From the IMG/VR virus record IMGVR_UViG_3300036770_008729, positions 186,001 through 250,000 of that record: a DNA stretch of 64,000 nt; one strand, written 5' to 3'. The notes under the pieces were generated by a model that saw only the letters and a program-made list of their open reading frames with translations, made no database searches and had not been told where the DNA came from. How positions within the stretch are numbered: the first letter of the stretch is position 1; each line of letters starts with the position of its first letter. Positions 1 through 64,000 of this stretch are shown here, one piece after another. Made by a program: the position numbers and the translations under genes.

Positions 1-1289
1 ATTTCAGCATCTGGAGAACCTCTATCAGCATCATTAGGATCAGCAATTTCATCTTTAGCATTTCTATCAGGTTCTTGATAATTAAATTCAATGTACTCCT
101 CACTTAAAGCCTCTTCTTCCGAAATTTCATCATCATCTCGATAAAGATTCGGATTAACATCCACAGGAATATCACCAACGAATACTTGTATCGCGGGCAA
201 ATCTTTATTAGCCATTGCTCTAATATCATCTGGAATTTTGATGTTTAATTTAATTTTTGTTCCACTTGCATTTGTCTTAGATCCATCAGTTGTTTGAATA
301 GGATTCTCTTCTGTTTTTCCAGCCTTTGGTTCTTCAATAGGAGTGCCAGAAATTGGATCTTTGAATTCTATTAATTTACAATTATCATAGTCTGGTTTAC
401 AAAGTTCTAAATCATAATCATACTGACTTGCAATAAACTTATTTCTTTGAAGTTGAAAACAATATAATTCTTTTACAAAGTTCAAAAGATTCCAATCAGA
501 ATAATTACCTTCAAAGTATTCTCTACCATTAGTATCAGAATCTGTTTTAAAGTCTTGAAGTCTTTTCAGTTCATTATATTTTACTATTCCTTTATCATCA
601 TACTGCCGACCCGATCTTAGTTTTCTCTCACTTTCTGGAATATAACCAACACCATACTCACTTCCATTAGGCATAGTTAATTTTATGGTTTTCTCTATGT
701 CTATTTTCCTTATTTCTTTAGTTTCTCTAATTATCTGATCTTTTTCCAAATCACTTATTGAGAAACCTCTTGGATTACACCATTCAACACCACCTTCTGG
801 GTAGTAATTATTTTCATACCTTTCAATTGATTGTGTGCCAAATTCTTTTGTTTCCTTTAGAAACCAGAAAATCTCAACTTTGACTCCGTTATTAAAATAG
901 TAAGGATCATAACCGAAATCTCTTATCAGTGGGGTTCCTTGTTCCCAAGGATCTTGGAGTATTTGATAAATTGGAAATTCTTTTCCATTGATTGTTGTCG
1001 TGGCACTTCCATCTTGAAGTTTAGCCTGAGTGTCTAGATAATCTCTTATATAATCTATATCAGTGTAATCTGAATATCTCCCATTTGTGGAATATTCTAA
1101 AGGTTCTTTACCTGGAACTTTATTACCCGAACCATCTGTAACAACAACTTTTCTTTTATTATTAAAAAGACCGTCTTTATATAAAGAAACTTTAAGGTCG
1201 AATTCACCCTTCAATTCAGTAGAAGAAGTTCCTGCTTTACCTCTGATTATTTTTCTTGCTCTAACAACTTTTAATGGTGTATCTGCCAT
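1..1289 (-). CDS. Hypothetical protein, runs off window edge (MADTPLKVVRARK...), possibly virion-associated
   Basis: ATG at 1289; frame read manually at both ends is consistent and open; absent from ORF track because it is partial. Confidence 0.75.
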   Translation of the reverse strand, partial: MADTPLKVVRARKIIRGKAGTSSTELKGEFDLKVSLYKDGLFNNKRKVVVTDGSGNKVPGKEPLEYSTNGRYSDYTDIDYIRDYLDTQAKLQDGSATTTINGKEFPIYQILQDPWEQGTPLIRDFGYDPYYFNNGVKVEIFWFLKETKEFGTQSIERYENNYYPEGGVEWCNPRGFSISDLEKDQIIRETKEIRKIDIEKTIKLTMPNGSEYGVGYIPESERKLRSGRQYDDKGIVKYNELKRLQDFKTDSDTNGREYFEGNYSDWNLLNFVKELYCFQLQRNKFIASQYDYDLELCKPDYDNCKLIEFKDPISGTPIEEPKAGKTEENPIQTTDGSKTNASGTKIKLNIKIPDDIRAMANKDLPAIQVFVGDIPVDVNPNLYRDDDEISEEEALSEEYIEFNYQEPDRNAKDEIADPNDADRGSPDAE

Positions 1290-1320
1290 GATTATATTCT
1301 ATTTCTAGTATTAAATTAGT

Positions 1321-1827
1321 TTACTTCTTAATAACACTAAAATCATTTCTTAAATAATCATCAAAGTTCATCACTCTCTTTTTTGTATTATCTGTCTGTC
1401 CTTGACCTGCTGTAAAGTCTTGTCTTTTAGAAAAAATATCTTTCAGTGATTTTAAACTAATTCTTTTTTTTCTTGATTTCTTACCAGTTCTTGGTCCGTG
1501 ATTAGAACCCATTTCTGTTGGGATTTTCTGAAACACTCTATTTGCACCACTTGGATTATAGGGTATCGAAACATCACCTGATCCAACAGTTCCACCTTGT
1601 GATGCCCAATTAGGACCAATAGTTGCGCCTGCAAGTCCAGATGGTTGTGAATTAACAACAGCACCCATACCACCAGGACTAATACCACCAGTAGCTGAGG
1701 TATCTTCTAGTATTTCATATTCTTTGAAATTTATTAATTCCATGACTTTTTCAAGTAATATAAAATTCTTCTCTTTTTTGAGTTTCCATTTTAAATCATA
1801 TAATTCAAAAAGTGATAAATTTTTCAT
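1321..1827 (-). CDS. Hypothetical Gly-rich protein with CTS-like segment (MELINFKEYEILE)
   Basis: ORF track; TTTAATATATA motif just upstream. Confidence 0.75.
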   Translation of the reverse strand: MKNLSLFELYDLKWKLKKEKNFILLEKVMELINFKEYEILEDTSATGGISPGGMGAVVNSQPSGLAGATIGPNWASQGGTVGSGDVSIPYNPSGANRVFQKIPTEMGSNHGPRTGKKSRKKRISLKSLKDIFSKRQDFTAGQGQTDNTKKRVMNFDDYLRNDFSVIKK

Positions 1828-1896
1828 AAGTTATATATTAAATATCAACAACTACTAATTTTGAGATATATATATTTCAAATATTAACTCTTTTAG

Positions 1897-2571
1897 ATGG
1901 ATAGAATAAAAAAACTCGAAAATATAAAATTGATGAAAGAGTTAGATTTTATAGAATCCGAGTTCAATTACAAAAATGAAGTAATATGTGAAGCTGATAC
2001 AAGCTTTCTTAAAACCGTCAATGCTTATCTAGATATTCATCCAGAATTAAAAAAACTTTTTGACGAAAAGATTAACAGAAAGATAGAGGAAATGTTACAG
2101 AAAAAAACACAAGAGGAAAATGATCAATCAGAAAGTGAATTGGCCAACGATGAATTTGACTTGGCTACAGAATTACATTCTGAACAGCAAGAAGAAAAAG
2201 AAGAAATTGTTCAGAATGAAGAAAATTCAACAGATTTTCGAAATGAAAAGTTAAAAAAACTTTACAGAGAGATTGCTAAACTAACACATCCAGATAAAGT
2301 TAAAAATAATAAATTAAATTCTCTCTATCTTAAAGCCACATCATTTTATGATGAAAATAACATTTTTGGTATTTATGCAATTTGCAATGAACTCGAAATA
2401 TATTACGAAATAGACGAAAATGATAATGTTTTTTTGGTTGAAAAAATAAGCAACCTAAAACAAAGAATTAGTTTTTTAGAATCAACTTTTACTTGGAAGT
2501 GGAAACACACGGATGATTCAAAAGAAAGAGAGACTATAATAATAAGATATATTTCATCACAATTATCTTAA
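1897..2571 (+). CDS. J-domain-like (DnaJ/HscB-type) protein
   Basis: LYREIAKLTHPDK with HPD motif. Confidence 0.7.
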   Translation: MDRIKKLENIKLMKELDFIESEFNYKNEVICEADTSFLKTVNAYLDIHPELKKLFDEKINRKIEEMLQKKTQEENDQSESELANDEFDLATELHSEQQEEKEEIVQNEENSTDFRNEKLKKLYREIAKLTHPDKVKNNKLNSLYLKATSFYDENNIFGIYAICNELEIYYEIDENDNVFLVEKISNLKQRISFLESTFTWKWKHTDDSKERETIIIRYISSQLS

Positions 2572-3236
2572 CTTACGTTTATCTTAACATTTCTTGTATT
2601 AATCAATTCTTCTAGTTCATCTTTTCTAAATATCTTTTTGAAATATTCATTTTCTTTTTTTGGATCTACTAATTCCCATTCATTACCGTTTGAAGTTTGA
2701 TATTCATATTTTTCATTTCCATCTTCTATTTGTATATTTTTAGAAGATAGCTTTGAATAAAAGTTATTTATGTTTTCTAAAGCTTCATAAAGTTCAATAT
2801 CAGACCAACCCTGTGATATGACTTCACCATTTTTATCTTTAATCTCATCCCAGTATTGAAATAGTAGATAGATTGGGTTGATTGGTGGATTTGGAATAGT
2901 CTCTATATCAAAGGCCTCAGATCCATGAATAAACATAAATTTACAAGGCTTATTAATAAATGTTTGAAAGTCATCAGTATATTGTATGGGAGAAAGTCTC
3001 AATTTTATCGAGGTTAATGCATTAATAAAATCAGTTTTCTTTGCTAAGTCCTCTAAATCAATTTTAACAGAAAAGTCGGATTTTGGTAAATTAAACTTAT
3101 CGTGAAAATCCAATCTATTCATAGAAGATAATAGATCGTTCTTAAATACAGTCAATGATTCAGAAAGGTCAAATTGATTAAAAAAATCAATATTCAATGA
3201 TTCCGAAAACTTTTTATATGATTTGATGTATCTCAT
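2568..3236 (-). CDS. Hypothetical protein with CTS-like N-terminus
   Basis: MRYIKSYKKFSES; late-type motif upstream. Confidence 0.8.
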   Translation of the reverse strand: MRYIKSYKKFSESLNIDFFNQFDLSESLTVFKNDLLSSMNRLDFHDKFNLPKSDFSVKIDLEDLAKKTDFINALTSIKLRLSPIQYTDDFQTFINKPCKFMFIHGSEAFDIETIPNPPINPIYLLFQYWDEIKDKNGEVISQGWSDIELYEALENINNFYSKLSSKNIQIEDGNEKYEYQTSNGNEWELVDPKKENEYFKKIFRKDELEELINTRNVKINVS

Positions 3237-3252
3237 TAAAATGAAATATTGG

Positions 3253-3272
3253 TTTTAATATATATATTAAAA
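3253..3272. promoter_or_regulatory. Palindromic TTTTAATATATATATTAAAA, putative bidirectional late promoter
   Basis: Perfect 20-bp palindrome between two divergent CTS-type genes. Confidence 0.55.
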
Positions 3273-3287
3273 TATTTATGCAATTAA

Positions 3288-4673
3288 ATGAAGTGGCTCA
3301 GAAACTATCAATTATATAAAGAATCTAAAAGTGATACATACTCTAGTAAAAGCCTAATTCATGAAGTATGTGTTAGTATGGTTCTGTTAAATAATCAATT
3401 TTTAGATAACATTCTAGATAGAGGATTAAAAGCTAGATACTCAGAAAACTCTCAAATATTTTTAACCGATCTTAAGAATCTTGTATTGGCTAAAAATAGA
3501 TTGAATTTAGGTAAGTTCATAGAAGGTGATAAGTGTGTAGTAGATGATGAGGTATCAAAAATAAACATTCTTTTCGATGGATTAAAATTTTCAATAGAGG
3601 AAGATTGGGATAAATTAGTTAACGCAAGAATAACTGCAAGAAACATTATAGATAAACTACTACCTGATGAAAAATTAGAATCAGATAAAATAAAAACAAT
3701 ATATTGGGTAGGACCAAATAAAGATAAGGAACACCAAGAAGATATTGTTTTAGAAACATTAGATGGTAAACAATATTCTTTTTATTTAGATAAAAACCTT
3801 TCAAATCAAAAAACAGCTTCTTTTAATCTATTTGCTGATGATTTAATTGGTAAAGACATAGAAAAACTTTATAGTGAAGAATATTTAAATAAATGGGACA
3901 AACTTACTCAACAATGGATAACAACACTCTATGAGAATTCTAACAAAAATATTCAAATGCATATTGAGAAGTTCATCGACCCAAAAAGAATTGATACTTT
4001 AGGTTATTTTGAATACTTCGATATAAGACATCAGGATCCACGATTTAAGCATTTGGGAGAATTTATAAAAGAATTCAATAAAAATATTCTTAAATTTTCA
4101 GATTTAATGAATGAAATTTGGAAAAATAGAGATGTTTGTTTTTTAGATTCTGATAGAGTTTACAAAGAATGGATGGAAACAAAAGTAGTCATACTAAACT
4201 CTAAAATTCTTGAAAACTTAATAACATCATCACTAAAAACTAATTTTGCAGATGACATTCAGAAAGTTGAAAATAACTTTAAGTTAGCAGGAGGAACTGT
4301 AAAAATGAAACTTTTCAAGACTCTAGTTGAAAAGATGGGATGTTTAGAAAGACCAATTTACTTTTTAGGAAATAACGGCAATTCTTTTCATTTAATACCA
4401 CAGAGAAACTTTTTTAGAGATAATTATGACGATTTAAATATAAAATTTGATTATCATGTGAATTTCTCTGTAAGTGAAGAAGAAGAGAATAACGATTTTA
4501 TAATTAGAATTATTCTAGAATTAGAAGATGAAGTTCTTATAAAAATGAATATAAATGTCAAATTTACTGGTGGTGAAATGTCTGGTAAATTATCAGCAAA
4601 ATACAGATACGAATTATCCGATAGTTTCAACTACATAGTATCTAAAAAACTTACAGAAAATAAATCTGAGTAA
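3288..4673 (+). CDS. Hypothetical protein with CTS-like N-terminus
   Basis: 461-aa ORF, MKWLRNYQLYKES. Confidence 0.85.
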   Translation: MKWLRNYQLYKESKSDTYSSKSLIHEVCVSMVLLNNQFLDNILDRGLKARYSENSQIFLTDLKNLVLAKNRLNLGKFIEGDKCVVDDEVSKINILFDGLKFSIEEDWDKLVNARITARNIIDKLLPDEKLESDKIKTIYWVGPNKDKEHQEDIVLETLDGKQYSFYLDKNLSNQKTASFNLFADDLIGKDIEKLYSEEYLNKWDKLTQQWITTLYENSNKNIQMHIEKFIDPKRIDTLGYFEYFDIRHQDPRFKHLGEFIKEFNKNILKFSDLMNEIWKNRDVCFLDSDRVYKEWMETKVVILNSKILENLITSSLKTNFADDIQKVENNFKLAGGTVKMKLFKTLVEKMGCLERPIYFLGNNGNSFHLIPQRNFFRDNYDDLNIKFDYHVNFSVSEEEENNDFIIRIILELEDEVLIKMNINVKFTGGEMSGKLSAKYRYELSDSFNYIVSKKLTENKSE

Positions 4674-4742
4674 AAAACTTGGAAATTTTCAAAATTTCGA
4701 GGGATTGTTAGTCTTATAATATATAAGAAAAAGTTCAATTAA

Positions 4743-7700
4743 ATGGCAATTCCAGCAGGTTTTCCACTTTACCCTAACGGTGTGTGGAATGTTTCTTTTA
4801 GTTTTCCTGGTGTTCCACCACTCGATAAATTAAGTGATATATCTAAATCCATAGATGGTAAATCACCATCTTTACTTTTAATTCCAAATGTAGAATTTAT
4901 TCAGAAGGTAATTGAAGGTGATATTGGAATTGGTGACTCCATTTTGAAATCAGCATTTACAAAAAATTTCACATCACCATTGACTACTGGAAACGAATTT
5001 GTTTTCAAAAAGTTAGCTGAATTGACAAAGATTGATGTATCGAATATAGAAAAATATACAAAACCACCACAAGCACCTGTCAATACAAGTGCGGCAACCG
5101 GAGCAGCAGGTGCAGCAACTGGAGCAGCAGGTGCGGCAACTGGAGCAGTCAATAATCTTAAATCAAAGTCAAAATTTATTTTACCAGCCAGTGAAGTTAA
5201 GGTGAGTAGTGAATTTGACTTGAATGGTATTAAAGGTTTCGAAAAAGCATTGCTAAAATCTATTTTTGAGACTCAAAAACCTTATATGGAAATAGCAAAA
5301 CTTGTAGTTGCTAATATCTCCAAGGCTGAAGATATAGTTGCGAGAATATTGCCTTTGGCTTTGCCTATCGGAACACCTCTGAACACAAAATCAGCAAAAC
5401 CAATAGGTAATGCGGGTGATGCAACAAGACCAAAGGCGTTAGGATTTGGAGGCGGAGTGGAAATAAAGAAAGCGATTGCAAAATTAGACGCATTAAATAA
5501 AAAAGGTGGTGAAACAATAGTTACTCCAGATGGAAAAGCTATCAGGCAAACCAATTCAGCTTTAGGAAATGCTCCACTTACGGCATCACAATCAGCTGAG
5601 CAAACTAACTTTTCAAATAACAACTCACCACAAAGTGACATTCCACCAGATGGATATTCCTATAGTGTTATTTCAGCAATTTACTCGACAGGAACATTTG
5701 ATCCTAATATAAATTACGAATATACTTATATAGATGTTCCAGCTGACGAGGATATTGGTGAAAATGACCAAGGTCTTAACCTTAATGATGATGGTGATCC
5801 TTATAAAGGTTTTAAGCCAGATTGTATTATATTGGGTATTTTCGATAGTAAAGGAAATCCTCTCAATCCACTTGCTCAACTTGATGGATATGATAATAAT
5901 GGTCAAAAAGTTCAAGCTAGAAATAGTCAAGGTGCTTTACTTACAAAAGCTGGTTGGATTTTGGATTCACCAAAGTGGAAGTTTCCTAGCGGTGTTTATC
6001 AATGGCCTAGATATGGCACACCAACCTACAGATATAAAGGAACTGGAACAAATTTAGGACAGGTTATAAGTTCTAAAGAAAAACCAGCACCAAATATTGT
6101 TCTAGACTCTATAGTTGGTGATTGGGAAATAATGAAATATGATACTATTTATCCAGACGCTATACCCATAAAGAAAAATTTACTGAATAATGAAGATGCT
6201 ATAAAAGGAGATCCCGTAATAGAAAATTTTGATCCACCGGAAGTAACAGAGTATCAAAATTTTTTTAACGATTTAATTGAGTTTAGATTGGCAACCACTG
6301 ATGGTATTACACCCGAAGATAAAGCCGAAGCAAGAGCATCAGTATACCCACAGATAAATGTTCCGGCTCATTTAGAAAATGTTTTTTTATATGGTCAATC
6401 AAAATCATCTATTTACACCCCAATAAATGTTCCTGATTTACCTGAAAAAGATAATCCATATCCAGATACTCTTAGATATTCAATGAAACCTTATAAAATA
6501 TATTCAGCGCCAGCAGCCGCAGATTCGAGATTGAGAGGTGTCTTTGGTTCAAGAATGGATGATAGAAACGGTAACGTCTGGGTGGATCCAGAGGCTGATT
6601 ATCAGGCAAAAATTATCAGAGTTGATCCTACTACAAAAATAAAATATACGAAACCAGGTCAGAGTGAACCAATAGTTGCGGAGATTCAAGCATTTGTTAA
6701 AAATAATTTAATACTTAAAATTTCAGATGATAGACAATTTAATATAGAAGTATATAAATCAACAGATTCATCGGTTACGAATCCTCAGTATAACTTATAC
6801 AAGCAATTAACCGGACTTACTGCCTATAATTTAGAGAATTGGAACTACAATGATAATGATGGGATTCTAAATGATAGAATAGGATTCTCTCAAAGTTCTG
6901 ATGGTGGTGTAGGGTTTGGAAATAATGCACCAGTAAAGAACGACAAGAATGGGTATAGAATAACAATGTGGGGTGAAAGAAATACACCATATTACGATAC
7001 GGTAAATGGATATTTAGCATATAAAGAAGATGCTAATAAGTATGTAGAAATAGAAAAACAACCTGATGGATCTTGGACTTTTCAGAAATTCAGTTTTGAT
7101 GTTGTTGCTGAAGGTGTAGCAATAGAGATATTAAGACCAACACTAGAATCTACTGGACCACAAATAGATTTTTTATATCAGAGTTATAAATCAAATCCTA
7201 ATTACGGATATCCGGTTAATGGATTGACTAAGACATCACAATATAATACCTTTACCTCAGATCCTGGTCCTTTTCCACTGAGTGGTTCAAATTCAGTAAC
7301 CCAGACCTATATTATTAAAGATTCTGTTACAGCAAGTAATACAATAACATTTGAGAACGACTTAAGAAATGAATTAAAATATGCAAATAGTATTATATTT
7401 AGAAGAATCATAGTAGATCAAGCTTACACTTATGCTTCGAAAGACATAGAGCTTACAGTTGATAATACAAAAGTAGATGCTATAGTATATAATCCAGCTA
7501 AAAATGAGACAGTAGTTAAGTTTACAACTATTTTCAAAAGTATTTCAGGTGTGAACCTAAGACCTATAGAAAAAAGACACTGGATTCACCAAATTAAATA
7601 TAATGTGTTAGTTGCAGATTTATTTAGTAGAAAAATAAGAATACCAGTATCTGGTTTATATAAACTAACCGAAGATAAATCAATAGTTGAAATTCAAAAT

Positions 7701-10487
7701 AACAGAATTGTGAAATGGTTTTACATGACTCCAATAATATTAGATGGAACAGTAAGTGGGTGGATACATTCAAATTGGTCTCCTGAAAATCCAACCACAC
7801 AAGACGGCACTATTGGATATGCAAATGGTGAAATAGAAAATGTAACACAGAATGGACAAGTTTATAATACACTCACACAACTAACAGTTACTAATACAGG
7901 TAATAACACTGGATATAATGGAAATACAACCCCTTTACCAAGAAACGGGAATAAAAGGACACTTACAGTAGAAATTGGAACTGGTAATGGTAATCCAGCA
8001 GGTCTGTGGAAGAATTCAACAACCTCTATACCTATTCAGAGGGCTCAGGATTCAGCATTCAATAGTTTTCAGATAAGAATAACAACACCAAATAATCCAA
8101 ATGGTGAGATTATTGATCCTGCTCAAGTCTTCAACGACCAATTGAAGACCTCTAAACCTTTTGTAAATGTTCCCGGTACAAAATATGGACATGGAAGTAG
8201 TGAATCACCACAATCAATAGGAATTATTGAAAGATTTATGTTAACCGAATTTGACACTGAATCATACTATATAATTGAGGGTATTTTACCAAGTATTGCG
8301 GATGAATTGTTGGGAGGATCAACACAAAGTTCTGGTGGTGCAGGCGGTGCTGGTGGTGCAGGCGGTGGCGGATTTTATAAACTCCCAGATGCAATTGGTG
8401 CAATTAAGGTTTTTATTAGTTTTTTAGTAGATATATTTTCTAAACTTATACCGAACATTAAAAAACTATTGAAGCTATTAAAAGACCCTTTAGGTTTTAT
8501 AACAGATATAGTAGCTGAAAAGCTAGGAGAAGCTTTTCCATTTCTATCACCAGAAGCATTTGATACATTCAAATCAGCTGCTAAACTATCAAAAAATGCA
8601 GCTGCCTCTGGTGGAACAGGTGCATCAGTTATTTCTGGATCTGCGAATTTAGGCCAACCACCAACAACACCAACTCCCGGTTCAGTAGCTGGACAAACAG
8701 GAAATCAAATAAATAATGCTACTAACAACGCTTCTGGTCAAGTCAATAGTCTAAATTCCTCATCAAGTAATTCCGTAAGTGGTGCTACCAACAGAGCTAA
8801 TGAAAAAAAATCTCAACTTATAAAAAAAGTTGAAAATCGTATAAAATCTTCTAAGTTAAACGGTGTTGTCTTTGTGGACAAACAACCAAAACTTCGTTCT
8901 GTTTTAGATGGTGTTGGAACAATTCCTTTTGAATTATTTGGTATAGATTTATCTTTTGGAATGGAGTTGAACATGAGTAAATTACCTGAAGGAACTCCAT
9001 TAAAATTAGTTTTTCCGAGTAATTTAACTTTATCTAAGTTATCATCAAACTCTGACACAGAAGCAAACAAAAATGCAGACAAAGATAATAATAACTCACT
9101 TTTAAGTGATAATCTAACGAAACCAAGAACAACAGTTGGTGAAGCTGGAACTCAAAATACTCTTCCCAACGGAACACCATTAAATTCTAATGATTACAAA
9201 ATACTTGATATAAAATACTCAACAGGTGAATTTGTTGCTGGTGTGGATTACAACTACATCTACATAACTAAGGATGTTGAAAATCTATTAGCTGAAGCAG
9301 ATGAGTTAGCAAAGAAAGAAACCGCTGAAGACTTAGGAAAGGCTCAAGAAAAACTTGAGGCTGCTAAAAAATTAGACCCACAAAATAAACTTATAGATGA
9401 GAAACTAAAAGATATAAAGAAAAAAAATGGATTCTTTAATTCTAAAACACAACCACTCCTTAAATTTTTACTGGGTTTCGTAACACTACCTTTAAAAATT
9501 GTCTCGAAGATAATTCAATTTATTATGGATTTCTTTAAGTCATTAACAAACCCAGTGAAACTACCAGCAGCTTTAGCTAAATTTTTATCATTTCAATGGA
9601 TATTAGAATATTTTATTCCACCTGGACCACCAATTCCAGGACTATTGAAATTGGTTGGAATAAATTTCGATCCTACAAAGTTAGTTCAATGGACTGCTTT
9701 GTCAAATATTCCAAATCCTAAGAAGCTTATTCAGAATTTAAATGATAAGGTTGGACAAGCGAATAATGCATTAACTAGCTTAACTGGAGCAGCAACTGGT
9801 GCAGTGACTGGTGCAGCTGGGTCGGCAACCGGAGCAGTGACTGGTGCCGCTGGGGCAGCAACCGGAGCGGCAACTGGTGCAGCTGGAGCGGCAACCGGGG
9901 CAGCAAATGAATTATCAAATCAACTTAAAGTAGAACCACCACCTATACCACCAATTGATTTTCCTTGGCCGATGCCAGTTCCTAAAGGAGACCACTTGAT
10001 ACCAGACGATTTTGAATTAGCTGACCTTAATCAATTCATAAGTGTTCCATTTATGGCTAAATTACCTACATACACTGCTAGACAAATAAGAACATCGCCT
10101 AAAAATCCATTAAAAATATTATGGCCACCCCTGTGTCTAATAGAGAAAATTATTAACTCAATAATAGATTTTTTCTGGTCACTATTAGGTATAGAAGCGA
10201 TAATACCACCACCACATATAAAGATATGTAAGGCGATGAAAGATGAAACTCTTACACCGGAAGATCTACAAAAAATTTTGAATGGAGAAGAACCAAAGGG
10301 AGTTAAAAATCCACCTGATAGTAATGACCTAAGTGGACAGCCATCTGATTCAAATGATAATGCAGGAAGTGCCTTTATTTATGAAGTTACATTACCAGAT
10401 GGTCGAAAAATACAAGCATTGAATGAGGAAGACCTACAAAAATTTTTAGATGAAAATAAAGATTTTCAATACGATTATCAATTCTAA
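4743..10487 (+). CDS. 1914-aa putative virion structural protein with Ala/Gly/Thr repeats
   Basis: Long ORF; GAATGAA repeats near both ends; Asn/Thr/Gly-rich beta-type middle. Confidence 0.7.
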   Translation: MAIPAGFPLYPNGVWNVSFSFPGVPPLDKLSDISKSIDGKSPSLLLIPNVEFIQKVIEGDIGIGDSILKSAFTKNFTSPLTTGNEFVFKKLAELTKIDVSNIEKYTKPPQAPVNTSAATGAAGAATGAAGAATGAVNNLKSKSKFILPASEVKVSSEFDLNGIKGFEKALLKSIFETQKPYMEIAKLVVANISKAEDIVARILPLALPIGTPLNTKSAKPIGNAGDATRPKALGFGGGVEIKKAIAKLDALNKKGGETIVTPDGKAIRQTNSALGNAPLTASQSAEQTNFSNNNSPQSDIPPDGYSYSVISAIYSTGTFDPNINYEYTYIDVPADEDIGENDQGLNLNDDGDPYKGFKPDCIILGIFDSKGNPLNPLAQLDGYDNNGQKVQARNSQGALLTKAGWILDSPKWKFPSGVYQWPRYGTPTYRYKGTGTNLGQVISSKEKPAPNIVLDSIVGDWEIMKYDTIYPDAIPIKKNLLNNEDAIKGDPVIENFDPPEVTEYQNFFNDLIEFRLATTDGITPEDKAEARASVYPQINVPAHLENVFLYGQSKSSIYTPINVPDLPEKDNPYPDTLRYSMKPYKIYSAPAAADSRLRGVFGSRMDDRNGNVWVDPEADYQAKIIRVDPTTKIKYTKPGQSEPIVAEIQAFVKNNLILKISDDRQFNIEVYKSTDSSVTNPQYNLYKQLTGLTAYNLENWNYNDNDGILNDRIGFSQSSDGGVGFGNNAPVKNDKNGYRITMWGERNTPYYDTVNGYLAYKEDANKYVEIEKQPDGSWTFQKFSFDVVAEGVAIEILRPTLESTGPQIDFLYQSYKSNPNYGYPVNGLTKTSQYNTFTSDPGPFPLSGSNSVTQTYIIKDSVTASNTITFENDLRNELKYANSIIFRRIIVDQAYTYASKDIELTVDNTKVDAIVYNPAKNETVVKFTTIFKSISGVNLRPIEKRHWIHQIKYNVLVADLFSRKIRIPVSGLYKLTEDKSIVEIQNNRIVKWFYMTPIILDGTVSGWIHSNWSPENPTTQDGTIGYANGEIENVTQNGQVYNTLTQLTVTNTGNNTGYNGNTTPLPRNGNKRTLTVEIGTGNGNPAGLWKNSTTSIPIQRAQDSAFNSFQIRITTPNNPNGEIIDPAQVFNDQLKTSKPFVNVPGTKYGHGSSESPQSIGIIERFMLTEFDTESYYIIEGILPSIADELLGGSTQSSGGAGGAGGAGGGGFYKLPDAIGAIKVFISFLVDIFSKLIPNIKKLLKLLKDPLGFITDIVAEKLGEAFPFLSPEAFDTFKSAAKLSKNAAASGGTGASVISGSANLGQPPTTPTPGSVAGQTGNQINNATNNASGQVNSLNSSSSNSVSGATNRANEKKSQLIKKVENRIKSSKLNGVVFVDKQPKLRSVLDGVGTIPFELFGIDLSFGMELNMSKLPEGTPLKLVFPSNLTLSKLSSNSDTEANKNADKDNNNSLLSDNLTKPRTTVGEAGTQNTLPNGTPLNSNDYKILDIKYSTGEFVAGVDYNYIYITKDVENLLAEADELAKKETAEDLGKAQEKLEAAKKLDPQNKLIDEKLKDIKKKNGFFNSKTQPLLKFLLGFVTLPLKIVSKIIQFIMDFFKSLTNPVKLPAALAKFLSFQWILEYFIPPGPPIPGLLKLVGINFDPTKLVQWTALSNIPNPKKLIQNLNDKVGQANNALTSLTGAATGAVTGAAGSATGAVTGAAGAATGAATGAAGAATGAANELSNQLKVEPPPIPPIDFPWPMPVPKGDHLIPDDFELADLNQFISVPFMAKLPTYTARQIRTSPKNPLKILWPPLCLIEKIINSIIDFFWSLLGIEAIIPPPHIKICKAMKDETLTPEDLQKILNGEEPKGVKNPPDSNDLSGQPSDSNDNAGSAFIYEVTLPDGRKIQALNEEDLQKFLDENKDFQYDYQF
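5089..5148 (+). repeat. Coding tandem repeat (AATGAAGAATGA)
   Basis: gcaaccggagcagcaggt-type units. Confidence 0.8.
9783..9905 (+). repeat. Coding tandem repeat (GAATGAVT/GAAG)
   Basis: Same unit type as 5089-5148. Confidence 0.8.
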
Positions 10488-10537
10488 TAAACTTTTGATT
10501 CTGATGCTATATAAAAATAAATAAAATATAATTTATT

Positions 10538-10777
10538 ATGGCAACAAGTAAGCACAGAAAGAATCACAAAAAAAAGTTAAAAGCTAGACAAGATAAACTT
10601 AAACAAGAGAAGTCAAAAATGCAAAAAATGCAACGTGAATTTATCATGAATCTTATCAAACAAGAGCAAGAAAAGGGATTGTTTAATAACACAACAAATA
10701 TTGAACAAGCTATCGGAAATGGACCGATAATTGAGGGACCATCGGTTGGTCCTATAATTGAAGGACCATCAATTTAA
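10538..10777 (+). CDS. Small basic hypothetical protein with GPIIEGPS duplication
   Basis: ORF track. Confidence 0.7.
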   Translation: MATSKHRKNHKKKLKARQDKLKQEKSKMQKMQREFIMNLIKQEQEKGLFNNTTNIEQAIGNGPIIEGPSVGPIIEGPSI

Positions 10778-10971
10778 TTAAAGATATAACCAAAAAAATT
10801 CATAAAAGAAGAAGGCTTTTTAGAAGTAGATTTTCTCTTCTCTAATAAAGCCTTTTCTATTTTTGATACTAAATATTTTCTAGCCAATTCTGATTTGGAA
10901 CAGTCTCTCATTTTACAACTAATGAGATAAGAATTAGCTAATAATATTGAATCTATAACCTGTTTTTCCAC
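10774..10971 (-). CDS. Small hypothetical protein (probable GTG start at 10971)
   Basis: Fills intergenic gap; TATATA motif upstream; ORF track version extended to 11046. Confidence 0.45.
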   Translation of the reverse strand: MEKQVIDSILLANSYLISCKMRDCSKSELARKYLVSKIEKALLEKRKSTSKKPSSFMNFFGYIFN

Positions 10972-11028
10972 CAAAATCAACTTTTTTAATGTTGTATATA
11001 TAAAAAAGAAAAACCAATTTTTTAATTT

Positions 11029-12111
11029 GTGAAAAAAATAGAACAAAATACAACTAAAAATTTAAATATTAACATCAATAAAGATGATAATACAATCAAT
11101 GACTTTCTTTATTGTTGGAATCATTTTTCTACAAGACCAAACAGACTAACAATCTATAACTCTTATTCATCAAGCGATTTCAACGAATACATTTTAAGTA
11201 ATCATATTGAAAAAACAATTCATACTGAAGTTATTCCTGCGGAAGAGATGAGTATAATCAACGATCAGATGTTTGTAAAAATTGAAGAAAATATTTTTAT
11301 TTCTTACATAATTGTTGATAGGAATAATGATAATTCAATTGTAAATGAGGTAACATTTTTTTATAAAACAGACGATGATTACAAAAAAATAATTTCAATT
11401 ATTGAGAAACTTGACAATTTCATAGTTTCTTATCAAGAAGAAAGCTCTTGTTCAATTAATACCTTATCAATATCTCAAAATAGTATAGAAATAGAGCCTC
11501 TGTTGCCTAAAGAATTAGATTATGAAAATATTGATCTTTATTATAACAAAAAAACTTTCTCTAAAATAGATAAACTTATTAAGTCAATTAAAAAATCAAA
11601 AAAAGGACTATCAGTTCTTTATGGAGAAAGAGGAGTTGGTAAAACATCTATAATAAATTATTTATCATCAAAACTTGACAGAATAGTTATTTTCATTCCA
11701 AATAACCTTATTGAACAAACTATAAATAACCCAGAGTTTAGAAAATTTTTGAAAAAACATCACAATCCTATACTAATAATAGATGATTGTGAGATGTTGT
11801 TCAATGAAGTTTTTGCTAAATCAAACATCTTTGTGAACAATCTACTTCAACTAGTTGAGGGTTTTTTATCCGATAGTATAGAAGTTAGCGTGGTTTCAAT
11901 TTTTAATGTAGATGATGAAGATGAGATAGACCATTCATTATTAGATTGCAACACTTTAATAGATGTAATAAGATTCGATCTTCTTTCCGAAGAAGAGTCA
12001 GTTGAATTGTCGAAGCATTTAGAATTTGATAAGAAATATAAGTCAAAAAATAGACTTGTAGATGTCTTAAAAAAGAAAGAAACAAAGAATCAATCTGATA
12101 TAGGATTTTAA
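11029..12111 (+). CDS. AAA+ ATPase
   Basis: Walker A GERGVGKT, Walker B LIIDDCE. Confidence 0.85.
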   Translation: MKKIEQNTTKNLNININKDDNTINDFLYCWNHFSTRPNRLTIYNSYSSSDFNEYILSNHIEKTIHTEVIPAEEMSIINDQMFVKIEENIFISYIIVDRNNDNSIVNEVTFFYKTDDDYKKIISIIEKLDNFIVSYQEESSCSINTLSISQNSIEIEPLLPKELDYENIDLYYNKKTFSKIDKLIKSIKKSKKGLSVLYGERGVGKTSIINYLSSKLDRIVIFIPNNLIEQTINNPEFRKFLKKHHNPILIIDDCEMLFNEVFAKSNIFVNNLLQLVEGFLSDSIEVSVVSIFNVDDEDEIDHSLLDCNTLIDVIRFDLLSEEESVELSKHLEFDKKYKSKNRLVDVLKKKETKNQSDIGF

Positions 12112-12129
12112 AAATTAAATATATAAACT

Positions 12130-12465
12130 ATGATATCCGAACTGAATGACCAAGAAATATTAGACTTTTTAATGACTTCTGATTTTGAAGGAGACTATTC
12201 ACCAGAAGAACTAAAATATCTTTTAGTTAAATGGAGATATTTCTATAGATTATTAAATGGTAAGTTAGAAAGAGCGGTTGATGAAATAGAATTCAATCTT
12301 AAAAAATCGAAAGAGGTTGAAGAATCAAATGACTATAAAACTAAAAATCTTCAACAGGAAGTTATTAAAAAAGATGAAACAATCTACTATTTGAAAAATA
12401 AGAAATTAAATTGGAAGGAAAGGATATCAGGAAAAATTATTCACATTGAAAATGAAAATAAATGA
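12130..12465 (+). CDS. Hypothetical coiled-coil protein
   Basis: ORF track. Confidence 0.7.
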   Translation: MISELNDQEILDFLMTSDFEGDYSPEELKYLLVKWRYFYRLLNGKLERAVDEIEFNLKKSKEVEESNDYKTKNLQQEVIKKDETIYYLKNKKLNWKERISGKIIHIENENK

Positions 12466-13576
12466 ATTCAAGAAACTTGAAGAAAAAATCAATGGTCAAA
12501 ACTTTAACCAGGGATATAAGAATATTAATACTCTTATGTTCGTGCTTTCTATTTTTGGACATTTTGCTTCAATATTCTTAGCATATTTTGCACTATCTAA
12601 AGTCCTTTCAGGTGTAATTGAAAACAACCAAATAGTAGTTTTCATCACATCTGTAATTCTTCTTTCAGGTTTGGAGCTAATAAAAAGAGATATTTTTGAC
12701 AAATTCTCTATACAATATCTTAAAATCAAAGCTTTCACAAAAGATGTTCTACCACTTTTTATATTGAGTTGTGCTATTATAGCAACATCTTTTTATGCAT
12801 CTATTCACGGTGCACAAGAGTTCTCATCTAAAACCGATGTTATTGAAAAAGATAAAAAAGAAGTAATAACAAAGGTAAGCGATTCTTTGACTTCTGTTTA
12901 CAATGTAAAGATTGTAGATATAGAAAATGAAATCAAAGCTATAAAATCTAAAATAGAAACAAAAGATAAAGAACAAACAGAATTAGAAGCAATTCAACCA
13001 CCAACTCGTTCTGCTAAACAACGAATTAAAGATTTAAAAGATGAGAAAACCATATTAAGAACAGATATTACAAAGTTAGAATCTGATGAGGATAAGGTAA
13101 AAGATGAGTTAAGTGTGAAGATTAAGGAACAAGAGACAGAAATTACAACTGAAACTGAAAAGAAAAAAGAAGGCAATGATAGTAATTCTTTGGCATTTGT
13201 TTTAATTTCCACACTAATCGAACTTATCATTTTAGCTGGTGTTTATTTTAATGAATACTATAAATTTAGGTCTTATAGAGAGTTTAGACAGCAAATAGAA
13301 AAAGATCCTAACTATCAGAAGTGGATGCTTTACGATCAAATTTTAGACATCATCTACCCAGAAGATGCTAAGATGAACCAGAAATTACCATCAAATAAGG
13401 TGATTGCTGACATGTGTAAAGTAAATGAGATAATAGTTATGCCAAAAGATATAACAAACTTCTTGAAAGTCACTTCTAATTTAGGTATTATAAAAACATC
13501 TGGATCAACCAGATACATAAACAAGCAAAGAGATTTAGCTTTTGAGATTTTGAAAAAGCACTTTGGTATTCAATGA
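12446..13576 (+). CDS. Membrane protein, 3 TM plus long coiled coil plus TM
   Basis: Hydrophobic segments flanking a charged heptad region. Confidence 0.75.
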   Translation: MKMKINEFKKLEEKINGQNFNQGYKNINTLMFVLSIFGHFASIFLAYFALSKVLSGVIENNQIVVFITSVILLSGLELIKRDIFDKFSIQYLKIKAFTKDVLPLFILSCAIIATSFYASIHGAQEFSSKTDVIEKDKKEVITKVSDSLTSVYNVKIVDIENEIKAIKSKIETKDKEQTELEAIQPPTRSAKQRIKDLKDEKTILRTDITKLESDEDKVKDELSVKIKEQETEITTETEKKKEGNDSNSLAFVLISTLIELIILAGVYFNEYYKFRSYREFRQQIEKDPNYQKWMLYDQILDIIYPEDAKMNQKLPSNKVIADMCKVNEIIVMPKDITNFLKVTSNLGIIKTSGSTRYINKQRDLAFEILKKHFGIQ

Positions 13577-13794
13577 TAGGAGAAGTTCATAGATATTTAG
13601 GAGGTGATTCATTCTTAGATGGTCACTTGGAAGTTGGTAGCTTTTATACTATTGAATCTGTTGGTGAAGTTGATGGTAATGAATTTGTTACATTCAATGA
13701 GACAAAAAGAGCTAGCTACATACACACATTAGAAGCACATTTCAAAAACATTTCTAAAGAAAGAGATTTGAAGTTGACAACTTTATTAGATTAA
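13573..13794 (+). CDS. Small hypothetical protein with C-terminal tag (ERDLKLTTLLD)
   Basis: ORF track; tag motif. Confidence 0.7.
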   Translation: MIGEVHRYLGGDSFLDGHLEVGSFYTIESVGEVDGNEFVTFNETKRASYIHTLEAHFKNISKERDLKLTTLLD

Positions 13795-13804
13795 TATATA
13801 TTAA
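13791..13804. promoter_or_regulatory. TTAATATATATTAA palindromic late-type motif
   Basis: Same motif seen upstream of many genes. Confidence 0.4.
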
Positions 13805-13809
13805 TATTT

Positions 13810-14649
13810 ATGGTTGAAACTCCGTTTAACTACACTGGTTCGAAATATAAACTACTTAATCAGATACTTCCGGAATTTGATTATACTAAATCAAATTTTG
13901 TTGATTTATTTGCGGGAGGTGGTAGTGTTTATACAAATGTTGTCGATAAATATCAAAAAGTTTTAGTAAATGATATTATAGCAGATTTAATCGGAATACA
14001 CGAAAATATTGTTTCTGGTGATGAAATAATTCAAGATACTAAAAGTATATGTCCGGGTAAAAATAATGCACCAGGATTTGCAGAATTGAGAAATTCATAC
14101 AACACTAATCCAACATCGGCTAAACTTTGGGCATTAATGCTATCTTCAACAAATAATATGATGAGGTTCAATCAGAAATTCAAATATAATCAGACTTATG
14201 GCGAAAGAGGTTGGAATTCAAACACAGATACTAAAGTCGATACTTTCAAAAATCATATCAGACAATATAAAGACAGATTGAGGTTCATTTCAAAACCTTT
14301 TTATGAAGTTCCTATTAAATCAAATGTTATGTATTACATCGACCCACCCTATGGGAGAATAAAATCTGTAGATGGTAGCATTGGAAAAAAACAAATCTCA
14401 GAGGCTGGTTATAATGCTTTTTGGAAAGAAGATGATGATAAAAATCTATTCGATTATATCAAACAAATAGATCAAAATGGATCATCATTTATGGTTTCTG
14501 GAGTATTAGAACACGATGATAAGGTCTGTTGGATGTTAGATAAATTAATACAAGATGGTTTTAATGTTCAAGAGTTGAAATTCGATTACAATAAGGTTTC
14601 GAGAAAAGGTGATAAAATCACAAAAGAAGTTATAATAAAAAACTATTAA
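13810..14649 (+). CDS. dam: DNA adenine methyltransferase (D12/Dam-like)
   Basis: PFNYTGSK, DLFAGGGSV, DPPY motifs. Confidence 0.85.
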   Translation: MVETPFNYTGSKYKLLNQILPEFDYTKSNFVDLFAGGGSVYTNVVDKYQKVLVNDIIADLIGIHENIVSGDEIIQDTKSICPGKNNAPGFAELRNSYNTNPTSAKLWALMLSSTNNMMRFNQKFKYNQTYGERGWNSNTDTKVDTFKNHIRQYKDRLRFISKPFYEVPIKSNVMYYIDPPYGRIKSVDGSIGKKQISEAGYNAFWKEDDDKNLFDYIKQIDQNGSSFMVSGVLEHDDKVCWMLDKLIQDGFNVQELKFDYNKVSRKGDKITKEVIIKNY

Positions 14650-15296
14650 ACTATCACACTTCCTGTTCCTAAATAAACCCAATTCGTACCACTAAGACTA
14701 CCTCTCCAAACTCTACTTTGTTGTGATGCTGGTTGTGAGACATCTATTGCATTATAAGGTCCCGCATTTCCAACTGCATTAGATTTTACTCTAGTAACCA
14801 ACCATTGATACTCTTCATCTTTATAAAGTTCAATCAGATATGACTTCGGTGTTGTAGTTGCTTGATAGGTTCCCATAAAAACTACTAACTTTATACTCCA
14901 CCTACTAGGTGATAGAGATGTATCAATTTTATACCAAGCATCTTGTGCATCCCCATCACTCATAACAAGTCCAGGATTTAACCATTGGTCTGATGCATTA
15001 CCAACAAGCGGCTTGACATTAACATCTTGTGGATTACTAAGTATATTACCGAATCCCGATCCAACAGTTACATAACCATTTGTAGAAACAAATAGAGATG
15101 TAGAGGAAACCCCACCAGAAGAGAAGGCAAATGGCATAGTTATTGGAGTTACACTATATCCATCATCAATGGATGTGTAACTTGTTGATAATTTTGTATA
15201 GCTGGCACTACCTGTCCAGTTAAGTAAATTGATTGGGTCGTATCTATATGTTAATTTCTGTCGCGATGCAACTATTGAAAGTGATGATCTTATCAT
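14646..15296 (-). CDS. Hypothetical beta-rich protein, possibly virion or adhesion
   Basis: Ser/Thr/Gly-rich; MIRS N-terminus as in 40699..41547. Confidence 0.65.
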   Translation of the reverse strand: MIRSSLSIVASRQKLTYRYDPINLLNWTGSASYTKLSTSYTSIDDGYSVTPITMPFAFSSGGVSSTSLFVSTNGYVTVGSGFGNILSNPQDVNVKPLVGNASDQWLNPGLVMSDGDAQDAWYKIDTSLSPSRWSIKLVVFMGTYQATTTPKSYLIELYKDEEYQWLVTRVKSNAVGNAGPYNAIDVSQPASQQSRVWRGSLSGTNWVYLGTGSVIV

Positions 15297-15356
15297 AAAC
15301 TATATATTAAAGAAAAGAATATTATTTTAATATATATTTAAAAAAATAAGTATATT

Positions 15357-15572
15357 ATGGATCATTTAGATAAGTATGACCAATTAGTCAAACTTCTTAC
15401 AGAAGAAGTTGAAATTGAAGGAAAAAAGTTTAATCTAAAAGATGACTTTGAAAAGTTCTTCATTAAATCAAATAAAACAGCTGGAACACGTATCAGAAGA
15501 GTTATGCAAGAGTTGAAAAAGATGTCACAGGACATTAGAAAAGATGTTCAGGATTACAAAGGTAAAATCTAA
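15357..15572 (+). CDS. Bacteroidota histone H1-like small protein
   Basis: KSNKTAGTRIRRVMQELKKMSQDIRK resembles the GNKAAGTRARK family motif. Confidence 0.65.
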   Translation: MDHLDKYDQLVKLLTEEVEIEGKKFNLKDDFEKFFIKSNKTAGTRIRRVMQELKKMSQDIRKDVQDYKGKI

Positions 15573-15585
15573 TATAGATTTATAC

Positions 15586-15613
15586 AAAAAAAGTCGGTTT
15601 ATCCGACTTTTTT
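15586..15613. terminator. Intrinsic terminator
   Basis: aaaaaagtcgg-tttat-ccgactttttt. Confidence 0.8.
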
Positions 15614-15664
15614 CATTTTAAACATATTTTTTTAATATATACATCAATAAACAAAGTAAAATAT

Positions 15665-16246
15665 ATGAAGAAGTTCAGTAACATATCAGGCCAAAAGATA
15701 ACAGAAGAACCAAAGCCAGAAGTTAAAAAAATCAACGAACAAGATTTAATTAAACATAAAATTTTAGAGCTTATGGAGCAATTTTTAGTTATCAGAAGCT
15801 ATGGACCTGTTGATAGACATCAAAGAGCTGGTCTAATTCAGATTGCAGGTAAAGAAGTATTCTTAGAAGCTATTATGAATTTATTCAATACGAAATCTCT
15901 TAAAGAACAAACTAAACTTTTAGAAAGTCTTAAATCAGAGATTACTAACTGGGAATTATTAGATAATAAAGTTAATGAGTTTAGTAATAAGATGACTTAT
16001 TATGAGAACAATAATCAAATTTTAATTCAAAAACAAAATGTATTAAAACTTTACAATAAGTATAAAGACGATTCTGATTTTCTATTGAAGATGGTAGACG
16101 AATCTTGTAAAAAAATAAAATCTTCAGATATTGCTGAAGTAAGAGCAATTTCAAGTGAACAACTTTACTTAGAAAGTAAAAATGAGATCTTCAAACTAAT
16201 GGCTAATAAATTTAATACAAGACTAAACCAAATTAAAAATAATTGA
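15665..16246 (+). CDS. Hypothetical protein
   Basis: ORF track; late-type motif upstream. Confidence 0.75.
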   Translation: MKKFSNISGQKITEEPKPEVKKINEQDLIKHKILELMEQFLVIRSYGPVDRHQRAGLIQIAGKEVFLEAIMNLFNTKSLKEQTKLLESLKSEITNWELLDNKVNEFSNKMTYYENNNQILIQKQNVLKLYNKYKDDSDFLLKMVDESCKKIKSSDIAEVRAISSEQLYLESKNEIFKLMANKFNTRLNQIKNN

Positions 16247-16809
16247 TAAAATCCTATATGGATTCTATCAACAAATTTTTAAAAGAAACTTTTATTTTCA
16301 ACCACAACATTTTTTCTGAAATTATATACACGGATAAAAATCCAGCTGTAATTGAATCTTTAGATATTAAAAAGATAGATTCGAATGTTATTCGAATAAA
16401 AAATCAACAACATTATAATCTCAATAGATTTACTTGCAATCATAACGAAATTGATAGTAAGATTAAGCATGAAATGATTTCAGTCATAAAATCTTCAACT
16501 CAGACTTGTATTATTGATTTTTACGCAAAAGGATTTTTCAAGTTATTCAAAAAGAATAAAATAGAAAATATACTTCTTAAGATTAAAGAAACTAATTGGA
16601 TTTGTTGCAATTCTAATCTTAAAAATATATTTTCAAAAATTGAAAATTTAGTAATTTTTGAAGATAATTCATTAGAACATGAAATATTCATAGGTGGATT
16701 TGATTCACTGGGTGTTATAGTCAATAATAATTATAAGATTGAATCAGATAACATAGAATTTGAATTATTGATATATAATAAAAATGTTAGAAGATTACTA
16801 CTTCAATGA
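16243..16809 (+). CDS. Hypothetical protein
   Basis: ORF track, coupled overlap. Confidence 0.65.
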   Translation: MIKSYMDSINKFLKETFIFNHNIFSEIIYTDKNPAVIESLDIKKIDSNVIRIKNQQHYNLNRFTCNHNEIDSKIKHEMISVIKSSTQTCIIDFYAKGFFKLFKKNKIENILLKIKETNWICCNSNLKNIFSKIENLVIFEDNSLEHEIFIGGFDSLGVIVNNNYKIESDNIEFELLIYNKNVRRLLLQ

Positions 16810-17045
16810 TTCAATTCACAGAAAAACAAATTGAACTTCTTTATGTAATGTCAGACCTACAACACCAATGGCTTAGTAAATATAATCCAGAGTCAAATAT
16901 CAGTTATGCTCAAGTTTTGAAGATGAATCATCAAAAAATGACCGACATTTGTGAATCCTGCTTTGATAACTCCGAAGAGATGATAGATTTAATTTTTGAA
17001 TCAATAATAAAAGATTATGAGCAAATGCTAAAAGATTCAGACTAA
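16806..17045 (+). CDS. Hypothetical protein
   Basis: ORF track, coupled overlap. Confidence 0.65.
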   Translation: MIQFTEKQIELLYVMSDLQHQWLSKYNPESNISYAQVLKMNHQKMTDICESCFDNSEEMIDLIFESIIKDYEQMLKDSD

Positions 17046-17076
17046 ACTACTAAAATTTTAAATAATATAATATCTA

Positions 17077-17802
17077 ATGAATGCTGTTTGTCTTTTATGT
17101 AGAAAACCAGATAGAATGTGGTGTGAATTTTTAGATAAATTTAACAATTACAAAGTTTTTATTATAGTTGATGACCAAGAAATTGACTTATCTGATATAA
17201 AAAGAGACTATTCAAATCTGACATTTATTCAAATATCTGATAACGATTGTATCGACAAATGCTACACAAAAATAAATTACTTTGTTAAAAAAGACATAAC
17301 ATCTTGGGAAAGATCTCTGTTATTCTTCACATTCATTGAAAAATCTTTTGACCAAGTTTGGTTTATAGAAGATGATGTATTTTTATATGATGAAAGTGTA
17401 TTAGAAAAAATCGATAAAAAATATCAAAAAGAAGATTTATTAACTAGATTCACACACTTTCCAGAAGAAAAACAAACTAAATGGGGTCCTATAGAAAATC
17501 TAAAAGAGCCAATAAGAAGCGCAATGTGTTGTGTGGTTAGAATGTCAAAAAGAATGCTTTTAGAGATCAATGAGTTTGTTAAAATTGAAAAAAGATTTTG
17601 TTTCTTAGAAATTCTTTTTCCAACACTAGCAACTAATTTAAATTTAGATTATAAAAATCCTGATGAATTTGATAGTGTAAGATTCGACCCAGATAAGTTA
17701 ATAAAGAAAAAAATGACAACCGAATTACTACAAAAAAATCTATTTCATCCGGTAAAAGATATCTATAAGCACAAAATTTATAGAGAAGGCATTCTACACT
17801 AA
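17077..17802 (+). CDS. Putative glycosyltransferase-like protein
   Basis: VFIIVDD and VWFIEDDV acidic motif typical of GT-A folds. Confidence 0.5.
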   Translation: MNAVCLLCRKPDRMWCEFLDKFNNYKVFIIVDDQEIDLSDIKRDYSNLTFIQISDNDCIDKCYTKINYFVKKDITSWERSLLFFTFIEKSFDQVWFIEDDVFLYDESVLEKIDKKYQKEDLLTRFTHFPEEKQTKWGPIENLKEPIRSAMCCVVRMSKRMLLEINEFVKIEKRFCFLEILFPTLATNLNLDYKNPDEFDSVRFDPDKLIKKKMTTELLQKNLFHPVKDIYKHKIYREGILH

Positions 17803-18372
17803 AACTTGATCTAATTTCACATCTCGAATTATGAACTTAAGCGACTCACTTGAATCAAGTAGCGATTGAAATATTTTATTTCTATTAAAAAATCCACTGA
17901 AAAGCTCGAGGTCAGAAGATTGTTTCTCAAAATTACTACAATATCGGATTGAGAGAAATAAATTAGGATGTAATCTTACTATCCATAACTCACCATAACC
18001 ATCGTTACAAGGTATAGTCAAAGAAAATGTTTGTTCAAACTCAGGTCCAAAATTATTTATTGAAGGCTCGAATCCTAATTTTAGGAATAGGTCTTTAACA
18101 TAATTATATCTATCGTATCTACCAATTAACTTAGTCTCTGTGTCATAGTGTGATAATCTACTAGGTAAGTCCGCAAAACCATCTATAGTTCCTATATGAT
18201 AGTATTCTTCTATGATTTCATCTATTTTAGACTCTCTTTCATTTTCTTTATTGGGTCTCAATTTTAAGTTGATGACATTTGACTCCGATTTATCAAAAAT
18301 GAAATAAGTAACATCTTCTTCAGATGCTAACTTTTCACACTCATCTATTAAATATTGAGGTATTTCTTTCAT
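17794..18372 (-). CDS. Hypothetical protein, tag motif internal (ERESKIDEII) and terminal (IRDVKLDQVL)
   Basis: ORF track. Confidence 0.75.
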   Translation of the reverse strand: MKEIPQYLIDECEKLASEEDVTYFIFDKSESNVINLKLRPNKENERESKIDEIIEEYYHIGTIDGFADLPSRLSHYDTETKLIGRYDRYNYVKDLFLKLGFEPSINNFGPEFEQTFSLTIPCNDGYGELWIVRLHPNLFLSIRYCSNFEKQSSDLELFSGFFNRNKIFQSLLDSSESLKFIIRDVKLDQVLV

Positions 18373-18743
18373 GTTAAATTATCTAGATTTTTTCTTCTAC
18401 GGTATATTTGCTTTGACTTTTCAATATCCTCTGCTATAAACGATTCCATATAATTGTTTTGTCGATACATATAATTACCATAATAAAGTAATGTGGCATC
18501 TTCTAAATTCTTCTTAATACAATCATCACATATAGCGAGTATAATTTGGTCTCCGTCATGTTTAGATCCATATCCAGCATCTATTATATGTATAATACCA
18601 TCAGAAACCATAGAACTATTGACATTAAAGGTTTGATCATTAACCACTTCTTTTCTCCAAAGCATATCTTCTTCAGTGAGATTTGATATATCAATTGGGT
18701 CATAAGGTTTGACTTTATCTTGTTTACAACAGATACAATACAT
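18369..18743 (-). CDS. Hypothetical Cys-motif protein (CxxC...CxxC)
   Basis: CICC and CDDC motifs; RRRKNLDNL end. Confidence 0.7.
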   Translation of the reverse strand: MYCICCKQDKVKPYDPIDISNLTEEDMLWRKEVVNDQTFNVNSSMVSDGIIHIIDAGYGSKHDGDQIILAICDDCIKKNLEDATLLYYGNYMYRQNNYMESFIAEDIEKSKQIYRRRKNLDNLT

Positions 18744-18852
18744 TATAGATTAAGTATGTTTTTAATTTTATTCATTCTCTTCACTTTTCTAAAAGACAGA
18801 GTTATCGTAAATGTTGATGGGTAAAGGGAGGAAAAGTCCAAATCTACTATTT

Positions 18853-19284
18853 TCATTTTTTAATTATTTTATTAATTTTTATATCTCTGTTGTATGATGT
18901 GATAAAAGATTCAAAATCCTCTCTATCTGTGAATACCTTCTCTGTTAGTGAATTAATCTTACCTTTGAATATTCTTTTACAAGGATAGTATCCATTACCA
19001 TCTGAATTTTGACCAAATGGATTAGTCGAATCTGGCTCCTTCTGAAATCCTTTCCATATTTCAAATACCTTATTATCCATATCATAAAAATAAGCCCATT
19101 CACAAAATAGAGAATCATTGATAAAATCAATGCTATCTTTTATAACTGAAAATCCAGCCCAATCTCCATTTTTACAAGCTGTCCAAAATTCAACTCCTAA
19201 TCCACTTGGATAAGAATCAGATTGATTGTAATTCGCTTTGTATTCACCATCTTCTATAAATCCGTATAATCCTCTTGTACTCAT
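18853..19284 (-). CDS. Conserved-looking phage protein (MSTRG...SDSYPSGLG) with tag
   Basis: ORF track; NRDIKINKII end. Confidence 0.75.
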   Translation of the reverse strand: MSTRGLYGFIEDGEYKANYNQSDSYPSGLGVEFWTACKNGDWAGFSVIKDSIDFINDSLFCEWAYFYDMDNKVFEIWKGFQKEPDSTNPFGQNSDGNGYYPCKRIFKGKINSLTEKVFTDREDFESFITSYNRDIKINKIIKK

Positions 19285-19499
19285 ATTCCTAATTTATCTA
19301 ATTTTCTATCTCTAACTTTATCTATATTACTTATCCAAAATTCATCACCACAGAATTGTTGTGATGGGTATGTGATTTTTACTGGTTGGTCAAGATTTAC
19401 GCCGGATTTGTGTAATCCACACTCCCACCCACCATATTGGTGTTTTCTATCACTATCGAAGTAGTGACAATTAATACATTTTTTACTTGAATAACTCAT
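19281..19499 (-). CDS. Small Cys-rich protein with tag
   Basis: CINCHYF; VRDRKLDKLGI. Confidence 0.7.
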   Translation of the reverse strand: MSYSSKKCINCHYFDSDRKHQYGGWECGLHKSGVNLDQPVKITYPSQQFCGDEFWISNIDKVRDRKLDKLGI

Positions 19500-19515
19500 C
19501 TAACAAAATATCGAC

Positions 19516-19854
19516 TCATAATCCTAAATCACTCAATTTATTTTCTCTTTCAATTGCCACTTTATTTACCATTTTACAAACTTCTTCATGTCCATTTACC
19601 GCATCATCCCAAGAAGTATATCTTAACATATAACCATCATATTCGCCACCAAAAACCAATGTTTCAAAAAGTATAGGCACACCTTCATCCTTACCATGTT
19701 CCCATCCTAAAAAGACGGTTGAGACTTCTACTTCACCAAAAGATGTTCTATCAACAACTCTTGAAGTTTCACTTTGATACTTTAACCACAATGTGGTATC
19801 GTTACAAGCAACAGGTTTTTTATCTATTAGTATGTAATAACAATCAGTTATCAT
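19516..19854 (-). CDS. Hypothetical phage protein with tag
   Basis: VSTVFLG..H...PILFETLVFGG motif; ERENKLSDLGL. Confidence 0.75.
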   Translation of the reverse strand: MITDCYYILIDKKPVACNDTTLWLKYQSETSRVVDRTSFGEVEVSTVFLGWEHGKDEGVPILFETLVFGGEYDGYMLRYTSWDDAVNGHEEVCKMVNKVAIERENKLSDLGL

Positions 19855-20047
19855 ATTCTACATAAGGATTATCTACACCAAAAAATAAACACCACAACAT
19901 CATAGTTGGTATTATTGACATCAAAATAAAAACTAACCAGTTTTTAGTTCTGTAAGATTCTATCCACTTTTCAATATAAATTTGTATCAGTAAAATTACT
20001 AAAATAAATTGAATTAGTGACAGAAAAGATTTAATTAATTTATTCAT
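19844..20047 (-). CDS. Small 2-TM membrane protein
   Basis: Two hydrophobic segments. Confidence 0.55.
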   Translation of the reverse strand: MNKLIKSFLSLIQFILVILLIQIYIEKWIESYRTKNWLVFILMSIIPTMMLWCLFFGVDNPYVEYDN

Positions 20048-21018
20048 GCTTCAATATTTTTTATATAATCTTTCATCAATTTTATGTAAGCTGAGGTAGA
20101 ATTACTACTATCTACATAGTCAAAATAATTTTCATTTTCCGAAAGTTTGTCAATCGGATTTATATTTATGTAATCTCCTTTATAAAACATTCTCTTCTTC
20201 AGATCATGTGTCACACCAGCCATATGTAATATATTTTTTTTCTCATAAACTCTAATGTTATCTGTTGCCCAAGAAAAATCAAACTCATTGGTTATCTCGG
20301 TCTTATACTCAAATAACCATAGGTTCCAAAGAGTAGACCACATTTCAGCTGTCCAGAATTGAATACCACCACTAATTGGATTTTTATGATGAAATTCCTT
20401 CATAGTTTTATAAAGAGGAGTTGAATCCTCATATATTTTCTTCCATAATGAAGAGGTAGAGTTTTTTATTAAGTATTGACCACCACCAGAACTTTTTTGA
20501 TTGTGTATTAACTTCTCAATAGGTATATTAACTATATTAGTCATTTTAAATAAAAGTTCTCCTTTTTGGAGATGTTGATGGTCTTTTTCATATTGTTCAC
20601 AACAACTTTTTATATAGTCATATCCAATGTAACTAACTGTATCGGATAGGTAAACTTTATTATCATTTAATAATTCAGAAAAATTAGGTAAATTTCTAAA
20701 AACTATATCAGAATCATGAAGAAAAATCAATTTAGAAAATTGAGGATATTCTTCAGTAAATTTCCAAATAAGATAAGGCTTTATACTAGGTATATACGAC
20801 TTATCTTCACGATCATCTACATAAAAATGAATATTTACACCAATATCTCTCAATGATTTTGCATCCTCTGAAGGATCATTTTCAGCAAAAACAGAGAATA
20901 ATATGTGAACTTGTTCAGGACTTATACCTATTTTTAAAAAATTAAAGATATATAACCTACACTGCCAGTGAAAATAAGGAACATCTGGCTGTGCTGTAAC
21001 AAATAAAATATCTTTCAT
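20044..21018 (-). CDS. GT-A fold glycosyltransferase-like protein
   Basis: FLHDSDIVF DxD motif; WTAEMW motif. Confidence 0.65.
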   Translation of the reverse strand: MKDILFVTAQPDVPYFHWQCRLYIFNFLKIGISPEQVHILFSVFAENDPSEDAKSLRDIGVNIHFYVDDREDKSYIPSIKPYLIWKFTEEYPQFSKLIFLHDSDIVFRNLPNFSELLNDNKVYLSDTVSYIGYDYIKSCCEQYEKDHQHLQKGELLFKMTNIVNIPIEKLIHNQKSSGGGQYLIKNSTSSLWKKIYEDSTPLYKTMKEFHHKNPISGGIQFWTAEMWSTLWNLWLFEYKTEITNEFDFSWATDNIRVYEKKNILHMAGVTHDLKKRMFYKGDYININPIDKLSENENYFDYVDSSNSTSAYIKLMKDYIKNIEA

Positions 21019-21163
21019 ATCTAATTATATGAAAAATTACTATTTAGGATTTAAAAGTATATAATACTTTTTTTAATGGCTATTTATTGCGTATATCAGA
21101 ATCTGGCTCACCAATAGATGCAACAACAATCACCAAATCATCAGATCCATCTAAGTCGCAAAA

Positions 21164-23251
21164 TTATGGTTTTATTGTTATGTTTACGGTTACTGTCATT
21201 GATATACTCTGTTCGGATGAATCTACATAAACTTCTCCGTAGTAGGTATATGTTCCATCTCCGTTATCAGAAACTTCTGTTTCTGTCAGTGTCCAATCTG
21301 GCTTCATTCTTACCTGGAAGTCTAATCCACCATTTAAGTTTGTATATTGCATTAGCCAATCTGAACTTACTGATGTCTCATCTGACCAGTCGGTAGGATT
21401 ATTGGCGGTTCCCATATTTCTTATTTCTATCTTAGTGGCATCACTTACGGAAACTACTACTAGATCGTTTGTTGTAAGATTGCTACCGGAAATCATAAAA
21501 TCGTTATAATTATCTCCTGTTATTGGTGATTCAGTTACTGTTACGATTTCAGGTGTTTGGCTTAATTGTGGTAGACTGGAATTAAAGTCAAAATCTCCAT
21601 TTACGTCAATTACTGGTGGTTCAACATAATAGTCCCAAGTATAATTTGATCCATCATAATACAATGAATATTTATTACCGGTGATATATACATCTCTTTG
21701 ATCTGATATGAATGTGGTATTTTGGTTATCAGGTCCTAGTTCAAATGTGTTATCTGTATATAAAATTATATGTAAATTTTCATCAGAGTCTTTTTGTTTT
21801 TCATCTATAAAAACACCGATGCCTGATTTAGAATTGTAATTATAAGATACATCATTATATTCTGCCTCGACTTCTACTGATTCTGTGTTCTGAATATTTA
21901 ATACTCCGAAGTCAAAATATGTATAATCTTTTATAACAATCTTAGGATCTTGTAGTTGACCACTATATATTGCTTTTCCATCTACAGATATTTGCCAAGT
22001 GAAAGTATCACTTTTTGTAAATCCTACTTTACCATTTGATACACTTATAGTTGTTGTTTTGTCTACACTTCCTATAGATGTTCCCCACATATCTGTCAAT
22101 AAAACAGCTGCTTTTGGATCTGATTTAATATCACCTCTGTATATTTGTAGTAATTCATTTCCTAAAAATGGATAATCTGAATAGACATTCAATAGAAATG
22201 AATTATACGATTCAGTAGTCATTTTTTCCCAACTACCTGACTCATAAATTTTAATCTCCGTAGATTTTATAGTTGCGTTGACATAAATACCATTTTCATC
22301 TTTTTTTACTCCGTCAGTTGCAAAAATTTTTCTTAGTGGTAAGATATTACCATTTCCAAAAATCCATTTTCCATCAGAGTAGAATATGAAACTAACATAA
22401 ACAGAACTAAAGTAATCAAAGTCATTGAAAATACCTTCTTTGGTGTTATATTTCTTTCCTAGTCCCGCATAAGTAAAAGAAATTTCATTAGAACCTCCAC
22501 CGATAAGTTGAAATTTAAACTCAGCAGTTTTTCCTTCTTCATTTGTTATCTTTCCTAATAAGTATCCACCATTTTCTAAAGTATTGTCTTCAATTAAATC
22601 AGTTAAAGAAAAAGAAGCCGTAGCTGATACCGGTTCTTTAGATTTATCAATTTTGAAATCATATTCTGGAATCTCCAATTGAGTTATTTTGTCTTTAGAT
22701 GACCAAAATATTTCAAGGTCTCCACCTACCGTTGCATTAGCAACTAATCTATCAAATGTTGGAGTAACACCATATCTGTTTAATATGGTTTGCATAAAAC
22801 TAATATCAATCATTATATTATTTGATGATAAAGATTTGCCAAAAATATAAGGTGTTACTGATGTTGTTAAGTATCCATCTGAGGTAATATAATATATTGT
22901 TCTTGGTGTAAAATCAAAGGATGGTAGACTAATTATACCTTTTGTTATTACTGATACTGACTCACCATCATTTGCGTCTGATAGGAAAACACCTATTATA
23001 TTATCTGCTTTATTATCATCATCTTTGATATTACCAGGAACGCTTACTGTCCCATCTTCATTTAGATATACAAGTTCTCCCTCATAAACCTCACCATTTG
23101 CTGTAAATTTCTCACCGGTAGCAGAAACCGGTTTTGAGGCACCTTTATCATCATCTGTTTTTAATTGACCATCTTTGGTTGAGATTGATATAAACCCAGA
23201 TGGTGCTCTTTTTGAGCTTCCTCCTTCTCTCAGTAGTAATCTTCTTGGCAT
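21164..23251 (-). CDS. Putative virion decoration or fibre protein
   Basis: Shared N-module MPRRLLL..APSGFIS; GELVYL..DG...IGVFL..ANDGESVSVITKG domain. Confidence 0.6.
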   Translation of the reverse strand: MPRRLLLREGGSSKRAPSGFISISTKDGQLKTDDDKGASKPVSATGEKFTANGEVYEGELVYLNEDGTVSVPGNIKDDDNKADNIIGVFLSDANDGESVSVITKGIISLPSFDFTPRTIYYITSDGYLTTSVTPYIFGKSLSSNNIMIDISFMQTILNRYGVTPTFDRLVANATVGGDLEIFWSSKDKITQLEIPEYDFKIDKSKEPVSATASFSLTDLIEDNTLENGGYLLGKITNEEGKTAEFKFQLIGGGSNEISFTYAGLGKKYNTKEGIFNDFDYFSSVYVSFIFYSDGKWIFGNGNILPLRKIFATDGVKKDENGIYVNATIKSTEIKIYESGSWEKMTTESYNSFLLNVYSDYPFLGNELLQIYRGDIKSDPKAAVLLTDMWGTSIGSVDKTTTISVSNGKVGFTKSDTFTWQISVDGKAIYSGQLQDPKIVIKDYTYFDFGVLNIQNTESVEVEAEYNDVSYNYNSKSGIGVFIDEKQKDSDENLHIILYTDNTFELGPDNQNTTFISDQRDVYITGNKYSLYYDGSNYTWDYYVEPPVIDVNGDFDFNSSLPQLSQTPEIVTVTESPITGDNYNDFMISGSNLTTNDLVVVSVSDATKIEIRNMGTANNPTDWSDETSVSSDWLMQYTNLNGGLDFQVRMKPDWTLTETEVSDNGDGTYTYYGEVYVDSSEQSISMTVTVNITIKP

Positions 23252-23298
23252 GTTTTATTTATTGATTTTGTTTTATATATTAAAATCAATAAATAAAA

Positions 23299-24294
23299 TT
23301 AATCACCAAATAAGTTACTTAATAAAGTATCTCTGTGTAAACTCATATCTTCAAAGTTTATGTATTTAACATAGTTACTATGTCCTAAATCATTTTTGAT
23401 ATAAATCAAAACACTTCCACTACTAACATACGAACCTTGAACATTATAAACTAAATCTTTAGTATAGATTTTTTTATTTGATGAATCATAAACATCTGAA
23501 AGACATCTTACATTTGTTCCATTTGGAACAATCATTCCTCTTTTAAGTCTCTCTGTAATTGTATTTGTTACGTAATCGAGATTTAATTTTCTTGGATCTA
23601 TTTTTAGATTTTCAAGAATATCAACAAAGCTTGAAATTAACTTATTAGTAACTTCAATTTCTCTATGTGGAATATTATCTAAACTTAGTCTTACACCAGT
23701 AAACCACTTAGCATCATTACTATATTTATCTTGAAACTCAAATGCAGAAATATCAATATATCCAATTTTAGTTAGACCAAATACTTCAACTTCATTTTGA
23801 ATAACAAAATTCATAATTGATAAAAATGATGATGTCAAAGATTCAACACATTCTTCACTTCTCCTACCTGAACCAATTCTACCTCTTCTAGTAAGTTTAG
23901 GCTTTCTTACCCATCTACCATTCAATAAACGATCATAGGTTTCAGCATCAGCTAGAATTTCAATAAATTGCTTTTGAGTTCTATTTTGAATATACTTTTT
24001 TAATCTTTCATTTTTAGTTTTTTCAATTAGTATTGGTTTCAATTTACGCCAACTCATATCATCGTAAATTAATTTCTCTCCATACTTTTCAACTCTTTTC
24101 AATAAGTCAAAGAAATCAGCAAATGGACCAAGACTAAGACTTCGCATTGCGGATTGTGATATCTCACCATTCTCATATTGAGTGATTGATGGAATACTTT
24201 TCTTAGCCTCATTGTAAATCTCAATATTCTTTTTAATACAGTCGTAGGTAAATTTCATAGTAACAAAATTAAAAAAAAATTCTAATATATACAA
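23299..24294 (-). CDS. Hypothetical protein with tag (HRDTLLSNLF); start probably MKFTYD
   Basis: ORF track. Confidence 0.75.
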   Translation of the reverse strand: MYILEFFFNFVTMKFTYDCIKKNIEIYNEAKKSIPSITQYENGEISQSAMRSLSLGPFADFFDLLKRVEKYGEKLIYDDMSWRKLKPILIEKTKNERLKKYIQNRTQKQFIEILADAETYDRLLNGRWVRKPKLTRRGRIGSGRRSEECVESLTSSFLSIMNFVIQNEVEVFGLTKIGYIDISAFEFQDKYSNDAKWFTGVRLSLDNIPHREIEVTNKLISSFVDILENLKIDPRKLNLDYVTNTITERLKRGMIVPNGTNVRCLSDVYDSSNKKIYTKDLVYNVQGSYVSSGSVLIYIKNDLGHSNYVKYINFEDMSLHRDTLLSNLFGD

Positions 24295-24296
24295 GT

Positions 24297-24719
24297 ATGA
24301 AAAAGTTTATTTTTTTACTGTTTTTTACATTTTTGACCTTATTTAGTAAGGCTCAAACAGATTTTAGCTTCTCACCGATGAACTATGGTCAGTTTCTTTT
24401 TAGTAATCAAGCTTATTGTGGCAAAGGAAGTCTTTATTGTATTGTAACAAAAAGTCCATCTGTTAACGGATATGGATATTACTGTTATCAAATTTATTTT
24501 GCAACTAATTCATATTTTGCGAATTGTAATTCAGCAAGAACTTATGTTCCCAATATAGAAGTGATGTATTTAGAAGGAAAATACTGGTATTATCCTCTGA
24601 ACTTTCAGAAGTTTTGGGTAACATGTGGACCAACAACACTGGTTTATACTCTTTTTCATTCAAATCCAAATCTTTTTATAAGAATTAAAACAGGTCCAGT
24701 CGAACCAACAATTTATTAA
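24297..24719 (+). CDS. Secreted hypothetical protein
   Basis: MKKFIFLLFF...KAQ signal peptide. Confidence 0.7.
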   Translation: MKKFIFLLFFTFLTLFSKAQTDFSFSPMNYGQFLFSNQAYCGKGSLYCIVTKSPSVNGYGYYCYQIYFATNSYFANCNSARTYVPNIEVMYLEGKYWYYPLNFQKFWVTCGPTTLVYTLFHSNPNLFIRIKTGPVEPTIY

Positions 24720-24721
24720 TT

Positions 24722-25117
24722 ATGCCACAGCAAGATCCAAAAGACAATGAAATAGTAATAGGTAACGGTCAAAATCAAAAAGTTTTTGGCCCGAACACTG
24801 TTATACAAGTTAATCTTAAAACTTTATTAATAGTTTTAGGTTTGTTACTAAGTGGACTTACTACAGCATGGGTAAACATAACTAACAAAATCGAAAAATC
24901 TAATGAAAAAACTCAACAACAGATTGAAAAAATATCTGATAAACTAGAGACAATAAGAGACCAAGATTTGAAACAACTTAGAAGTGATGTTGATAGAATG
25001 ATTGGAACATCAAACAATGTTATACAAAGAAGTCAACAGGAATTCAGAGAATCAGGAAATGTTTCAGACCATCCAACCACACAAGTCAAAAATAATAAAC
25101 CTGAACTTCCTAGATAA
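24722..25117 (+). CDS. Single-TM coiled-coil protein
   Basis: TM followed by heptads. Confidence 0.65.
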   Translation: MPQQDPKDNEIVIGNGQNQKVFGPNTVIQVNLKTLLIVLGLLLSGLTTAWVNITNKIEKSNEKTQQQIEKISDKLETIRDQDLKQLRSDVDRMIGTSNNVIQRSQQEFRESGNVSDHPTTQVKNNKPELPR

Positions 25118-25382
25118 TTTCTTCTGCCAGTGAAGAATAGAGTGGTGTTCTTTTAAGAATCTCTCGAATAATTTCCTTATCCATTTTAGTTATAGCAATT
25201 TGAAAAATTTGCTCATCGATATTCTTCGTAAGAATCTTACCATTACAAATTTCTCTAACATCTAAGGATGATAATGGAAATTCTACTTTAGATGTATCGG
25301 TCATATAAACTATACGACCCATTTTAACTACTTGAGAGAACTGAGCTTCAGTAAGCAAAATTCTTATTTCTTTATTTTCCAT
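25110..25382 (-). CDS. Hypothetical protein
   Basis: ORF track. Confidence 0.65.
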   Translation of the reverse strand: MENKEIRILLTEAQFSQVVKMGRIVYMTDTSKVEFPLSSLDVREICNGKILTKNIDEQIFQIAITKMDKEIIREILKRTPLYSSLAEEII

Positions 25383-25581
25383 CCGTTTTAATTAAATTTT
25401 GTCCTTTACAGGTATTTCTACTATCTATTTTATTTTTATATCCCCATACATCAGAAGTTACCATATGACAAGCGTGTTTTTCAACACCGATGGTTTTCAT
25501 TTTATCAACATAACTTCTAAAGTTTACAGAATGTCTATTGTTATTAATCCAAGGACATTCTCTACAGGGTATTTTACACAT
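25372..25581 (-). CDS. Small Cys/His-rich protein
   Basis: PCRECPW...HACH...TC. Confidence 0.65.
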   Translation of the reverse strand: MCKIPCRECPWINNNRHSVNFRSYVDKMKTIGVEKHACHMVTSDVWGYKNKIDSRNTCKGQNLIKTDGK

Positions 25582-25586
25582 AAGAA

Positions 25587-26117
25587 TTATAATAAGTAGT
25601 AAGTAAATCCTTTACTTGAAGTATCACCATAATCTTTATAATCGATACTTTCGCCATTATATTTAATGTCAGTTATTAATTCAGACATACCATCTAACAA
25701 TTCAACAATTTTAATTGATAATAAATCGGAATTGAATTCTTCTTCTAAATCTAATTGATAATTCCAGAAAAGACCTTTTTGGTAATCTTCTATTAATAAA
25801 TAATTACCATCATTATATTCATAAGACACTTCAACTTCTGGAAAATCGTAATCTTCTGGTGATTTCCAAATAACTTCACCTGACTCATCAAATACTTCAA
25901 TGTAAAGATGTTCTCCGTGATTTTTACCATTATAAAGACCCATAATCTGATCATTGCTAGAAAAATAATCCTCAACTCCTAAGATACCACAGATTTCATC
26001 GTATTCCATACTGCCGGATTCAACATCAGCATCTGAAAACTTCTCTCTTTGTTCTTCTGTTAATCGGAAAATGAAACTATCTCCTCCTCTTCCTGAAACT
26101 TCAATTTTATACTTCAT
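25587..26117 (-). CDS. Acidic hypothetical protein
   Basis: ORF track. Confidence 0.75.
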   Translation of the reverse strand: MKYKIEVSGRGGDSFIFRLTEEQREKFSDADVESGSMEYDEICGILGVEDYFSSNDQIMGLYNGKNHGEHLYIEVFDESGEVIWKSPEDYDFPEVEVSYEYNDGNYLLIEDYQKGLFWNYQLDLEEEFNSDLLSIKIVELLDGMSELITDIKYNGESIDYKDYGDTSSKGFTYYLL

Positions 26118-26275
26118 ATAACATTATATGGATAAAGATTTCGGTGGTTTAAGTATAAAAATGAAAAAAAATCTACTTTTTTTTCTGTTTTTACAAAACT
26201 TTTTAAAACTTAAGCCCTGCTTGTCTGTATAACATTCATACGGGTTTCCCGTAACAAAAAAATAAAAATTCGGAA

Positions 26276-26548
26276 ATGAATAAAGCAGATTTAGTAAATG
26301 AAATCGCTAAAGAAACCGGACTTACTAAAACTAAGTCAAGCGAAGTTGTTGATACAATTGTTGAAACAATCTCTAACTCCCTTAAAAAAGGTGAGAAAGT
26401 AACGCTTGTAGGTTTTGGAACTTTTACAACTTCTAAGAGAAGTGCTCGTAAAGGTCGTAATCCTAAAACCGGTGCAGAAATTAACATTCCTGGTAAAACA
26501 GTTGCTCGCTTCAAAGCTGGCTCTGAACTTACTAAGACAGTTAACTAA
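26276..26548 (+). CDS. hup: HU family DNA-binding protein
   Basis: MNKADLV...VTLVGFGTF...RKGRNPKTG...FKAG. Confidence 0.95.
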   Translation: MNKADLVNEIAKETGLTKTKSSEVVDTIVETISNSLKKGEKVTLVGFGTFTTSKRSARKGRNPKTGAEINIPGKTVARFKAGSELTKTVN

Positions 26549-26563
26549 TTATCTTAGCAGATT

Positions 26564-26593
26564 AAAAAATCCTCACTTTTGTGGGGATTTTTT
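26564..26593 (+). terminator. Intrinsic terminator after hup
   Basis: aaaaatcctcac-tttt-gtggggattttt. Confidence 0.75.
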
Positions 26594-26916
26594 ATTTCAA
26601 ATATATTTTAAATAATATATATTTTATGACAATTAAAGATAGAATAATAAGGATATTAGAAGAACAGAGTATGACTTATCAACAATTGATTGATGAACTA
26701 AATTCAAATGATTTTAATCAAAAATTAACAGAAAAGGATTTAGACACCGCTATCGAAAAATTGAATAATACCATACTTGAAAAAGTATCTAAATGTCTTA
26801 GAATTCCACTTTATAGTTTTCATAAAAACCCAGATGAAACAGAATCTCTTATTGAGAAAAAATTCTACGATCAAAATATCTGGAAATACGATGAAAACAA
26901 AAACAAAAAAGAATAA
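26581..26916 (+). CDS. Possible HTH DNA-binding protein (start probably MTIKDRI)
   Basis: RIIRILEEQSMTYQQL...TILEKVSKCLRIP resembles an XRE-type HTH. Confidence 0.45.
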   Translation: MGIFYFKYILNNIYFMTIKDRIIRILEEQSMTYQQLIDELNSNDFNQKLTEKDLDTAIEKLNNTILEKVSKCLRIPLYSFHKNPDETESLIEKKFYDQNIWKYDENKNKKE

Positions 26917-27120
26917 CTATTTGTTATAATTGTCTAAAAAGTTCTTTTCGTGTTGTGATAAAGATTCAATACCACTTTGATTAATCTTTTCTAAAATCTT
27001 ATTTAACTTGTTTTCTCTGAATGATCTTCTGTCATTAAACTCATCATCAGTCAAAGGCCTCTGGTGTTTGACTTCAATTTCTTTCTTACCAAACCTTCTA
27101 AGCCAATCTAAAAATTTCAT
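26917..27120 (-). CDS. Small protein with DUF6576-like C-terminus
   Basis: [28 protein letters not shown]. Confidence 0.6.
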
Positions 27121-28037
27121 AACTCTTTGTTTTTCTTAGCAAACTCAGCAGCTGCCTCTCTTACCCAAGCACCATCCTCGTGAGCTTTTACTCTCATTTT
27201 AAGTCTATCTCTATTCATTGGACCATTTCCACTTACTACCTTATCAAATTCATCCCAATCTGGTTCAGTGAAATTCCAATTTCCAGTTGATTCATCAAAC
27301 TTTAAGTTTTCATCTGGTATAGTTAATCCTAAATAATCAGCCTGTGGTTTAGTTTGATTTACAAACTTTTGTCTTAACTGATCATTCGTTTCTCTTTTGA
27401 TTCTCCACTTAATCGCGTTCTCTGAATTATGAGACCTACTATCCGGTGGTCCAAACATCATTAAAGTTGGATACCACCATCTGTTTAAGGCATCTTGTGC
27501 CATTTCTTTTTGTTCAGATGACCCGAATGATAACTTGGTCATAATTTCATAACCCTGCCTTTGATGAAAACTTTCTTCTTTACATATCCTAACCATTGCT
27601 CTAGCATAAGGACCATAAGAAGCTCTCTGTAACATTACTTGATTCATTATAGCAGCACCATCAACTAACCAACCGATAGCTCCCATATCAGCCCAAGTCA
27701 AAGTAGGATAGTTAAATATAGAAGAATATTTTGCTTTTCCACAATGTAAAGCATCTAATAATTCCTCTCTTGAAACTCCTAATGTTTCTGCAGCTGTATA
27801 GAGGTAAAGACCGTGACCACCTTCGTCTTGAACTTTTGCTAAGAGTATTAGTTTGGCTCTAAGTGAAGGAGCTCTTGTAATCCAATTTGCTTCAGGTAAT
27901 TGACCAATAATTTCAGAGTGAGCGTGTTGAGAAATCTGACGAATAAGATGCTTTCTGTAATCCTCCGGCATCCAGTCTTTAGGTTCGATGTATTGATTTT
28001 GTTCTAATTTAGAATCAAATTTTGGTTGATGTTCCAT
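27117..28037 (-). CDS. paaA: 1,2-phenylacetyl-CoA epoxidase catalytic subunit A (di-iron, ferritin-like)
   Basis: [44 protein letters not shown]. Confidence 0.92.
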
Positions 28038-28224
28038 TATCAGTATCTATTTTTTTATTATACTCCCATGGACAATGTCTGCAATAATTCTTACAACATC
28101 TAACTCTAATCATTTGTAAATACTCTTTTGTCCAAACTCTAAGTTTAACACCATCAACTTCTTCCCAATAGAAATCAACACCTTCAATAAGGTCTTCTAT
28201 GTGAAATCGTTTGTTTTCGCACAT
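28015..28224 (-). CDS. DUF5522-like Cys-rich protein
   Basis: EYL...[12 protein letters not shown]. Confidence 0.6.
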
Positions 28225-28227
28225 AAA

Positions 28228-28908
28228 TTATTTACTTTTTCTAAAAGATTCGAAGTTTTTAACCCATTTTTTAGATTCTGTTGTAGACATTGATTTAACT
28301 ATACCTTCAAGCTCTAACAAAGTCTTTTTATAATCAGTGTGTAAGATTGCAGTTCCACCAGCCGATGTAAACTTCTCAACATATTTAGGTCTATCATCAA
28401 TTAATATGTCTGTTTTACCTTCAGCAGCTTTACCTTTATCAACTGTTATAATTACTTGGTCAACCATTCCTTCAAAATGTTCTTTTACCCAATCTTTCTT
28501 TTCAATAACAGATGGATTATTCAAATCATTTTCATCACCAACAGGCGCTGATAATATATTAGGTAATTTGCCAGTCAATTCCGCAGCCTTAGCAACCATT
28601 TCTTTTGCACCAGGCATTAGTGGTAAGTTTCTATAGAAACCAGGTTTTGCAGCTATACTAAAGACTTTAGAAGTATATTTATTGAAAGACTTTTTAAGCT
28701 CTTTAACTGGACTATTTGGATCTTTTTCTAATTCTGCCTTGAATTTAGTTTTGATATCATCATCAACTAATCCTTTGTAGTCTTGAAACTTGGTTTCAAT
28801 TAGATTGTCTAAATCGGCTCTTAGTTGTATTATCTCTGGATTTTTTTTAAGACCACCATCCATATCGGCTAAAACGCCATCTAAGTCAAAAAATATTCTT
28901 GTTTCCAT
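28228..28908 (-). CDS. HAD-family 5'(3')-nucleotidase (NT5C-like)
   Basis: FFDLDGVLAD and ILIDDRPKY motifs. Confidence 0.85.
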   Translation of the reverse strand: METRIFFDLDGVLADMDGGLKKNPEIIQLRADLDNLIETKFQDYKGLVDDDIKTKFKAELEKDPNSPVKELKKSFNKYTSKVFSIAAKPGFYRNLPLMPGAKEMVAKAAELTGKLPNILSAPVGDENDLNNPSVIEKKDWVKEHFEGMVDQVIITVDKGKAAEGKTDILIDDRPKYVEKFTSAGGTAILHTDYKKTLLELEGIVKSMSTTESKKWVKNFESFRKSK

Positions 28909-29408
28909 TATTTAAAATCTTCTTTTTTAATATCACCAATTGAGCCAAATGAATCAGCAAATCCAGGTGTTTTTTTATTCTCCACATTATTTGCAATAGT
29001 TATATGAAAATATCTTTCTGACTCAGGATTAGTTAAACCAAGTTGTTCATAGATTGAATCTACAAAAGATTTTATCTCTTCTTGATTTTGAACCGCAACT
29101 ACAAAACTTTTCTTTCCTTTTTCTGGTCTTTCCGCAAAGGTTGTTTGGCCTAATACAATTTTAGGCATTTCCATTTTTGGAAGTCCTTCTTTAAGTTTAT
29201 CTTTATTTTGTTTACAGTTAGCTATAGAAGTTAAGGTTATATGCAACTTATCTTCAGCTAAAGGAAAATAAGACTTAGCTTCTTCATTTCCCTCATAAAT
29301 ATTTTTAATTTCGGATTTAGTTGTGTTATCTAACTTTAGAAGAAGAGCCGCCTCAAAAACTATACAATTATCACCTGTAAAATCTTCATATAATTTTAAA
29401 TATTTCAT
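28908..29408 (-). CDS. 2H phosphoesterase with CTS-like N-terminus
   Basis: Two HxT motifs (LHITL, FHITI); MKYLKLYEDF. Confidence 0.75.
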   Translation of the reverse strand: MKYLKLYEDFTGDNCIVFEAALLLKLDNTTKSEIKNIYEGNEEAKSYFPLAEDKLHITLTSIANCKQNKDKLKEGLPKMEMPKIVLGQTTFAERPEKGKKSFVVAVQNQEEIKSFVDSIYEQLGLTNPESERYFHITIANNVENKKTPGFADSFGSIGDIKKEDFK

Positions 29409-29443
29409 AATATAAATTGTTTTTTGTATATATTAAAAAAACA

Positions 29444-30046
29444 CTACAATTTTATAAAATCTAATTCTTTAAGTGAAAACGTAATAAACATTATAGAAAA
29501 CAATATTCCAATCAAATTAAAAGAAACTAAATAAAAGACTAAAAGCAAAACACTAAATAAAAGAGAAATCCATGCACTTATTGTAATTGATTTTTGTCTA
29601 TCTCCTGTTTTTAATACTAAAATACTTCTCAATATACGACCACCATCTAAAGGAAAGATTGGAATTAAATTGAATATAAAAAGAAATAGATTGACTAAAT
29701 ACATGCTGTAAAAAAACTGACAAGGAAAAAATGCGTAGGCAAATAGTGATAGTGATATTAAGACTAAATTGACCCAAGGTCCAGCACCAACTATTAGTAT
29801 CATATCTCTTTCTCTGATAGAATCTATATTCATATTGGCTTGACCAGCGAATAATCCAACTTCTATACCAGTGACACTATATCCTTTTTTTTGAGCCACC
29901 CAAGCGTGACCAATTTCATGGAGTAGAATTGAAATAAAGATTGAGACTACAAAGACTGGTGATAGCCAAAAGAAAAGCAGTAAAAACCATAAGCTAAGAT
30001 TAACAGGAACACCCCTGAAGTTGAAAATTTTGATTTGTGTTTTCAT
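29444..30046 (-). CDS. Site-2 protease, M50 family
   Basis: HEIGH, GAGPWVN, FNLIPIFPLDGG. Confidence 0.9.
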   Translation of the reverse strand: MKTQIKIFNFRGVPVNLSLWFLLLFFWLSPVFVVSIFISILLHEIGHAWVAQKKGYSVTGIEVGLFAGQANMNIDSIRERDMILIVGAGPWVNLVLISLSLFAYAFFPCQFFYSMYLVNLFLFIFNLIPIFPLDGGRILRSILVLKTGDRQKSITISAWISLLFSVLLLVFYLVSFNLIGILFSIMFITFSLKELDFIKL

Positions 30047-30106
30047 TTAATATATTTTTTATAAAGATAAAAAAACCCTATGAATTATCAAAGGGTCTTT
30101 TTTTTA

Positions 30107-31576
30107 TTATTTTATTATTGATACTTTATCTATTGTTAAATCCCCAGTATGTTTACCGTTATCTTTGTAAATGGTAATGTTATATTCAGCAGACGCTGGA
30201 ACCTCATACTCAAAAGTAAACTCTGGTCTTCCATTTTTATTTAACTTCCTACAACATCCCTTCTCACAAGACTTACCAGACATTTTATGGTCTGCTCCAA
30301 AGAAGTTCATAAATCCAGCGAATGTGGAATTTGTAGGGTTACAAACACCATTCTCGTTTACATAAACCTCATAAACACCTTTTGGAACTTTTGTAAAACT
30401 AACAACAACTTCTAACTTTACCTTTTTGGTTGAAGTTAGGTTGATTTGAGTTAAGCCAAGAACTTTGATACCGGTGGTTATCTTACCACTTACTTTAGTT
30501 CCAGGTGTTGATTGTGCAAATAACTTCGGTTCTACCTCATCCATCAATCTAACTTCTTTTATTTTAACAGGAGTGTCATCAAAATCATAATCCATAGTGT
30601 AGATAATATCCAATGCCTCTTCTAAAGAATAAACTACTTTCTCACCATTCTCATTGAAGAAAACATAAGGCCACTCTACTTCTTCTAACTGTTCTATTGT
30701 AACAGGTTGACCATTATTAGAATTGTGCCATTGTTGCCAAATACGGTCTATATTAGAATGATGTGTCCAAAAGATAGGATCGAAAGCAGCAGTTGGAACC
30801 CAACCCATAAGTCCAGTATTTGTGGTAGTTCCAGTAATTGAATTATTAAACTGTAAAGTTCCTGTTGTATCATTACCAGCACCAATGTAATCATGCATTG
30901 CACCGTGAGGAGCATTATTTATGTTAAGACAAAACATTTTATAATCAGTATAACTCATTATTTTTGTTAAGTCTAAAGATCTACTAATTTCACCAGATAC
31001 CGGCCATCCATCATTCAAACTATCATATCTAGCTTCTTCAAAAAGTGAAGAGTGTTTATCTCTAAATAAATCTGGAATACATCTATCTCTATCATTATTA
31101 TTTGTATAAGCCCAATAAGGAAGTGCAAAATCATTATATCCTGATAATTTTCTAACTATTTTTTCAAAGTGCCAGATATAAAGACGGTGCCAAACTAAAA
31201 AGTGTAATTTTTCTTTACCTGATGGAGTGTGAGTACAATTATCCCAACCATCCATTTTATCACCTACATTGTGATAAGCACCACACCATCGATTGTTTTT
31301 AATTGTATCAGGAACCCAGTGAATGGCACCTTGATAATACCAACTCAGGGGATCTTTACAATCTTTTTTTCTCATAATATCTAAAGCTTTGTTTAAGGCT
31401 AAAAGGTCGTTAATGGCTTCAGGTGAATTTGCATTTTTTCTTGTAAATCTTTGTTGTTCTGTTTGTTTCTCGTTATTACTACAAGAAAAAAGAAACATAC
31501 TAAAAACGATTAAGAAAAAGATAATAAGACCAATAAATAACTTTTTAAGGTCTTTGTAAGTAGTGAATCGATTCAT
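30107..31576 (-). CDS. Tyrosinase / polyphenol oxidase (type-3 copper), predicted lipoprotein
   Basis: IHW, CTH, FLVWHR, PHGAMH, DPIFWTHHSNIDRIW; LFSC lipobox-like. Confidence 0.9.
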   Translation of the reverse strand: MNRFTTYKDLKKLFIGLIIFFLIVFSMFLFSCSNNEKQTEQQRFTRKNANSPEAINDLLALNKALDIMRKKDCKDPLSWYYQGAIHWVPDTIKNNRWCGAYHNVGDKMDGWDNCTHTPSGKEKLHFLVWHRLYIWHFEKIVRKLSGYNDFALPYWAYTNNNDRDRCIPDLFRDKHSSLFEEARYDSLNDGWPVSGEISRSLDLTKIMSYTDYKMFCLNINNAPHGAMHDYIGAGNDTTGTLQFNNSITGTTTNTGLMGWVPTAAFDPIFWTHHSNIDRIWQQWHNSNNGQPVTIEQLEEVEWPYVFFNENGEKVVYSLEEALDIIYTMDYDFDDTPVKIKEVRLMDEVEPKLFAQSTPGTKVSGKITTGIKVLGLTQINLTSTKKVKLEVVVSFTKVPKGVYEVYVNENGVCNPTNSTFAGFMNFFGADHKMSGKSCEKGCCRKLNKNGRPEFTFEYEVPASAEYNITIYKDNGKHTGDLTIDKVSIIK

Positions 31577-31664
31577 TAATTTATTTTTTATTTTTTATAT
31601 AAAAATAAAAACTTTTGTTTTCAAGATAGAAAATTGGCAAAATAGATTTAATATATAATGAACT

Positions 31665-33359
31665 ATGAAATGGATTAAAACTAGAAAACAATTTTTGATA
31701 GAAGCTATCGAGGATGAAATATTCCCTAGACAAGCTGAAGCGATTAAAAGGACTTGGGGTGAAAAATATTTAAAAATGACCAAGCCTCCTGTATCAAATG
31801 AACTTAAAAAATATGAAGGTAAATGGAAATTATCCGAAGAAGATAAATTAAAAATGCTAGGATCCTTCTTTCAATGTGATATGAAGGTCATTTTTGATAA
31901 TATTGCTAGTTTACCAGATAAGTTTTGTTATACGATTGCTCAATCAATTAGTATTCCACAAACTCCAGAGCCTGAAAAGTATGAAGTAGTTCTAAAAGAC
32001 TTCAATATGAAAGAACCTTCTATTGACCAAATTGTAGCAATTTTTGATAACATTTTCCGAAAATTAAATGTTAATGAAACAATTAGTGATTCTATGATTC
32101 AAAAAGATGAATCCGGAAGACCAATTAGAGATTCAGAAGGACAGATGGTAAAGGTTGCAAAAGAAAAAGGATCTCCTATTTTTACTAATAGTTGCACTAA
32201 CATTACTTCTTTCTGTGATGATTACAACAGATGTTATCCAGATGAAAAAGTAGATACAAATATTTTCACTGAAAATAATATAAAAAGTTTAAGAAACTTA
32301 GCAAAAGAAGATTGTAACGGTAAATTAAAAGTAGATTTTGAAATTTTTAACAAAGATCTTTACTTATCATTTTCTCACAATGAGAAGGACATATTAAATA
32401 TGTCTATATCAAAGTTCTACAATTCTTGTCAAAATCTTTATGATGGAGGATACAGAGAACAATTATTAGGTAATATATTTGATCCTAACTCAGCTCCAGC
32501 ATTTATGACATTTGATACTCCTATTTTCTGGGGAGATGAAAAGGTATCAGATCAATTACCTCTTTCAAGAACAGTAATAAGAAATATTGAGAATTTTGAT
32601 GGGTCTAGTCGAGGTATTTTCTTTGATAGAACTTATCCTGATAGATGTGAAAAAGTATTCAAAGAGTTATTAGTTAAGTATAGCAAAATGCAACAAACAA
32701 TAACAGATAGAGATTCTGTTACTTACTTATTTACACCAGACATCGATCCATCAGACACAGGAGTTAAAACTCCTTATATGGATAGATTAGGTGTTGATAG
32801 AAAACCAATGATTGGAGTAAATTGTAAAGCACTTTACTTATCAAGAGTAGGTGATTGGTCTGGTATAAAGATTTCACCAAATGCAAAGATTAAAGAATTA
32901 GTGGTTGAAACAACCGAAATTCCTCAGAACTTATTTGACCTTAAATTAAACTTAGATTGGATTAAATTTAAGTATTTACATTTGAAAGATTTAAAACCAT
33001 TTGGTGGTTTATTCACTGATTCAGTTGCTTTTGATAAATGTAAATTAAAGAATGAAGTTCTTCAAGAAAGAAAAGAAACTAAGAAGTTACAATTAATCAG
33101 TTGTGACATCGATGCGATTGATTTGTCTGGTTTCTCTAAATTAGAAGAGTTACACTTATTGTTAACTTTAAAAGATATAGATGAACTTAAAAGAACACTT
33201 ACAGGAACTAAACTAAAAAAGTTAGTTATCTCTGATGAAATATTAGGATTCTCTAAAAAAGATAGAAAAATGAGAATGTCTGAAGAAGCTTCTCAATTCA
33301 TCGAAGGATTAAAAAGAACTGGTGTGTCAGTAGAAATAAAAGGAATTTATAATAAATAA
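31665..33359 (+). CDS. Hypothetical protein with CTS-like N-terminus and LRR-like C-terminus
   Basis: MKWIKTRKQFLIE; LxxLxL repeats. Confidence 0.75.
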   Translation: MKWIKTRKQFLIEAIEDEIFPRQAEAIKRTWGEKYLKMTKPPVSNELKKYEGKWKLSEEDKLKMLGSFFQCDMKVIFDNIASLPDKFCYTIAQSISIPQTPEPEKYEVVLKDFNMKEPSIDQIVAIFDNIFRKLNVNETISDSMIQKDESGRPIRDSEGQMVKVAKEKGSPIFTNSCTNITSFCDDYNRCYPDEKVDTNIFTENNIKSLRNLAKEDCNGKLKVDFEIFNKDLYLSFSHNEKDILNMSISKFYNSCQNLYDGGYREQLLGNIFDPNSAPAFMTFDTPIFWGDEKVSDQLPLSRTVIRNIENFDGSSRGIFFDRTYPDRCEKVFKELLVKYSKMQQTITDRDSVTYLFTPDIDPSDTGVKTPYMDRLGVDRKPMIGVNCKALYLSRVGDWSGIKISPNAKIKELVVETTEIPQNLFDLKLNLDWIKFKYLHLKDLKPFGGLFTDSVAFDKCKLKNEVLQERKETKKLQLISCDIDAIDLSGFSKLEELHLLLTLKDIDELKRTLTGTKLKKLVISDEILGFSKKDRKMRMSEEASQFIEGLKRTGVSVEIKGIYNK

Positions 33360-33360
33360 T

Positions 33361-34995
33361 ATGAAATATCTAAAACTATTTGAAGCTTTCGAATCGACTA
33401 TATTAAGTAAAACTTTATCTTTCATCAAAGATGAAGAGTCTAAGAAACAATTCATGTTTGCACTAGACAAGATTTGTTCTACAATTGATTATCCTAAATC
33501 TGAGTTAAAAGATGAATACTTTCAATACTTATCATTTTACCCAGCACTTAAACTAAGTGCTAAAACAGGTGATGAACCTTGTGAAGCTTTATCACGTGAT
33601 TCTTATCCAGACTATGCAGTTGATGGGGCAAAGTGTAAAGGAGGTAAAGTATTAAGAAAGTGGGGAGCAAGAACAAGAGAAGTTGAATGTAGTATATGTA
33701 AAGGAACTGGTGTTAAACCAAAGAAACCTGAAATTAAGTTAGTTAAGTTTTGGTTTTCAACAGAAGGTAAATATATTGCTGTTACAGCAGTTGATGGCTT
33801 AATAAGAAACACAACGACTTCATCAACCGCGAGAGGGTATTCTAAAGACTATCAAGATTATATAGTAGTTAACACCACTGAAGATTCTAGAGAACTACAA
33901 ACTGGAATGATAGTTAGAGTTACTATTAATGGAAGACCTACTATTTGTTATATTGTTAAAGATAGAAATACTTATCCATATGCAATACAAGATGAACACA
34001 GTGGATCCACACCAGATAACATACCTTCTAGAAACTGGAGGAATTTTGGACATAGTTCTTGGCACTTATCAAGAGGTGAATACAGAGGAACAATTGAAAT
34101 ACTTGAACCAAAAAGTAAAGAAGAGGTTATTGTAGAACCAAATCCTTATACTTGGAATGCAACGCTTAGCTTATCTGGTTATTCAGGTATGAAAGTAGAT
34201 ATTTATTCTGATGTTCAAGAAAAAATTAAGGATGCAAACTTTGCTATTGTTTTAGATTTCGGTAAGATGAAACAATCAGAATTCAAAACTACTTATTCAA
34301 CGAGAAGTGAAAGAGAAGAATCTAGAACTGGTGCATTAGCATTAGAGAAACCTGAAGATATAAAAGCAACTAACATTGAAAGATATATTAAAAGTTTATC
34401 TGATAAAGTTGCAAGTGGAGATGAATTAACAAAAGTAACAAGAGTTATTCCAAGATTAATGGGTGGAAGAAATATTTTGCTTTATATTGGTATGAATAGA
34501 AATCTTTCAACTATTGATAGTTTAGCTACACGACTTTATAGATTTATTACAGAAGATGAGGACAATAAAGAATACAATGCAAGAGAAATAGTAGCAACAA
34601 TAAAAAACTCATACAAACAAAATCTACAATTTACTACTGATTTAAATGAAGTTTTAGATGAAGTAAGAAAACAATTACAAAAACCAGGAAAAGAAGCTTA
34701 TTTATCAACATTTGACAAAATGTTAGAGATATCACAAAAGATAAATGATAAAGTATTTTCAACAGAAGTTAAATCTATTGAAGATATTGAATACATCTAT
34801 CAAAAATTGAGGACAATTCAAAATATGTTACAATCCAGTCGTAATCCAGCAAATAGATTGAGATACTTTATGGAAAGATTAAGTTATCTAACTACTGATA
34901 GATGTGTATCTAGAATTTTAGAAATTGACCAAGATGAAATACCAAGTATAATTGAAGGTCTAGAATCAATTGGAAGATTTGTTGAGAGAGTTTAA
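33361..34995 (+). CDS. Hypothetical protein with CTS-like N-terminus and CxxCxGxG Zn motif
   Basis: MKYLKLFEAFES; CSICKGTG. Confidence 0.8.
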   Translation: MKYLKLFEAFESTILSKTLSFIKDEESKKQFMFALDKICSTIDYPKSELKDEYFQYLSFYPALKLSAKTGDEPCEALSRDSYPDYAVDGAKCKGGKVLRKWGARTREVECSICKGTGVKPKKPEIKLVKFWFSTEGKYIAVTAVDGLIRNTTTSSTARGYSKDYQDYIVVNTTEDSRELQTGMIVRVTINGRPTICYIVKDRNTYPYAIQDEHSGSTPDNIPSRNWRNFGHSSWHLSRGEYRGTIEILEPKSKEEVIVEPNPYTWNATLSLSGYSGMKVDIYSDVQEKIKDANFAIVLDFGKMKQSEFKTTYSTRSEREESRTGALALEKPEDIKATNIERYIKSLSDKVASGDELTKVTRVIPRLMGGRNILLYIGMNRNLSTIDSLATRLYRFITEDEDNKEYNAREIVATIKNSYKQNLQFTTDLNEVLDEVRKQLQKPGKEAYLSTFDKMLEISQKINDKVFSTEVKSIEDIEYIYQKLRTIQNMLQSSRNPANRLRYFMERLSYLTTDRCVSRILEIDQDEIPSIIEGLESIGRFVERV

Positions 34996-34996
34996 A

Positions 34997-35590
34997 TTAT
35001 TTTTTAATACCCCAAAAATATAAATCACAATGGTTATACTCAATTTCAAACTCGTATGAGGAAAAAATATCATCTACTTTTATACATTCTCGTATATCAT
35101 TTTCAGTAACATTTTTGTAATATTCAGAATCCCAATTTTCACGAAATACATTAGGCATAGTTACCCAACTAGTCGTTGTATTACCTTGAGATGTAATTTG
35201 TTTTTCCCTATCTATAGCGTCTTGTGTTTTTGTACCATGTACTGGTCTACCTGTTGTAGCACAAGTAAAAATAAAATAACCACCAGATTTTAACATTCTT
35301 ACGGCATTTTGAATACTTTCCTTATAAAACGGATTATGTTCCCAACATTCACAAGATATTATAGTATCAAAAGTTTCGTTTGGTGCATCATATTCATTTG
35401 CCGGACATACAACATCAACACCTTTACCTGGACCTATATCCAATCCGATAAAATCACAGTTATCAAACCACGGCTTTTCATTACCATTAACGTCAAAAGA
35501 ACCTATGTCTAAAACTTTTCTATTTTTAAAAGCATCTGGAAATTTATTTTTTAGTTTATTCAAATATTCTTTTTGTTCTTTATGTGCCAT
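34997..35590 (-). CDS. Class I SAM-dependent methyltransferase
   Basis: VLDIGS, GLDI..GKGVDVV, FDTIISCECWEH. Confidence 0.85.
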   Translation of the reverse strand: MAHKEQKEYLNKLKNKFPDAFKNRKVLDIGSFDVNGNEKPWFDNCDFIGLDIGPGKGVDVVCPANEYDAPNETFDTIISCECWEHNPFYKESIQNAVRMLKSGGYFIFTCATTGRPVHGTKTQDAIDREKQITSQGNTTTSWVTMPNVFRENWDSEYYKNVTENDIRECIKVDDIFSSYEFEIEYNHCDLYFWGIKK

Positions 35591-35684
35591 ATTAAAAATC
35601 TATTTTTTATTTTTTAAGTTACAAAATCAGATTTTAAATAACTTTAAAAGTGCTTAATAAAAGGACAAATTATATTCAAATTTT

Positions 35685-36068
35685 TTAATTTAGTTTATTG
35701 CACTTTAATTTCATTAAGTCAATTTTTTTGAAATAGGTCACAACCATAGAAAGATTTTCACTTAACTCATATTGAGTCATATCCTTTTTTGTAGTAAAGA
35801 TAAACTGATTTAAAGTCTGATTGAAACTTACATCCGACTTAAATAAATCTCTTATGTTAGCCGTAACATCTTCTTTTATGTAAGAACCATTTTGAATAAA
35901 CTCAACTCTATATTGAAAAAAACTTCCAATAGAATCAACCAAAGCGGTTTCTTCTGTTTGTAAATATTCAACATCTAAAACTTCTTCTGTTTGAACAGAG
36001 TCTTTATTTTGAGAAAATAGTTGAGAAAATCCAACTGCTAATAAAATTGTAAATAAATATTTTTTCAT
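35685..36068 (-). CDS. Secreted hypothetical protein
   Basis: MKKYLFTILL..FSQ signal peptide. Confidence 0.65.
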   Translation of the reverse strand: MKKYLFTILLAVGFSQLFSQNKDSVQTEEVLDVEYLQTEETALVDSIGSFFQYRVEFIQNGSYIKEDVTANIRDLFKSDVSFNQTLNQFIFTTKKDMTQYELSENLSMVVTYFKKIDLMKLKCNKLN

Positions 36069-36072
36069 AACA

Positions 36073-36080
36073 CAAATATA
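36073..36080 (-). promoter_or_regulatory. Bacteroidota -7 promoter element TATATTTG
   Basis: TAnnTTTG consensus, 4 nt before ATG. Confidence 0.55.
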
Positions 36081-36127
36081 ATAAAAATATTTAATATATA
36101 AAAAAACTTTACAAATAAAGGCTTTCC

Positions 36128-36436
36128 GTGAGAAATATTTTTCTTTTGATATTCATCTTTTTCTCATCTGTTTTTTTCTCTCAGAGCATAGGTGGTAAAT
36201 TAAAAGAAGTTCAAAACCAACATAAATTAAAGAAGACTATCCTAAAAGCAGGTTGGAGGACCAGAGTCAATCAACCAAACTACTTTAGAAGAACTGAACC
36301 AGATAGAACTCTTTTCTTTAGATTTAGAAGTGCTAATGGTAAAAGATATGATAAGTTGCAAAAGAAGATTAATAAAAGGAGAACAAAAATGAGATTAAGA
36401 GGAAGAAATCAATTTCATAAAAGAAAATATACCTAA
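36128..36436 (+). CDS. Basic secreted hypothetical protein
   Basis: Signal-peptide-like start, K/R-rich. Confidence 0.55.
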   Translation: MRNIFLLIFIFFSSVFFSQSIGGKLKEVQNQHKLKKTILKAGWRTRVNQPNYFRRTEPDRTLFFRFRSANGKRYDKLQKKINKRRTKMRLRGRNQFHKRKYT

Positions 36437-36473
36437 GATTTTTAATATATACAAAAAAAGAAATTACTACGAT

Positions 36474-36698
36474 ATGAGTAAAATAATGAAATTCGATGCT
36501 TACTTTGAATGTGAAGAGTGGAAACTTAAACAGATGAAAAGAAGCACAAAACCTAACTCTTCTGATGAACAACAACACATCGGTAATAGAAAGTGGAAAT
36601 ATAACATTATTACTAAAAAGTATGATGATTTAAGTCCTGCTGAAGTAGATGATAAGATTCAAGCTATCGAAGATTGGGAAGAAGAAAATAAGAAATAA
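36474..36698 (+). CDS. Small hypothetical protein with CTS-like N-terminus
   Basis: MSKIMKFDAYFE; late motif upstream; terminator downstream. Confidence 0.65.
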   Translation: MSKIMKFDAYFECEEWKLKQMKRSTKPNSSDEQQHIGNRKWKYNIITKKYDDLSPAEVDDKIQAIEDWEEENKK

Positions 36699-36727
36699 AA
36701 AAACCTCAGAGAAATCTGAGGTTTTTT
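36698..36727. terminator. Intrinsic terminator
   Basis: aaaaaacctcaga-gaaa-tctgaggtttttt. Confidence 0.85.
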
Positions 36728-36765
36728 CGTTAAAACTTATACCAGTTATCTAAATATAACACTTT

Positions 36766-38391
36766 ATGAAAAAACTGCTTTATATCACACCACATCTTTC
36801 AACTGGTGGGCTTCCACAGTATCTACTTAAGAAAATAGAAACATTCAATAATCAATTCGAAATCTGGTGCATTGAATGGTCTAACATAAGTGACCACTTT
36901 ATAGTACAAAAAAATAAAATTAAGCACATCTTAGGTAATAAATTAATAACATTAGGTAAAGATAAATTTGAATCATTAAACATTATTGGTCAAATTAATC
37001 CAGATATAATTCATATTGAAGAAATACCAGAAACATTTATTGATTCAAAAATCTTAGACATCATTTACAGAGATGATAGAAATTACAGCATTGTTGTAAC
37101 AACTCATTCATCTAATACTAAACCAGGAAGTATTAAATATACGGCTGATAAATTTATATTAGTATCAGAGTGGAGTAAAGGTGTATTTGATAATATATTC
37201 AAAGGAAGTATTCCATGTGAGGTATGGGAATATCCTGTTATAAAGGTTGACTATGATAAGGATAAGGTTAAAGAAGAATTAGGATTTGATAAAGAATATA
37301 AACATATTTTAAATGTTGGTTTATTTACTCCTGGTAAAAATCAAAAACATATAATAGAACTGGCTAGACTTTGTGTAAATGAAAAGATTAAATTTCACTT
37401 TGTGGGAAATCAAGCTGATAATTTCAAAGATTATTGGGAACCTCTAATAGATAATCTACCAGAGAACTGTATATTACACGGTGAAAGAGATGATGTTGAT
37501 AAGTTCTATATGGCTAGTGATTTATTTTATTTTCCATCATTATGGGAACTTAATCCAATATCTATAAAAGAAGCTCTTAGTTTTGGTCTTCCGATTTTCA
37601 CCAAAGACTTAGAAACATATCCTAAATACAAAGAGTCTAAATACATAACAGATAATGTATCAGTAAATAAAAATATGATATTAGAGCATTTTGGAATCAC
37701 TATTGAAAATGATTCAATTTGTTTAGTTATGGCACATGCTGATACAAATTATAGAAAGAAGTTATTAAATGAATGTTTAAGTTCTATTAATCTACCGGTT
37801 GTTTTATCTACAAACTATCCAGTAAGTGAAGAAAATCAATTATTATGTGATTATTATATTTATAACAAAAATAACCCCCTATTATATAAAGAAGAATATA
37901 GTAAATATAATGTATTTTATAACTATTGGTATTTAGATAATAATGGAAATAAGATAACAAAACCATTTGAATTTGAGCATGGTTATGCCGCTTACTCTCT
38001 AATAAGAGATGGTTTAGAGTTTATAGAAAAACTCGGTTATAAAAAAGTTCACATCATAAACTATGATTATCAAATATCAAATAAAACACTTAATGATAAT
38101 TCTAAATCTTTAGATAATTGTGATATTATTGTTTACCAACAACTTGAAGAAAACTATGAAGCTGGATTTATATCATCTAAAATAGACCACATATTACCAT
38201 TTTTTACCAAATTCAAAAGCAGAGAATCTTATTATAAATCAGGTGAACCATTTAATATTTTAGAAATAAAGTTAAAAAAATATATAGATGCTCAAAATTC
38301 AAATATATCTAAAAGACCGTTTGATTCACTAAAAGAATATAATAAAGTAAATCAAGAAGGACTCCTTCAATTTTCAAAATCAAAAGAATAA
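36766..38391 (+). CDS. GT4 (GT-B) glycosyltransferase with extra C-terminal domain
   Basis: PHLSTGGLPQY, ILNVG, HFVGNQA, DLFYFPS.WELNPISIKEA. Confidence 0.85.
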   Translation: MKKLLYITPHLSTGGLPQYLLKKIETFNNQFEIWCIEWSNISDHFIVQKNKIKHILGNKLITLGKDKFESLNIIGQINPDIIHIEEIPETFIDSKILDIIYRDDRNYSIVVTTHSSNTKPGSIKYTADKFILVSEWSKGVFDNIFKGSIPCEVWEYPVIKVDYDKDKVKEELGFDKEYKHILNVGLFTPGKNQKHIIELARLCVNEKIKFHFVGNQADNFKDYWEPLIDNLPENCILHGERDDVDKFYMASDLFYFPSLWELNPISIKEALSFGLPIFTKDLETYPKYKESKYITDNVSVNKNMILEHFGITIENDSICLVMAHADTNYRKKLLNECLSSINLPVVLSTNYPVSEENQLLCDYYIYNKNNPLLYKEEYSKYNVFYNYWYLDNNGNKITKPFEFEHGYAAYSLIRDGLEFIEKLGYKKVHIINYDYQISNKTLNDNSKSLDNCDIIVYQQLEENYEAGFISSKIDHILPFFTKFKSRESYYKSGEPFNILEIKLKKYIDAQNSNISKRPFDSLKEYNKVNQEGLLQFSKSKE

Positions 38392-38434
38392 TTTATCATA
38401 ATAACGAAGATTGATTATGAAAAAAGATATTCAG

Positions 38435-38671
38435 TCATTCCTCAATAGACTTTCTTAGTTCTGTTATCTTTTCAACAATTATCCTACGTTCTTGAAATTT
38501 TCTTTTACGATATTGAAGTAAATTATCTTCAAGCTCTTTTTTGTTTCCTTTACTTTCGTTACGCATGGCTAAGTTGAAATAATGAGCAGCTAAGTCATCA
38601 CTAATATCAGAAAACTCTAATTTTAGAAAAAATATCTTTATTTTTATATTCAATGTTTTTATCCATTTCAT
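38435..38671 (-). CDS. Hypothetical protein
   Basis: ORF track. Confidence 0.55.
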   Translation of the reverse strand: MKWIKTLNIKIKIFFLKLEFSDISDDLAAHYFNLAMRNESKGNKKELEDNLLQYRKRKFQERRIIVEKITELRKSIEE

Positions 38672-38877
38672 TTGCTTATCAATAGTTCCTCGAGCTTTTT
38701 TATTAAATCTTTATCTTTTAATTCTCTCCACTCGGTTCCATATTTTTCCCATCTATCTTTAATCTTTTTGTAAGCGCAAAAATGACCAGAACCATCTTCA
38801 ACATATAGTATTTTGTATGACACTTCTTCAATCCTTAGTAGTTTCATGATTCTTTTTTTCTTTTTTAATACCATCAA
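38668..38877 (-). CDS. Hypothetical protein
   Basis: ORF track. Confidence 0.5.
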   Translation of the reverse strand: MMVLKKKKRIMKLLRIEEVSYKILYVEDGSGHFCAYKKIKDRWEKYGTEWRELKDKDLIKKLEELLISK

Positions 38878-39166
38878 AAATACCAGATATAGTCATACTT
38901 AAACCCAAACTAATTGGTATTGTAAATTCTGGATAATGATAAAACGGTCTAACATTACCTCTAAGTAAATAAGGATGAAGTGAAAACCCAGCCCCAACTA
39001 AACACATGCCAGTAACTATTTTAAATTCTGATTTTTCCACATAAACGGATTGTGGAATTTGTTGACTGAAACTCATCTGTAGTCTTAAAAAGAAAAGTAA
39101 AAAAAGAAACCATTTCATATGATATATATTATAATGAAAAGTTCTATAAAAACAAAAAAAGAACAT
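38828..39166 (-). CDS. Membrane protein (start probably MKWFL)
   Basis: Signal plus TM segments. Confidence 0.5.
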   Translation of the reverse strand: MFFFCFYRTFHYNIYHMKWFLFLLFFLRLQMSFSQQIPQSVYVEKSEFKIVTGMCLVGAGFSLHPYLLRGNVRPFYHYPEFTIPISLGLSMTISGIFDGIKKEKKNHETTKD

Positions 39167-39304
39167 ATAGATATAAAGTTCTTAAGAATGAGATTAGAAC
39201 AATTAATTCATATTGAAGAATATGAAACTTGTGCAAGAATCCATAAATGGATTGAAGAATTAAAAAAACACCATGATACAATTAAAAACAATCAGAGAAA
39301 TTGA
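39119..39304 (+). CDS. Small protein with UvrB/UvrC-like motif
   Basis: LEQLIHIEEYETCARIHKWI. Confidence 0.55.
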   Translation: MIYIIMKSSIKTKKEHIDIKFLRMRLEQLIHIEEYETCARIHKWIEELKKHHDTIKNNQRN

Positions 39305-39536
39305 TGATAAAACCAACGAAGGTAAATTACTGATAGCTGCTCTCGCCATACTTACATCTCTGCAACAAGAAGACATTAAAAATAATATTTGGGGAGGATC
39401 GGTCAATCCAGACCAAGGTTTATCTCAATTGAAAGATTTAGCAAACAAAATCTATTTTGAAAAAGAATGGAAAGCAGAAGAAAAATCCAAAGAAAGGAAT
39501 AGAAAAATAGAACAAGTAATAAATGATAGACTTTAA
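39273..39536 (+). CDS. Hypothetical protein with tag (ERNRKIEQVI)
   Basis: ORF track. Confidence 0.7.
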   Translation: MIQLKTIREIDDKTNEGKLLIAALAILTSLQQEDIKNNIWGGSVNPDQGLSQLKDLANKIYFEKEWKAEEKSKERNRKIEQVINDRL

Positions 39537-39735
39537 TGAACTCAAATTCAAAGATTATAAAACCGTTACATTTAGAGGAATTGATATAGATGTATCTGCT
39601 GAATTATTACAAGATATAAATGCGGGAACTCAACCACTATCATTACTTGAAAGAATAATAACTCAAGAATACAATAGGTTACTGCCAGTTATAAGAAATA
39701 AAAAAATTGACTCTATATTAGATGCGACTAATTGA
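39523..39735 (+). CDS. Hypothetical protein with tag (IRNKKIDSIL)
   Basis: ORF track. Confidence 0.7.
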   Translation: MIDFNELKFKDYKTVTFRGIDIDVSAELLQDINAGTQPLSLLERIITQEYNRLLPVIRNKKIDSILDATN

Positions 39736-40054
39736 TAAGATAGAATCCACGGAATTTCAATTCTTACTTTTTGTATTTGAGCACTATAAAAAATCAAAGA
39801 AAAAATACATTAAGATAACATCGGATAGAGATTTCAAATTATCATCTCTTCTTCAAAAATCGGATGACTATAATCTAATTGTTACTAAATACAATAATCT
39901 AATAAATCTAATCAACTCATTAAAAATAGACAATTTGGATATACCAACACTTAACATTGTTGGAAATACAATTGATGAGTTTGATAAGTTAATCTATGAG
40001 ATATGTTACAAACACAAGATTCTAATTGAAGATCCTGATGATTTGCCTTTTTAG
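39722..40054 (+). CDS. Hypothetical protein ending DDLPF
   Basis: ORF track; SSB-like acidic tail. Confidence 0.6.
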   Translation: MRLIDKIESTEFQFLLFVFEHYKKSKKKYIKITSDRDFKLSSLLQKSDDYNLIVTKYNNLINLINSLKIDNLDIPTLNIVGNTIDEFDKLIYEICYKHKILIEDPDDLPF

Positions 40055-40077
40055 TATAGCAAAAAATTGGTTTAAGT

Positions 40078-40335
40078 GTGGAAAATTATCAAGATAAATT
40101 GACATCAAAGAAATGGAATATAAATGCTGAAATGGGTTTCATTGAGGTGGGTATAAACTTTTTTATCGGTCTTAAAATACTCAGTATAACTACACATGAC
40201 ATTCAAATTGATTTCATTTTATTACATTTAGAAACAGAAGAAGGAAAGTTTATTATAGATAGTAAAGATTGGCAAGAAATACAATCAATTCTTAGAACAA
40301 TAAAAATTGAAGAACTATTGAATAAAAAATCATAA
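40078..40335 (+). CDS. Hypothetical protein with tag (LRTIKIEELL)
   Basis: ORF track. Confidence 0.65.
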   Translation: MENYQDKLTSKKWNINAEMGFIEVGINFFIGLKILSITTHDIQIDFILLHLETEEGKFIIDSKDWQEIQSILRTIKIEELLNKKS

Positions 40336-40683
40336 TACCCAGTCTCTCTTAGATTCATCCCATTGCCATCTATCACCACCTGGATGAGGAACCGGTGGTT
40401 CCCAAAGACAAGTGAATTCATTTAATAACCAAGAATCATAAATCTTAGGCGGTATAAATGCATCACGAACCTCATCATAAGTGTAACCAACACCAGCAAA
40501 GTTTTTTCTAAATGGAATACCATTAAGAATATGAACTCCCCCTCTTGTATTATACGAGGTCTTTTTCCAAAAACCTCCTAAAATTTCCGAATATATTTGT
40601 TCACCAGTATTCTCATATTCATCACCAGCAACAATCACTTGTAAAACCAAACCACTATTATCTATCTGTGCAAAATGTGCCAT
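40330..40683 (-). CDS. Conserved phage protein usually paired with Gly-rich fibre proteins
   Basis: MAHFA...WKKTSYNT...RKNFAGVGYTYD..RDAFIPPK..SW.LNE.TC.WE.P. Confidence 0.75.
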   Translation of the reverse strand: MAHFAQIDNSGLVLQVIVAGDEYENTGEQIYSEILGGFWKKTSYNTRGGVHILNGIPFRKNFAGVGYTYDEVRDAFIPPKIYDSWLLNEFTCLWEPPVPHPGGDRWQWDESKRDWVL

Positions 40684-40698
40684 ATACTATTTTAATAT

Positions 40699-41547
40699 TT
40701 ATAATCTTATTGTTCCTGCTCCTGCTTTAAATCTATAAACCCTAAATCCACTTCTTGTTGGTGTATCATATGTTAAACCAACTCCTATTGTTAAAGCAGG
40801 ATAAATATCAGGATAAGCAACAATTACAACACCAGAACCACCATTACCAGACAAACTACCAGCATGTAAATTACCACCACCAGCACCTCCTCCAGTATTA
40901 GTCTGACCATTTTTTGTAGGATCTACAAACGTATCATTTCCAGAACCACCTGTTCCACCACCACCTGTTCCACCTGGACCAGCTCCACCACCACCTCCAC
41001 CACCAGAGTAGTAAAGAGTTTGACCGGTGATAGAAGACTGAGTTCCAATACCTCCAACACCACCAACATAGATTATTGTATTATTACCACCAGGTCCACC
41101 AGCACCACCACCGCCACCGCCAGCATTTATAACAGCACTTCCCCCACCAAAACCTTGACCAGGAATTCCACTAGCAGCCGAATATGCTGGTGGACACCAA
41201 TGAGCACCACCACCACCAGAACCACCAGAATTAGCGTTGTAAAGTAAACCAGAACAAGGTGCTCCAGCTCCATAACCTCCACCAGTCGCAGTCAATCCAA
41301 AACACCCAGAATTACTACCATTAGAAGGAAAAGAACTTCTACTAACACCACCAGACCCACCAGCACCAATACTAACAATGTAGTTTATATCTTTAGTCAT
41401 TTGAAAACTACCAGTTCTCAATCCACCAGCACCTCCGCCACCACCAGAACCAGCACCACCACCAGCACCTCCAGCAACAACTAAGTATTCAACTAAAAAC
41501 TGTACTAGTGTTGGATTTCTCAATATACCAATAGTAGATCTAATCAT
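40699..41547 (-). CDS. Glycine-rich domain protein (putative virion fibre)
   Basis: EYLVVAGGAGGG...GGSGVVIVAYP architecture. Confidence 0.8.
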   Translation of the reverse strand: MIRSTIGILRNPTLVQFLVEYLVVAGGAGGGAGSGGGGGAGGLRTGSFQMTKDINYIVSIGAGGSGGVSRSSFPSNGSNSGCFGLTATGGGYGAGAPCSGLLYNANSGGSGGGGAHWCPPAYSAASGIPGQGFGGGSAVINAGGGGGGAGGPGGNNTIIYVGGVGGIGTQSSITGQTLYYSGGGGGGGAGPGGTGGGGTGGSGNDTFVDPTKNGQTNTGGGAGGGNLHAGSLSGNGGSGVVIVAYPDIYPALTIGVGLTYDTPTRSGFRVYRFKAGAGTIRL

Positions 41548-41642
41548 ATAATAAAATTGAAGAATTAATTAATTTATGTCTTTAGGTATATATTATTTTT
41601 CATTTTTTAAACTTCTCAGTATATTTATATTAAAAAACTATT

Positions 41643-41855
41643 ATGAAATCAATTAGAAGACAATTCAGTATTGAATATTTAGGACATAACTACCCTAAAC
41701 TTACCATTGAAATAACTCACTTAAAACTCAGGAAAAAATATCAATTAATAATTGATAACCCTACCATACTCGATAACATAGATAATATTATAAACGACTA
41801 TCTTTACCAAATACAAAAAGACATAAGAGAAGATTTGATAAATAACTTTATATGA
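41643..41855 (+). CDS. Hypothetical protein with tag (IREDLINNFI)
   Basis: ORF track. Confidence 0.6.
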   Translation: MKSIRRQFSIEYLGHNYPKLTIEITHLKLRKKYQLIIDNPTILDNIDNIINDYLYQIQKDIREDLINNFI

Positions 41856-42085
41856 AAATCTTCAACATTAATACACAAGAAGGACCAATCTCTGTTAGTG
41901 TTAAGTTCTTCCAAGATTTAACCGAATACGAAATTATGGATTTAGGTGATACCATTTTCATTAAAGACCTTAGAAAAAACCCAATTTCTAAAAGATTTAT
42001 GTTTAGTATGGCAACAACAGAATGGAAAGAAGTTCAAATGGAAATTAGAGATAATAAAATAGAAGACTTGTTAAATGGACATTAG
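41852..42085 (+). CDS. Hypothetical protein with tag (IRDNKIEDLL)
   Basis: ORF track. Confidence 0.7.
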   Translation: MKIFNINTQEGPISVSVKFFQDLTEYEIMDLGDTIFIKDLRKNPISKRFMFSMATTEWKEVQMEIRDNKIEDLLNGH

Positions 42086-42332
42086 AAAATATTCACTCTA
42101 CTATTTCGATAAATGTAAAAACAACTTACCACACGGTGCAGAACTTGTTTCTATCTCACTAAACGGAAGACCTTATAATAACCAAATACCTCAATTCGGA
42201 GATATCGTGACACTTTACTATAAATATGGAAAAACTAAACTAAATCAATCTAAAAGAGCTCACTTCGAATACATTTGGGGTCAACTACAACAGGAAGATA
42301 GAAACAGAAAAATAGACCAACTATTTGACTAA
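42075..42332 (+). CDS. Hypothetical protein with tag (DRNRKIDQLF)
   Basis: ORF track. Confidence 0.7.
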   Translation: MDIRKYSLYYFDKCKNNLPHGAELVSISLNGRPYNNQIPQFGDIVTLYYKYGKTKLNQSKRAHFEYIWGQLQQEDRNRKIDQLFD

Positions 42333-42394
42333 GTTAAATAAATCTTCTTTTGAAATCGGCTTAATCAAAAGACCAATCATGTTCGTCTTTTTCA

Positions 42395-42574
42395 TTAAAT
42401 TCTTTTCTTGAAATATCTTATCAACTCAAATACCAAATGAGCCGGCCAAATACTAATTATTAAAAGTGAAGCAATAACATTACTCTCACTAATCTTATTC
42501 TTTAATACTAACCAATTAATCCACAGGCCTCCACAAAGTAAGTAAAGACTCCATACTAACCAAAATACTAACAT
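42395..42574 (-). CDS. 59-aa 2-TM membrane protein (MLVFWLVWSL...)
   Basis: Translated manually; abuts stop of 42576..43166. Confidence 0.55.
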   Translation of the reverse strand: MLVFWLVWSLYLLCGGLWINWLVLKNKISESNVIASLLIISIWPAHLVFELIRYFKKRI

Positions 42575-42575
42575 A

Positions 42576-43166
42576 TTATTTCTTTTTTTTCTTTTTATTC
42601 ATTTCTTTTGCAAGCAAAAAAGCCGCCTTTAACTCCTCAGTTGCTAAATCCTTATATATGCTCCTCTTCAATTCTTTATTGTATTCACCCTTTATAATCT
42701 TACAATCAATAAAGTTGTGACACTTCAAAAGAGCACATAACCACTCTGTAGAATTACTAACTTGTAAAAAATACTCTTTATTGTCTACTAATAGACCTTT
42801 AAAAGCCTTTTCATTATCTTGAAACTTCTTTAATCTTGTAACCCAACTATCCTTTTCACTTGTTTCATATCTTTTACCATTATCTCTATTAACGTGAATA
42901 GCAACTTTACCAATAGGTGCCAAATTTTCAAATACAGAAATCAGGTCTGTTGACTTTTTTTCAAAATCAGTTAGTTCACCTAAAACCGATCTTAACTGAA
43001 GATCACGCTCTCTTGAAAGAAGATAATCTTTAGCTTCTTGATTCGATTTAAGCTCATACTGAAGAACTTCAACAGTAGAGTTTTTACCAATACGCTTTAA
43101 TAGTTCATTCTCAGACTTACAAAGTTTCCAAGAATACTTTGATTTTAAAATCCATATCTTATCCAT
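42576..43166 (-). CDS. Hypothetical protein, internal tag-like segment (ERDLQLRSVL)
   Basis: ORF track; TATATTTG at 43172-43179. Confidence 0.75.
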   Translation of the reverse strand: MDKIWILKSKYSWKLCKSENELLKRIGKNSTVEVLQYELKSNQEAKDYLLSRERDLQLRSVLGELTDFEKKSTDLISVFENLAPIGKVAIHVNRDNGKRYETSEKDSWVTRLKKFQDNEKAFKGLLVDNKEYFLQVSNSTEWLCALLKCHNFIDCKIIKGEYNKELKRSIYKDLATEELKAAFLLAKEMNKKKKKK

Positions 43167-43171
43167 AAATA

Positions 43172-43179
43172 CAAATATA
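43172..43179 (-). promoter_or_regulatory. Bacteroidota -7 element TATATTTG
   Basis: 5 nt before ATG at 43166. Confidence 0.55.
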
Positions 43180-43351
43180 CTAAAAATATTTTAAAAACAA
43201 TTATCTTCTAGTACAAATAATCCTAATTTGATGCCAAAACTCTCTTAAAGCCCAAATTAAAATAATAATCTCAATTATTCTGTAAATCCAAATCATAACT
43301 TAAAACTTTTTTATTATATTTATACTACAAATATAAAGTTGTTTCTCTAAA

Positions 43352-43774
43352 ATGAAATTCATTAAACTAAAAATAAGATTAGTAAAACCACCAACAATGA
43401 GTAACGCTAAACTACATATAGTTAGACTTATTAGAGAATGCTCCGAAAAAGACTTACACTTCTCAAAACACATTTTTGAAGACATCGTTGAAAAATATAC
43501 AGACTGGCACGAAATCGATATACCAGCAAAAAACTACCATAAATTTATCTCTGAAATAAACTCCTATACAGGTGAATTTGAAATAGTAAACCACGAAGAA
43601 TGGCAAAGAGAAATCACTTTACTAAAAATTGGAGTCGGTGAAAAACAAGATTACCAAACCGCAATAAAATCAATTATTGATTTTGGATTACAAGATAAAG
43701 ATATACTCCTGGACGAAATAATTAATAAATTAACAATTGAACAATTAAAAGAAGTAATGAATCTTATCCACTAA
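43352..43774 (+). CDS. Hypothetical protein
   Basis: ORF track; internal QREITLLKIG. Confidence 0.7.
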   Translation: MKFIKLKIRLVKPPTMSNAKLHIVRLIRECSEKDLHFSKHIFEDIVEKYTDWHEIDIPAKNYHKFISEINSYTGEFEIVNHEEWQREITLLKIGVGEKQDYQTAIKSIIDFGLQDKDILLDEIINKLTIEQLKEVMNLIH

Positions 43775-43787
43775 TTCTATTTTATAA

Positions 43788-44129
43788 TTAAGGCACATTT
43801 CTGTAAATCACCGCAAGCTCCAACACACCATCACCAATCAGCCTCCAATCATCCACATATTTCCTATCAGGATCACCCTCATAAAGAGGTCCCCAATATA
43901 TTATCCTCCCTCCTAAATACGACTCTAAATGCTCTAACTCACCCGACATATCCTCCACACTAAATGCGTAATTATTAGACACACAAGACCAAGCACCATC
44001 AGACATAGTTGAATGATAAACCACAAAACCCTCTTCATCCTTCTTGAAAGCAAATATATCATCTATGTATTGAAACATATCTGAATAAATATCAACACTC
44101 TCATTAAACTTCCTTATATGTTTCATCAC
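43788..44129 (-). CDS. Hypothetical protein with CTS-like N-terminus
   Basis: MKHIRKFNES. Confidence 0.75.
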   Translation of the reverse strand: MMKHIRKFNESVDIYSDMFQYIDDIFAFKKDEEGFVVYHSTMSDGAWSCVSNNYAFSVEDMSGELEHLESYLGGRIIYWGPLYEGDPDRKYVDDWRLIGDGVLELAVIYRNVP

Positions 44130-44141
44130 GGGTTTTATTTT

Positions 44142-44513
44142 TTAGAAATTATAAATTTCTAGTTTAATCCATCTCCTATCATCATTCACAACAACAGAAT
44201 AACCTATCTTTACTTGAGGGAATTCCATTTCCACTCTTTTAATAGAAACCTTTATCTCATTACAAAATTCCTGCAACCTGGAAGATTTCTGTATATAAGA
44301 ATCTAAAAATTCCACTAAATCTTTATCAACACCCAATTCTCTTGGAGTATTAACCATACTAGGCACCGGTACCATTATCTCATAATATGGATGTGAATAC
44401 TGAGGTGGTAGTTTAACCTCTTTAGCATTCCAATCTTCAATAAGATTGAGAAATATATAATGAATTGATAAAAACCCTTCATTAGATTCATTATATTTCT
44501 TTAAGTGTCTCAT
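44142..44513 (-). CDS. Hypothetical protein with CTS-like N-terminus
   Basis: MRHLKKYNES. Confidence 0.75.
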   Translation of the reverse strand: MRHLKKYNESNEGFLSIHYIFLNLIEDWNAKEVKLPPQYSHPYYEIMVPVPSMVNTPRELGVDKDLVEFLDSYIQKSSRLQEFCNEIKVSIKRVEMEFPQVKIGYSVVVNDDRRWIKLEIYNF

Positions 44514-44596
44514 TTTTACTTTTATTATTCTTATATATTATAACACAAACTTAAAAATTTTCAACTCACAACTTTATTCCTTATATTTACATCATA

Positions 44597-45265
44597 ATGC
44601 CATACCATAACATATCAAAAATATCAAAACAACTACTAGATTACTCTTTCTGGCACCTACCAGAAAACTCTAGAAATAAACTATTCACAAACATCAAAAG
44701 AATAGACCTAAAAGAACTATACGCAACCATATACCTCAACCTCTACGATAGGGAAATAATAACTGAACAAACCGAACCACATATATCCACCATAATCCCC
44801 TTAATAAGAGAGTGGAAAGAAACTAAAAACCTAATAGAAGAACAAGAAAGAAAAAAACTAACCTATCAAATAAACTCATCATTCCTTAAACTACAAAATA
44901 AATACCTCATTCACCAAGTCCTGAAAAACCTTTATACCACCCTAACCAAAGACACCAACATCATATACATCGATACAGATGTTATTTACCTAAATAACAC
45001 CACCAACGACATAGTAACAAAACTAAATGGAGTATACGGAAACTACCCCTCTGAACTTAATATAACAGACTTAGACTACCTATACATAATAAGACATAAA
45101 CTGGTAGCAGAACAAGGAAAAGGAATAACAAAAACAAATCTAGATAGACTAAGTATACACAGACAAAATAATACAGTAAAGTCTAAGATAATCTCAGATA
45201 ATAATGACCTAAAAACAACCTTTAATATACTTATAAGAGAAGATAAACTAAATAAAATCCTCTAA
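44597..45265 (+). CDS. Miniature family-B DNA polymerase palm-like protein with tag
   Basis: DLKELYATI (motif A-like), KLTYQINSSF (motif B-like), YIDTD (motif C); ends IREDKLNKIL. Confidence 0.5.
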   Translation: MPYHNISKISKQLLDYSFWHLPENSRNKLFTNIKRIDLKELYATIYLNLYDREIITEQTEPHISTIIPLIREWKETKNLIEEQERKKLTYQINSSFLKLQNKYLIHQVLKNLYTTLTKDTNIIYIDTDVIYLNNTTNDIVTKLNGVYGNYPSELNITDLDYLYIIRHKLVAEQGKGITKTNLDRLSIHRQNNTVKSKIISDNNDLKTTFNILIREDKLNKIL

Positions 45266-45267
45266 CA

Positions 45268-45591
45268 ATGACATCCCAAGAAATCAAACTCTACGGCAGA
45301 CAAATAGTAGAATCAATCACCAAAAGCGATATACCATACACCGATATCAATAAATGTAAAGAATTTCATATCGATTTCTCATTTCCAAGCTGGTCAATAG
45401 GCAAAGGCACAAACCCTAATCATAATATACTCGGACACTCACATATAATACTAACCTGGAACGCAATGCCTCATAAAAAATCCAGCATAATATGGACTAA
45501 CCTAAAACAAATAAAAACAACTGAATTAAACTCAATTATAGAAGCAATTAAAAGAGATATAAAATTAAATACAATACTAATCCATAACTAA
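45268..45591 (+). CDS. Hypothetical protein with tag (KRDIKLNTIL)
   Basis: ORF track. Confidence 0.65.
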   Translation: MTSQEIKLYGRQIVESITKSDIPYTDINKCKEFHIDFSFPSWSIGKGTNPNHNILGHSHIILTWNAMPHKKSSIIWTNLKQIKTTELNSIIEAIKRDIKLNTILIHN

Positions 45592-46083
45592 AAACCATAA
45601 ATGAATAGGTACATAACTATTACAAATAACATCACCATTATCATTTAAATAAGATATACGACTATTTAACTTCGATACCAAATCATATACCCTAGATATC
45701 AACATATCCGTAGAACTAAAATTCTCCTTACTCAACATCTCCTGACTACCAAAATAATTCCAACCCCATAACACAACCGGCTTCATCTCATAATCAGATA
45801 TAACATTTAATATATGCTGAACTAAATCACCTCCTCTTAACGATTCATCTAAATCATTCCAACTCATAGAAGAATAATCACATGCAAATGAGACATCTAT
45901 CACCTTCTTTCCATAAATACTCTTTGGAATACTACCACTTACCATTATAGCAAATCTATGAGGCTCACCATTTAATAAAAATTCCTTTACTCCAATCTTA
46001 CTCTTTATTAAATCAGATAGTGGCCTTAACTCAGATGATTTTAAACCCGATTCAAATATTTTATACTCTTTTATATGTTTCAT
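45577..46083 (-). CDS. Hypothetical protein with CTS-like N-terminus
   Basis: MKHIKEYKIFES. Confidence 0.75.
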   Translation of the reverse strand: MKHIKEYKIFESGLKSSELRPLSDLIKSKIGVKEFLLNGEPHRFAIMVSGSIPKSIYGKKVIDVSFACDYSSMSWNDLDESLRGGDLVQHILNVISDYEMKPVVLWGWNYFGSQEMLSKENFSSTDMLISRVYDLVSKLNSRISYLNDNGDVICNSYVPIHLWFLVMD

Positions 46084-46126
46084 AATCTATATATTCTCTT
46101 TGAAAATCTAAAAGCCATAAATTTAA

Positions 46127-46576
46127 TTAAATAACTTGTTTATTAATTACAAAGAATGAACCCGACTTAGTTGGAATTATACCTGCATTTCGATAGAACT
46201 TACCATCATAAACGGAAACACCCATTACTAAGTCTGTTCCAGTCAAACTTGTATCACCATAGTGAATTATATTCTTTGATGGCCAGTCTCCAGATGTATT
46301 TGAATTCTGGAAGTGTATGAATTGCTTATCTGATCCAATGTATGCTGAGTCATCATTAGAGCCTCTTCTAAACAAAGCTCCATTAAGGACATTATTTAAG
46401 CGAAATGCTTTTGCGGACTTTTCCATAGTCTGATTTTCTATATCATATACATCAATTAACAAAACTGTTGAATGATTAATTTCTCTCAACTCGGTTTCAA
46501 TTTCACCTACTTTTGCTTCTAATCCATCTACTCTTCCTCTTAGTACTGCTAAATCTTTTTCTTCTGCAAATGCCAT
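46127..46576 (-). CDS. Hypothetical protein with N-terminal coiled coil
   Basis: ORF track; follows fibre-like gene. Confidence 0.7.
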   Translation of the reverse strand: MAFAEEKDLAVLRGRVDGLEAKVGEIETELREINHSTVLLIDVYDIENQTMEKSAKAFRLNNVLNGALFRRGSNDDSAYIGSDKQFIHFQNSNTSGDWPSKNIIHYGDTSLTGTDLVMGVSVYDGKFYRNAGIIPTKSGSFFVINKQVI

Positions 46577-46592
46577 ATTATAATATTATTTT

Positions 46593-48206
46593 TTAGTTTA
46601 ATAAAGGTTTTATTAGATATATCTTATCTTTTGTTAGTTGCCAAGCTCTAAAGTCAGCTGTTTTTAAGTCCCCAAACCTAAAGAACTTATTATCAACTCC
46701 TGGACCCGTAGAAGGAATAATCGCATAACTCTCATCAAATGTATCAGTCGTATAACTAGTTATAATCATCGGACAATCTGGATGTGATATAATATTAGAA
46801 TAAGATAAAATTGGTATTTCTTCACCATTTTCCCCCATCCTCACCCAAGGTATGTCTGCATATGTTTCCCACCAAGTTTGAATATCTTCTATTAATTCAG
46901 TAACTACATTTGTAGTAATGTCGTATTTGCAGAAACTATAATAGGTAACACTATCTACCTCCTTATTTCTTATATAAAAGAAATTTGTACCCGTCATAAA
47001 AGAGGTATCTAAGTAGTCATTAATATCAAAGTTACCTTCAATGAAGTTATCCCATCCAGTATTCAAGTCACTAAACAAACCATAGTCAGCATCATTTACA
47101 TCTCTTTTATCTATAATCTCACTACCAGTTATTACACCATTACCATCTATAATCATTTTAAATCTTACAAAGGTATTTCCAAAATAGTCAGCAGCAACAT
47201 AAAAAATTGGATAATATATAAACTCTATACCATCTTCAATCTTTCTTAAATTGTAACCAAAAGATTGCCAATTTACATCTGGATAAACCGTATCAGTTAC
47301 ATTAAATGTAATGTCATTGCCGTCAACTGTTATCGAATCACCAATTTTATAATCCTTTCCAGACTCAGAAACATTAACAGTAGTTTCAATTTTATTAACC
47401 GTTTGTATAATAAAACTAAAGGTACCATTACCAAGATCATTTGTTGTTACCACATCACCTACTAAATAGTAACCATTACCTGATGTTATTATAGGGTTAG
47501 GATCAACATAAATCTCAAAGTTACCATCTACATCAAATGTCACCTCAATTTGAGCTCCTGATCCGGATCCGGTAGTTGATTCAGCATCAAATATTAATGT
47601 TTGTCCTGCATATCCTGCAGGATCAATAAAACTTACAGTGTCTAGGCCAACTGATGTTATTTCGTAAGTTGATATTACTTCCACAACTAATCCTGTTCCT
47701 GATCCACCAGTTGTGTTATAAGTTCCATCTGAGGAAGTTCCAATTACAGGAGTATCTATTGAAATAACTTGTCCATAATCTAAAACATAATCAGATAATT
47801 TCAGACCAAGTTCTTCTATTGGTGAATGTGCGCTTGTAAATACTAACTTATTTCCTTGTTCTTTAAATAAACCCCAAATTAGCGGATATTTATTTATGTC
47901 AAAACTCGGATTTGGAAAAACATTACCTTGTTCTAGTGTTGCCATTCTACAAATATGAAAAGCATCTGAACTCACATCGAATTTACCCCAATACTCATAC
48001 ACATAAATGGATTGAGTTCCACGTGGAAAATTTTGACTATCACAGATTAGTGTAGTTGATTCAACACTTTTCTCATATGATGCAACTTTATCAGTTGGTG
48101 AGTCACTTCTTAACGAAATTTCACCCGAGTCATTAAATGAAAAGGAAATATACCCCTCAGGTGGTGTGTTGGATTCACTTTTCTTAAAGAGAAGTCTTTT
48201 TGGCAT
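46593..48206 (-). CDS. Putative virion fibre or decoration protein
   Basis: Shared N-module MPKRLLF..TPPEGYIS; repeated TTGGSGTG/GSGSGA..G.GY..GD motifs. Confidence 0.65.
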   Translation of the reverse strand: MPKRLLFKKSESNTPPEGYISFSFNDSGEISLRSDSPTDKVASYEKSVESTTLICDSQNFPRGTQSIYVYEYWGKFDVSSDAFHICRMATLEQGNVFPNPSFDINKYPLIWGLFKEQGNKLVFTSAHSPIEELGLKLSDYVLDYGQVISIDTPVIGTSSDGTYNTTGGSGTGLVVEVISTYEITSVGLDTVSFIDPAGYAGQTLIFDAESTTGSGSGAQIEVTFDVDGNFEIYVDPNPIITSGNGYYLVGDVVTTNDLGNGTFSFIIQTVNKIETTVNVSESGKDYKIGDSITVDGNDITFNVTDTVYPDVNWQSFGYNLRKIEDGIEFIYYPIFYVAADYFGNTFVRFKMIIDGNGVITGSEIIDKRDVNDADYGLFSDLNTGWDNFIEGNFDINDYLDTSFMTGTNFFYIRNKEVDSVTYYSFCKYDITTNVVTELIEDIQTWWETYADIPWVRMGENGEEIPILSYSNIISHPDCPMIITSYTTDTFDESYAIIPSTGPGVDNKFFRFGDLKTADFRAWQLTKDKIYLIKPLLN

Positions 48207-48331
48207 TTATAAAATTATTTTCTTTATATATTAAGATAAATTAGTTAAATAACTTCAACTACCTAAAATTAAAAGAGAATCAAGCAGATGACCTCTCAGA
48301 AACCTCCAATTAAAACAAATAAGAATATAAC

Positions 48332-48559
48332 CTATTTAAGCATTATAACACCATTGAAATTTGTAAATGAAGTATCTATCTTTTGATAAGATATCATTGA
48401 AATTTCATAAACCACTTCATCCTTTGGAATTGATAATTGGCCTTCTAAATCAGAATAATAAACCGATTTATTTGTCCTAACCTCAACCCCAGTTAGTTTT
48501 TCTCCTGTTTTGGCATCAGTAAATAGAAGATTAAATATTAATGTTAAATAAAGTAGCAT
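48332..48559 (-). CDS. CarboxypepD_reg-like small protein
   Basis: TDAKTGEKLTGVEV...SDLEG.....ISMISYQ. Confidence 0.55.
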   Translation of the reverse strand: MLLYLTLIFNLLFTDAKTGEKLTGVEVRTNKSVYYSDLEGQLSIPKDEVVYEISMISYQKIDTSFTNFNGVIMLK

Positions 48560-48726
48560 AATGCAATGTTAAATTTTTAATTTATATATCATTTTTTTGA
48601 AAAAAATCGACATTTTTTTATTACATTTAATATATAAATAATAATTACTTAACAATTCCATAATATAAAAAATTAAAAAAGGTGATGGTTATTTAAAACA
48701 AGTACAAAAATATTTAAGTTTATAAT

Positions 48727-49452
48727 ATGAAATTAATAGGATTAACAAGAATACGAAATGAATCTGAAATAATACAAGATACATTAGACCATATGTCTAC
48801 ATTTTGTTCAGAAGTTATAGTATATGATGATTGTAGTACAGATAATACTGTTGAAATATGTGAAAATCATCCTATAGTTAGTAAAATAGTTAAAGGGTTA
48901 GAGTGGTCTAATAATAGATTTAAAGAAGAATATAGAAATAGACAAGAATTATTTTTAGAAGCAAAAAAAATATTAGAACCAAATGATTGGTTTGTTTATA
49001 TGGATGCTGATGAAAGAATAGAATTTGATTGGTCTATATTGAATAATAATATAGACGCTGTAAGAATGAGACTTTTTGATTTTTATATTACAGAAGAAGA
49101 TAAACATTTAAATTATAAAAATCGTAAATGGATGGGACCGGAATATAGAGATATTTTATTTGCATTTAGAATGGGAGCATCTTTAGGATGGTTTTATAAT
49201 GACCAACGAGAATGTTCTTTGAGTTCTAATAAAATAATTTTAAGTGGTTTTGTTAAACATTATGGAAAATCAATTTCAATAGAGGAATGGGAAAAAACTT
49301 GTAATTATTATTCCAATCATTTTCCCGAACCTTATAAATCTAAATGGCAAAATAGAAAAGGTAAAGCAATTCACATAAAAAGTGATTTTGATAGACCATT
49401 AATAACTTGGGATGAAAAACAGACATCTGTACATTTATTTAAATTACATTAA
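48727..49452 (+). CDS. GT2-like glycosyltransferase
   Basis: RIRNE..IIQDTL, VYDDCSTDNT, YMDADER. Confidence 0.85.
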   Translation: MKLIGLTRIRNESEIIQDTLDHMSTFCSEVIVYDDCSTDNTVEICENHPIVSKIVKGLEWSNNRFKEEYRNRQELFLEAKKILEPNDWFVYMDADERIEFDWSILNNNIDAVRMRLFDFYITEEDKHLNYKNRKWMGPEYRDILFAFRMGASLGWFYNDQRECSLSSNKIILSGFVKHYGKSISIEEWEKTCNYYSNHFPEPYKSKWQNRKGKAIHIKSDFDRPLITWDEKQTSVHLFKLH

Positions 49453-49505
49453 ATAAGAAAAGAATCTTATTAAATGTCAAATTATAAAAAATTAAACATA
49501 ACACC

Positions 49506-49835
49506 ATGAAAAAACTAATCACCATCGCACTCATCTTCAACTTAGGAGTTTGTTTCTCTCAAACACAAAAGGTTGAAAAAAAAGACCAATCTGGTCGAAT
49601 CGAAGAAACTGGTTTCCTAAAATCAGGTGTTAGAGATTCCATATGGACTTCTTATTTCTCTGATGGCACAATTAAAGCAATCGCTTACTATAAAGAAGGA
49701 GTAAAAGTTGGAACTTGGAAAACATTCCACCAAAATGGTAACTCAATGTTTGAAATATCATATTACGAAGGAAGAAAAAAATCCGGCATCCAATACGATG
49801 GTTCTGGTAATGTAGTTGAGAAAAAAGAATGGTAA
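49506..49835 (+). CDS. Secreted MORN-variant repeat protein
   Basis: Signal peptide; G.W..Y...G repeats. Confidence 0.75.
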   Translation: MKKLITIALIFNLGVCFSQTQKVEKKDQSGRIEETGFLKSGVRDSIWTSYFSDGTIKAIAYYKEGVKVGTWKTFHQNGNSMFEISYYEGRKKSGIQYDGSGNVVEKKEW

Positions 49836-49856
49836 AATCTATATGAAAATAGGAGT

Positions 49857-50456
49857 ATGAAAAATCTAATTCTATTTACATTTATTTGTATCAATTACAC
49901 TTGGGCACAACAGAAAGATAGTTCTACTTCTAAAAAAACAGAAGGCTATGTTACTTATGCTACTATTATTAATGGCGATACCCTTCCTATGGTGTATTTA
50001 AATCCTGTGTGGTGTGTCGAGAAAAGAGTATTCAAAAATCAATTTCAGGCATGGAAATACCAACGATTGATAAAGAACATCAAAGCGGCTTATCCTTTTG
50101 CAAAAATTGCAGGCAGAAAAATGAAAGAATATAACAAATTACTGATCAATGTTAAAAGCGAAGAAGAAAAACATCGAATGATGAAAAAAATTGAAAAAGA
50201 ATTAAAATCAGAATTTGAAAACGATTTAAAAAACCTTACTATAACTCAGGGTAGAATTTTACTAAAACTCATAGACAGAGAAACAGGAAATACTTCATAT
50301 ACCATTGTAAAAGAACTCAGAGGAACTTTTTCAGCTACTTTCTGGCAAACCATTGCCTTATTATTTGGAAATGACCTCAAATCAGAATACAATTCAACTG
50401 GTGACGACAAACAAATCGAAGAAATCATTCAACTCATCGAAAAAGGAGAGATTTAA
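49857..50456 (+). CDS. DUF4294 family protein (Bacteroidota)
   Basis: AYPFAK, LKNLTITQGRILLKLIDRETG, FWQTIA.LFG.DLK.EY. Confidence 0.8.
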   Translation: MKNLILFTFICINYTWAQQKDSSTSKKTEGYVTYATIINGDTLPMVYLNPVWCVEKRVFKNQFQAWKYQRLIKNIKAAYPFAKIAGRKMKEYNKLLINVKSEEEKHRMMKKIEKELKSEFENDLKNLTITQGRILLKLIDRETGNTSYTIVKELRGTFSATFWQTIALLFGNDLKSEYNSTGDDKQIEEIIQLIEKGEI

Positions 50457-50575
50457 CCATTTTCTTTTTTTAATAAGAAATTAGATTTACTCACATTTAC
50501 TCTGACGGTTCCCGGTTTAAAAAATTTTTCCCACCAACCAGTTTAAAAAAATTTCCACAAGGCCCCACCACACCA

Positions 50576-51295
50576 TCATAATCCAAACCTCGACTTAGTT
50601 GCGTTATAGTTTTGTAATACCTCTGATGGTGAAAGTGATCTGTTATATATTTTAAGATTTGGTAAATAACCATTAGTATAATTTGATGAAGTGTTTCTTC
50701 CTACAACATAGTTAGATGTATACATTTGTAAATTTAAAGAACTAGAACCCACTACTGATATGGTTATCTCAACACCATTGAGATATATTTTAGCTACTGA
50801 ACCAGTTCTAGTAAAGGACAAATTATACCATTGGTTTGTGTTTAAAGTTGTAGTTGTAGTAGTATAAAAGTAAGTATTATTACTTAAACTTATCTGGAAA
50901 TAAATATTTCTACTTCCATCAGTGCCAAATTGATTACTTTTTACATTCGTATCATTATCCAGATTTGAAAAAATTGTAAACCTATTACCGAGCATATAAA
51001 TCCATGAATCAATTGTATATGTGTTATTTAATATTGAAGAATTTAATAAAACATAATCATCACTGCCATCAAACACAATACTTCCACCATTAACAGAACT
51101 AAATGCAGGAGAACCACTCAAAGTTCCATTATTCAAATTTCCACTCAAATCCCTCCATAAAGTTCCCGACCCTGGATAAGAATCCTTTTTACCAGCATCT
51201 AAATGTAAAACCAATCCATCCCCCACTATACCTCCATAATATGATATCCTTCCTGACATATATCTATATATTCCCCAAATAATTGACAACTTCAT
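50576..51295 (-). CDS. LamG/concanavalin-A-like lectin domain protein (start probably MSGRIS)
   Basis: GLVLHLDAG..SYPGSGT.W.DLS, FDGSDDYV, IYNRSLS..EVLQNYNA. Confidence 0.85.
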   Translation of the reverse strand: MKLSIIWGIYRYMSGRISYYGGIVGDGLVLHLDAGKKDSYPGSGTLWRDLSGNLNNGTLSGSPAFSSVNGGSIVFDGSDDYVLLNSSILNNTYTIDSWIYMLGNRFTIFSNLDNDTNVKSNQFGTDGSRNIYFQISLSNNTYFYTTTTTTLNTNQWYNLSFTRTGSVAKIYLNGVEITISVVGSSSLNLQMYTSNYVVGRNTSSNYTNGYLPNLKIYNRSLSPSEVLQNYNATKSRFGL

Positions 51296-51331
51296 ATAAA
51301 TAAATCAAAATAATAAAGTATATTTATACTA

Positions 51332-51673
51332 ATGAAAATATCCAACAACCAACTAAAAAACAACCCAGAATTCTATCAATTCCTATGCAGAGTATGCGAA
51401 GAAACCACCGGCGATGTATTATACAATACACACACAGAAATCGACCACATAACAAATGAAGAAGATTACAAAGATAAAACTAAAGCCTTCAGTATAAAAT
51501 ATAGATTAGTCTATCTACCTATGAAGAATGACAGTAACGCAGAACAAATTGAATATTCTATATCTAAATCTCATATAATAGATAACCTCAATTGGACCTG
51601 GATATACAATATGATAGAAAAAGAAGTTAAAATGATACTAAGAGATAATAAACTAAATGAATTAGGAATATGA
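51332..51673 (+). CDS. Hypothetical protein with tag (LRDNKLNELGI)
   Basis: ORF track. Confidence 0.7.
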   Translation: MKISNNQLKNNPEFYQFLCRVCEETTGDVLYNTHTEIDHITNEEDYKDKTKAFSIKYRLVYLPMKNDSNAEQIEYSISKSHIIDNLNWTWIYNMIEKEVKMILRDNKLNELGI

Positions 51674-51900
51674 ATTGGCAAAGCTTTAAATGCTCAATAT
51701 CACTACATAATTGGGAACATAGTAAAGAAGATATTGAATGGGAAAGTTCTATTGGTAAAAAAATAACCATATCAACAAGTATTAGAATATGCCAAAATTG
51801 CCATAAAAAACAAAGATATTCCGTTCAAGGTTGGGTAGATTGGAATAAATTATCAAAAGAACAATTGAGAGATAAAAAGATTAAACAATTAGGAATATGA
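51670..51900 (+). CDS. Cys/His small protein with tag (LRDKKIKQLGI)
   Basis: C...H.W...CQNC. Confidence 0.7.
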   Translation: MNWQSFKCSISLHNWEHSKEDIEWESSIGKKITISTSIRICQNCHKKQRYSVQGWVDWNKLSKEQLRDKKIKQLGI

Positions 51901-52145
51901 AAGTAGTTTGTATAGATAATGAATTAAAAAGGTCAAGTGAGCTAGTAAAACCAATTAAACTAACAAATCTTACAATTGGTAAGGTATATGAATCACCAAT
52001 TGTAGGACTACCTGGTATGTGGTCTATCATTGGTAGGGTCGCCATAACATGTGATGATGGTATTGTAAGAGATTATTCGACTACTAGATTTATTGCATTA
52101 GAAGAGTGGAGAGAAATACAATTAAATAAAATAGGATTACAATGA
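51897..52145 (+). CDS. Hypothetical protein with tag (WREIQLNKIG)
   Basis: MKVVCIDN..LTIGKVYE pattern. Confidence 0.7.
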   Translation: MKVVCIDNELKRSSELVKPIKLTNLTIGKVYESPIVGLPGMWSIIGRVAITCDDGIVRDYSTTRFIALEEWREIQLNKIGLQ

Positions 52146-52462
52146 AACTTAGTGATTGGGAAGAAAAACTAGTCGAAGATATCGATATCATTTTTAGTGG
52201 TGGTTATAGTGAAAACTTTAACGAAGAACAGATTGAAGAAGTAAAACAACTTTCTTTTCTTCTGAATCATATTGAGTTGAAATATAATTCAGTAGTCTTT
52301 TCTTATGATGCTTTTAACCTTATAGTTAGCGGGATAGAAGAATTACCAAGTGAATGGGCTAAAGAACATATCATACAATGCATTAAAAATTCTGATGAAT
52401 TTAAGGGAGCTTACAAATTATTTGTTCGTGATTTTACAATTGATAAGATTATTAAAAAATGA
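52142..52462 (+). CDS. Hypothetical protein with tag (VRDFTIDKII)
   Basis: ORF track. Confidence 0.7.
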   Translation: MKLSDWEEKLVEDIDIIFSGGYSENFNEEQIEEVKQLSFLLNHIELKYNSVVFSYDAFNLIVSGIEELPSEWAKEHIIQCIKNSDEFKGAYKLFVRDFTIDKIIKK

Positions 52463-52731
52463 GGAATAAAATGACTTACTGGATAGAAATTAATATAGAT
52501 GAAATCTACTTATATGGAAAAAAAACTCCACTATTAAAAGACCAACAACTCGAAGTCCAAATGATAAACGGAGAAGCTAAAATAATAATAGACGGAATAC
52601 CACACAAAAACCTCCTCCTATTCAAAGATAAAACTTATACCATATCATCACTAATCGGAATGAATTATATCTCCGACATAACTGGACAAATCGAAAGAAA
52701 TAACAAACTAAATAAATTAGGAATAGAATGA
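52459..52731 (+). CDS. Hypothetical protein with tag (ERNNKLNKLGI)
   Basis: ORF track. Confidence 0.7.
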   Translation: MRNKMTYWIEINIDEIYLYGKKTPLLKDQQLEVQMINGEAKIIIDGIPHKNLLLFKDKTYTISSLIGMNYISDITGQIERNNKLNKLGIE

Positions 52732-52919
52732 CCAATAATACCTCAATAGTCGATATCAATCCAAATAGATGTCAAATCATAGAAATTATCAATCAACAAG
52801 ATGATTGGATAGTAGCTATAGTTAAAGCCAGACTAATAGGTGGCAAACGATGGAAAAAGAGAAAAGTACTCCTAAGTAAATCTGAATTCAGACAAATACA
52901 ATTAGGTAAATTAGTATGA
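52728..52919 (+). CDS. Hypothetical protein with tag (FRQIQLGKLV)
   Basis: ORF track. Confidence 0.6.
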   Translation: MTNNTSIVDINPNRCQIIEIINQQDDWIVAIVKARLIGGKRWKKRKVLLSKSEFRQIQLGKLV

Positions 52920-52922
52920 AGA

Positions 52923-53558
52923 TTATATACTGAACTTTCTTACTGCACGTACAGATTGACTATTAGACTTACCAGTGACATTGGCTAACCCAGTTAGAAA
53001 GTTAAAATTACAAGCGTTAACGCTGAAGTTTTCCGTACTACTCCAATATGCACTCAAAGATAATTGAGTACCACCAACAATCTCTAATCCTTGTGCCACT
53101 TCTAACATATTACAATATAGCTTATTAAGCTCATGTATAGCAGGAAGATACCAATCATTTTTCCCACCATTAGTTGATGAATCACACAAAAAAGCAGCAC
53201 CTGAAGTAGCTCCTGACTGTGTAATAATAAATTGTGTATTTACATCACCACTCCACAAACTATTACCCGATGTTTCACTGTTGGTAATATTACTCCAAGC
53301 ACTTGATGCTAAATTTTGCAAATCCACTACAAGATAAGATTGTGTACTACCTGTTAAATACCTATGAAATATAACCCCACCCTGATCACTAACATATTCA
53401 CCAACCTCATAAGTGAATTCTGATGACCCACCAGCATTACTTATTGTCGCTCCACTCTGAATCGATAAATTTCCACCACTTATTCCTAAATATTTATAAC
53501 CAGTTGGAGCTATTCCACCAGTTAGACCATTTTCTGATAAAACTATTCTTTTTGCCAT
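52923..53558 (-). CDS. DUF1566 (Lcl-type C-lectin-like) domain protein with shared fibre N-module
   Basis: DWYLPAIHEL, YWSSTE, VRAVRKF; MAKRIVL..APTGY. Confidence 0.8.
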   Translation of the reverse strand: MAKRIVLSENGLTGGIAPTGYKYLGISGGNLSIQSGATISNAGGSSEFTYEVGEYVSDQGGVIFHRYLTGSTQSYLVVDLQNLASSAWSNITNSETSGNSLWSGDVNTQFIITQSGATSGAAFLCDSSTNGGKNDWYLPAIHELNKLYCNMLEVAQGLEIVGGTQLSLSAYWSSTENFSVNACNFNFLTGLANVTGKSNSQSVRAVRKFSI

Positions 53559-53757
53559 TTCTATTACATTATTTTTATATAACTATATATTAAATCACAG
53601 AATAAAGTATTATGGCTTCTTCTTAGTATCTAAACTCTTTAAGTAATAATACCACCACATATATGGGAACTGATAGGTTGCTATAACTAGTGTCATGTAG
53701 TTTAATATTAGGTCTTGAGCAGTATCATTATTTGACTTCATATAGTATATATTATGA

Positions 53758-53910
53758 TACAAAAAAGATATAATTATTTTGTATTACGGGGTAAAATGGG
53801 CGAAATTTTATACAAAAAGATGAACGGAATTTTGTAAAGGTTTGAAACAGGATACAGAAAAGTGCGGCGGAATTTTGTATCAGATACAGAAAAATGTGCA
53901 TATTTTTGTA
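53758..53910. repeat. Four tandem 26-27 bp TACARAAA-N-TTTTGTA palindromes
   Basis: 53758-53783, 53811-53836, 53853-53879, 53885-53910. Confidence 0.75.
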
Positions 53911-54062
53911 TTAAAATGAGTCAATCCTATGACGATTCCTAAAAGCCTGTCAGAACCCATCTTTCAGTACTTCAAAGTAAATACACAGTGTCGAAAAAAA
54001 TCTCACAGCCGTTTCACACAACTTGATTGAAAACCTGCGCACATTTTCTCCATATATAGTAT

Positions 54063-54242
54063 ATGGAACAGAATGATGAATTTGAATCGGCCAAAAAAGG
54101 CGTAAAGAAAACTAAGAGATTAGCAGTCAGTATTAGCTCAGAAACTTTTGACCGCCTCAAAGCCTATATAGAGGTGAATGGTTATGATACTTCTAAGTTA
54201 GTTGATAAGATATTGCAGAAGTTTTTAGATGTGAAGAAGTGA
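54063..54242 (+). CDS. Ribbon-helix-helix DNA-binding protein (59 aa)
   Basis: Translated manually: KRLAVSISSETFDRLKAYIEVNGYDTSKLVDKILQKFL. Confidence 0.7.
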   Translation: MEQNDEFESAKKGVKKTKRLAVSISSETFDRLKAYIEVNGYDTSKLVDKILQKFLDVKK

Positions 54243-54257
54243 GACATAATGTGACAT

Positions 54258-54446
54258 CTAACTCTCTCTACTGATAATTATACTATTATGGCGTTGTATT
54301 ATTAATTCACCACTCTCACTTTTAGAAGTAGATATCCAACTAGGAATATCAATAGTAGAGGTGGTATCATCTAATAAGGTAATAGTAATGGTTTTCGATG
54401 TGATTTCGAGTTTTTTGATATTGTCTAATTTTGGTGAGTTTCTCAT
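54258..54446 (-). CDS. Small hypothetical protein
   Basis: ORF track. Confidence 0.5.
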   Translation of the reverse strand: MRNSPKLDNIKKLEITSKTITITLLDDTTSTIDIPSWISTSKSESGELIIQRHNSIIISRES

Positions 54447-54508
54447 TTGTTTAATATTTTATTTTGGTTTCTGAAGTGAGAGATATTCTCCAAAAAAAGG
54501 TTTTTACC

Positions 54509-54569
54509 ATAATACAAATATAGGTATTTTATATAAGAAATACAAAAATCCGCTACGTTTTTTTGTATT
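54509..54569. repeat. Composite intergenic repeat R1 (minus-strand -33/-7 promoter plus palindrome)
   Basis: Near-identical to 54818-54879. Confidence 0.85.
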
Positions 54570-54576
54570 GTTAGAA

Positions 54577-54819
54577 TTATAACATTGCATGTGGGCAACT
54601 TAATTTATAGCACCATTCTTGTGCTTCTGAATAGTTTTTGCAGGGGATTAATTGGTGAGACTTTGCATTAACTACAAAATGTTCTTTATTAATTAGTATA
54701 TGTGTATATCCAACTACATCTTTCATAAGGTCAAATATAGTGAAAGGATCCCCATTGGGATGTAGGGTAATTTCAGCTTTAATATAATGACCGCTTTGAG
54801 GTGTGAGGAATTTTATCAT
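54577..54819 (-). CDS. Small hypothetical protein, probably leaderless
   Basis: TATATTTG 4 nt before ATG. Confidence 0.65.
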   Translation of the reverse strand: MIKFLTPQSGHYIKAEITLHPNGDPFTIFDLMKDVVGYTHILINKEHFVVNAKSHQLIPCKNYSEAQEWCYKLSCPHAML

Positions 54820-54915
54820 AATACAAATATAGGTATTTTATATAAGAAATACAAAAATCCGCTACGTTTTTTTGTATTAATAGGCACAAAAAAAGGAGAA
54901 AGTTTAATTTCTCCT
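54818..54915. repeat. Composite repeat R2 (promoter, palindrome, terminator)
   Basis: Shares segments with R1, R3 and R4. Confidence 0.85.
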
Positions 54916-54937
54916 CACTCATTGTTTTTCATTGAAT

Positions 54938-55477
54938 TTAAAAATTCAATTTAGGTTTTAAAATTGTTCCACCTTTCTGATTAGACTTCCAATCAGATGC
55001 TGAGCTATGTGTCTTATCTTTTTGTTTATCAAAACCAAAAGAGGTATATGAACTTTTAGCAGTCATACCAATTTTCGCCAAGTGTTCGAATTTTTCTTGA
55101 TCCATTTCACCCACAGTAATTATAACAGCCTTTATAATGCTTTTAGTTTCTTCACCAAAGTCTTGGAGATTCCTGTTGATTCCATCTCTTCTATCTTGAA
55201 AGTATTGTCGAGCTTCTAAATATGGAGTTCTTTCATCAAGCTTCACATCATTTGATACTTCATTTGTAAATACAAGACAAGCTGCTAAAAACTTTTTTTG
55301 TGTTGATTTATCTTCAATTGACTTTTCAATAGTATTTAGTGGTTTACTCATCTGATTCGCAACTGCTGTTGTTGAAACACCACCTAAAAGTGCAATACTT
55401 GCTAGTAGATTATGATACCAAGCTTCATTGATACTTTGATATTCATTATAATTTTTTACAAACTTCATCTTTTTCAT
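54938..55477 (-). CDS. CTS-type protein with TM-like segment (start MKKMKF at 55477)
   Basis: MKFVKNYNEYQSINE; late motif at about 55500. Confidence 0.75.
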   Translation of the reverse strand: MKKMKFVKNYNEYQSINEAWYHNLLASIALLGGVSTTAVANQMSKPLNTIEKSIEDKSTQKKFLAACLVFTNEVSNDVKLDERTPYLEARQYFQDRRDGINRNLQDFGEETKSIIKAVIITVGEMDQEKFEHLAKIGMTAKSSYTSFGFDKQKDKTHSSASDWKSNQKGGTILKPKLNF

Positions 55478-55522
55478 AATTACATTTATTTTTATGATGT
55501 ATATATTAAAATGGAGGAGATA

Positions 55523-55572
55523 TTTTTTTGTATTTAATAGGCACAAAAAAAGGAGAAAGTTTAATTTCTCCT
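55523..55572 (-). terminator. Repeat R3 with minus-strand terminator aggagaaa-ttaaac-tttctcc-ttttttt
   Basis: Same hairpin in R2 and R4, each downstream of a minus-strand gene. Confidence 0.8.
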
Positions 55573-55591
55573 AATTTGTTTATCATTCTAA

Positions 55592-56110
55592 TTAACTCTT
55601 TTTTGTTAACCATTCTTTGTTAATACGCTCACGTTCACGATTCACATAATAGCGTTTGGTATATATATACTTTTCTCTTAATGACTCAGGTACTTTTGAA
55701 TATTCCACTTGAGTTTCAGGAAAAATTAATGAAGAATTTACTGATATTTCAGGTAAAGTTCTTAGCTGAGGTTTTACTAATTCTTTATTTACTTTTGATT
55801 CCCATTCACTATGATACTCCGACATTACTGATTCTGGTTCCATATCTTCTCTATACATAACATATAATTTTAATCTATATGAACCCATTTGCATAGAATC
55901 AGATATTGCAAAATTGACAGTTTTTTCATCATTAAGGTATAAATTTTCATTCTCATTTAAAGAATTAACAATATTAACTTTCCAACCATTTTTTTCTAAA
56001 TGTAATTGTAAGCCTTCTATAAAATCTTTCATTTTATGATCAATGTGTTCAGAAGTCTTTTGTATAGATAACCAGTTTTCAAATAACTTAATATACTTTA
56101 GATTTTTCAT
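55592..56110 (-). CDS. Hypothetical protein with CTS-like N-terminus
   Basis: MKNLKYIKLFEN. Confidence 0.75.
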   Translation of the reverse strand: MKNLKYIKLFENWLSIQKTSEHIDHKMKDFIEGLQLHLEKNGWKVNIVNSLNENENLYLNDEKTVNFAISDSMQMGSYRLKLYVMYREDMEPESVMSEYHSEWESKVNKELVKPQLRTLPEISVNSSLIFPETQVEYSKVPESLREKYIYTKRYYVNRERERINKEWLTKKS

Positions 56111-56157
56111 AGTAATAATTTTACTTTTTAGTATATATTAAAAAAATGAGATTTTTT

Positions 56158-56275
56158 ATATAGGTATTTTATTTAAGAAATACTCACTTCGTGAGAGTGT
56201 CTTTAGACACTACAAAAATCCGCTACGTTTTTTTGTATTAATAGGCACAAAAAAAGGAGAAAGTTTAATTTCTCC
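56158..56275. repeat. Composite repeat R4 with about 30 bp double-hairpin insertion
   Basis: R2-like with ctcac-ttc-gtgag and agtgtc-ttta-gacact inserted. Confidence 0.8.
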
Positions 56276-56295
56276 CTTCATATTTTTATTATTTT

Positions 56296-57606
56296 TTATT
56301 GTTCATCTGATAGAGAGTAGTTGATTTCATCCAGAATTGAATCGGTTGGGAATTTTTCTCCTCTTTTATTATAAAAGAAACCATCTCTAAATTTTACCAA
56401 TTCGGAATCATCATTCATATTATCAGGTAATACACAATCATTCCATAATTCGATAATTTGATTAGGTGTAGTAGTTTTGCCAATTTCCACTCTTAATACT
56501 TCGAGTTCTTCTGGAATTTCAATTTGGGGTTCTTGCTCTGATTTAGCTCCTTGTTCTGCTTTTATACGAGCTTCTATTTCTTTGGCATGATCTTCTAAGT
56601 TCTTTGCTGAGGCATCTGCCTTTCTAATAGGATTGCCTTTTTCGTCCTTAATTAGATTGCCGTCTTTATCTAAAAGAAAGTCTTCTTCATATTCTGGTAG
56701 CAACCCTAACTTTTTACGTTGTTCTAAATCTTTTTTATCTCTTTCTCTAATACCAGCAGCGGCTCTTTTATAAGTCTCTGGATTTAATTCTTCATTAACG
56801 AATGATTCAAATAATTTTAGGTATTTCATATTATTTTTACTTTCAGCAACTGATTTTTCAGACTCATCAATTACTCTTTTAAGTTCAGCTGTATTATCAA
56901 CACTAACAACTTCATCAAATCCTTCTTTTGATAAAACATCTTTTATTTTTTCTTCATCAAAAGGAATGCCTTTATCATCTTGTAAGTCATATGATGTAAA
57001 CATTCTATCAAATGCAGCAGGTGGTATAGTTTTAGATTTACCTTTAGCTTTCATTTCTTCTGATCTTTTAGCTGCCATTTTTTTGATAATTTCTTCAGCT
57101 CCTTTGAAGTTAAAAACAACTGCTACTTTATGATATTCGCCTTCAACACCTTCAATAACTTTAAGTGCTCCTTTTCTTGAACCAGAGTTCATATTGGTCA
57201 TATCGACTACAATATTTTCTTTTCCTTTACCTTCGGCAATTCTTTTGTTAAATATATCTTGAATTTTACCGTTAGCTTCTAAAACTCTATCATAAGAAAG
57301 TGGTGCCCAAGTCATATAAGCTGGTGATTTAATAACGGTGCCATATTTTTCATTTTTATCACCTTCTTTTTCAACATCTTTAATGGGTAATGAGAAAAGG
57401 TCATCATATGTCCAACCATACTCTGCATACTCTTCAGCAACTTTTTCGACAATATCATCTCTATTTATTACAAATGGTTGTATTTCACCAAATTTGGTTT
57501 TTATCCAAGTTGATTTACCTACAGATGGAGGTCCAATAAGAACATATATTGTTTTATCTTTAACTTCTTCACCTTCAAATACTCTGAAATTTTTAATATT
57601 CCTCAT
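56296..57606 (-). CDS. P-loop kinase (AAA_33 / PNK-like) with N-terminal and internal CTS-like motifs
   Basis: GPPSVGKSTW, INRDDI, VVDMTNM..SR; MRNIKNFRVFE and MKYLKLFESFVNEE. Confidence 0.8.
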   Translation of the reverse strand: MRNIKNFRVFEGEEVKDKTIYVLIGPPSVGKSTWIKTKFGEIQPFVINRDDIVEKVAEEYAEYGWTYDDLFSLPIKDVEKEGDKNEKYGTVIKSPAYMTWAPLSYDRVLEANGKIQDIFNKRIAEGKGKENIVVDMTNMNSGSRKGALKVIEGVEGEYHKVAVVFNFKGAEEIIKKMAAKRSEEMKAKGKSKTIPPAAFDRMFTSYDLQDDKGIPFDEEKIKDVLSKEGFDEVVSVDNTAELKRVIDESEKSVAESKNNMKYLKLFESFVNEELNPETYKRAAAGIRERDKKDLEQRKKLGLLPEYEEDFLLDKDGNLIKDEKGNPIRKADASAKNLEDHAKEIEARIKAEQGAKSEQEPQIEIPEELEVLRVEIGKTTTPNQIIELWNDCVLPDNMNDDSELVKFRDGFFYNKRGEKFPTDSILDEINYSLSDEQ

Positions 57607-57697
57607 GCTATTATATTTCCTTTTTTATTTATAGTATATATTATAAATTGAGGAGATATTTTTAATAATCAGTTCAACGGTGTATTGGACTCTTTTG

Positions 57698-57810
57698 TAG
57701 TCAGGACAGGAATCGAACCTGCATGTGGGCCTTGTGTGTATTTCAACTATACTGCGGGTTTATCCACTCCGTTTAACTATTCGGTGCGTTTACCATTTCG
57801 CTACCTGACT
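57698..57810 (-). ncRNA. tRNA-scaffold RNA A (113 nt)
   Basis: AGTCAGG/CCTGACT acceptor, GCG/CGC D-stem, GCAGG-TTCGATT-CCTGT T-arm, no canonical anticodon arm. Confidence 0.75.
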
Positions 57811-57812
57811 AT

Positions 57813-57893
57813 TTGAGGATGAGAAGCCCTCTGTGTTGGTAGTAACTCAACTATCTACATTTACTCATCTCCTTTCTCAAGGGAACAACACAA
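57813..57893 (-). ncRNA. Structured RNA, kissing-loop type, copy 1
   Basis: Conserved ends shared with 58888-58981. Confidence 0.55.
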
Positions 57894-57976
57894 AAAATTA
57901 GAGTTGTTTCGGGAGCTTCACCCGCCTTCGAATATACTTGTATCTCTCAGTTAAGAGTCAATACGAGCTTTTTACT

Positions 57977-58348
57977 TTACAACTCAAATAGTATATTATT
58001 TAATTTCATTTCTCTTATTTTTTCATTTAAGTAAGGTCTTTTAGAAAGCATTGACCATACTGGTCCATAATTGTTAATTAGTGGTTTTGTATGGATTGTG
58101 ATATCAGATATATTTAATGTGTAGTCCATTTTTACATAGCCATATCTTTTATCTGCTTTTGCAACACCGGTAGATTCTACTCTGATAAATTCATCAGATA
58201 TGTTAATAATGTTATATTCCCACATATCACCAGCTTCTTCATATCCAGAGTCGTTAGGTATAAACAACCTAAATTGGACTATTGGATCATAAACAAATCC
58301 TAGACTGGCAAATATATCAATCAGGTCTTTAAGTATTTTATTTTTCAT
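57977..58348 (-). CDS. Hypothetical protein with tag (IREMKLNNIL)
   Basis: ORF track. Confidence 0.7.
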   Translation of the reverse strand: MKNKILKDLIDIFASLGFVYDPIVQFRLFIPNDSGYEEAGDMWEYNIINISDEFIRVESTGVAKADKRYGYVKMDYTLNISDITIHTKPLINNYGPVWSMLSKRPYLNEKIREMKLNNILFEL

Positions 58349-58452
58349 AAATTATTAAAACCAATATAAGCAATTATTATTACTAGTATCATAAGGATTA
58401 AACATCCATTATCTTCTGCACCAATTGGGTCGTTATCTAAATTATCATTCAT
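58345..58452 (-). CDS. 35-aa single-TM peptide (MNDNLDNDPIGAEDNGCLILMILVIIIAYIGFNNL)
   Basis: Translated manually; ATGA overlap with next gene. Confidence 0.5.
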   Translation of the reverse strand: MNDNLDNDPIGAEDNGCLILMILVIIIAYIGFNNL

Positions 58453-58457
58453 AAATG

Positions 58458-58563
58458 TAGTCAGGACAGGACTCGAACCTATAATCTGAATAACCTATAT
58501 CATCTTGATTTATTACCAATGATATTTTGTATTCACGCTTTAACCCAATTTCGCCACCTGACT
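58458..58563 (-). ncRNA. tRNA-scaffold RNA B (106 nt)
   Basis: Same acceptor; ATAGG-TTCGAGT-CCTGT T-arm; elongated helix in place of anticodon arm. Confidence 0.75.
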
Positions 58564-58569
58564 AATTAA

Positions 58570-58709
58570 AATATGAAGGCATATCGGTCGTTCCCAAGTT
58601 TGAATGATTAACCCCTGCCATACTCTTTGACTCGCTAAAGTCATACCATTTGAGATGTTAATCCTTGTCTGATTGGACTATACGTAACTCATCCACTCAG
58701 CTTCATATT
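58570..58709 (-). ncRNA. Stem-closed RNA element (140 nt)
   Basis: Terminal IR aatatgaag/cttcatatt between scaffolds B and C. Confidence 0.45.
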
Positions 58710-58712
58710 GTG

Positions 58713-58883
58713 TAGTCAGGACAGGACTTGAACCTGTATGTTTAGTTTTTACACTTTCACTTTTGATCAGATACTTGTGAAGGATGTTAATCAGACTTCG
58801 GTGAGATCAAATCACCTACACATCTACTCTAAACTTAACCTACCCTTTAGGATTTTCACGTCTACTAATTCCGTCACCTGACT
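58713..58883 (-). ncRNA. tRNA-scaffold RNA C (171 nt)
   Basis: Same acceptor; covarying D-stem ACG/CGT; ACAGG-TTCAAGT-CCTGT; multibranch insert. Confidence 0.75.
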
Positions 58884-58887
58884 ATAT

Positions 58888-58981
58888 TTGAGGATGAGAA
58901 GTCCTCTGTGTTGTAGAAGATTACACATCTATTCTTCTCTTTGCATTTCAGTTTCATTCCTTTCTCAAGGGAACAACACAA
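58888..58981 (-). ncRNA. Structured RNA, kissing-loop type, copy 2
   Basis: TGTGTTG/CAACACA stem, CCTT-GAGA-AAGG, GAGGA-CTTCTCA-TCCTC. Confidence 0.55.
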
Positions 58982-58988
58982 TATTTTA

Positions 58989-59203
58989 TAAACAACTACC
59001 GCCTTCTAAGTTGGGTGTTTGTATAGGCCCAAACCCCTATACTCCATCCTTTACATAATTTTTCAATGTATCTATAAACACATTAACCTAAACCACCCAC
59101 ATCTTAGAAATGTGAGGTAACTCTTCCTACTCTGACATGATTAATAATGACCGTTGATAATCATTAATAGAGTCAATATTTAGTGTTAATCAGTAGTTGT
59201 TTA
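58989..59203 (-). ncRNA. Stem-closed RNA element (215 nt)
   Basis: 13-bp terminal stem with a G-U pair on the minus strand; internal hairpins. Confidence 0.5.
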
Positions 59204-59206
59204 ATA

Positions 59207-59218
59207 TTTCAAAGAACT
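59207..59218 (-). promoter_or_regulatory. boxA-like AGTTCTTTGAAA
   Basis: 3' of scaffold D; repeated 3' of element E. Confidence 0.45.
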
Positions 59219-59223
59219 ATTTG

Positions 59224-59345
59224 TAGTCAGGACAGGATTCGAACCTGTAAGGTAACATTCGGTTTCAAGACTCTCCTCTATACCGATCAGAGGATGTAGT
59301 TACCACTTTACTCGTCTAATGCGTCTACCATTCCGCCACCTGACT
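59224..59345 (-). ncRNA. tRNA-scaffold RNA D (122 nt)
   Basis: Same acceptor; GCG-GAATGGTAGA-CGC Leu/Ser-type D arm; ACAGG-TTCGAAT-CCTGT. Confidence 0.75.
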
Positions 59346-59350
59346 ATGAA

Positions 59351-59422
59351 ATACCGATGCCTTTACTTTCACGAGGACTTGCGTGTCTTCTTAACATTAC
59401 TGTCTTAGGACCCCATCGGTAT
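59351..59422 (-). ncRNA. Stem-closed RNA element (72 nt)
   Basis: IR ataccgatg/catcggtat. Confidence 0.45.
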
Positions 59423-59426
59423 ATTA

Positions 59427-59653
59427 TGAATCAATCAAGAGCACTTATCTTTATGTTCAGAAGGTCATTCTCTATTCCACAAATTAATTTTACAGATGGT
59501 AGTACTTTTACAAAAACTTTTGCGTGTTTTATGCTCGGACTTATACACGTTATCAGCCATTAAAAAAGCAGGCCTATCGTAAACACTTACTCAAAGGATG
59601 GACATCAAGGAGCCTAATCCCCAATGAATTGGGTTTAACCAGTGATTGATTCA
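59427..59653 (-). ncRNA. Stem-closed RNA element (227 nt)
   Basis: Perfect 11-bp IR tgaatcaatca/tgattgattca. Confidence 0.45.
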
Positions 59654-59674
59654 ATATATTCAAAGAACTATTTG

Positions 59675-59750
59675 TCGTTAGGGTAGGACTCGAACCTACA
59701 ATCTTTCGGGATTTTCACCCGAACGCTCTATCAAATTGAGCCACCTAACT
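59675..59750 (-). tRNA. tRNA-Phe-like element with damaged anticodon arm (pseudo-tRNA E)
   Basis: AGTTAGG acceptor (A1-G72 mismatch), GCTC/GAGC D-stem, TTCGGG-TGAAAAT-CCCGAA, GTAGG-TTCGAGT-CCTAC. Confidence 0.6.
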
Positions 59751-59756
59751 ATAATA

Positions 59757-59788
59757 CAAAGATAATAATAATTTTTATTATGACCAAA
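59757..59788 (-). promoter_or_regulatory. Bacteroidota promoter TTTG-N20-TATCTTTG driving the ncRNA array
   Basis: -7 box ends 6 nt before the first base of element E. Confidence 0.65.
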
Positions 59789-59808
59789 TTTATTCTGCTT
59801 TTAAACAA

Positions 59809-59835
59809 TACAAAAAAACGTAGCGGATTTTTGTA
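59809..59835. repeat. Inverted copy of the TACAAAAATCCGCTACGTTTTTTTGTA palindrome
   Basis: Reverse complement of copies at 54541, 54850 and 56211. Confidence 0.85.
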
Positions 59836-59839
59836 TTGT

Positions 59840-60640
59840 TTAAATTGGTAGATTTACTTTGGATAATATTTGGTTCGAAACATGAGTGTAAATTTCAGTA
59901 GTTTTTACATTTGAGTGACCTAATATTTTCTGAATTACTCTTAAATCAGTACCATTTTCCAATAGATTTGTTGCACAACTATGTCTCAATTGGTGAATGT
60001 GATATTTTTCACCCAAATATTTTTTAACAATTTGATTACAGCTACCAGAACTATATTGTAAACTATTTTGACCATTGAAAAGGTATTCTTTTGGTCTATA
60101 TTCTTTAAAATATTCTCTAAGTAATTCTAATATTTTCTGGGATAGGGGTAAGACTCTATCTTTTCTACCTTTAGCATTTTTAATATGAATAATCATTCTT
60201 TTGGAATCGATATCTTCAATTTTAAGGTTAATTACTTCCGATACTCTTAATCCGACTGAATAAGTTAAAGATAATATCGTTTTATGTTTAAGATTAGTAA
60301 TTTTAGATAATTGTTCTTTAATGTAATCACCATCAATAACCTGTGGTAACTTCTTCTCAGATTTGGGTCTTTTGAAACTAACCTTATCATATTTCTTATT
60401 AAGTCCGAATTTGTAGAGGAAACGGATTGCGTTAATAACCTGATTTTGTTGTGAAACAGAAGTAAAACTATAAGTATCTAAATATGATTGAAAATCATTA
60501 GATGTGAGTCTAGTTGGTGAAATTTTTATTGTAGCTAAAAATTGATTAATATAATGGAGATAGGATTTTATTGTCCTATCTGAGTAATTTAAATACTTCA
60601 ATTTTTGATTACAAATTTCGTAATAATCTGTTTTTTTCAT
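59840..60640 (-). CDS. Tyrosine recombinase (integron-integrase-like N-domain, XerD-like catalytic domain)
   Basis: GLRVSE, NAKGRKDR, HQLRHS, LGH, TEIYTHV; catalytic set intact. Confidence 0.92.
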   Translation of the reverse strand: MKKTDYYEICNQKLKYLNYSDRTIKSYLHYINQFLATIKISPTRLTSNDFQSYLDTYSFTSVSQQNQVINAIRFLYKFGLNKKYDKVSFKRPKSEKKLPQVIDGDYIKEQLSKITNLKHKTILSLTYSVGLRVSEVINLKIEDIDSKRMIIHIKNAKGRKDRVLPLSQKILELLREYFKEYRPKEYLFNGQNSLQYSSGSCNQIVKKYLGEKYHIHQLRHSCATNLLENGTDLRVIQKILGHSNVKTTEIYTHVSNQILSKVNLPI

Positions 60641-60692
60641 ATGTGAAATATATATGAAATAAGAAAAAAAGTTTAATTATAGATATAATCTA

Positions 60693-60699
60693 GTTAGTG
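60693..60699 (+). other. attI-like crossover core G|TTAGTG
   Basis: Complementary to CACTAAC of the first attC; no palindromic arm on the recombinase side. Confidence 0.65.
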
Positions 60700-60957
60700 T
60701 CAATATTGCCTATGCTTATTTACTACCTCTTTACCGCAGCTTTTACACGTCCACTTACCATACTGCTCGCCATTAACCCCAGTTCGGCTAACGCATTGGC
60801 AATACTTTTTGCTTCGCCCACTAACATCGTGTATGCGTAAGGCTGCTTCGTACCCTGCAATAAAATCTCGTACTTTTTGTTCGTACCATCCTGCATCGTC
60901 TATCTTATATCTGAAACTTTCAGCATATAATTCAGCTTGTTTTTTTATATCTTCCAT
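60700..60957 (-). CDS. Cassette 1 ORF, C-terminal Zn-ribbon-like
   Basis: CQC...WTCKSCG; starts inside its attC. Confidence 0.7.
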   Translation of the reverse strand: MEDIKKQAELYAESFRYKIDDAGWYEQKVRDFIAGYEAALRIHDVSGRSKKYCQCVSRTGVNGEQYGKWTCKSCGKEVVNKHRQY

Positions 60958-61012
60958 TCTAATTAAATTTATCGTTAATAAATCGCCCTACGCATACACG
61001 CAGCCGTTATAC
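60819..61012 (+). other. attC-like site 1 (194 bp)
   Basis: CACTAAC-at-16 bp arm...arm-cagcc-GTTATAC. Confidence 0.8.
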
Positions 61013-61282
61013 GCAATTATATAACACCCAATCGTGAATAAATTTTATTGAAGAATTAAAAGCATCAATCCAATCAGGATAACATCCACAATCTTCTTCT
61101 ACCCATTCACCATTTTGCTTCCAATAAACATATCCACGCCAACATATGCCAACATCTTCCAGCTTATATCCATCAGCAAGAACTTCAATAAAAATTCCTT
61201 TATCTGAATAACTGCGTATAACAGCAGGTATATTCAATTGCGGTTTCTGTGCTTCATTCAAGTTTTGTTCTTCTATGCTCAT
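61007..61282 (-). CDS. Cassette 2 ORF (start MSIEEQ)
   Basis: Subset of ORF-track 61007..61468; stop lies in the R box. Confidence 0.65.
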   Translation of the reverse strand: MSIEEQNLNEAQKPQLNIPAVIRSYSDKGIFIEVLADGYKLEDVGICWRGYVYWKQNGEWVEEDCGCYPDWIDAFNSSIKFIHDWVLYNCV

Positions 61283-61346
61283 TTGTTCTAAATTTAAGTT
61301 TTGTAATTTTAAGTCCGCAACTAAATATACCTGCAAAACGTTATGT
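61216..61346 (+). other. attC-like site 2 (131 bp)
   Basis: GTATAAC-a-20 bp arm...arm-aaaac-GTTATGT. Confidence 0.8.
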
Positions 61347-61415
61347 GTAAGTGTTCCGTTCATCTTACTAATCAACATTTTGGTTGAAAATTTTAAAAGA
61401 AAAATCCCACACACA

Positions 61416-62246
61416 TTAAATGATTTTAATATATTTTGGTGGTATATTATCATATGTGAAAAAACCACCCTTGAATCTCAAATCTTTATATAAAGATAAT
61501 CCTTTGAAGTTTTCTATTCTTAAATTAACATATTCACCACCTTTATCACCAACTAACTCTTGTTTTATTGAAGACATCCATTCTTCATTAGGCGATAAAT
61601 AAATTCTCTCAGGATAAAAACTTCTAGTATTTTTTGTTTTTGGTATTAAACCATATTTCATTATCTTATCTAAATTTTTGGAGTCGGTTGTGTGATAAAG
61701 ATATTCACCTTCAAAATTAACTTTGTCATCATAATTTGGTTCTATCATTATGGATATTCTATCACTAGATATTAAGGTTTTTTCTATATCATTTTTATCA
61801 GTTAGTTTTTCACCTGGTTTAAGATTTACGACAGATATAAAATATCCCATATTATCTATTAATGATATAAGACCAAGTGATAATTCCTTATTATTAAAAT
61901 CTGTAAATATTGATATATCACCATAATTAAATTCACTTATTTGTTTTTCTAAATCCGAGATAGTCTTGTCTATATCAACCCCTCCTTTAATTAGACTTTT
62001 TGTTAATGAATCATTTTTGTCTTTATAGCCTTTTAACATTCTATTCATCGTAAATTTATCGGTGATGATTTGATAATATGGTGAATTCACATCTTCGCCA
62101 AAATTAGATTTTTTATTTAGACCATTTCCAATAAAGAAATTATCTAATTTTTTTATAACAATATCAAGTTTATCTGATTTTAGTGTTTCGTTAAGTAAAT
62201 TAAATTTTCTAAAACTGTTTATATATTTTCTCATTTCCTTACTCAT
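61416..62246 (-). CDS. Cassette 3 ORF: CTS-type protein with C-terminal Tpt1/ART-like domain
   Basis: MRKYINSFRKFNLLNE; YLYHTT...I.KYGLIP...RIYLS. Confidence 0.7.
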   Translation of the reverse strand: MSKEMRKYINSFRKFNLLNETLKSDKLDIVIKKLDNFFIGNGLNKKSNFGEDVNSPYYQIITDKFTMNRMLKGYKDKNDSLTKSLIKGGVDIDKTISDLEKQISEFNYGDISIFTDFNNKELSLGLISLIDNMGYFISVVNLKPGEKLTDKNDIEKTLISSDRISIMIEPNYDDKVNFEGEYLYHTTDSKNLDKIMKYGLIPKTKNTRSFYPERIYLSPNEEWMSSIKQELVGDKGGEYVNLRIENFKGLSLYKDLRFKGGFFTYDNIPPKYIKII

Positions 62247-62359
62247 AGTATTTCTTTTATATATAAATATTGAGAATTAAAACTTCCACCCTTCTTTTTC
62301 TTTTAAAATTTTTGTTTAGTTCTCCGAATGAAATTTAGTAGTTAATAACCCACACCTAC

Positions 62360-62413
62360 ACATAACAAATGATAAACAACATTAAAACGATTGTTTATCA
62401 TTAGTCGTTAGAA
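62360..62413 (+). other. attC-like site 3 (54 bp)
   Basis: ACATAAC-aa-atgataaacaa...ttgtttatcat-tagtc-GTTAGAA. Confidence 0.85.
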
Positions 62414-62420
62414 GCAATGC

Positions 62421-62654
62421 CTAATCAAGCGTTACTTCACTTTTATAAAGTCCGATGTTAAATCGGTATGTTTCGTTCTTTGAGAATGATACAAAAATAC
62501 TTCCTCCGTATTGGTTTATATTTGTTGGTTCTCTGCCAAGCGATACATTTTTATAAGTTTCTGCTAAGTATTTTTGTACTTCCATAGGCACAGCTTCTAA
62601 CAGCAAGTTAGCGTTATTGCCTATTTCGTTGGTATTCGATGTTTCATTTTTCAT
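62421..62654 (-). CDS. Cassette 4 ORF
   Basis: Starts inside its attC. Confidence 0.7.
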   Translation of the reverse strand: MKNETSNTNEIGNNANLLLEAVPMEVQKYLAETYKNVSLGREPTNINQYGGSIFVSFSKNETYRFNIGLYKSEVTLD

Positions 62655-62729
62655 ATTAAAATTTGTTTAAAATTGATACTGTATTATTTCAAATGTCGGC
62701 AACAAACGCCAACTTGCGAATCGTTATAT
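62595..62729 (+). other. attC-like site 4 (135 bp)
   Basis: TTCTAAC-a-arm with one extrahelical base...-gaatc-GTTATAT. Confidence 0.8.
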
Positions 62730-63014
62730 GCAATTAAAAATGGGCAACGACCATCGTTTTGCATTTGGAAATTTCTTTTTATACATTGCTTTTACTCGAA
62801 GTTTTACGAGTTCTTTAATCTGCTCATCATTCATCCATTGGCTTGCTCTGTCATTCAGCCTTGTTTCTACAATTATGTCTGCTTCTTCGGATAGTAGGAA
62901 TGGGTGTCCGTGTTTGAACTCGTAAAACCATCTTTTCAACTGCCAATTTTTAACAGCATATAACAAAGTATTGCCAATAGTGGCAGTTTGTGAGTTGTTT
63001 GAAGTTTGTTGCAT
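62724..63014 (-). CDS. Cassette 5 ORF
   Basis: Starts inside its attC; stop lies in the R box. Confidence 0.7.
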   Translation of the reverse strand: MQQTSNNSQTATIGNTLLYAVKNWQLKRWFYEFKHGHPFLLSEEADIIVETRLNDRASQWMNDEQIKELVKLRVKAMYKKKFPNAKRWSLPIFNCI

Positions 63015-63087
63015 CTTATTTAGTTTATTGGTTAATCAAAATTTATCTCTTTTAATGCCACCATCGGCAATACTTGGCACGTTATAA
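62958..63087 (+). other. attC-like site 5 (130 bp)
   Basis: ATATAAC-a-20 bp arm...arm-ggcac-GTTATAA. Confidence 0.8.
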
Positions 63088-63097
63088 AACAGTTTAA

Positions 63098-63325
63098 TTA
63101 TAGTATTTTACCACACTTACTGCACACATAACATTGTCCTTTTTCAATAGCATTATGGTTACAAACCGATTTTATAACATCGGCTTGTTGCAATTTTTTT
63201 ACTAACTTATCCAGTTCACTATAAGCTAAGTGTTCCAGTTGAGTTTTGTCGTGTTCACCAAAGTAGTTTCTAATTAACTTTAGGTCTTTAATTTCCTGTT
63301 CTGTTATTTCAATTTCTATTTTCAT
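63098..63325 (-). CDS. Cassette 6 ORF, C-terminal Cys cluster
   Basis: VCNH..CYVCSKCG; starts inside its attC. Confidence 0.7.
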   Translation of the reverse strand: MKIEIEITEQEIKDLKLIRNYFGEHDKTQLEHLAYSELDKLVKKLQQADVIKSVCNHNAIEKGQCYVCSKCGKIL

Positions 63326-63383
63326 TATTATTTAGTGTTGCAAATCCGTAAAAAAACTGACAACAAGCCGCAAACAGTTATAA
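63172..63383 (+). other. attC-like site 6 (212 bp)
   Basis: TTATAAC-at-cggcttgttg...caacaagccg-caaaca-GTTATAA. Confidence 0.8.
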
Positions 63384-63665
63384 AACATTTAATGAATCGT
63401 CAGTAATATCATCCATCACTAAACAAGACTCATTATTAGTTTCGTGATAATTTAAAAATCCTTTTGGGTATTCAAATATTGTTGTTAATAATTTCATCCC
63501 TTCACCACAATGAGAACATTTTAATTCACCACGATATGTGTGTTCGTATTCAAAACTAATTGAGCGTTGTTCCTTATCTGTTCCTATGTGTTTCATTTCA
63601 ATAAAATGTTCTTCTCTACATTCTAAACATCTTACTCTAACCAAAGGATTTTTAAATTCTACCAT
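63378..63665 (-). CDS. Cassette 7 ORF, Zn-binding (CLEC...CSHC)
   Basis: ORF track; stop lies in the R box. Confidence 0.75.
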   Translation of the reverse strand: MVEFKNPLVRVRCLECREEHFIEMKHIGTDKEQRSISFEYEHTYRGELKCSHCGEGMKLLTTIFEYPKGFLNYHETNNESCLVMDDITDDSLNVL

Positions 63666-63676
63666 AAATAAACGTT

Positions 63677-63769
63677 TTATAACAAGGTATATATGAAATA
63701 CCCTATTAAGGTTTCTACTAATTTTTAAATTAATCGTTAGGGTACTTCATATATACCCAACCGTTATGT
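63677..63769 (+). other. attC-like site 7 (93 bp)
   Basis: TTATAAC-aa-19 bp arm...arm-caacc-GTTATGT. Confidence 0.85.
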
Positions 63770-63792
63770 ATAATAAATTAAAAAATATGAGT

Positions 63793-64000
63793 TTATTCAT
63801 TTTCCTTAATCCATTTATCAAAAAGCTTTTGTGGATTTTTATTATAAAGTCTCCATAATGTAAATCTCATCAAATCACTTTGGTTTAAACACTTCGGATG
63901 TTCCTTAACTATCAAATCAGCTTTCTGTTCATCAGTTAAACAATGTCTCCACCAAGCAAGTGCTTCTTCGGTTGCTGGTGTTTCTTTAGCTATGTGAGAT
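63793..64000 (-). CDS. Cassette 8 ORF, partial (...LAWWRHCL...KWIKENE)
   Basis: Translated manually; start lies beyond the window. Confidence 0.6.
   Translation of the reverse strand, partial: SHIAKETPATEEALAWWRHCLTDEQKADLIVKEHPKCLNQSDLMRFTLWRLYNKNPQKLFDKWIKENE

What the first reader, a model, noticed from the sequence alone, without database searches (positions are those of the whole stretch)
30107..31576. Phage-encoded secreted tyrosinase / polyphenol oxidase
Seen: CuA and CuB His motifs, a lipobox-like signal and a PPO-type C-terminal domain. Known: type-3 copper oxidases make melanin and quinones. Inference: periplasmic or surface oxidation of phenolics, UV shielding or cross-linking. 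With paaA it points to aromatic-compound chemistry in the infected cell.
Basis: partly seen in the sequence, partly recalled or inferred. Interest (0 to 1): 0.6.

Follow-up and report, generated by a model that had tools for sequence, protein, structure and literature searches.

The report
Huge-phage exported latent polyphenol oxidase
A very large freshwater bacteriophage, probably infecting Bacteroidota, carries an intact gene for an exported, lid-capped copper enzyme of the tyrosinase/polyphenol-oxidase family. Two dozen other viral contigs, several from jumbo phages, carry close relatives, but no sequenced reference phage does, and its role in infection is unknown.

Summary
Window 30107-31576 (-) is an intact 489-aa ORF with Pfam Tyrosinase (E 2.6e-26). 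All six copper-ligand histidines are present: H86/H116/H130 and H224/H228/H273. It also has a lipoprotein-type signal (Cys32) and a C-terminal lid domain. The AF2 model (pLDDT 87) matches two-domain latent enzymes over residues ~40-489: Hahella HcTyr1 at Z 29.8 and tomato/apple PPO at Z ~28. Invariant F426 aligns with the HcTyr1 placeholder Phe397.

The gene lies deep inside a 281-kb phage record, collinear with a curated 634-kb 'Mahaphage' predicted to infect Bacteroidetes. It fills a variable slot: a 476-kb relative has it at the same place, the 634-kb one does not.

Twenty-two viral copies form one clade, sister to Bacteroidota lipoprotein tyrosinases. No match was found in 50,697 GenBank phages, PHROGs or BFVD.

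The viral clade replaces the bacterial His-rich lid loop with an SCxxGCC loop, placed like the fungal CXXC copper-loading motif.

The paaA link is not supported. PaaA is an orphan subunit, is not conserved beside the gene, and is separated from it by unrelated genes.

Expression and activity are unproven. Verdict: a real new member of a known enzyme kind in an unreported (phage) setting; moderate interest.

The parts
30107..31576 (-). Complete CDS of the 489-aa tyrosinase/PPO-family protein (P0001), stop codon included
31481..31576 (-). N-terminal export signal, residues 1-32: basic n-region, an 18-residue hydrophobic helix, then lipobox L-F-S-C32
   Evidence: PS51257-style rule met; the model shows helix 7-31 followed by a disordered stretch 32-39
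30572..31450 (-). Catalytic type-3 copper domain, residues ~43-335
   Evidence: Pfam PF00264; VIA Z ~24 at rmsd 2.4 to catechol oxidase 1bt1 and walnut tyrosinase 5ce9 over residues 40-335
31187..31321 (-). CuA site: H86, C114-T115-H116 (C-x-H, a candidate thioether pair) and H130, with an 8-residue loop plus the extra invariant H125 between HA2 and HA3
   Evidence: Alignment to HcTyr1 His43/78/87; invariance; the loop is shared with bacterial relatives; coordinates checked
30758..30907 (-). CuB site: H224-x3-H228 and H273 (second His of the HH pair)
30110..30526 (-). C-terminal beta-sandwich lid domain, residues ~351-489
   Evidence: Full-length structural alignments to latent PPOs and HcTyr1; strands in the model
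30299..30301 (-). F426, the predicted active-site placeholder of the lid (motif FAGFMNFFG)
   Evidence: Aligns with HcTyr1 Phe397; invariant in 42 sequences
30251..30268 (-). C437-x3-C441-C442 loop, specific to the viral clade and low-confidence in the model; candidate copper-loading loop
   Evidence: fungal CXXC analogy from PMC4157443
31577..31664 (.). 88-bp A/T-rich divergent intergenic region between the tyrosinase and the conserved gene 31665-33359. No Shine-Dalgarno sequence precedes the ATG
   Evidence: the sigma-70 scan was not above chance
26917..30046 (-). Co-oriented variable cassette downstream: 67-aa ORF, PaaA, DUF5522, NT5C nucleotidase, 166-aa 2H-phosphoesterase-like ORF and M50 protease. 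Not conserved with the tyrosinase

Best explanation
The gene encodes a Sec-exported, lipid-anchored pro-form of a binuclear-copper o-diphenol oxidase/tyrosinase, made in the infected Bacteroidota-type cell.

Proposed mechanism:
1. The N-terminal signal sends the apo-protein across the inner membrane, and Cys32 is lipidated.
2. Copper is loaded in the periplasm, possibly helped by the flexible Cys loop C437/C441/C442 that follows the placeholder.
3. The lid domain keeps F426 in the substrate pocket until the lid is cut off or displaced.
4. The open enzyme uses O2 to turn phenols/catechols into reactive o-quinones at the cell envelope.

Origin: the gene was captured once from a Bacteroidota lipoprotein tyrosinase lineage. 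It now circulates as an accessory gene among jumbo/huge freshwater phages.

Most likely benefit (inferred): handling environmental phenolics/humics, or quinone tanning of the virocell surface, during a long infection.

Shown: gene integrity, family, ligand set, architecture, phage location, phylogeny, and recurrence in independent samples. Inferred: export route, latency, copper loading, substrates, and biological role.
For: Family and ligands.

Fold and lid. Z is 29.8 to 8b74, 28.2 to 6hqi and 27.9 to 6els, each spanning residues ~40-489.

Placeholder: F426 = HcTyr1 Phe397.

Lipobox. The closest bacterial homologues have textbook lipoprotein signals.

Phage location:
- 281-kb record with uniform ~30% GC and 27 tRNAs.
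- Baseplate wedge, virion structural protein, topoisomerase II subunits and homing endonucleases.
- Ten window genes collinear with LR745206.1 on both sides of the slot.
- That 634-kb genome matches the Mahaphage genomes predicted to infect Bacteroidetes.

Single viral clade, sister to Bacteroidota: (SH-aLRT 95 for both splits).

Real and recurrent: three independent freshwater DNA studies hold the locus at ~97-99% identity with bridging contigs. Listed variants are synonymous or conservative and miss the invariant columns.

Cys loop versus His-rich loop. Fungal CXXC 'copper grappler' just after the placeholder, and the C-x-H thioether.
Against: - No activity data exist.
- No transcript evidence: the one metatranscriptome run gave only low-complexity 32-nt pieces plus one 189-nt contig in the neighbouring gene.
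- HB1+1 is an invariant Gly (G225) rather than the Asn that, from my memory of the literature, favours monophenolase activity. The enzyme may therefore be a catechol oxidase rather than a true tyrosinase.
- The three Cys may simply form a periplasmic disulfide.
- Only ~40% of family members have a lipobox; the rest look like signal-anchor or Sec-signal proteins.
- Host assignment is indirect.
Confidence: 0.7

Rival explanations
1. It is a passenger gene: a recently acquired host tyrosinase carried in a hypervariable slot, with no role in infection.
For: The gene sits in a slot whose content differs among three collinear relatives. The neighbouring cassette is a functional grab-bag. No expression evidence was found.
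Against: The viral copies form one old clade, only 43-49% identical to the nearest bacterial genes but 56-76% identical to each other, with all ligands, the placeholder and 100+ other columns invariant. Gene GC (0.33) is near the phage's 0.30, whereas the nearest bacterial loci are 0.37-0.52. The tyrosinase is better conserved than a baseplate gene across carrier phages. A clade-specific lid-loop change is maintained.
Confidence: 0.12
2. It forms an aromatic-compound module with PaaA: the tyrosinase and PaaA act together on phenylacetate or phenolic substrates in the infected cell.
For: PaaA is a genuine equivalog. It lies 2 kb downstream on the same strand in a tightly packed gene run.
Against: PaaA acts on a CoA thioester in the cytoplasm and needs PaaB/C/E. 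None of these is in the record, whereas the tyrosinase is exported. The intervening genes are unrelated. No other tyrosinase-bearing viral locus has PaaA nearby; the closest relative, G001/L108, has the tyrosinase without it.
Confidence: 0.05
3. The region is bacterial (host flank or mis-binned DNA), so the enzyme is an ordinary Bacteroidota tyrosinase rather than a phage gene. The IMG/VR label is 'provirus'.
For: The 'provirus' class label. Few PHROG hits in the immediate neighbourhood.
Against: The gene is 216 kb into the record and 65 kb from its end, with uniform GC. Flanking genes on both sides are collinear with a curated circular 634-kb phage genome and a 476-kb viral contig. The nearest relatives all sit in phage-like contexts. 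No GTDB genome has a copy above 49% identity on a long contig.
Confidence: 0.03
4. It is a non-catalytic or different-chemistry type-3 copper protein, for example an O2 binder, an o-aminophenol oxidase or a hydroxylase in a small-molecule pathway, rather than a phenol oxidase.
For: The type-3 copper fold also serves hemocyanins and o-aminophenol oxidases. There are weak NCBIfam hits to BagH/FevF and top sequence hits to mollusc hemocyanin units. Extra invariant His (H125, H136, H272) near the site are unexplained.
Against: The best structural and architectural matches are enzymatically characterised tyrosinases/PPOs with lids. No biosynthetic cluster surrounds the gene in phages or bacteria. 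Hemocyanin hits are inflated by multi-domain summation.
Confidence: 0.1

Closest known systems
HcTyr1, tyrosinase of Hahella sp. CCB MM4 (PDB 8b74; PMC11609597)
   Same: Two-domain bacterial tyrosinase with a covalently attached lid. VIA Z 29.8 with 367 residues aligned. The same six His ligands, the same C-x-H at HA2, the Phe placeholder in the aligned F-x-G-x3-F-G motif, and a profile E-value of 1.3e-33.
   Different: Only ~24% identity. HcTyr1 has the canonical 9-residue HA2-HA3 spacing, whereas this family has a 5-residue insertion carrying the invariant H125. The printed HcTyr1 alignment, which ends four residues past the placeholder, shows no Cys after it. The chain as crystallised (466 residues) begins at the catalytic domain, and the paper's text mentions no signal peptide. 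It is cellular, not viral.
Latent plant polyphenol oxidases (tomato 6hqi/6hqj, apple MdPPO1 6els, Coreopsis aurone synthase 4z11-4z14)
   Same: Catalytic domain plus linker plus C-terminal shielding beta-sandwich; Z 26-28 over residues ~40-489. A PPO1_DWL-like segment is seen in 33 of 42 family members. A 'YEVYVN...FAGFMNFFGxDH' block recalls the plant 'KFDV...FAGSF' block (the motif resemblance is from my own knowledge).
   Different: 17-23% identity and no PPO1_KFDV Pfam match. From my own knowledge of the plant structures, plants place the thioether Cys near HA1, whereas here it is a C-x-H pair. Plants use plastid transit peptides, whereas this protein has a bacterial lipoprotein signal.
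Fungal pro-tyrosinases (Agaricus abPPO4 4oua/5m6b; Aspergillus melB 3w6q)
   Same: C-x-H thioether arrangement at HA2, a Phe placeholder on a lid loop, and a disordered loop with a Cys motif just after the placeholder that is implicated in copper incorporation. Z 18-21.
   Different: More distant in fold and sequence. The fungal motif is CXXC, whereas here it is C-x3-C-C. The fungal enzymes are cytosolic, whereas this one is exported.
Bacteroidota lipoprotein tyrosinases (Telluribacter, Emticicia, Mucilaginibacter, Flavobacterium cerinum; uncharacterised)
   Same: Sister clade, 44-49% identity over the full length. Same CuA loop, same lid motif FxGFMTFFGADH, lipoprotein signals, and standalone genes.
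   Different: They carry a His-rich loop after the placeholder where the viral clade has SCxxGCC. They are chromosomal.
Streptomyces MelC2 tyrosinase with MelC1 caddie
   Same: The same binuclear copper centre; the CuB region matches weakly.
   Different: MelC2 has no fused lid and relies on a separate caddie protein that loads copper (from my own knowledge, the pair is exported by the Tat route). Here the NCBIfam MelC2 score is 39 bits against a cut-off of 450, and no caddie gene or conserved neighbour exists.

Membership tests
Type-3 copper tyrosinase/PPO (Pfam PF00264) | Profile match above the curated threshold | tested here: met
   93.7 bits against a cut-off of 22.6, E 2.6e-26; all 42 relatives match
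Type-3 copper tyrosinase/PPO (Pfam PF00264) | Six histidine ligands, three for CuA and three for CuB | tested here: met
   H86/H116/H130 and H273 align to HcTyr1 His43/78/87/238. H224-x3-H228 is the CuB HxxxH pair. All are invariant
Type-3 copper tyrosinase/PPO (Pfam PF00264) | Helical-bundle catalytic fold | tested here: met
   Z ~24 at rmsd 2.4 A to 1bt1, 5ce9 and 8bbq over residues 40-335; model pLDDT 87
Type-3 copper tyrosinase/PPO (Pfam PF00264) | O2-dependent phenol/catechol oxidase activity with two Cu per protein | not testable with these tools
   Needs recombinant protein and an L-DOPA/catechol/tyrosine assay
Type-3 copper tyrosinase/PPO (Pfam PF00264) | Cys-His thioether at HA2 (present in the fungal, mollusc and plant subgroups) | tested here: inconclusive
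   The C114-x-H116 motif is invariant and matches the abPPO4 Cys80-His82 pattern. The covalent bond itself cannot be seen in sequence
Latent two-domain PPO/tyrosinase with C-terminal lid | C-terminal beta-sandwich domain fused after the catalytic domain | tested here: met
   Alignments to 8b74, 6hqi, 6els, 7xio and 4z1x span model residues ~40-489
Latent two-domain PPO/tyrosinase with C-terminal lid | Bulky placeholder residue from the lid occupying the active site | tested here: inconclusive
   F426 aligns with HcTyr1 Phe397 and is invariant. Its position over the copper site could not be measured, because model coordinates are not exposed
Latent two-domain PPO/tyrosinase with C-terminal lid | Plant PPO Pfam domains PPO1_DWL and PPO1_KFDV | tested here: not met
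   P0001 matches neither at E<=1. DWL matches 33 of 42 relatives weakly, and KFDV matches none. The protein is PPO-like in fold but not a member of the plant PPO family proper
Bacterial lipoprotein | Lipobox with Cys after an uncharged hydrophobic stretch and a basic n-region | tested here: met
   Residues 22-32 fit the PS51257-style rule. Cys32 lies within positions 15-35 and R3 within the first 7
Bacterial lipoprotein | Lgt/LspA processing and lipidation | not testable with these tools
   Needs expression with globomycin sensitivity or mass spectrometry. SignalP/LipoP were not available
Phage auxiliary (accessory) gene | Lies inside a phage genome, flanked on both sides by phage genes | tested here: met
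   Collinear flanks in LR745206.1 and G001/L108; phage hallmarks in the record
Phage auxiliary (accessory) gene | Expressed during infection | tested here: inconclusive
   The single RNA run holds no contig on the gene. This is contig data, so absence proves nothing
Streptomyces MelC2/MelC1 system | MelC2 equivalog score and an adjacent caddie gene | tested here: not met
   39 bits against a cut-off of 450; no conserved neighbour in phages or bacteria
Phenylacetyl-CoA epoxidase (PaaABCE) module | PaaA together with the PaaB, PaaC and PaaE subunits | tested here: not met
   PaaA equivalog is present, but there is only one PaaA/PaaC-family gene and no PaaB in the record. PaaE was not searched

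The most novel reading that the evidence does not exclude
A clade of jumbo/huge phages of Bacteroidota deliberately 'melanises' or quinone-tans the envelope of the infected cell. It would use a self-contained, lipid-anchored pro-phenoloxidase whose lid doubles as a cysteine-based copper loader. The resulting coat would block superinfection, grazing or oxidative/UV damage during the long replication of a very large genome. This would be a bacterial-virus counterpart of the insect prophenoloxidase response, run by the virus.
Probability: 0.1. Interest if true: 0.8.

Novelty: new member of a known kind. Interest (0 to 1): 0.5.

Why it matters
Tyrosinases/PPOs are well known in cells. I found none in 50,697 GenBank phage genomes, PHROGs v4 or BFVD, and no paper in the searchable library that reports a phage one.

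This gene defines a coherent viral clade: 22 genomic copies in the tree and more than 100 metagenomic protein clusters at 50% identity or above. The copies are spread over jumbo phages whose virion genes are barely related or not detectably related. That pattern argues for selection on the enzyme itself.

If active, it would add extracellular phenol oxidation, which bears on humic/phenolic turnover and the 'enzymic latch' in fresh waters, to the processes that phages reprogram.

It would also offer a compact, exported, possibly self-loading copper oxidase for biocatalysis. The swap of a His-rich lid loop for a Cys loop is a natural experiment on how lids deliver copper.

Tried and rejected
- Hallmark Pfam searches of the record (NCLDV capsid, Terminase_6N, Gp23) found nothing. 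Two of them had no positive control, so I relied on PHROG scans and synteny instead.
- The first distant-DNA search was one base over the size limit. I replaced it with a protein search.
- The sigma-70 promoter scan was not above chance: 34 sites against 26.7 +/- 5.2 expected. Bacteroidota-type promoters are not covered by that tool.
- A conserved partner (caddie or chaperone) was sought in ten bacterial loci and 24 viral loci. None was found.
- I considered the M50 protease as a dedicated activator of the latent enzyme and dropped the idea. It is adjacent only in this phage. No complex prediction was run, because I do not claim binding.
- A second phage marker (the phrog_35217-like protein) gave no hits in five carrier records, which is uninformative.
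- The metatranscriptome check gave no support for expression.
- The large representative-protein search was not used, because the word search and family scans already settled the family.
Full report
**1. The observation**

Window 30107-31576 on the minus strand is an uninterrupted 489-codon ORF with an ATG start.
- Pfam assigns it to Tyrosinase, PF00264 (E 2.6e-26, 93.7 bits against a cut-off of 22.6).
- A sequence search of the PDB finds mollusc hemocyanin units, the Hahella tyrosinase 8b74 (E 9e-23), and plant catechol oxidases/PPOs.

**2. Active site**

In an alignment of 42 full-length relatives (50-76% identity), these residues are invariant:
- H86, H116, H125, H130, H136, H224, H228, H272 and H273
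- C73, C98, C114, C441 and C442
- the lid motif F419-x-G421-x-M423-x-F425-F426-G427

A profile-to-PDB alignment, read against the ligand list published for HcTyr1 (His43/78/87/211/215/238, placeholder Phe397; PMC11609597), gives this mapping:

| Site | Residues here | Basis |
|---|---|---|
| CuA | H86, H116, H130 | align directly to HcTyr1 His43/78/87 |
| CuB | H224, H228 | assigned by the HxxxH motif |
| CuB | H273 | aligns directly to HcTyr1 His238 |

HA2 sits in an invariant C114-T-H116 triplet. That is the same C-x-H arrangement that forms a thioether in mushroom tyrosinase (Cys80-His82; PMC4157443). Between HA2 and HA3 this family has a longer loop than HcTyr1, with an extra invariant His (H125). 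The loop is shared with bacterial relatives, so it is a family trait and not a phage invention.

**3. Architecture**

An AlphaFold2 model built on the alignment is confident (mean pLDDT 87, pTM 0.86). It shows:
- an N-terminal helix (residues 7-31)
- a disordered tether (32-39)
- a helical catalytic domain (to ~335)
- a linker
- a beta-sandwich (from ~351 to 489)

Foldseek and VIA-align both rank two-domain latent enzymes first:

| Structure | Z |
|---|---|
| HcTyr1 (8b74) | 29.8 |
| Tomato PPO (6hqi) | 28.2 |
| Apple MdPPO1 (6els) | 27.9 |
| Ralstonia TYR (7xio) | 27.3 |
| Aurone synthase (4z1x) | ~26 |

All of these alignments span residues ~40-489. Lid-less tyrosinases align only to residue 335.

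F426 aligns with the HcTyr1 placeholder Phe397. It is not right at the level of Pfam membership. PPO1_DWL matches 33 of 42 relatives weakly but not this protein, and PPO1_KFDV matches none.

**4. Export signal**

Residues 22-32 (LIVFSMFLFSC) meet a PROSITE PS51257-style lipobox rule, with basic residues upstream. 47 of 117 relatives meet the same rule, and 110 of 118 have a hydrophobic N-terminal stretch. The nearest bacterial homologues carry textbook lipoprotein signals. There is no twin-arginine motif. I therefore predict Sec export and lipid anchoring, rather than free secretion, with copper loaded outside the cytoplasm.

**5. It is a phage gene**

- The window is bases 186001-250000 of a 281,114-bp IMG/VR record with uniform ~30% GC and 27 tRNA genes.
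- PHROG scans find a baseplate wedge subunit, virion structural proteins, T4-type topoisomerase II subunits and homing endonucleases.
- The divergent neighbour (31665-33359) has homologues in GenBank phages only in three 634-642 kb 'uncultured phage' records. A PrkA-like kinase from this record is 85% identical in two of them.
- Their sizes match the 634/636/642-kb genomes of Al-Shayeb et al. 2020. That paper places them in the Mahaphage clade and predicts Bacteroidetes hosts (PMC7162821).
- Ten window genes are collinear with LR745206.1 on both sides of the tyrosinase.

The 'provirus' label therefore does not indicate a host flank at this locus.

**6. A variable slot**

The slot lies between the HU-like gene (26236-26514) and gene 31665-33359. 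Its content differs among three collinear relatives:

| Genome | Slot content |
|---|---|
| LR745206.1 | ~1.6 kb: DUF5522, a nucleotidyltransferase-like gene and a small ORF; no tyrosinase |
| 476-kb contig G001/L108 | tyrosinase in the same place and orientation, followed by other small genes |
| This phage | tyrosinase, then M50 protease, a 2H-phosphoesterase-like ORF, NT5C nucleotidase, DUF5522, PaaA and a 67-aa ORF |

No other viral locus has any of the cassette genes beside its tyrosinase. PaaA is a true equivalog (510 bits against 280), but it is the only Paa subunit in the record. The paaA argument therefore fails.

**7. Relatives and origin**

- The word search finds 1,075 homologues. 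The best 120 are all at least 50% identical over the full length and all come from metagenomes. The two long contexts I opened are jumbo-phage-like.
- IMG/VR holds about two dozen close copies, on contigs up to 476 kb.
- GTDB genomes hold 369 loci. The best are Bacteroidota at 44-49% identity.
- In a maximum-likelihood tree of 98 sequences (quick search), all 22 viral rows form one group (SH-aLRT 95). That group is sister to 11 Bacteroidota sequences from Emticicia, Telluribacter, Flavobacterium and Mucilaginibacter (SH-aLRT 95), inside a largely Bacteroidota tree.
- I labelled two of the 22 'viral' rows (L017, L019) by context, not by database.

The carrier phages are heterogeneous. The baseplate wedge protein is 64% identical in G001, 31% in G002 and undetectable in the complete 299-kb G003, while their tyrosinases are 62, 59 and 57% identical to this one. 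This pattern suggests one capture from Bacteroidota followed by phage-to-phage spread, or unusually strong conservation. The direction of transfer rests on a midpoint root.

**8. Rarity elsewhere**

- tblastn against 50,697 GenBank phage records: no match.
- PHROGs v4: no family.
- BFVD: no tyrosinase-like fold, best TM 0.15-0.19.
- Literature searches on phage/jumbo-phage tyrosinase or PPO returned nothing relevant, and the huge-phage paper does not mention it.
- Distant tyrosinase-domain hits exist in giant-virus MAGs.

**9. A viral-clade feature**

Directly after the placeholder, bacterial relatives carry His-rich loops, for example DHQHTGHQHH. The viral clade instead carries S-C437-x3-C441-C442 (C441 and C442 are invariant, C437 is at least 90% conserved). 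This loop is poorly predicted (pLDDT below 50 at 431-440).

In mushroom and Aspergillus pro-tyrosinases, a disordered loop just after the Phe placeholder carries a CXXC motif implicated in copper incorporation. I therefore propose that the lid loop is the built-in copper loader, His-based in the bacteria and Cys-based in the phages. A plain disulfide is the alternative.

**10. Reality of the locus, and expression**

The DNA recurs in freshwater and subsurface metagenomes from several studies. Three independent freshwater runs carry the whole 27-33 kb stretch at ~97-99% identity, with contigs bridging the gene junctions. Ten listed variants in the gene are four synonymous and six conservative changes, none at an invariant column. 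The only RNA run shows no contig on the gene, so expression is open.

**11. Verdict**

The finding is a real, intact, phage-borne, exported, probably latent polyphenol oxidase. As an enzyme it is a new member of a known kind. Its setting in huge phages, its recurrence as a viral clade and its Cys lid loop make it moderately interesting. Its substrates and its benefit to the phage are inferred, not shown.

Noticed in passing
Whole record; in the window e.g. 2568-3236(-), 28908-29408(-), 31665-33359(+), 33361-34995(+), 44142-44513(-), 45577-46083(-): 39 of 379 ORFs (about 10%) begin with a near-identical N-terminus, M-[KR]-[YWFH]-[LI]-[KE]-x-[FRY], e.g. MKYLKLFEDFEE or MKHLKKYKLFE. They often occur in tandem runs. 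This could be a shared targeting or packaging tag, an expanded paralogue family, or a translation-start bias.
   Followed up: partly
window 27117-28037 (-): A phage-encoded PaaA that passes the NCBIfam equivalog threshold (TIGR02156, 510 bits against 280). It is the only Paa subunit in the 281-kb record, with no PaaB and no PaaC. An orphan di-iron oxygenase subunit in a phage is unexplained.
   Followed up: partly
window 29444-30046 (-): A 200-aa mini M50 (site-2-protease-like) membrane metalloprotease with HExxH and LDG motifs, immediately downstream of the tyrosinase. It is adjacent only in this phage.
   Followed up: partly
window 59674-59750 (-): ARAGORN calls a tRNA-Phe with the unusual anticodon AAA. 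The record has a second, normal tRNA-Phe(GAA) in its 258-264 kb tRNA cluster.
   Followed up: no
G000 88500-90422 (L009:8500-10419): A PrkA/YeaG-type serine kinase that is 85% identical to genes in the 634- and 642-kb huge phages. It is also found in Ralstonia phage RsoM2USA and in Thermus phages.
   Followed up: no
window 4743-10487 (+) and G000 7253-14227 (+): Two giant ORFs. The 1,914-aa one in the window has no PHROG hit. The 2,324-aa one outside the window has Hoc-like Ig decoration and tail-protein domains.
   Followed up: no
L121, L123, L125, L127, L128, L132-L135 (IMG/VR GVMAG contigs): Distant tyrosinase-domain matches (22-41% identity over 40-230 residues) occur in giant-virus metagenome-assembled genomes. 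Type-3 copper proteins may therefore also occur in viruses of eukaryotes.
   Followed up: no
whole record (G000): The record is 281 kb and CheckV rates it 94% complete. Its collinear relatives are 476-642 kb, and IMG/VR labels it 'provirus'. It may be a fragment of a larger genome.
   Followed up: no

What the first reader, a model, noticed from the sequence alone, without database searches (positions are those of the whole stretch)
57813..58981. Duplicated kissing-loop RNA immediately 5' of scaffolds A and C
Seen on the minus strand: a TGTGTTG/CAACACA stem enclosing CCTT-GAGA-AAGG and a variable hairpin, then GAGG[A/G]-CTTCTCA-TCCTC (A-U to G-U compatible change). TGAGAA and TTCTCA are complementary, so a pseudoknot is possible. 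Inference: a processing element, ribozyme or protein-binding RNA linked to the scaffolds.
Basis: partly seen in the sequence, partly recalled or inferred. Interest (0 to 1): 0.6.

Follow-up and report, generated by a model that had tools for sequence, protein, structure and literature searches.

The report
New phage RNA motif before tRNAs
The two repeats are copies of a widespread, apparently undescribed structured RNA of uncultivated freshwater jumbo phages that sits 4-6 bases in front of tRNA or tRNA-like genes; its fold is well supported, but what it does is unknown.

Summary
Both copies lie on the minus strand, at 58980-58888 and 57892-57813. Each ends 6 or 4 nt before a tRNA-like gene with acceptor stem AGUCAGG/CCUGACU.

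They belong to a large family. A covariance model finds 189 instances (132 distinct) in about 200 IMG/VR phage loci, with 1-3 copies per jumbo-phage genome. Rfam 15 and GenBank phages give no match. Among 185,579 prokaryote species genomes there is one hit, on a Lake Mendota MAG contig.

- **Fold:** P1 (GUGUUG/CAACAC), P2 (UUCC/GGAA with a conserved 9-nt loop), a hypervariable P3 hairpin, then a 3' hairpin P4 (GAGGR/UCCUC with loop CUUCUCA).
- **Support:** P1 and P2 show compensatory changes. G-U pairs outnumber A-C pairs 57 to 10, so the structure is RNA on the tRNA strand.
- **Kissing pair:** the loop complementarity (UGAGAA with UUCUCA) is kept in 97-99.8% of cells. Both loops are nearly invariant, so covariation cannot prove the kiss.

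Best reading (about 45%): an autonomous small RNA module in phage tRNA/tRNA-like arrays, whose 3' end is made by RNase P at the next tRNA. Rivals are a cis-acting tRNA leader, a new self-cleaving ribozyme, and a DNA-level site. Function is unresolved.

The parts
58888..58980 (-). Motif copy 1 (93 nt): P1, P2, P3 and P4 plus the conserved AA tail
   Evidence: Sequence. Model R1 scores it 85.3 bits, E 8.6e-15.
57813..57892 (-). Motif copy 2 (80 nt)
   Evidence: Sequence. Model R1 scores it 74.4 bits, E 1.7e-12.
58974..58979 (-). Copy 1, P1 5' strand GUGUUG; pairs with 58908-58913 (CAACAC). In copy 2: 57886-57891 with 57833-57838.
   Evidence: P1 is in the minimum-energy fold of 127 of 130 homologues. 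In alignment A2, 4 of 6 pairs show changes on both sides.
58957..58973 (-). Copy 1, P2 hairpin: stem UUCC (58970-58973) with GGAA (58957-58960); loop L2 CUUGAGAAA (58961-58969), with UGAGAA at 58962-58967. In copy 2: 57869-57885.
   Evidence: All 4 pairs show changes on both sides. Variants fit only this register.
58915..58956 (-). Copy 1, purine-rich J2/3 and variable hairpin P3 (AGAAGA 58933-58938 with UCUUCU 58915-58920), followed by the conserved junction A at 58914
   Evidence: Fold. Across the family: 118 distinct variable regions in 87 clusters, a hairpin abutting P1 in 87 of 130, and the junction A in 107 of 131.
58890..58906 (-). Copy 1, P4 hairpin: GAGGA (58902-58906) with UCCUC (58890-58894); loop L4 CUUCUCA (58895-58901). 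In copy 2: 57815-57831, with GAGGG (G-U).
   Evidence: L4 positions C102 and U103 have no variant anywhere in IMG/VR when the flanking sequence is canonical.
58884..58889 (-). Copy 1, conserved AA plus A/U-rich linker (AAAUAU) up to the tRNA-like +1. In copy 2: 57811-57814 (AAAU).
   Evidence: The AA is conserved in at least 90% of sequences. Linker of 4-6 nt in 92 of 100 linked cases, U commonest at -1 by inspection.
58713..58883 (-). tRNA-like element S2 (171 nt): acceptor AGUCAGG/CCUGACU, D and T arms, about 100-nt insert in place of the anticodon region, discriminator A followed by CA
   Evidence: families D1, D2. Neither ARAGORN nor Rfam calls it a tRNA.
57698..57810 (-). tRNA-like element S4 (113 nt), same acceptor stem
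   Evidence: Rfam tRNA model 42.5 bits with a 40-nt insertion. About 90% identical copies in L199, L007, L084 and L117.
59224..59345 (-). tRNA-like element S1 (122 nt), no motif in front of it
58458..58563 (-). tRNA-like element S3 (106 nt), no motif in front of it
   Evidence: Rfam tRNA model 35.3 bits.
58989..59203 (-). Separate structured RNA module 'X' directly upstream of copy 1, closed by a 13-bp terminal stem (59191-59203 with 58989-59001)
   Evidence: Fold z-score -3.65. RNA-library contigs from 4 runs in 3 studies lie on 59003-59191 with 0-3 mismatches. No Rfam hit.

Best explanation
The element is an autonomous structured small RNA of about 80-105 nt and belongs to a phage RNA family with no entry in Rfam 15. 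It is encoded as one of several kinds of module inside the tRNA/tRNA-like arrays of uncultivated freshwater and subsurface jumbo phages.

Fold (shown by comparison): P1 and P2 form one continuous 10-bp helix capped by the conserved loop L2. A hypervariable hairpin, P3, branches off at the junction. A 3' hairpin, P4, carries a 7-nt loop, L4. L2 (UGAGAA) and L4 (UUCUCA) are complementary over 6 nt.

Mechanism (inferred): the RNA is transcribed on the tRNA strand together with the array. Host RNase P cuts at +1 of the tRNA or tRNA-like element that starts 4-6 nt downstream, usually with U at -1, and so releases the RNA with a short A/U tail. Its 5' end comes from transcription start or from 3' processing of a preceding tRNA. 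The degenerate AGUCAGG tRNA-likes therefore act as processing punctuation. The released compact RNA then acts in trans as a sequence-specific binding platform for a protein or another RNA. What it binds is unknown.
For: - **Family and distribution.** 189 hits (132 distinct) in about 200 IMG/VR loci. Genomes of 170-320 kb carry 1-3 copies, far fewer than their tRNAs.
- **RNA-level structure.** P1 and P2 show compensatory changes. G-U or U-G pairs number 57 against 10 A-C or C-A. No reading frame is conserved, and lengths are not multiples of three.
- **Coupling to RNase P substrates.** 100 of 143 instances are followed by a tRNA or tRNA-like element. The linker is 4-6 nt in 92 of those 100, against 17% positives at random positions. 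The downstream genes include bona fide tRNAs of many identities.
- **Autonomy.** About 30% are not followed by a tRNA. By inspection, 3 instances end in P4 plus a U-tract, like a stand-alone sRNA gene. One P3 subtype precedes 11 different downstream elements. Only 28 of 135 have a tRNA directly upstream.
- **Neighbouring modules behave the same way.** Other inter-tRNA-like modules in the same arrays are conserved across phages. One of them, module X, appears as short contigs in four metatranscriptome runs. Rfam's freshwater-1 RNA lies in one such array.
- **Precedent.** GOLLD and ROOL are phage RNAs of unknown function encoded near tRNA islands (PMC5737381, PMC12286853).
Against: - No read evidence shows the motif itself as a discrete, accumulated RNA. 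The RNA-library contigs that cover neighbouring module X stop before it. Contigs cannot show RNA ends.
- The very tight and constant spacing to tRNA +1 would fit a cis role in tRNA maturation at least as well.
- No binding partner is known, and no protein gene is co-conserved nearby.
- RNase P cleavage is inferred from tRNA geometry, not observed.
- Helix sequences are far more conserved than structure alone requires, which is unexplained.
Confidence: 0.45

Rival explanations
1. The motif is a cis-acting 5' leader of the downstream tRNA or tRNA-like element. It is a folded domain that controls RNase P access or timing, protects the precursor 5' end, or senses a ligand or protein (riboswitch-like). 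It would have no function once cut off.
For: The motif ends 4-6 nt before tRNA +1 in 92 of 100 linked cases, with a conserved AA and usually U at -1. It precedes tRNAs of many identities, which suggests a generic role. P4 lies outside the P1 closure, like an expression platform whose loop could dock on the L2 loop.
Against: Only 1-3 of the dozens of tRNAs per genome have it, and tightly packed canonical tRNA runs lack it. About 30% of copies have no tRNA downstream yet keep the full conserved sequence. A mere stabiliser would not need about 55 nearly invariant nucleotides. The three-way junction has no conserved ligand-pocket-like core, apart from one A.
Confidence: 0.2
2. The motif is a new class of self-cleaving ribozyme that cuts array transcripts at or near its own boundary. 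This would parallel the HDV-like theta ribozymes that trim phage tRNA 3' trailers.
For: Phage tRNA-adjacent ribozymes exist (theta ribozymes, PMC10879173). The motif has invariant loop nucleotides and a candidate pseudoknot, which is typical of small ribozymes. In 28 of 135 cases it starts 3-5 nt after a tRNA discriminator. A P-loop kinase with faint polynucleotide-kinase similarity lies next to the array in this window.
Against: No Rfam ribozyme family matches, even at E up to 10. The strand order is not the HDV nested double pseudoknot. Neither boundary coincides exactly with a tRNA end: the gaps are 3-5 nt upstream and 4-6 nt downstream, with variable sequence, so cleavage there would not make mature ends. 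Conservation sits in helices and terminal loops rather than around a junction. The kinase is not co-conserved with the motif in other loci. Some copies end in a terminator-like U-tract.
Confidence: 0.15
3. The conservation acts on DNA. The motif would be a recombination or cassette-shuffling site, for example for the adjacent Xer/integron-like tyrosine recombinase, or a promoter, rather than an RNA.
For: A tyrosine recombinase with integron-integrase and XerA-like matches lies beside the array at 59840-60640. The layout of conserved flanks around a variable centre, together with the modular shuffling seen, recalls attC sites and the PeSL cassettes of T4-type phages; that comparison is from my own knowledge.
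Against: G-U pairs outnumber A-C pairs 57 to 10 on the tRNA strand only. Compensatory changes preserve RNA helices. A homologue of the recombinase appears in only 1 of about 200 loci. The motif is always on the tRNA strand at a fixed distance from +1. No sigma-70-like promoter is predicted at either copy.
Confidence: 0.05

Closest known systems
GOLLD and ROOL RNAs (Rfam; PMC5737381, PMC12286853)
   Same: They are orphan structured RNAs of phages and prophages, encoded near tRNA islands and probably co-transcribed with tRNAs. Their function is unknown. Complementary loops in them were first read as tertiary contacts, and at least one (ROOL bridge B4) proved to be an intermolecular kissing loop in a multimeric cage.
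   Different: They are 500-800+ nt with dozens of helices; this motif is 80-105 nt with four. There is no sequence or model similarity. Multimerisation of this motif is untested.
freshwater-1 RNA motif (RF02979)
   Same: It is an orphan RNA motif. One copy lies inside one of the same tRNA/tRNA-like arrays that carry this motif (L198).
   Different: It is 62 nt long, matched by its own Rfam model, and absent from this window.
Theta (minimal HDV-like) ribozymes next to phage tRNAs (PMC10879173)
   Same: Small structured RNAs placed directly beside tRNA genes in phage genomes, proposed to serve tRNA end formation.
   Different: Theta ribozymes sit within 1-5 nt of the tRNA 3' end, have the HDV nested double pseudoknot, and occur mostly in gut phages. 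This motif is anchored to the tRNA 5' side, has a different strand topology, comes from freshwater and subsurface phages, and has no demonstrated cleavage.
phi29 pRNA (Rfam RF00044)
   Same: Both have a three-way junction and two mutually complementary loops. In pRNA those loops pair between molecules to build a ring.
   Different: pRNA is tied to the DNA-packaging motor of small phi29-like phages, its loop pairing is 4 bp, and it has no tRNA linkage. There is no model match.
MALAT1/mascRNA and MHV68 tRNA-miRNA units (from my own knowledge)
   Same: A tRNA-like element placed immediately downstream of another RNA recruits RNase P, so that the upstream RNA gets a defined 3' end.
   Different: Those are eukaryotic or herpesviral systems. 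In them the upstream RNA is a long non-coding RNA, or the tRNA is the upstream part. No homology.
Stable 'species 1 and 2' RNAs in the phage T4 tRNA cluster (from my own knowledge)
   Same: Small stable RNAs of unknown function encoded inside a phage tRNA gene cluster and matured with the tRNAs.
   Different: The comparison is from memory only. No similarity test was run against T4 specifically, and the search of GenBank phages found no match to the motif.

Membership tests
Any Rfam 15 family (including hammerhead, twister, twister-sister, pistol, hatchet, HDV-like, hairpin, VS, Drum, manA, pRNA, GOLLD, ROOL, freshwater-1) | A covariance-model score at or near the family's gathering threshold | tested here: not met
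   cmscan of 57000-60500 at E up to 10 gives no hit overlapping either copy. The whole-window gathering search gives tRNA only.
HDV-like / theta ribozyme | Nested double pseudoknot in the strand order P1-P2-P3-P1'-P4-P2', with a short conserved P3/L3 and a variable P4 | tested here: not met
   The order here is P1 5', hairpin P2, variable hairpin P3, P1 3', hairpin P4. The variable helix lies before P1 3', not after it, and nothing downstream of P4 could form a P2 3' strand.
HDV-like / theta ribozyme | Cleavage site within 1-5 nt of a tRNA 3' end | tested here: inconclusive
   28 of 135 instances start 3-5 nt after a tRNA discriminator. 107 of 135 have no adjacent upstream tRNA.
Self-cleaving ribozyme (any class) | Site-specific self-scission giving a 2',3'-cyclic phosphate and a 5'-OH | not testable with these tools
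   This needs in vitro transcription. The RNA-library data available were assembled contigs, which cannot show RNA ends.
Intramolecular kissing-loop / pseudoknot RNA | Covariation between the two loops | tested here: inconclusive
   97-99.8% of cells pair, but no pair in the alignments shows changes on both sides. Canonically flanked copies across IMG/VR have no variant at L4 C102 or U103. At C104 the only change is C to U, which keeps G-U (8 contigs); one lineage, L133, is compensated to UAAGA/UCUUA. One sequence, L176, breaks the pairing.
Riboswitch | Sits in the 5' UTR of protein-coding genes, with an expression platform (terminator or ribosome-binding-site sequestration) and a conserved ligand pocket | tested here: not met
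   70% are followed by a tRNA or tRNA-like element, not an ORF. P4 is followed by AA(A/C)AU rather than a U-tract, except in 3 cases. The three-way junction has no conserved core apart from one A. Ligand binding is not testable here.
Intrinsic terminator | A GC-rich hairpin followed directly by a U-tract | tested here: not met
   In the window, P4 is followed by AAAUAU or AAAU. The scan calls only the complementary (+) strand of P4 terminator-like. A U-tract follows P4 in 3 homologues: L069, L104 and L193.
tRNA (for the downstream 'scaffolds') | 7-bp acceptor stem, D arm, 5-bp T arm with a T-loop, discriminator base | tested here: met
   Present in S1 to S4. The Rfam tRNA model hits S3 and S4.
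tRNA (for the downstream 'scaffolds') | Canonical anticodon arm (5-bp stem, 7-nt loop) and a total length of about 72-93 nt | tested here: not met
   ARAGORN calls none of S1 to S4. They are 106-171 nt long, with 40-100-nt inserts.
Integron attC-like or recombinase site (DNA level) | General co-occurrence with the recombinase, and structure constraints that are symmetric between the two strands | tested here: not met
   tblastn finds a recombinase homologue in 1 of about 200 loci. G-U outnumbers A-C 57 to 10 on one strand only.
phi29-type pRNA | Three-way junction with two mutually complementary loops | tested here: met
   P1/P2/P3 junction, with L2 UGAGAA complementary to L4 UUCUCA. Note that L4 lies outside the junction.
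phi29-type pRNA | A match to the pRNA model, and a genomic link to the packaging ATPase and connector of phi29-like phages | tested here: not met
   No Rfam hit. The context is a tRNA array in jumbo phages of roughly 170-320 kb.
Protein-coding sequence | A conserved open reading frame, with indels in multiples of three | tested here: not met
   No frame on either strand is open in most of the 132 sequences. Lengths mod 3 split 58/37/37. The apparent GUG-UUG-UUC-CCU-UGA mini-ORF is broken by 1-nt loop insertions in variants.

The most novel reading that the evidence does not exclude
The L2-L4 complementarity may be intermolecular rather than intramolecular. If P4 stacks under the P1-P2 helix, the RNA is a rod of about 15 bp with complementary loops at opposite ends. 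It could then self-assemble head to tail into dimers, rings or filaments. That would make it a roughly 90-nt RNA-only quaternary assembly encoded in phage tRNA islands: a miniature counterpart of the ROOL and GOLLD cages and of the phi29 pRNA ring, with the hypervariable P3 arm displayed on the outside.

The evidence does not exclude this. The loops are invariant beyond what pairing needs. A single-nucleotide P1-P4 linker makes a coaxial three-helix intramolecular kiss geometrically awkward; this is my own reasoning, not a model. In ROOL, a loop pairing first read as tertiary proved to be quaternary (PMC12286853).
Probability: 0.15. Interest if true: 0.85.

Novelty: new variant of a known kind. 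Interest (0 to 1): 0.62.

Why it matters
Phage tRNA islands are known to harbour orphan RNAs (GOLLD, ROOL, freshwater-1) whose functions remain a long-standing puzzle. This motif adds a small, very abundant and extremely conserved member that is easy to synthesise and test.

It also exposes an organisation in which degenerate tRNA-likes with one shared acceptor stem alternate with diverse conserved RNA modules. That looks like a natural 'tRNA punctuation' system for producing many small RNAs from one phage transcript.

If the motif proves to be a ribozyme, a regulator of RNase P, or a self-assembling RNA, it would be a new RNA class with clear experimental handles. If it is only a stable leader, it still gives a useful marker for a large group of uncultivated freshwater jumbo phages.

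Tried and rejected
- **Known RNA families.** Rfam gathering and permissive searches gave nothing on the motif.
- **Deposited phages.** BLAST of the motif and of the 3.5-kb region against GenBank phages gave only chance-level hits.
- **Bacterial genomes.** A pattern scan of 185,579 species genomes gave one hit, on a Lake Mendota MAG contig labelled Phycisphaerales. I take it for a mis-binned phage contig, but did not check it.
- **Literature.** Searches by context and by literal sequence found no description. The only sequence hit was an unrelated paper. The 8,495 unnamed IMG/VR candidates of PMC10690425 could not be checked, because no supplement is held.
- **Guide-target idea.** The variable P3 region is no more complementary to the cargo of its own downstream tRNA-like than to non-cognate ones (Mann-Whitney p = 0.81).
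- **Co-conserved proteins.** Neither the adjacent recombinase nor the P-loop kinase is found near the motif elsewhere. The kinase's polynucleotide-kinase similarity is marginal.
- **Leader-peptide reading.** Rejected.
- **Sigma-70 promoter scan.** Uninformative: 14 sites found against 11.9 expected.
- **RNA reads.** Only assembled contigs were available. They show a neighbouring module and relatives' arrays in RNA libraries, but no ends for the motif.
- **Thermodynamics.** It is weak on its own. The z-scores are -1.9 and -0.2 for the two copies, and P2 appears in the minimum-energy fold of only 29 of 130 homologues. The case rests on comparison, not on folding energy.
- **Phage lineage.** 8 of 10 large ORFs have no PHROG match, so the host remains unknown.

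No alternative genetic code, large protein search or structure prediction was needed.
Full report
**1. What is in the window**

The window is bases 186001-250000 of a 281-kb IMG/VR virus record with about 30% G+C. Between 59750 and 57698 the minus strand carries an RNA-gene array:
- a tRNA at 59750-59674;
- four tRNA-like elements: S1 59345-59224, S2 58883-58713, S3 58563-58458 and S4 57810-57698.

All four share the acceptor stem AGUCAGG/CCUGACU, a D arm, a T arm and a discriminator A followed by CA. In place of a normal anticodon arm they carry 40-100-nt inserts. ARAGORN calls none of them. The Rfam tRNA model reaches S3 and S4 only.

The copies share an identical 24-nt 5' block and a 30/31-nt 3' block around a diverged middle.

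**2. It is a large family, not a local duplication**

A second anchor that left the P4 loop free gave more.

I aligned 81 instances (A1) and built covariance model R1 from them.
- R1 finds exactly two copies in the window's own genome.
- It finds 189 instances, 132 of them distinct, in about 200 fetched loci.
- It finds 1-3 copies in each of five further virus records of 170-320 kb.

The family was not found elsewhere:
- Rfam 15 gives no hit, even at E up to 10.
- GenBank phages give no match.
- 185,579 prokaryote species genomes give one hit, on a Lake Mendota MAG contig.
- No paper in the searchable library contains the conserved words.

DNA runs holding this stretch are labelled subsurface, soil and freshwater metagenomes, with small shares in marine, seawater and lake runs.

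**3. Structure**

The family consensus, 5' to 3', is:
- P1, GUGUUG pairing with CAACAC (6 bp);
- P2, UUCC pairing with GGAA (4 bp), continuous with P1 on the 5' strand, closing the loop L2, C-UUGAGAA-A;
- a purine-rich joining strand, J2/3;
- a hairpin P3 of variable length and sequence (118 distinct versions in 87 clusters);
- a junction A, present in 82%;
- the P1 3' strand, then one A;
- P4, GAGGR pairing with UCCUC, with the 7-nt loop L4, CUUCUCA;
- a conserved AA tail.

P1 and P2 are supported by compensatory changes. In alignment A2, 4 of 6 P1 pairs and 4 of 4 P2 pairs change on both sides, all five summary measures exceed every one of 500 shuffles, and the given register beats all slid registers. 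A3 agrees, more weakly. These alignments were fitted to the model, so the counts lean towards it.

Non-Watson-Crick cells are mostly G-U or U-G (57) rather than A-C or C-A (10). That places the structure in RNA read from the tRNA strand. No reading frame is conserved.

However, the variants UUUC/GAAA, GUCUU/AAGAC, GAUCC/GGAUC and CUUU/AAAG fit only the UUCC/GGAA register. Folding energy alone is unimpressive (z-scores -1.9 and -0.2).

**4. The kissing interaction**

UGAGAA in L2 and UUCUCA in L4 can pair in 97-99.8% of cells, but both loops hardly vary.
- IMG/VR-wide scans of canonically flanked copies found no variant at all at L4 positions C102 and U103.
- At C104 the only change is C to U, in 8 contigs. 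This keeps a G-U pair.
- One lineage, L133, also changed the partner G to A, giving UAAGA with UCUUA, a true compensation.
- One sequence, L176, breaks the pairing.

So the pairing is compatible with the data and weakly supported, but not demonstrated. The loops are under constraint beyond pairing.

Whether the pairing forms within one molecule or between molecules cannot be decided here. Two side-by-side stacks, P1+P2 (10 bp) and P4 plus the kiss (11 bp), would be a consistent intramolecular design. A rod with complementary loops at its two ends would instead favour intermolecular assembly. This is my geometric reasoning, not a computed model. In ROOL, a loop pairing first predicted as tertiary proved to be quaternary (PMC12286853).

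**5. Context**

- In 100 of 143 distinct instances a tRNA or tRNA-like element begins just downstream. The distance from the end of P4 is 4-6 nt in 92 of those 100. The same detector scores 17% at random positions in these tRNA-rich loci.
- The downstream genes include ordinary tRNAs (Arg-UCU, Arg-ACG, Leu-UAA, Leu-UAG, Met, Thr, Phe, Ile and others) as well as many AGUCAGG tRNA-likes. U is the commonest base at -1 by inspection.
- Only 28 of 135 instances have a tRNA 3' end directly upstream, 3-5 nt after the discriminator.
- About 30% are followed by something else: other conserved structured modules, a second motif copy, ORFs, or, in three cases, a U-tract that turns P4 into a terminator-like end.
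- Arrays such as L159 and L198 hold dozens of tRNAs and tRNA-likes. The motif precedes only a few of them, and it lies in the part of the array where AGUCAGG tRNA-likes alternate with gaps of 100-470 nt.
- The other gaps in this window are also conserved modules. The 59673-59342 stretch is 81% identical over 248 nt to L068, and 58711-58565 is 87% identical over 143 nt to L139 and L180. S4 itself is about 90% identical to copies in four contigs.
- The module just upstream of copy 1 (59203-58989) folds with a 13-bp closing stem (z-score -3.65). Short, nearly identical contigs from four aquatic metatranscriptome runs lie on it.
- Rfam's freshwater-1 RNA lies in one of these arrays.

**6. Interpretation**

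The most economical reading is an autonomous small RNA module. It would be transcribed with the array and released by RNase P acting on the tRNA or tRNA-like element that follows it. The degenerate tRNA-likes keep exactly the parts RNase P needs (acceptor stem, T arm and D arm), so they would serve as punctuation.

What is shown: the family, its fold, its strand and its spacing to tRNAs. What is inferred: the RNase P step, release as a stable RNA, and trans action.

Three points favour autonomy over a pure cis leader. Copies without a downstream tRNA stay fully conserved. The motif combines freely with different downstream genes. It is rare relative to tRNAs.

A cis role in RNase P processing, or a new self-cleaving ribozyme, remains a serious alternative. 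The theta ribozymes show that phages do place ribozymes beside tRNAs (PMC10879173). Against that, the topology here is not HDV-like, no Rfam ribozyme model matches, and neither boundary coincides with a mature tRNA end.

A DNA-level recombination site is unlikely. I found no guide-like complementarity between P3 and the downstream cargo.

**7. Novelty and verdict**

This is a new RNA family within a known phenomenon: orphan structured RNAs in phage tRNA islands, such as GOLLD, ROOL and freshwater-1. It may be hidden among the 8,495 unnamed IMG/VR candidates of PMC10690425, which I could not check.

Interest is moderately high. The motif is small, very widespread, exceptionally conserved, unannotated and directly testable. 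The most novel reading the evidence leaves open is a self-assembling RNA. Its function remains unknown.

Noticed in passing
window 58989-59203 (minus strand): A separate structured RNA of about 215 nt lies between S1 and motif copy 1, closed by a 13-bp terminal stem (fold z-score -3.65). Short contigs (163-188 nt, 0-3 mismatches) from four aquatic metatranscriptome runs in three studies lie on 59003-59191. This suggests an abundant stable RNA. There is no Rfam hit, and only a 38-nt match in L011 and L072.
   Followed up: partly
window 57698-59345 (minus strand); G000:C1:257878-257901: Four tRNA-like elements, plus a fifth outside the window, share the acceptor stem AGUCAGG/CCUGACU and the D and T arms, but carry 40-100-nt inserts in place of the anticodon region. 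The same acceptor stem recurs on many different tRNAs and tRNA-likes in other phage contigs (44 of 79 downstream elements).
   Followed up: partly
window 59342-59673 and 58565-58711 (minus strand): The other spacers between tRNA-likes are also conserved modules in other phages: 81% identity over 248 nt to L068, and 87% over 143 nt to L139 and L180. S4 is about 90% identical to copies in L199, L007, L084 and L117. The array looks like a shuffled set of distinct non-coding RNA families.
   Followed up: partly
window 59674-59750 (minus strand): The one tRNA that ARAGORN calls ('Phe', anticodon aaa) appears to have an enlarged anticodon loop of 8 nt (GUGAAAAA between UUCGG and CCGAA). Its identity and function are doubtful.
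   Followed up: no
window 59840-60640 (minus strand): A 266-aa tyrosine recombinase sits directly beside the RNA array. Its best NCBIfam matches are archaeal XerA/integron-integrase and XerC/D. It is not found next to the motif in other loci (1 of about 200).
   Followed up: partly
window 56296-57606 (minus strand): A 436-aa protein lies immediately downstream of S4. It has an N-terminal P-loop kinase domain (AAA_33) with only faint similarity to polynucleotide kinase. Its C-terminal half of about 230 aa has no match.
   Followed up: partly
loci L007, L017, L022, L035, L077, L092, L123, L009, L199 (just downstream of the motif): A recurrent module of about 100 nt, closed by the stem CUAUUAGUGAACUU...AAGAGCUGAUAG, sits between the motif and the next AGUCAGG tRNA-like. 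It looks like another unannotated RNA family of these arrays.
   Followed up: no
L198:3299-3360: Rfam's freshwater-1 RNA (RF02979, 82 bits) lies inside a tRNA array that also carries three copies of the motif. This ties that orphan metagenomic motif to these phages.
   Followed up: no
tRNA and tRNA-like 3' ends, e.g. window 58711-58713, 57696-57698, and many loci: The tRNAs and tRNA-likes inspected in these arrays mostly end with the discriminator base followed by C and then A/U-rich sequence (ACA, ACAAA, ACUA), not by an encoded CCA. A few have ACCA.
   Followed up: no
window 1-64000: 8 of the 10 large ORFs tested have no PHROG family at E below 1e-5, so the phage lineage is very poorly represented among known phages. 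IMG/VR labels the record a provirus.
   Followed up: no

What the first reader, a model, noticed from the sequence alone, without database searches (positions are those of the whole stretch)
58570..59653. Spacers of the array are themselves stem-closed RNA units
Seen: almost all sequence between scaffolds is enclosed by terminal inverted repeats: 58570-58709 (9 bp), 58989-59203 (13 bp, G-U on the minus strand), 59351-59422 (9 bp) and 59427-59653 (11 bp), abutting with gaps of a few nt and no convincing ORFs. Inference: a polycistronic precursor cut into many discrete ncRNAs, with tRNA scaffolds as punctuation.
Basis: partly seen in the sequence, partly recalled or inferred. Interest (0 to 1): 0.65.

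Follow-up and report, generated by a model that had tools for sequence, protein, structure and literature searches.

The report
Structured RNA genes between phage tRNA-like genes
The stretches between the tRNA-like genes of this freshwater jumbo phage are small structured RNA genes, each closed by a helix joining its two ends; three belong to conserved phage RNA families missing from Rfam, and one turns up as a discrete RNA in lake metatranscriptomes.

Summary
All four terminal inverted repeats are at the stated coordinates (9, 13 with one G-U, 9 and 11 bp). Stems this long are rare at fixed boundaries: 1 to 19 of 20,000 random intervals of the same phage genome. Three of the four units are conserved RNA families.

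- Unit B (58989-59203) has 7 further homologues. Its closing helix is 13-16 bp in all, and 9 of 14 pairs show compensatory changes.
- Unit D (59427-59653) comes in 5 sequence types, and 7 of 10 closing pairs are compensated.
- Unit C (59351-59422) has 12 copies and sits 1-5 nt upstream of a tRNA-Leu-like scaffold in 9 of 10 contexts.
- Unit A (58570-58709) is an orphan and remains unproven.

The remaining spacer (58886-58988) is a fifth conserved motif. None of them matches any Rfam 15 family. Homology to other phages stops at the closing stems, and B and D also occur away from tRNA genes, so the stems are the P1 helices of independent RNA modules.

Four metatranscriptome runs hold short contigs covering only the interior of unit B. 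The polycistronic, tRNA-punctuated processing model is plausible but only indirectly supported. Biochemical functions are unknown. The kind is known (non-coding RNAs in phage tRNA islands, such as GOLLD, ROOL and T4 RNAC/RNAD), but these families appear to be new.

The parts
59785..59814 (-). Candidate Bacteroidota-type promoter (TTTG, 18 nt, TAAATTTG) upstream of the array
   Evidence: Together with an overlapping second match at 59788-59757, these are the only such motifs on the minus strand between 59900 and 58317. Consensus match only.
59674..59750 (-). First tRNA gene of the array (aragorn calls it tRNA-Phe, anticodon AAA; the anticodon loop has G at position 33)
   Evidence: Rfam tRNA, 51.1 bits.
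59654..59673 (-). 20-nt linker containing the conserved 16-nt trailer CAAATAGTTCTTTGAA, just upstream of unit D
   Evidence: The same 16-mer follows scaffold 4, and a 2-mismatch copy follows a tRNA in L117.
59427..59653 (-). Unit D: 227-nt structured RNA, rod-like with a two-hairpin apex, closed by an 11-bp P1 helix
   Evidence: Ten homologous copies of 5 sequence types. RNAalifold gives 58 pairs, 18 with compensatory changes, and 7 of 10 P1 pairs are compensated. No Rfam match.
59351..59422 (-). Unit C: 72-nt leader motif closed by a 9-10 bp helix, 5 nt upstream of scaffold 4
   Evidence: Twelve copies, including a second one in this genome. 21 pairs, 4 with compensatory changes. It lies 1-5 nt 5' of an AGTCAGG-type scaffold in 9 of 10 contexts.
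59224..59345 (-). tRNA-Leu-like scaffold 4 (acceptor AGUCAGG, class II D arm, T arm, A73) with a non-tRNA central insert
59204..59223 (-). Second copy of the 20-nt linker with the conserved 16-nt trailer, just upstream of unit B
58989..59203 (-). Unit B: 215-nt structured RNA closed by a 13-bp P1 helix. It has a conserved P2, P3 and P4 core and a likely pseudoknot (UCUAAG with CUUAGA)
   Evidence: Homologues in 7 viral contigs, 6 distinct sequences. P1 is 13-16 bp in all, and G-U pairs favour this strand in 6 of 7. 42 pairs, 13 compensated, 9 of 14 in P1. MFE z -3.89. RNA-library contigs lie at 59003-59175, 59011-59173, 59004-59191 and 58987-59121, and nothing of comparable length and identity lies on the flanks.
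58886..58988 (-). rep2: conserved leader motif (outer helix GUGUUGU/ACAACAC, two hairpins whose loops UGAGAA and UUCUCA are complementary), 4 nt upstream of scaffold 3.
   Evidence: 18 nhmmer matches in the loci held and a 13-sequence alignment. L025 has UGAUAA with UUAUCA, a double change that keeps the loop-loop pairing. It lies 2-5 nt 5' of a scaffold or tRNA in 10 of 16 contexts.
58713..58883 (-). tRNA-Leu-like scaffold 3 with a roughly 110-nt central insert
58570..58709 (-). Unit A: 140-nt orphan spacer closed by a 9-bp inverted repeat. Status as an RNA gene is unproven
   Evidence: Inverted repeat: 12 of 20,000 random intervals match it. MFE z -1.58. No homologue in the loci held, 5 related phage records or the metagenome scan.
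58458..58563 (-). tRNA-Leu-like scaffold 2 (Rfam tRNA, 35.3 bits, with 39 nt inserted in the anticodon loop)

Best explanation
The window lies in a 281-kb freshwater jumbo-phage record. The 1.3-kb minus-strand stretch 59750-58458 is an RNA island: a chain of small RNA genes with no protein-coding capacity.

Between the tRNA-Leu-like scaffolds lie independent structured non-coding RNA modules: D, C, B, rep2 and possibly A. The terminal inverted repeat of each is its P1 helix, which pairs the 5' and 3' ends.

Shown here:
- B, C, D and rep are conserved families in many other freshwater phage contigs.
- The closing helices of B, C and D are kept by compensatory changes while their sequences drift. 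Those of rep never vary, so they show no covariation.
- For B and D, similarity to other phages stops at the closing helix.
- B and D are portable modules also found outside tRNA arrays.
- C and rep are 5'-leader modules that nearly always abut the first base of a tRNA or tRNA-like gene.
- B accumulates as a discrete species of about 190-215 nt in environmental RNA libraries.

Inferred:
- The island is transcribed leftward from a promoter upstream of 59750.
- Host RNase P and a 3' tRNA-end nuclease (RNase Z or E) cut at the tRNA-like elements. This fixes the 3' ends of C and rep and frees the modules.
- Each P1 helix insulates its module's folding from its neighbours in the precursor and shields the released RNA from exonucleases.

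What the RNAs do after release is not known. Their heavy conservation of unpaired nucleotides and their pseudoknots point to specific binding or catalytic roles rather than simple antisense regulation.
For: - Inverted repeats verified and rare by chance.
- B family: P1 of 13-16 bp in 7 of 7 sequences, 9 of 14 pairs compensated, and G-U pairs make the tRNA strand more stable in 6 of 7.
- D family: 18 of 58 pairs compensated, 7 of 10 in P1.
- C family: closing stem and inner hairpin covary.
- rep family: 18 matches, with one double change supporting the loop-loop contact.
- For B and D, flanks differ between phages while the units are conserved. D has its own terminator and sits 22 nt after a GOLLD RNA in L140. 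B follows an ORF in L173 and L175.
- C and rep abut scaffold or tRNA 5' ends.
- No Rfam 15 family matches at E <= 10. Longest open frames are 24-50 aa.
- RNA-library contigs lie only on the interior of B in 3 of 4 runs, and in the fourth they are the only long near-identical match.
- One promoter-like motif upstream, and no minus-strand terminator inside the array.
- General pattern: of 189 inter-tRNA spacers in related loci, 20.6% have significant terminal pairing at p <= 0.05 and 7.9% at p <= 0.01. Random segments give 5.8% and 1.6%.
Against: - Unit A has no homologue and only a modest folding z-score.
- Single-sequence z-scores for C and D are unremarkable, and C folds better on the plus strand.
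- The RNA evidence comes from assembled contigs. These cannot show exact ends or strand, and could in principle include DNA carry-over.
- No RNA ends, processing sites or promoter were measured.
- B and D stand alone elsewhere and are preceded here by a conserved 16-nt motif, so they may be transcribed on their own.
- The closing stems (9-16 bp) are shorter than classical RNase III substrates.
- No partner protein is linked to the arrays, and the function is unknown.
Confidence: 0.8

Rival explanations
1. The units are real RNAs but are transcribed separately, each from its own promoter, rather than cut from one tRNA-punctuated precursor. The closing helix would then simply be the first and last element of a primary transcript.
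For: B and D occur away from tRNA genes in other phages, and D has its own terminator in L140. A conserved 16-nt motif lies 4-5 nt upstream of both B and D here, and a similar one follows a tRNA in L117. The RNA contigs cover B alone.
Against: The motif does not fit the Bacteroidota -7 consensus. No terminators separate the units. C and rep sit 1-5 nt from tRNA-like 5' ends, which leaves no room for a promoter. A 935-nt RNA contig spans part of a related array.
Confidence: 0.3
2. C and rep are not free-standing RNAs. They are cis-acting 5' leaders of the tRNA-like genes: a new self-cleaving element, or a structure that steers or regulates RNase P maturation of the non-canonical scaffolds.
For: Their position directly 5' of a scaffold or tRNA is nearly fixed. 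Unpaired nucleotides and even stems are very strongly conserved, with a loop-loop or pseudoknot contact.
Against: No known ribozyme model matches at E <= 10. Rep also occurs upstream of units that are not tRNA-like in 6 of 16 contexts. No cleavage data exist.
Confidence: 0.35
3. The inverted repeats are DNA-level terminal repeats of miniature mobile elements inserted between tRNA genes.
For: The units are portable between phage contexts, and an integrase gene lies next to the array.
Against: The repeat sequences are not conserved within a family; they covary. G-U pairs make the stems strand-specific. No target-site duplications are seen at the ends. The interiors are the conserved part.
Confidence: 0.03
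4. Unit A only: its 9-bp repeat is a chance match in AT-rich spacer DNA, and the spacer is unstructured leader or trailer.
For: No homologue anywhere searched. z -1.58, with 11 of 200 shuffles folding as well. The boundaries were chosen after seeing the repeat.
Against: The repeat ends lie 3 and 6 nt from the flanking scaffolds, and 9 bp is reached by 12 of 20,000 random intervals. Every other spacer in the array proved to be a real module.
Confidence: 0.35

Closest known systems
GOLLD and ROOL RNAs (large ornate ncRNAs of phages and prophages)
   Same: Structured ncRNAs of unknown function that lie next to tRNA genes in phage DNA and may be co-transcribed with them (PMC5737381). Related arrays fetched here contain GOLLD itself (L128, L140), and unit D sits 22 nt downstream of a GOLLD RNA in L140 and L141.
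   Different: No match to the GOLLD or ROOL models in this window or in the phage's second tRNA island. The units are much smaller (72-227 nt against 400-800 nt).
Phage T4 RNAC and RNAD (small stable RNAs of the T4 tRNA region)
   Same: Small phage RNAs of unknown function, confirmed by Northern blot (PMC9697503). That they are encoded with the tRNA genes is from memory of the T4 literature.
   Different: No sequence relationship was tested or is expected. The host and phage lineage differ. The present array carries several different families plus tRNA-like scaffolds.
Processing stems of rRNA operons, and tRNA punctuation of polycistronic transcripts (bacterial rRNA operons, mitochondria)
   Same: The ends of each mature RNA are brought together by a helix, and tRNAs in between supply RNase P and RNase Z cleavage sites (established knowledge).
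   Different: The stems here are 9-16 bp, shorter than classical RNase III sites. For B, C and D they are part of the conserved mature fold rather than flanking precursor sequence. Cleavage was not observed.
freshwater-1 RNA and other metagenome-derived Rfam motifs
   Same: Same habitat and the same phage tRNA islands: freshwater-1 occurs in L128 beside copies of C and rep.
   Different: None of the units matches that model or any other Rfam model.

Membership tests
Any Rfam 15 family (4227 covariance models, including 6S, Y RNA/YrlA, RNase P, tmRNA, GOLLD, ROOL and all self-cleaving ribozyme classes) | Covariance-model match at or near the gathering score | tested here: not met
   In 57500-59900 at E <= 10, only tRNA hits and chance-level miRNA or sRNA hits appear, and nothing lies on A, B or C; on D only a 12.8-bit sroH match (E 4.4), far below its gathering score of 80. 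The same holds for homologue loci of B and D.
Conserved structured ncRNA (generic) | Homologues in independent genomes whose helices are kept by compensatory changes | tested here: met
   B has 13 of 42 pairs compensated, D 18 of 58 and C 4 of 21. For A there is no homologue, so it is inconclusive.
Conserved structured ncRNA (generic) | Detected as RNA | tested here: inconclusive
   Contigs from 4 RNA libraries (3 studies) cover the interior of B at 99-100% identity, and nothing comparable lies on the flanks. Contigs cannot prove transcription, strand or ends. A was not covered; C and D carried only short matches, the one listed (59528-59597, 5 differences in 70 nt) probably from a relative.
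tRNA-punctuated polycistronic precursor | A single promoter, no internal terminators, and mature ends at RNase P and RNase Z sites | tested here: inconclusive
   One promoter-like motif upstream and no minus-strand terminator inside the array. C and rep abut tRNA-like 5' ends. Ends were not mapped.
RNase III processing stem | About 20 bp or more of near-continuous double-stranded RNA formed by sequences flanking the mature RNA | tested here: not met
   The closing helices are 9-16 bp. Cleavage is not testable with these tools.
Miniature inverted-repeat transposable element | Terminal repeats conserved in sequence within a family, plus target-site duplication | tested here: not met
   The terminal sequences differ and covary between homologues, G-U pairs are strand-specific, and no duplications flank the units.
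Small protein gene | An open frame conserved across homologues | tested here: not met
   The longest stop-to-stop frames are 24-50 aa. Indels of 1 and 5 nt occur in the D alignment. The plus-strand ORF 59357-59563 spans C and D, which are not adjacent in other phages.

The most novel reading that the evidence does not exclude
The island would hold several new functional RNA classes of freshwater phages. C and rep would be new catalytic or RNase-P-directing leader elements dedicated to maturing the non-canonical tRNA-Leu-like scaffolds. B and D would be new portable ribonucleoprotein or self-assembling RNAs comparable to GOLLD and ROOL, acting on the host during infection.
Probability: 0.12. 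Interest if true: 0.85.

Novelty: new variant of a known kind. Interest (0 to 1): 0.6.

Why it matters
Phage tRNA islands are usually annotated as tRNA genes plus junk spacers. Here almost every base of a 1.3-kb stretch belongs to a folded RNA. At least four of the modules (B, C, D, rep) are conserved families absent from Rfam.

One of them (B) is abundant enough to assemble from lake metatranscriptomes. Two (C, rep) are tied to the 5' ends of an unusual tRNA-Leu-like scaffold family found in more than 120 viral contigs.

This gives defined, short and experimentally tractable RNAs for asking what phage RNA islands do. It also gives a simple rule for finding more of them: look for stem-closed inter-tRNA spacers. 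These are 3.6-fold (p <= 0.05) to 5-fold (p <= 0.01) enriched across 189 spacers.

Tried and rejected
- Rfam at gathering and at E <= 10 on the window, on homologue loci and on the phage's second tRNA island gave nothing but tRNA, tmRNA, GOLLD, group I intron and freshwater-1 elsewhere.
- BLAST of the array against the GenBank phage collection found no match.
- Homologues of unit A were sought with blastn and iterated nhmmer on all loci held, on five whole related phage records and with one metagenome pattern scan. The only hit was a chance 19-mer inside an unrelated coding region.
- A search for a protein consistently linked to the arrays clustered 859 ORFs near scaffolds. The largest cluster covered 9 loci, so there is no candidate partner.
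- The sigma-70 promoter scan was not above shuffles. Terminator-like sites were more numerous than in shuffles (5 against 1.1 expected), but the only minus-strand one lies outside the array.
- Hand comparison of C and rep with hammerhead, pistol and HDV-like cores, and of D with the RNase P P4 region, gave no convincing fit. This rests on memory, so it is not a test.
- MAFFT misaligned the long L117 copy of B, so the stems were re-derived from anchors.
- Literature searches for a description of these scaffolds or spacer RNAs found none.
- The first version of the shuffle script timed out and was rerun.

Full report
**Context.** The window is bases 186001-250000 of a 281-kb IMG/VR record classed as a provirus and estimated 94% complete. 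It has about 30% G+C and 27 aragorn tRNA genes. DNA runs holding the stretch come from subsurface and freshwater metagenomes.

The feature lies on the minus strand. Read 5' to 3' from 59750 to 58458, it runs as follows:
- a tRNA gene;
- a 20-nt linker;
- unit D;
- unit C;
- tRNA-like scaffold 4;
- the same 20-nt linker again;
- unit B;
- a motif I call rep2;
- scaffold 3;
- unit A;
- scaffold 2.

After a 123-aa ORF the pattern continues with rep1 and scaffold 1 (57698-57895).

The scaffolds share an AGUCAGG acceptor stem, a class II (tRNA-Leu-type) D arm, a standard T arm and A73. Each carries a different 40-110-nt central insert instead of a normal anticodon arm.

**Check of the observation.** All four inverted repeats exist at the stated places and lengths. 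B's 13 bp include a U-G that pairs only on the minus strand.

With boundaries fixed, no dinucleotide shuffle out of 2000 reached the observed Watson-Crick run. Only 1 (11 bp) to 19 (9 bp) of 20,000 random same-length intervals of this genome did. The boundaries were chosen after the fact, so these numbers alone are not proof. The comparative data below carry the argument.

Two corrections to the description. B and D are 20 nt, not a few nt, from the preceding tRNA-like gene.

Open frames inside the units are 24-50 aa at most.

**Unit B.** A core pattern found homologues in 7 viral contigs, 6 of them distinct sequences.
- In every one the ends pair over 13-16 bp although the sequences differ, and L117 is entirely different.
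- In the RNAalifold analysis, 9 of the 14 P1 pairs show changes on both sides that keep the pair.
- G-U pairs make the stem more stable on the tRNA strand in 6 of 7 cases.
- Inside lie a conserved 12-bp P2, a covarying P3, and an invariant hairpin whose loop UCUAAG can pair with an invariant CUUAGA near the 3' end.
- B is the only unit with a strong single-sequence signal (z -3.89).
- In L117, L174 and L177 the unit fills the gap next to tRNA genes. In L173 and L175 it follows a protein gene.

**Unit D.** Ten copies of five sequence types were found. Eighteen of 58 predicted pairs, and 7 of 10 in P1, have compensatory changes. The flanks are unrelated between types. In L140 and L141 the unit lies 22 nt after a GOLLD RNA and is followed by its own terminator-like hairpin.

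**Unit C.** Twelve copies were found, one of them elsewhere in this same genome beside a sixth scaffold and a tRNA-Glu. The closing stem and an inner hairpin covary. In 9 of 10 distinct contexts the unit ends 1-5 nt before an AGTCAGG-type scaffold.

**The rep motif.** There are 18 matches. Its stems never vary across the 13 aligned copies. Two hairpin loops (UGAGAA and UUCUCA) are complementary. In L025 both loops are changed, to UGAUAA and UUAUCA, which keeps the pairing. It ends 2-5 nt before a scaffold or a canonical tRNA in 10 of 16 contexts.

**Unit A.** No homologue was found anywhere searched, and the folding z-score is -1.58. It may be real, since it sits exactly between two scaffolds, but it is unproven.

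**Not a known family.** No Rfam 15 model matches A, B or C at E <= 10; D carries only a chance-level sRNA hit far below its gathering score. The homologue loci give the same result. Related arrays do contain GOLLD, tmRNA, a group I intron and freshwater-1 RNA. This places the units in the known setting of phage tRNA and ncRNA islands (PMC5737381).

The scaffold 3' half occurs in at least 120 viral contigs. It occurs in only 30 of 185,579 species genomes, mostly freshwater Bacteroidota MAG contigs. The chassis is therefore phage-borne, not a host tRNA. No protein gene is consistently linked to it.

**RNA evidence.** Four aquatic metatranscriptome runs from three studies were laid on 57600-59800.
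- In three of them the only near-identical contig (163-188 nt, 0-3 differences) lies wholly inside unit B: 59003-59175, 59011-59173 and 59004-59191.
- The fourth run has a contig at 58987-59121 that departs from the window at about the unit's 3' boundary.
- Nothing of comparable length and identity covers the flanks.
- One 935-nt contig at depth 115 touches the conserved parts of rep and of a scaffold. It most likely comes from an expressed array of a related phage.

Contigs cannot give ends or strand, and DNA carry-over cannot be formally excluded. Even so, restriction to one 200-nt unit in independent libraries fits a discrete, stable RNA.

**Transcription.** On the minus strand, the only matches to the Bacteroidota promoter consensus lie just upstream of the first tRNA gene (59814-59757). 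None occurs again until 58316. No minus-strand terminator-like site lies within the array. These are consensus matches only.

**Generality.** Among 189 distinct 60-350-nt spacers between neighbouring same-strand tRNA or scaffold genes in all fetched loci, 20.6% have terminal pairing at p <= 0.05 and 7.9% at p <= 0.01. Random segments of the same loci give 5.8% and 1.6%. Spacers that hold two units are missed by this test, so it is a lower bound.

**Interpretation.** The inverted repeats are the P1 helices of separate RNA modules. DNA-level transposon ends are excluded by covariation, by strand-specific G-U pairs and by the absence of target duplications.

The processing model is reasonable for C and rep, which abut RNase P sites. 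In that model there is one precursor, cuts at the tRNA-like elements, and P1 acts as a folding insulator and exonuclease block.

For B and D the question stays open, because they are stand-alone genes elsewhere and are preceded here by a conserved 16-nt motif. The stems are too short for classical RNase III sites. Biochemical functions are unknown.

The closest analogues are GOLLD and ROOL (PMC5737381) and the T4 RNAs RNAC and RNAD of unknown function (PMC9697503).

**Verdict.** The families appear to be new, within a known kind of locus.

Noticed in passing
window 57698-57810, 58458-58563, 58713-58883, 59224-59345; genome 257878-258006; loci L007-L126: A tRNA-Leu-like scaffold family: invariant AGUCAGG acceptor, class II D arm, T arm and A73, with a hypervariable central region and total lengths mostly 69-190 nt. 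It occurs in at least 120 viral contigs, in arrays of up to 7 copies. A few members are ordinary tRNAs, for example Lys(UUU)-like, Leu(AAG) and Ile(GAU). It is present in only 30 of 185,579 species genomes.
   Followed up: partly
window 57811-57895 and 58886-58988: The rep leader motif has invariant stems and complementary hairpin loops, and sits directly 5' of tRNA-like genes. Conservation this strong could indicate a ribozyme or a protein-binding site.
   Followed up: partly
G000 genome 258107-258174 (outside the window; L005 about 1729-1796, minus strand): A second copy of unit C has a compensated closing stem (AUGUAGGC/GCGUCUAU). It is followed by tRNA-Glu, then a sixth scaffold and a terminator.
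   Followed up: partly
window 59654-59673 and 59204-59223: A repeated 16-nt trailer, CAAATAGTTCTTTGAA, follows the tRNA gene and scaffold 4 and precedes D and B. A 2-mismatch copy follows a tRNA in L117. It could be a processing site or a promoter element.
   Followed up: partly
window 59674-59750: The array's first tRNA (aragorn: Phe, anticodon AAA) has G instead of the universal U at position 33 of the anticodon loop.
   Followed up: no
L140 423-1053 and L141 1882-2188: A homologue of unit D lies 22 nt downstream of a GOLLD RNA on the same strand.
   Followed up: partly
run X19, contig record 3: A 935-nt metatranscriptome contig at depth 115 matches only the conserved parts of rep (58956-58980) and of a scaffold 3' end (59219-59247). 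It is probably a highly expressed array of a related phage.
   Followed up: no
window 59840-60640 and about 60660 onward: A tyrosine integrase gene (Pfam Phage_integrase, E 5e-39) lies directly upstream of the array. By eye, the sequence looks more G+C-rich just beyond it (not measured), which might mark the edge of an integrated cassette.
   Followed up: no
window 56296-57606 (minus): A 436-aa ORF with an N-terminal AAA_33 domain, similar to polynucleotide kinases, lies directly downstream of scaffold 1. It may be an RNA repair or end-modifying enzyme.
   Followed up: partly
window 57896-57976: An 81-nt stretch between the 123-aa ORF and rep1 has a partial match (46 nt, 87%) in L095 5465-5510. 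It may be another small RNA unit.
   Followed up: no
L177 1174-1240: A weak YrlA (Y RNA-like) match (32 bits, E 0.002, below the gathering score) lies in a related phage tRNA island.
   Followed up: no
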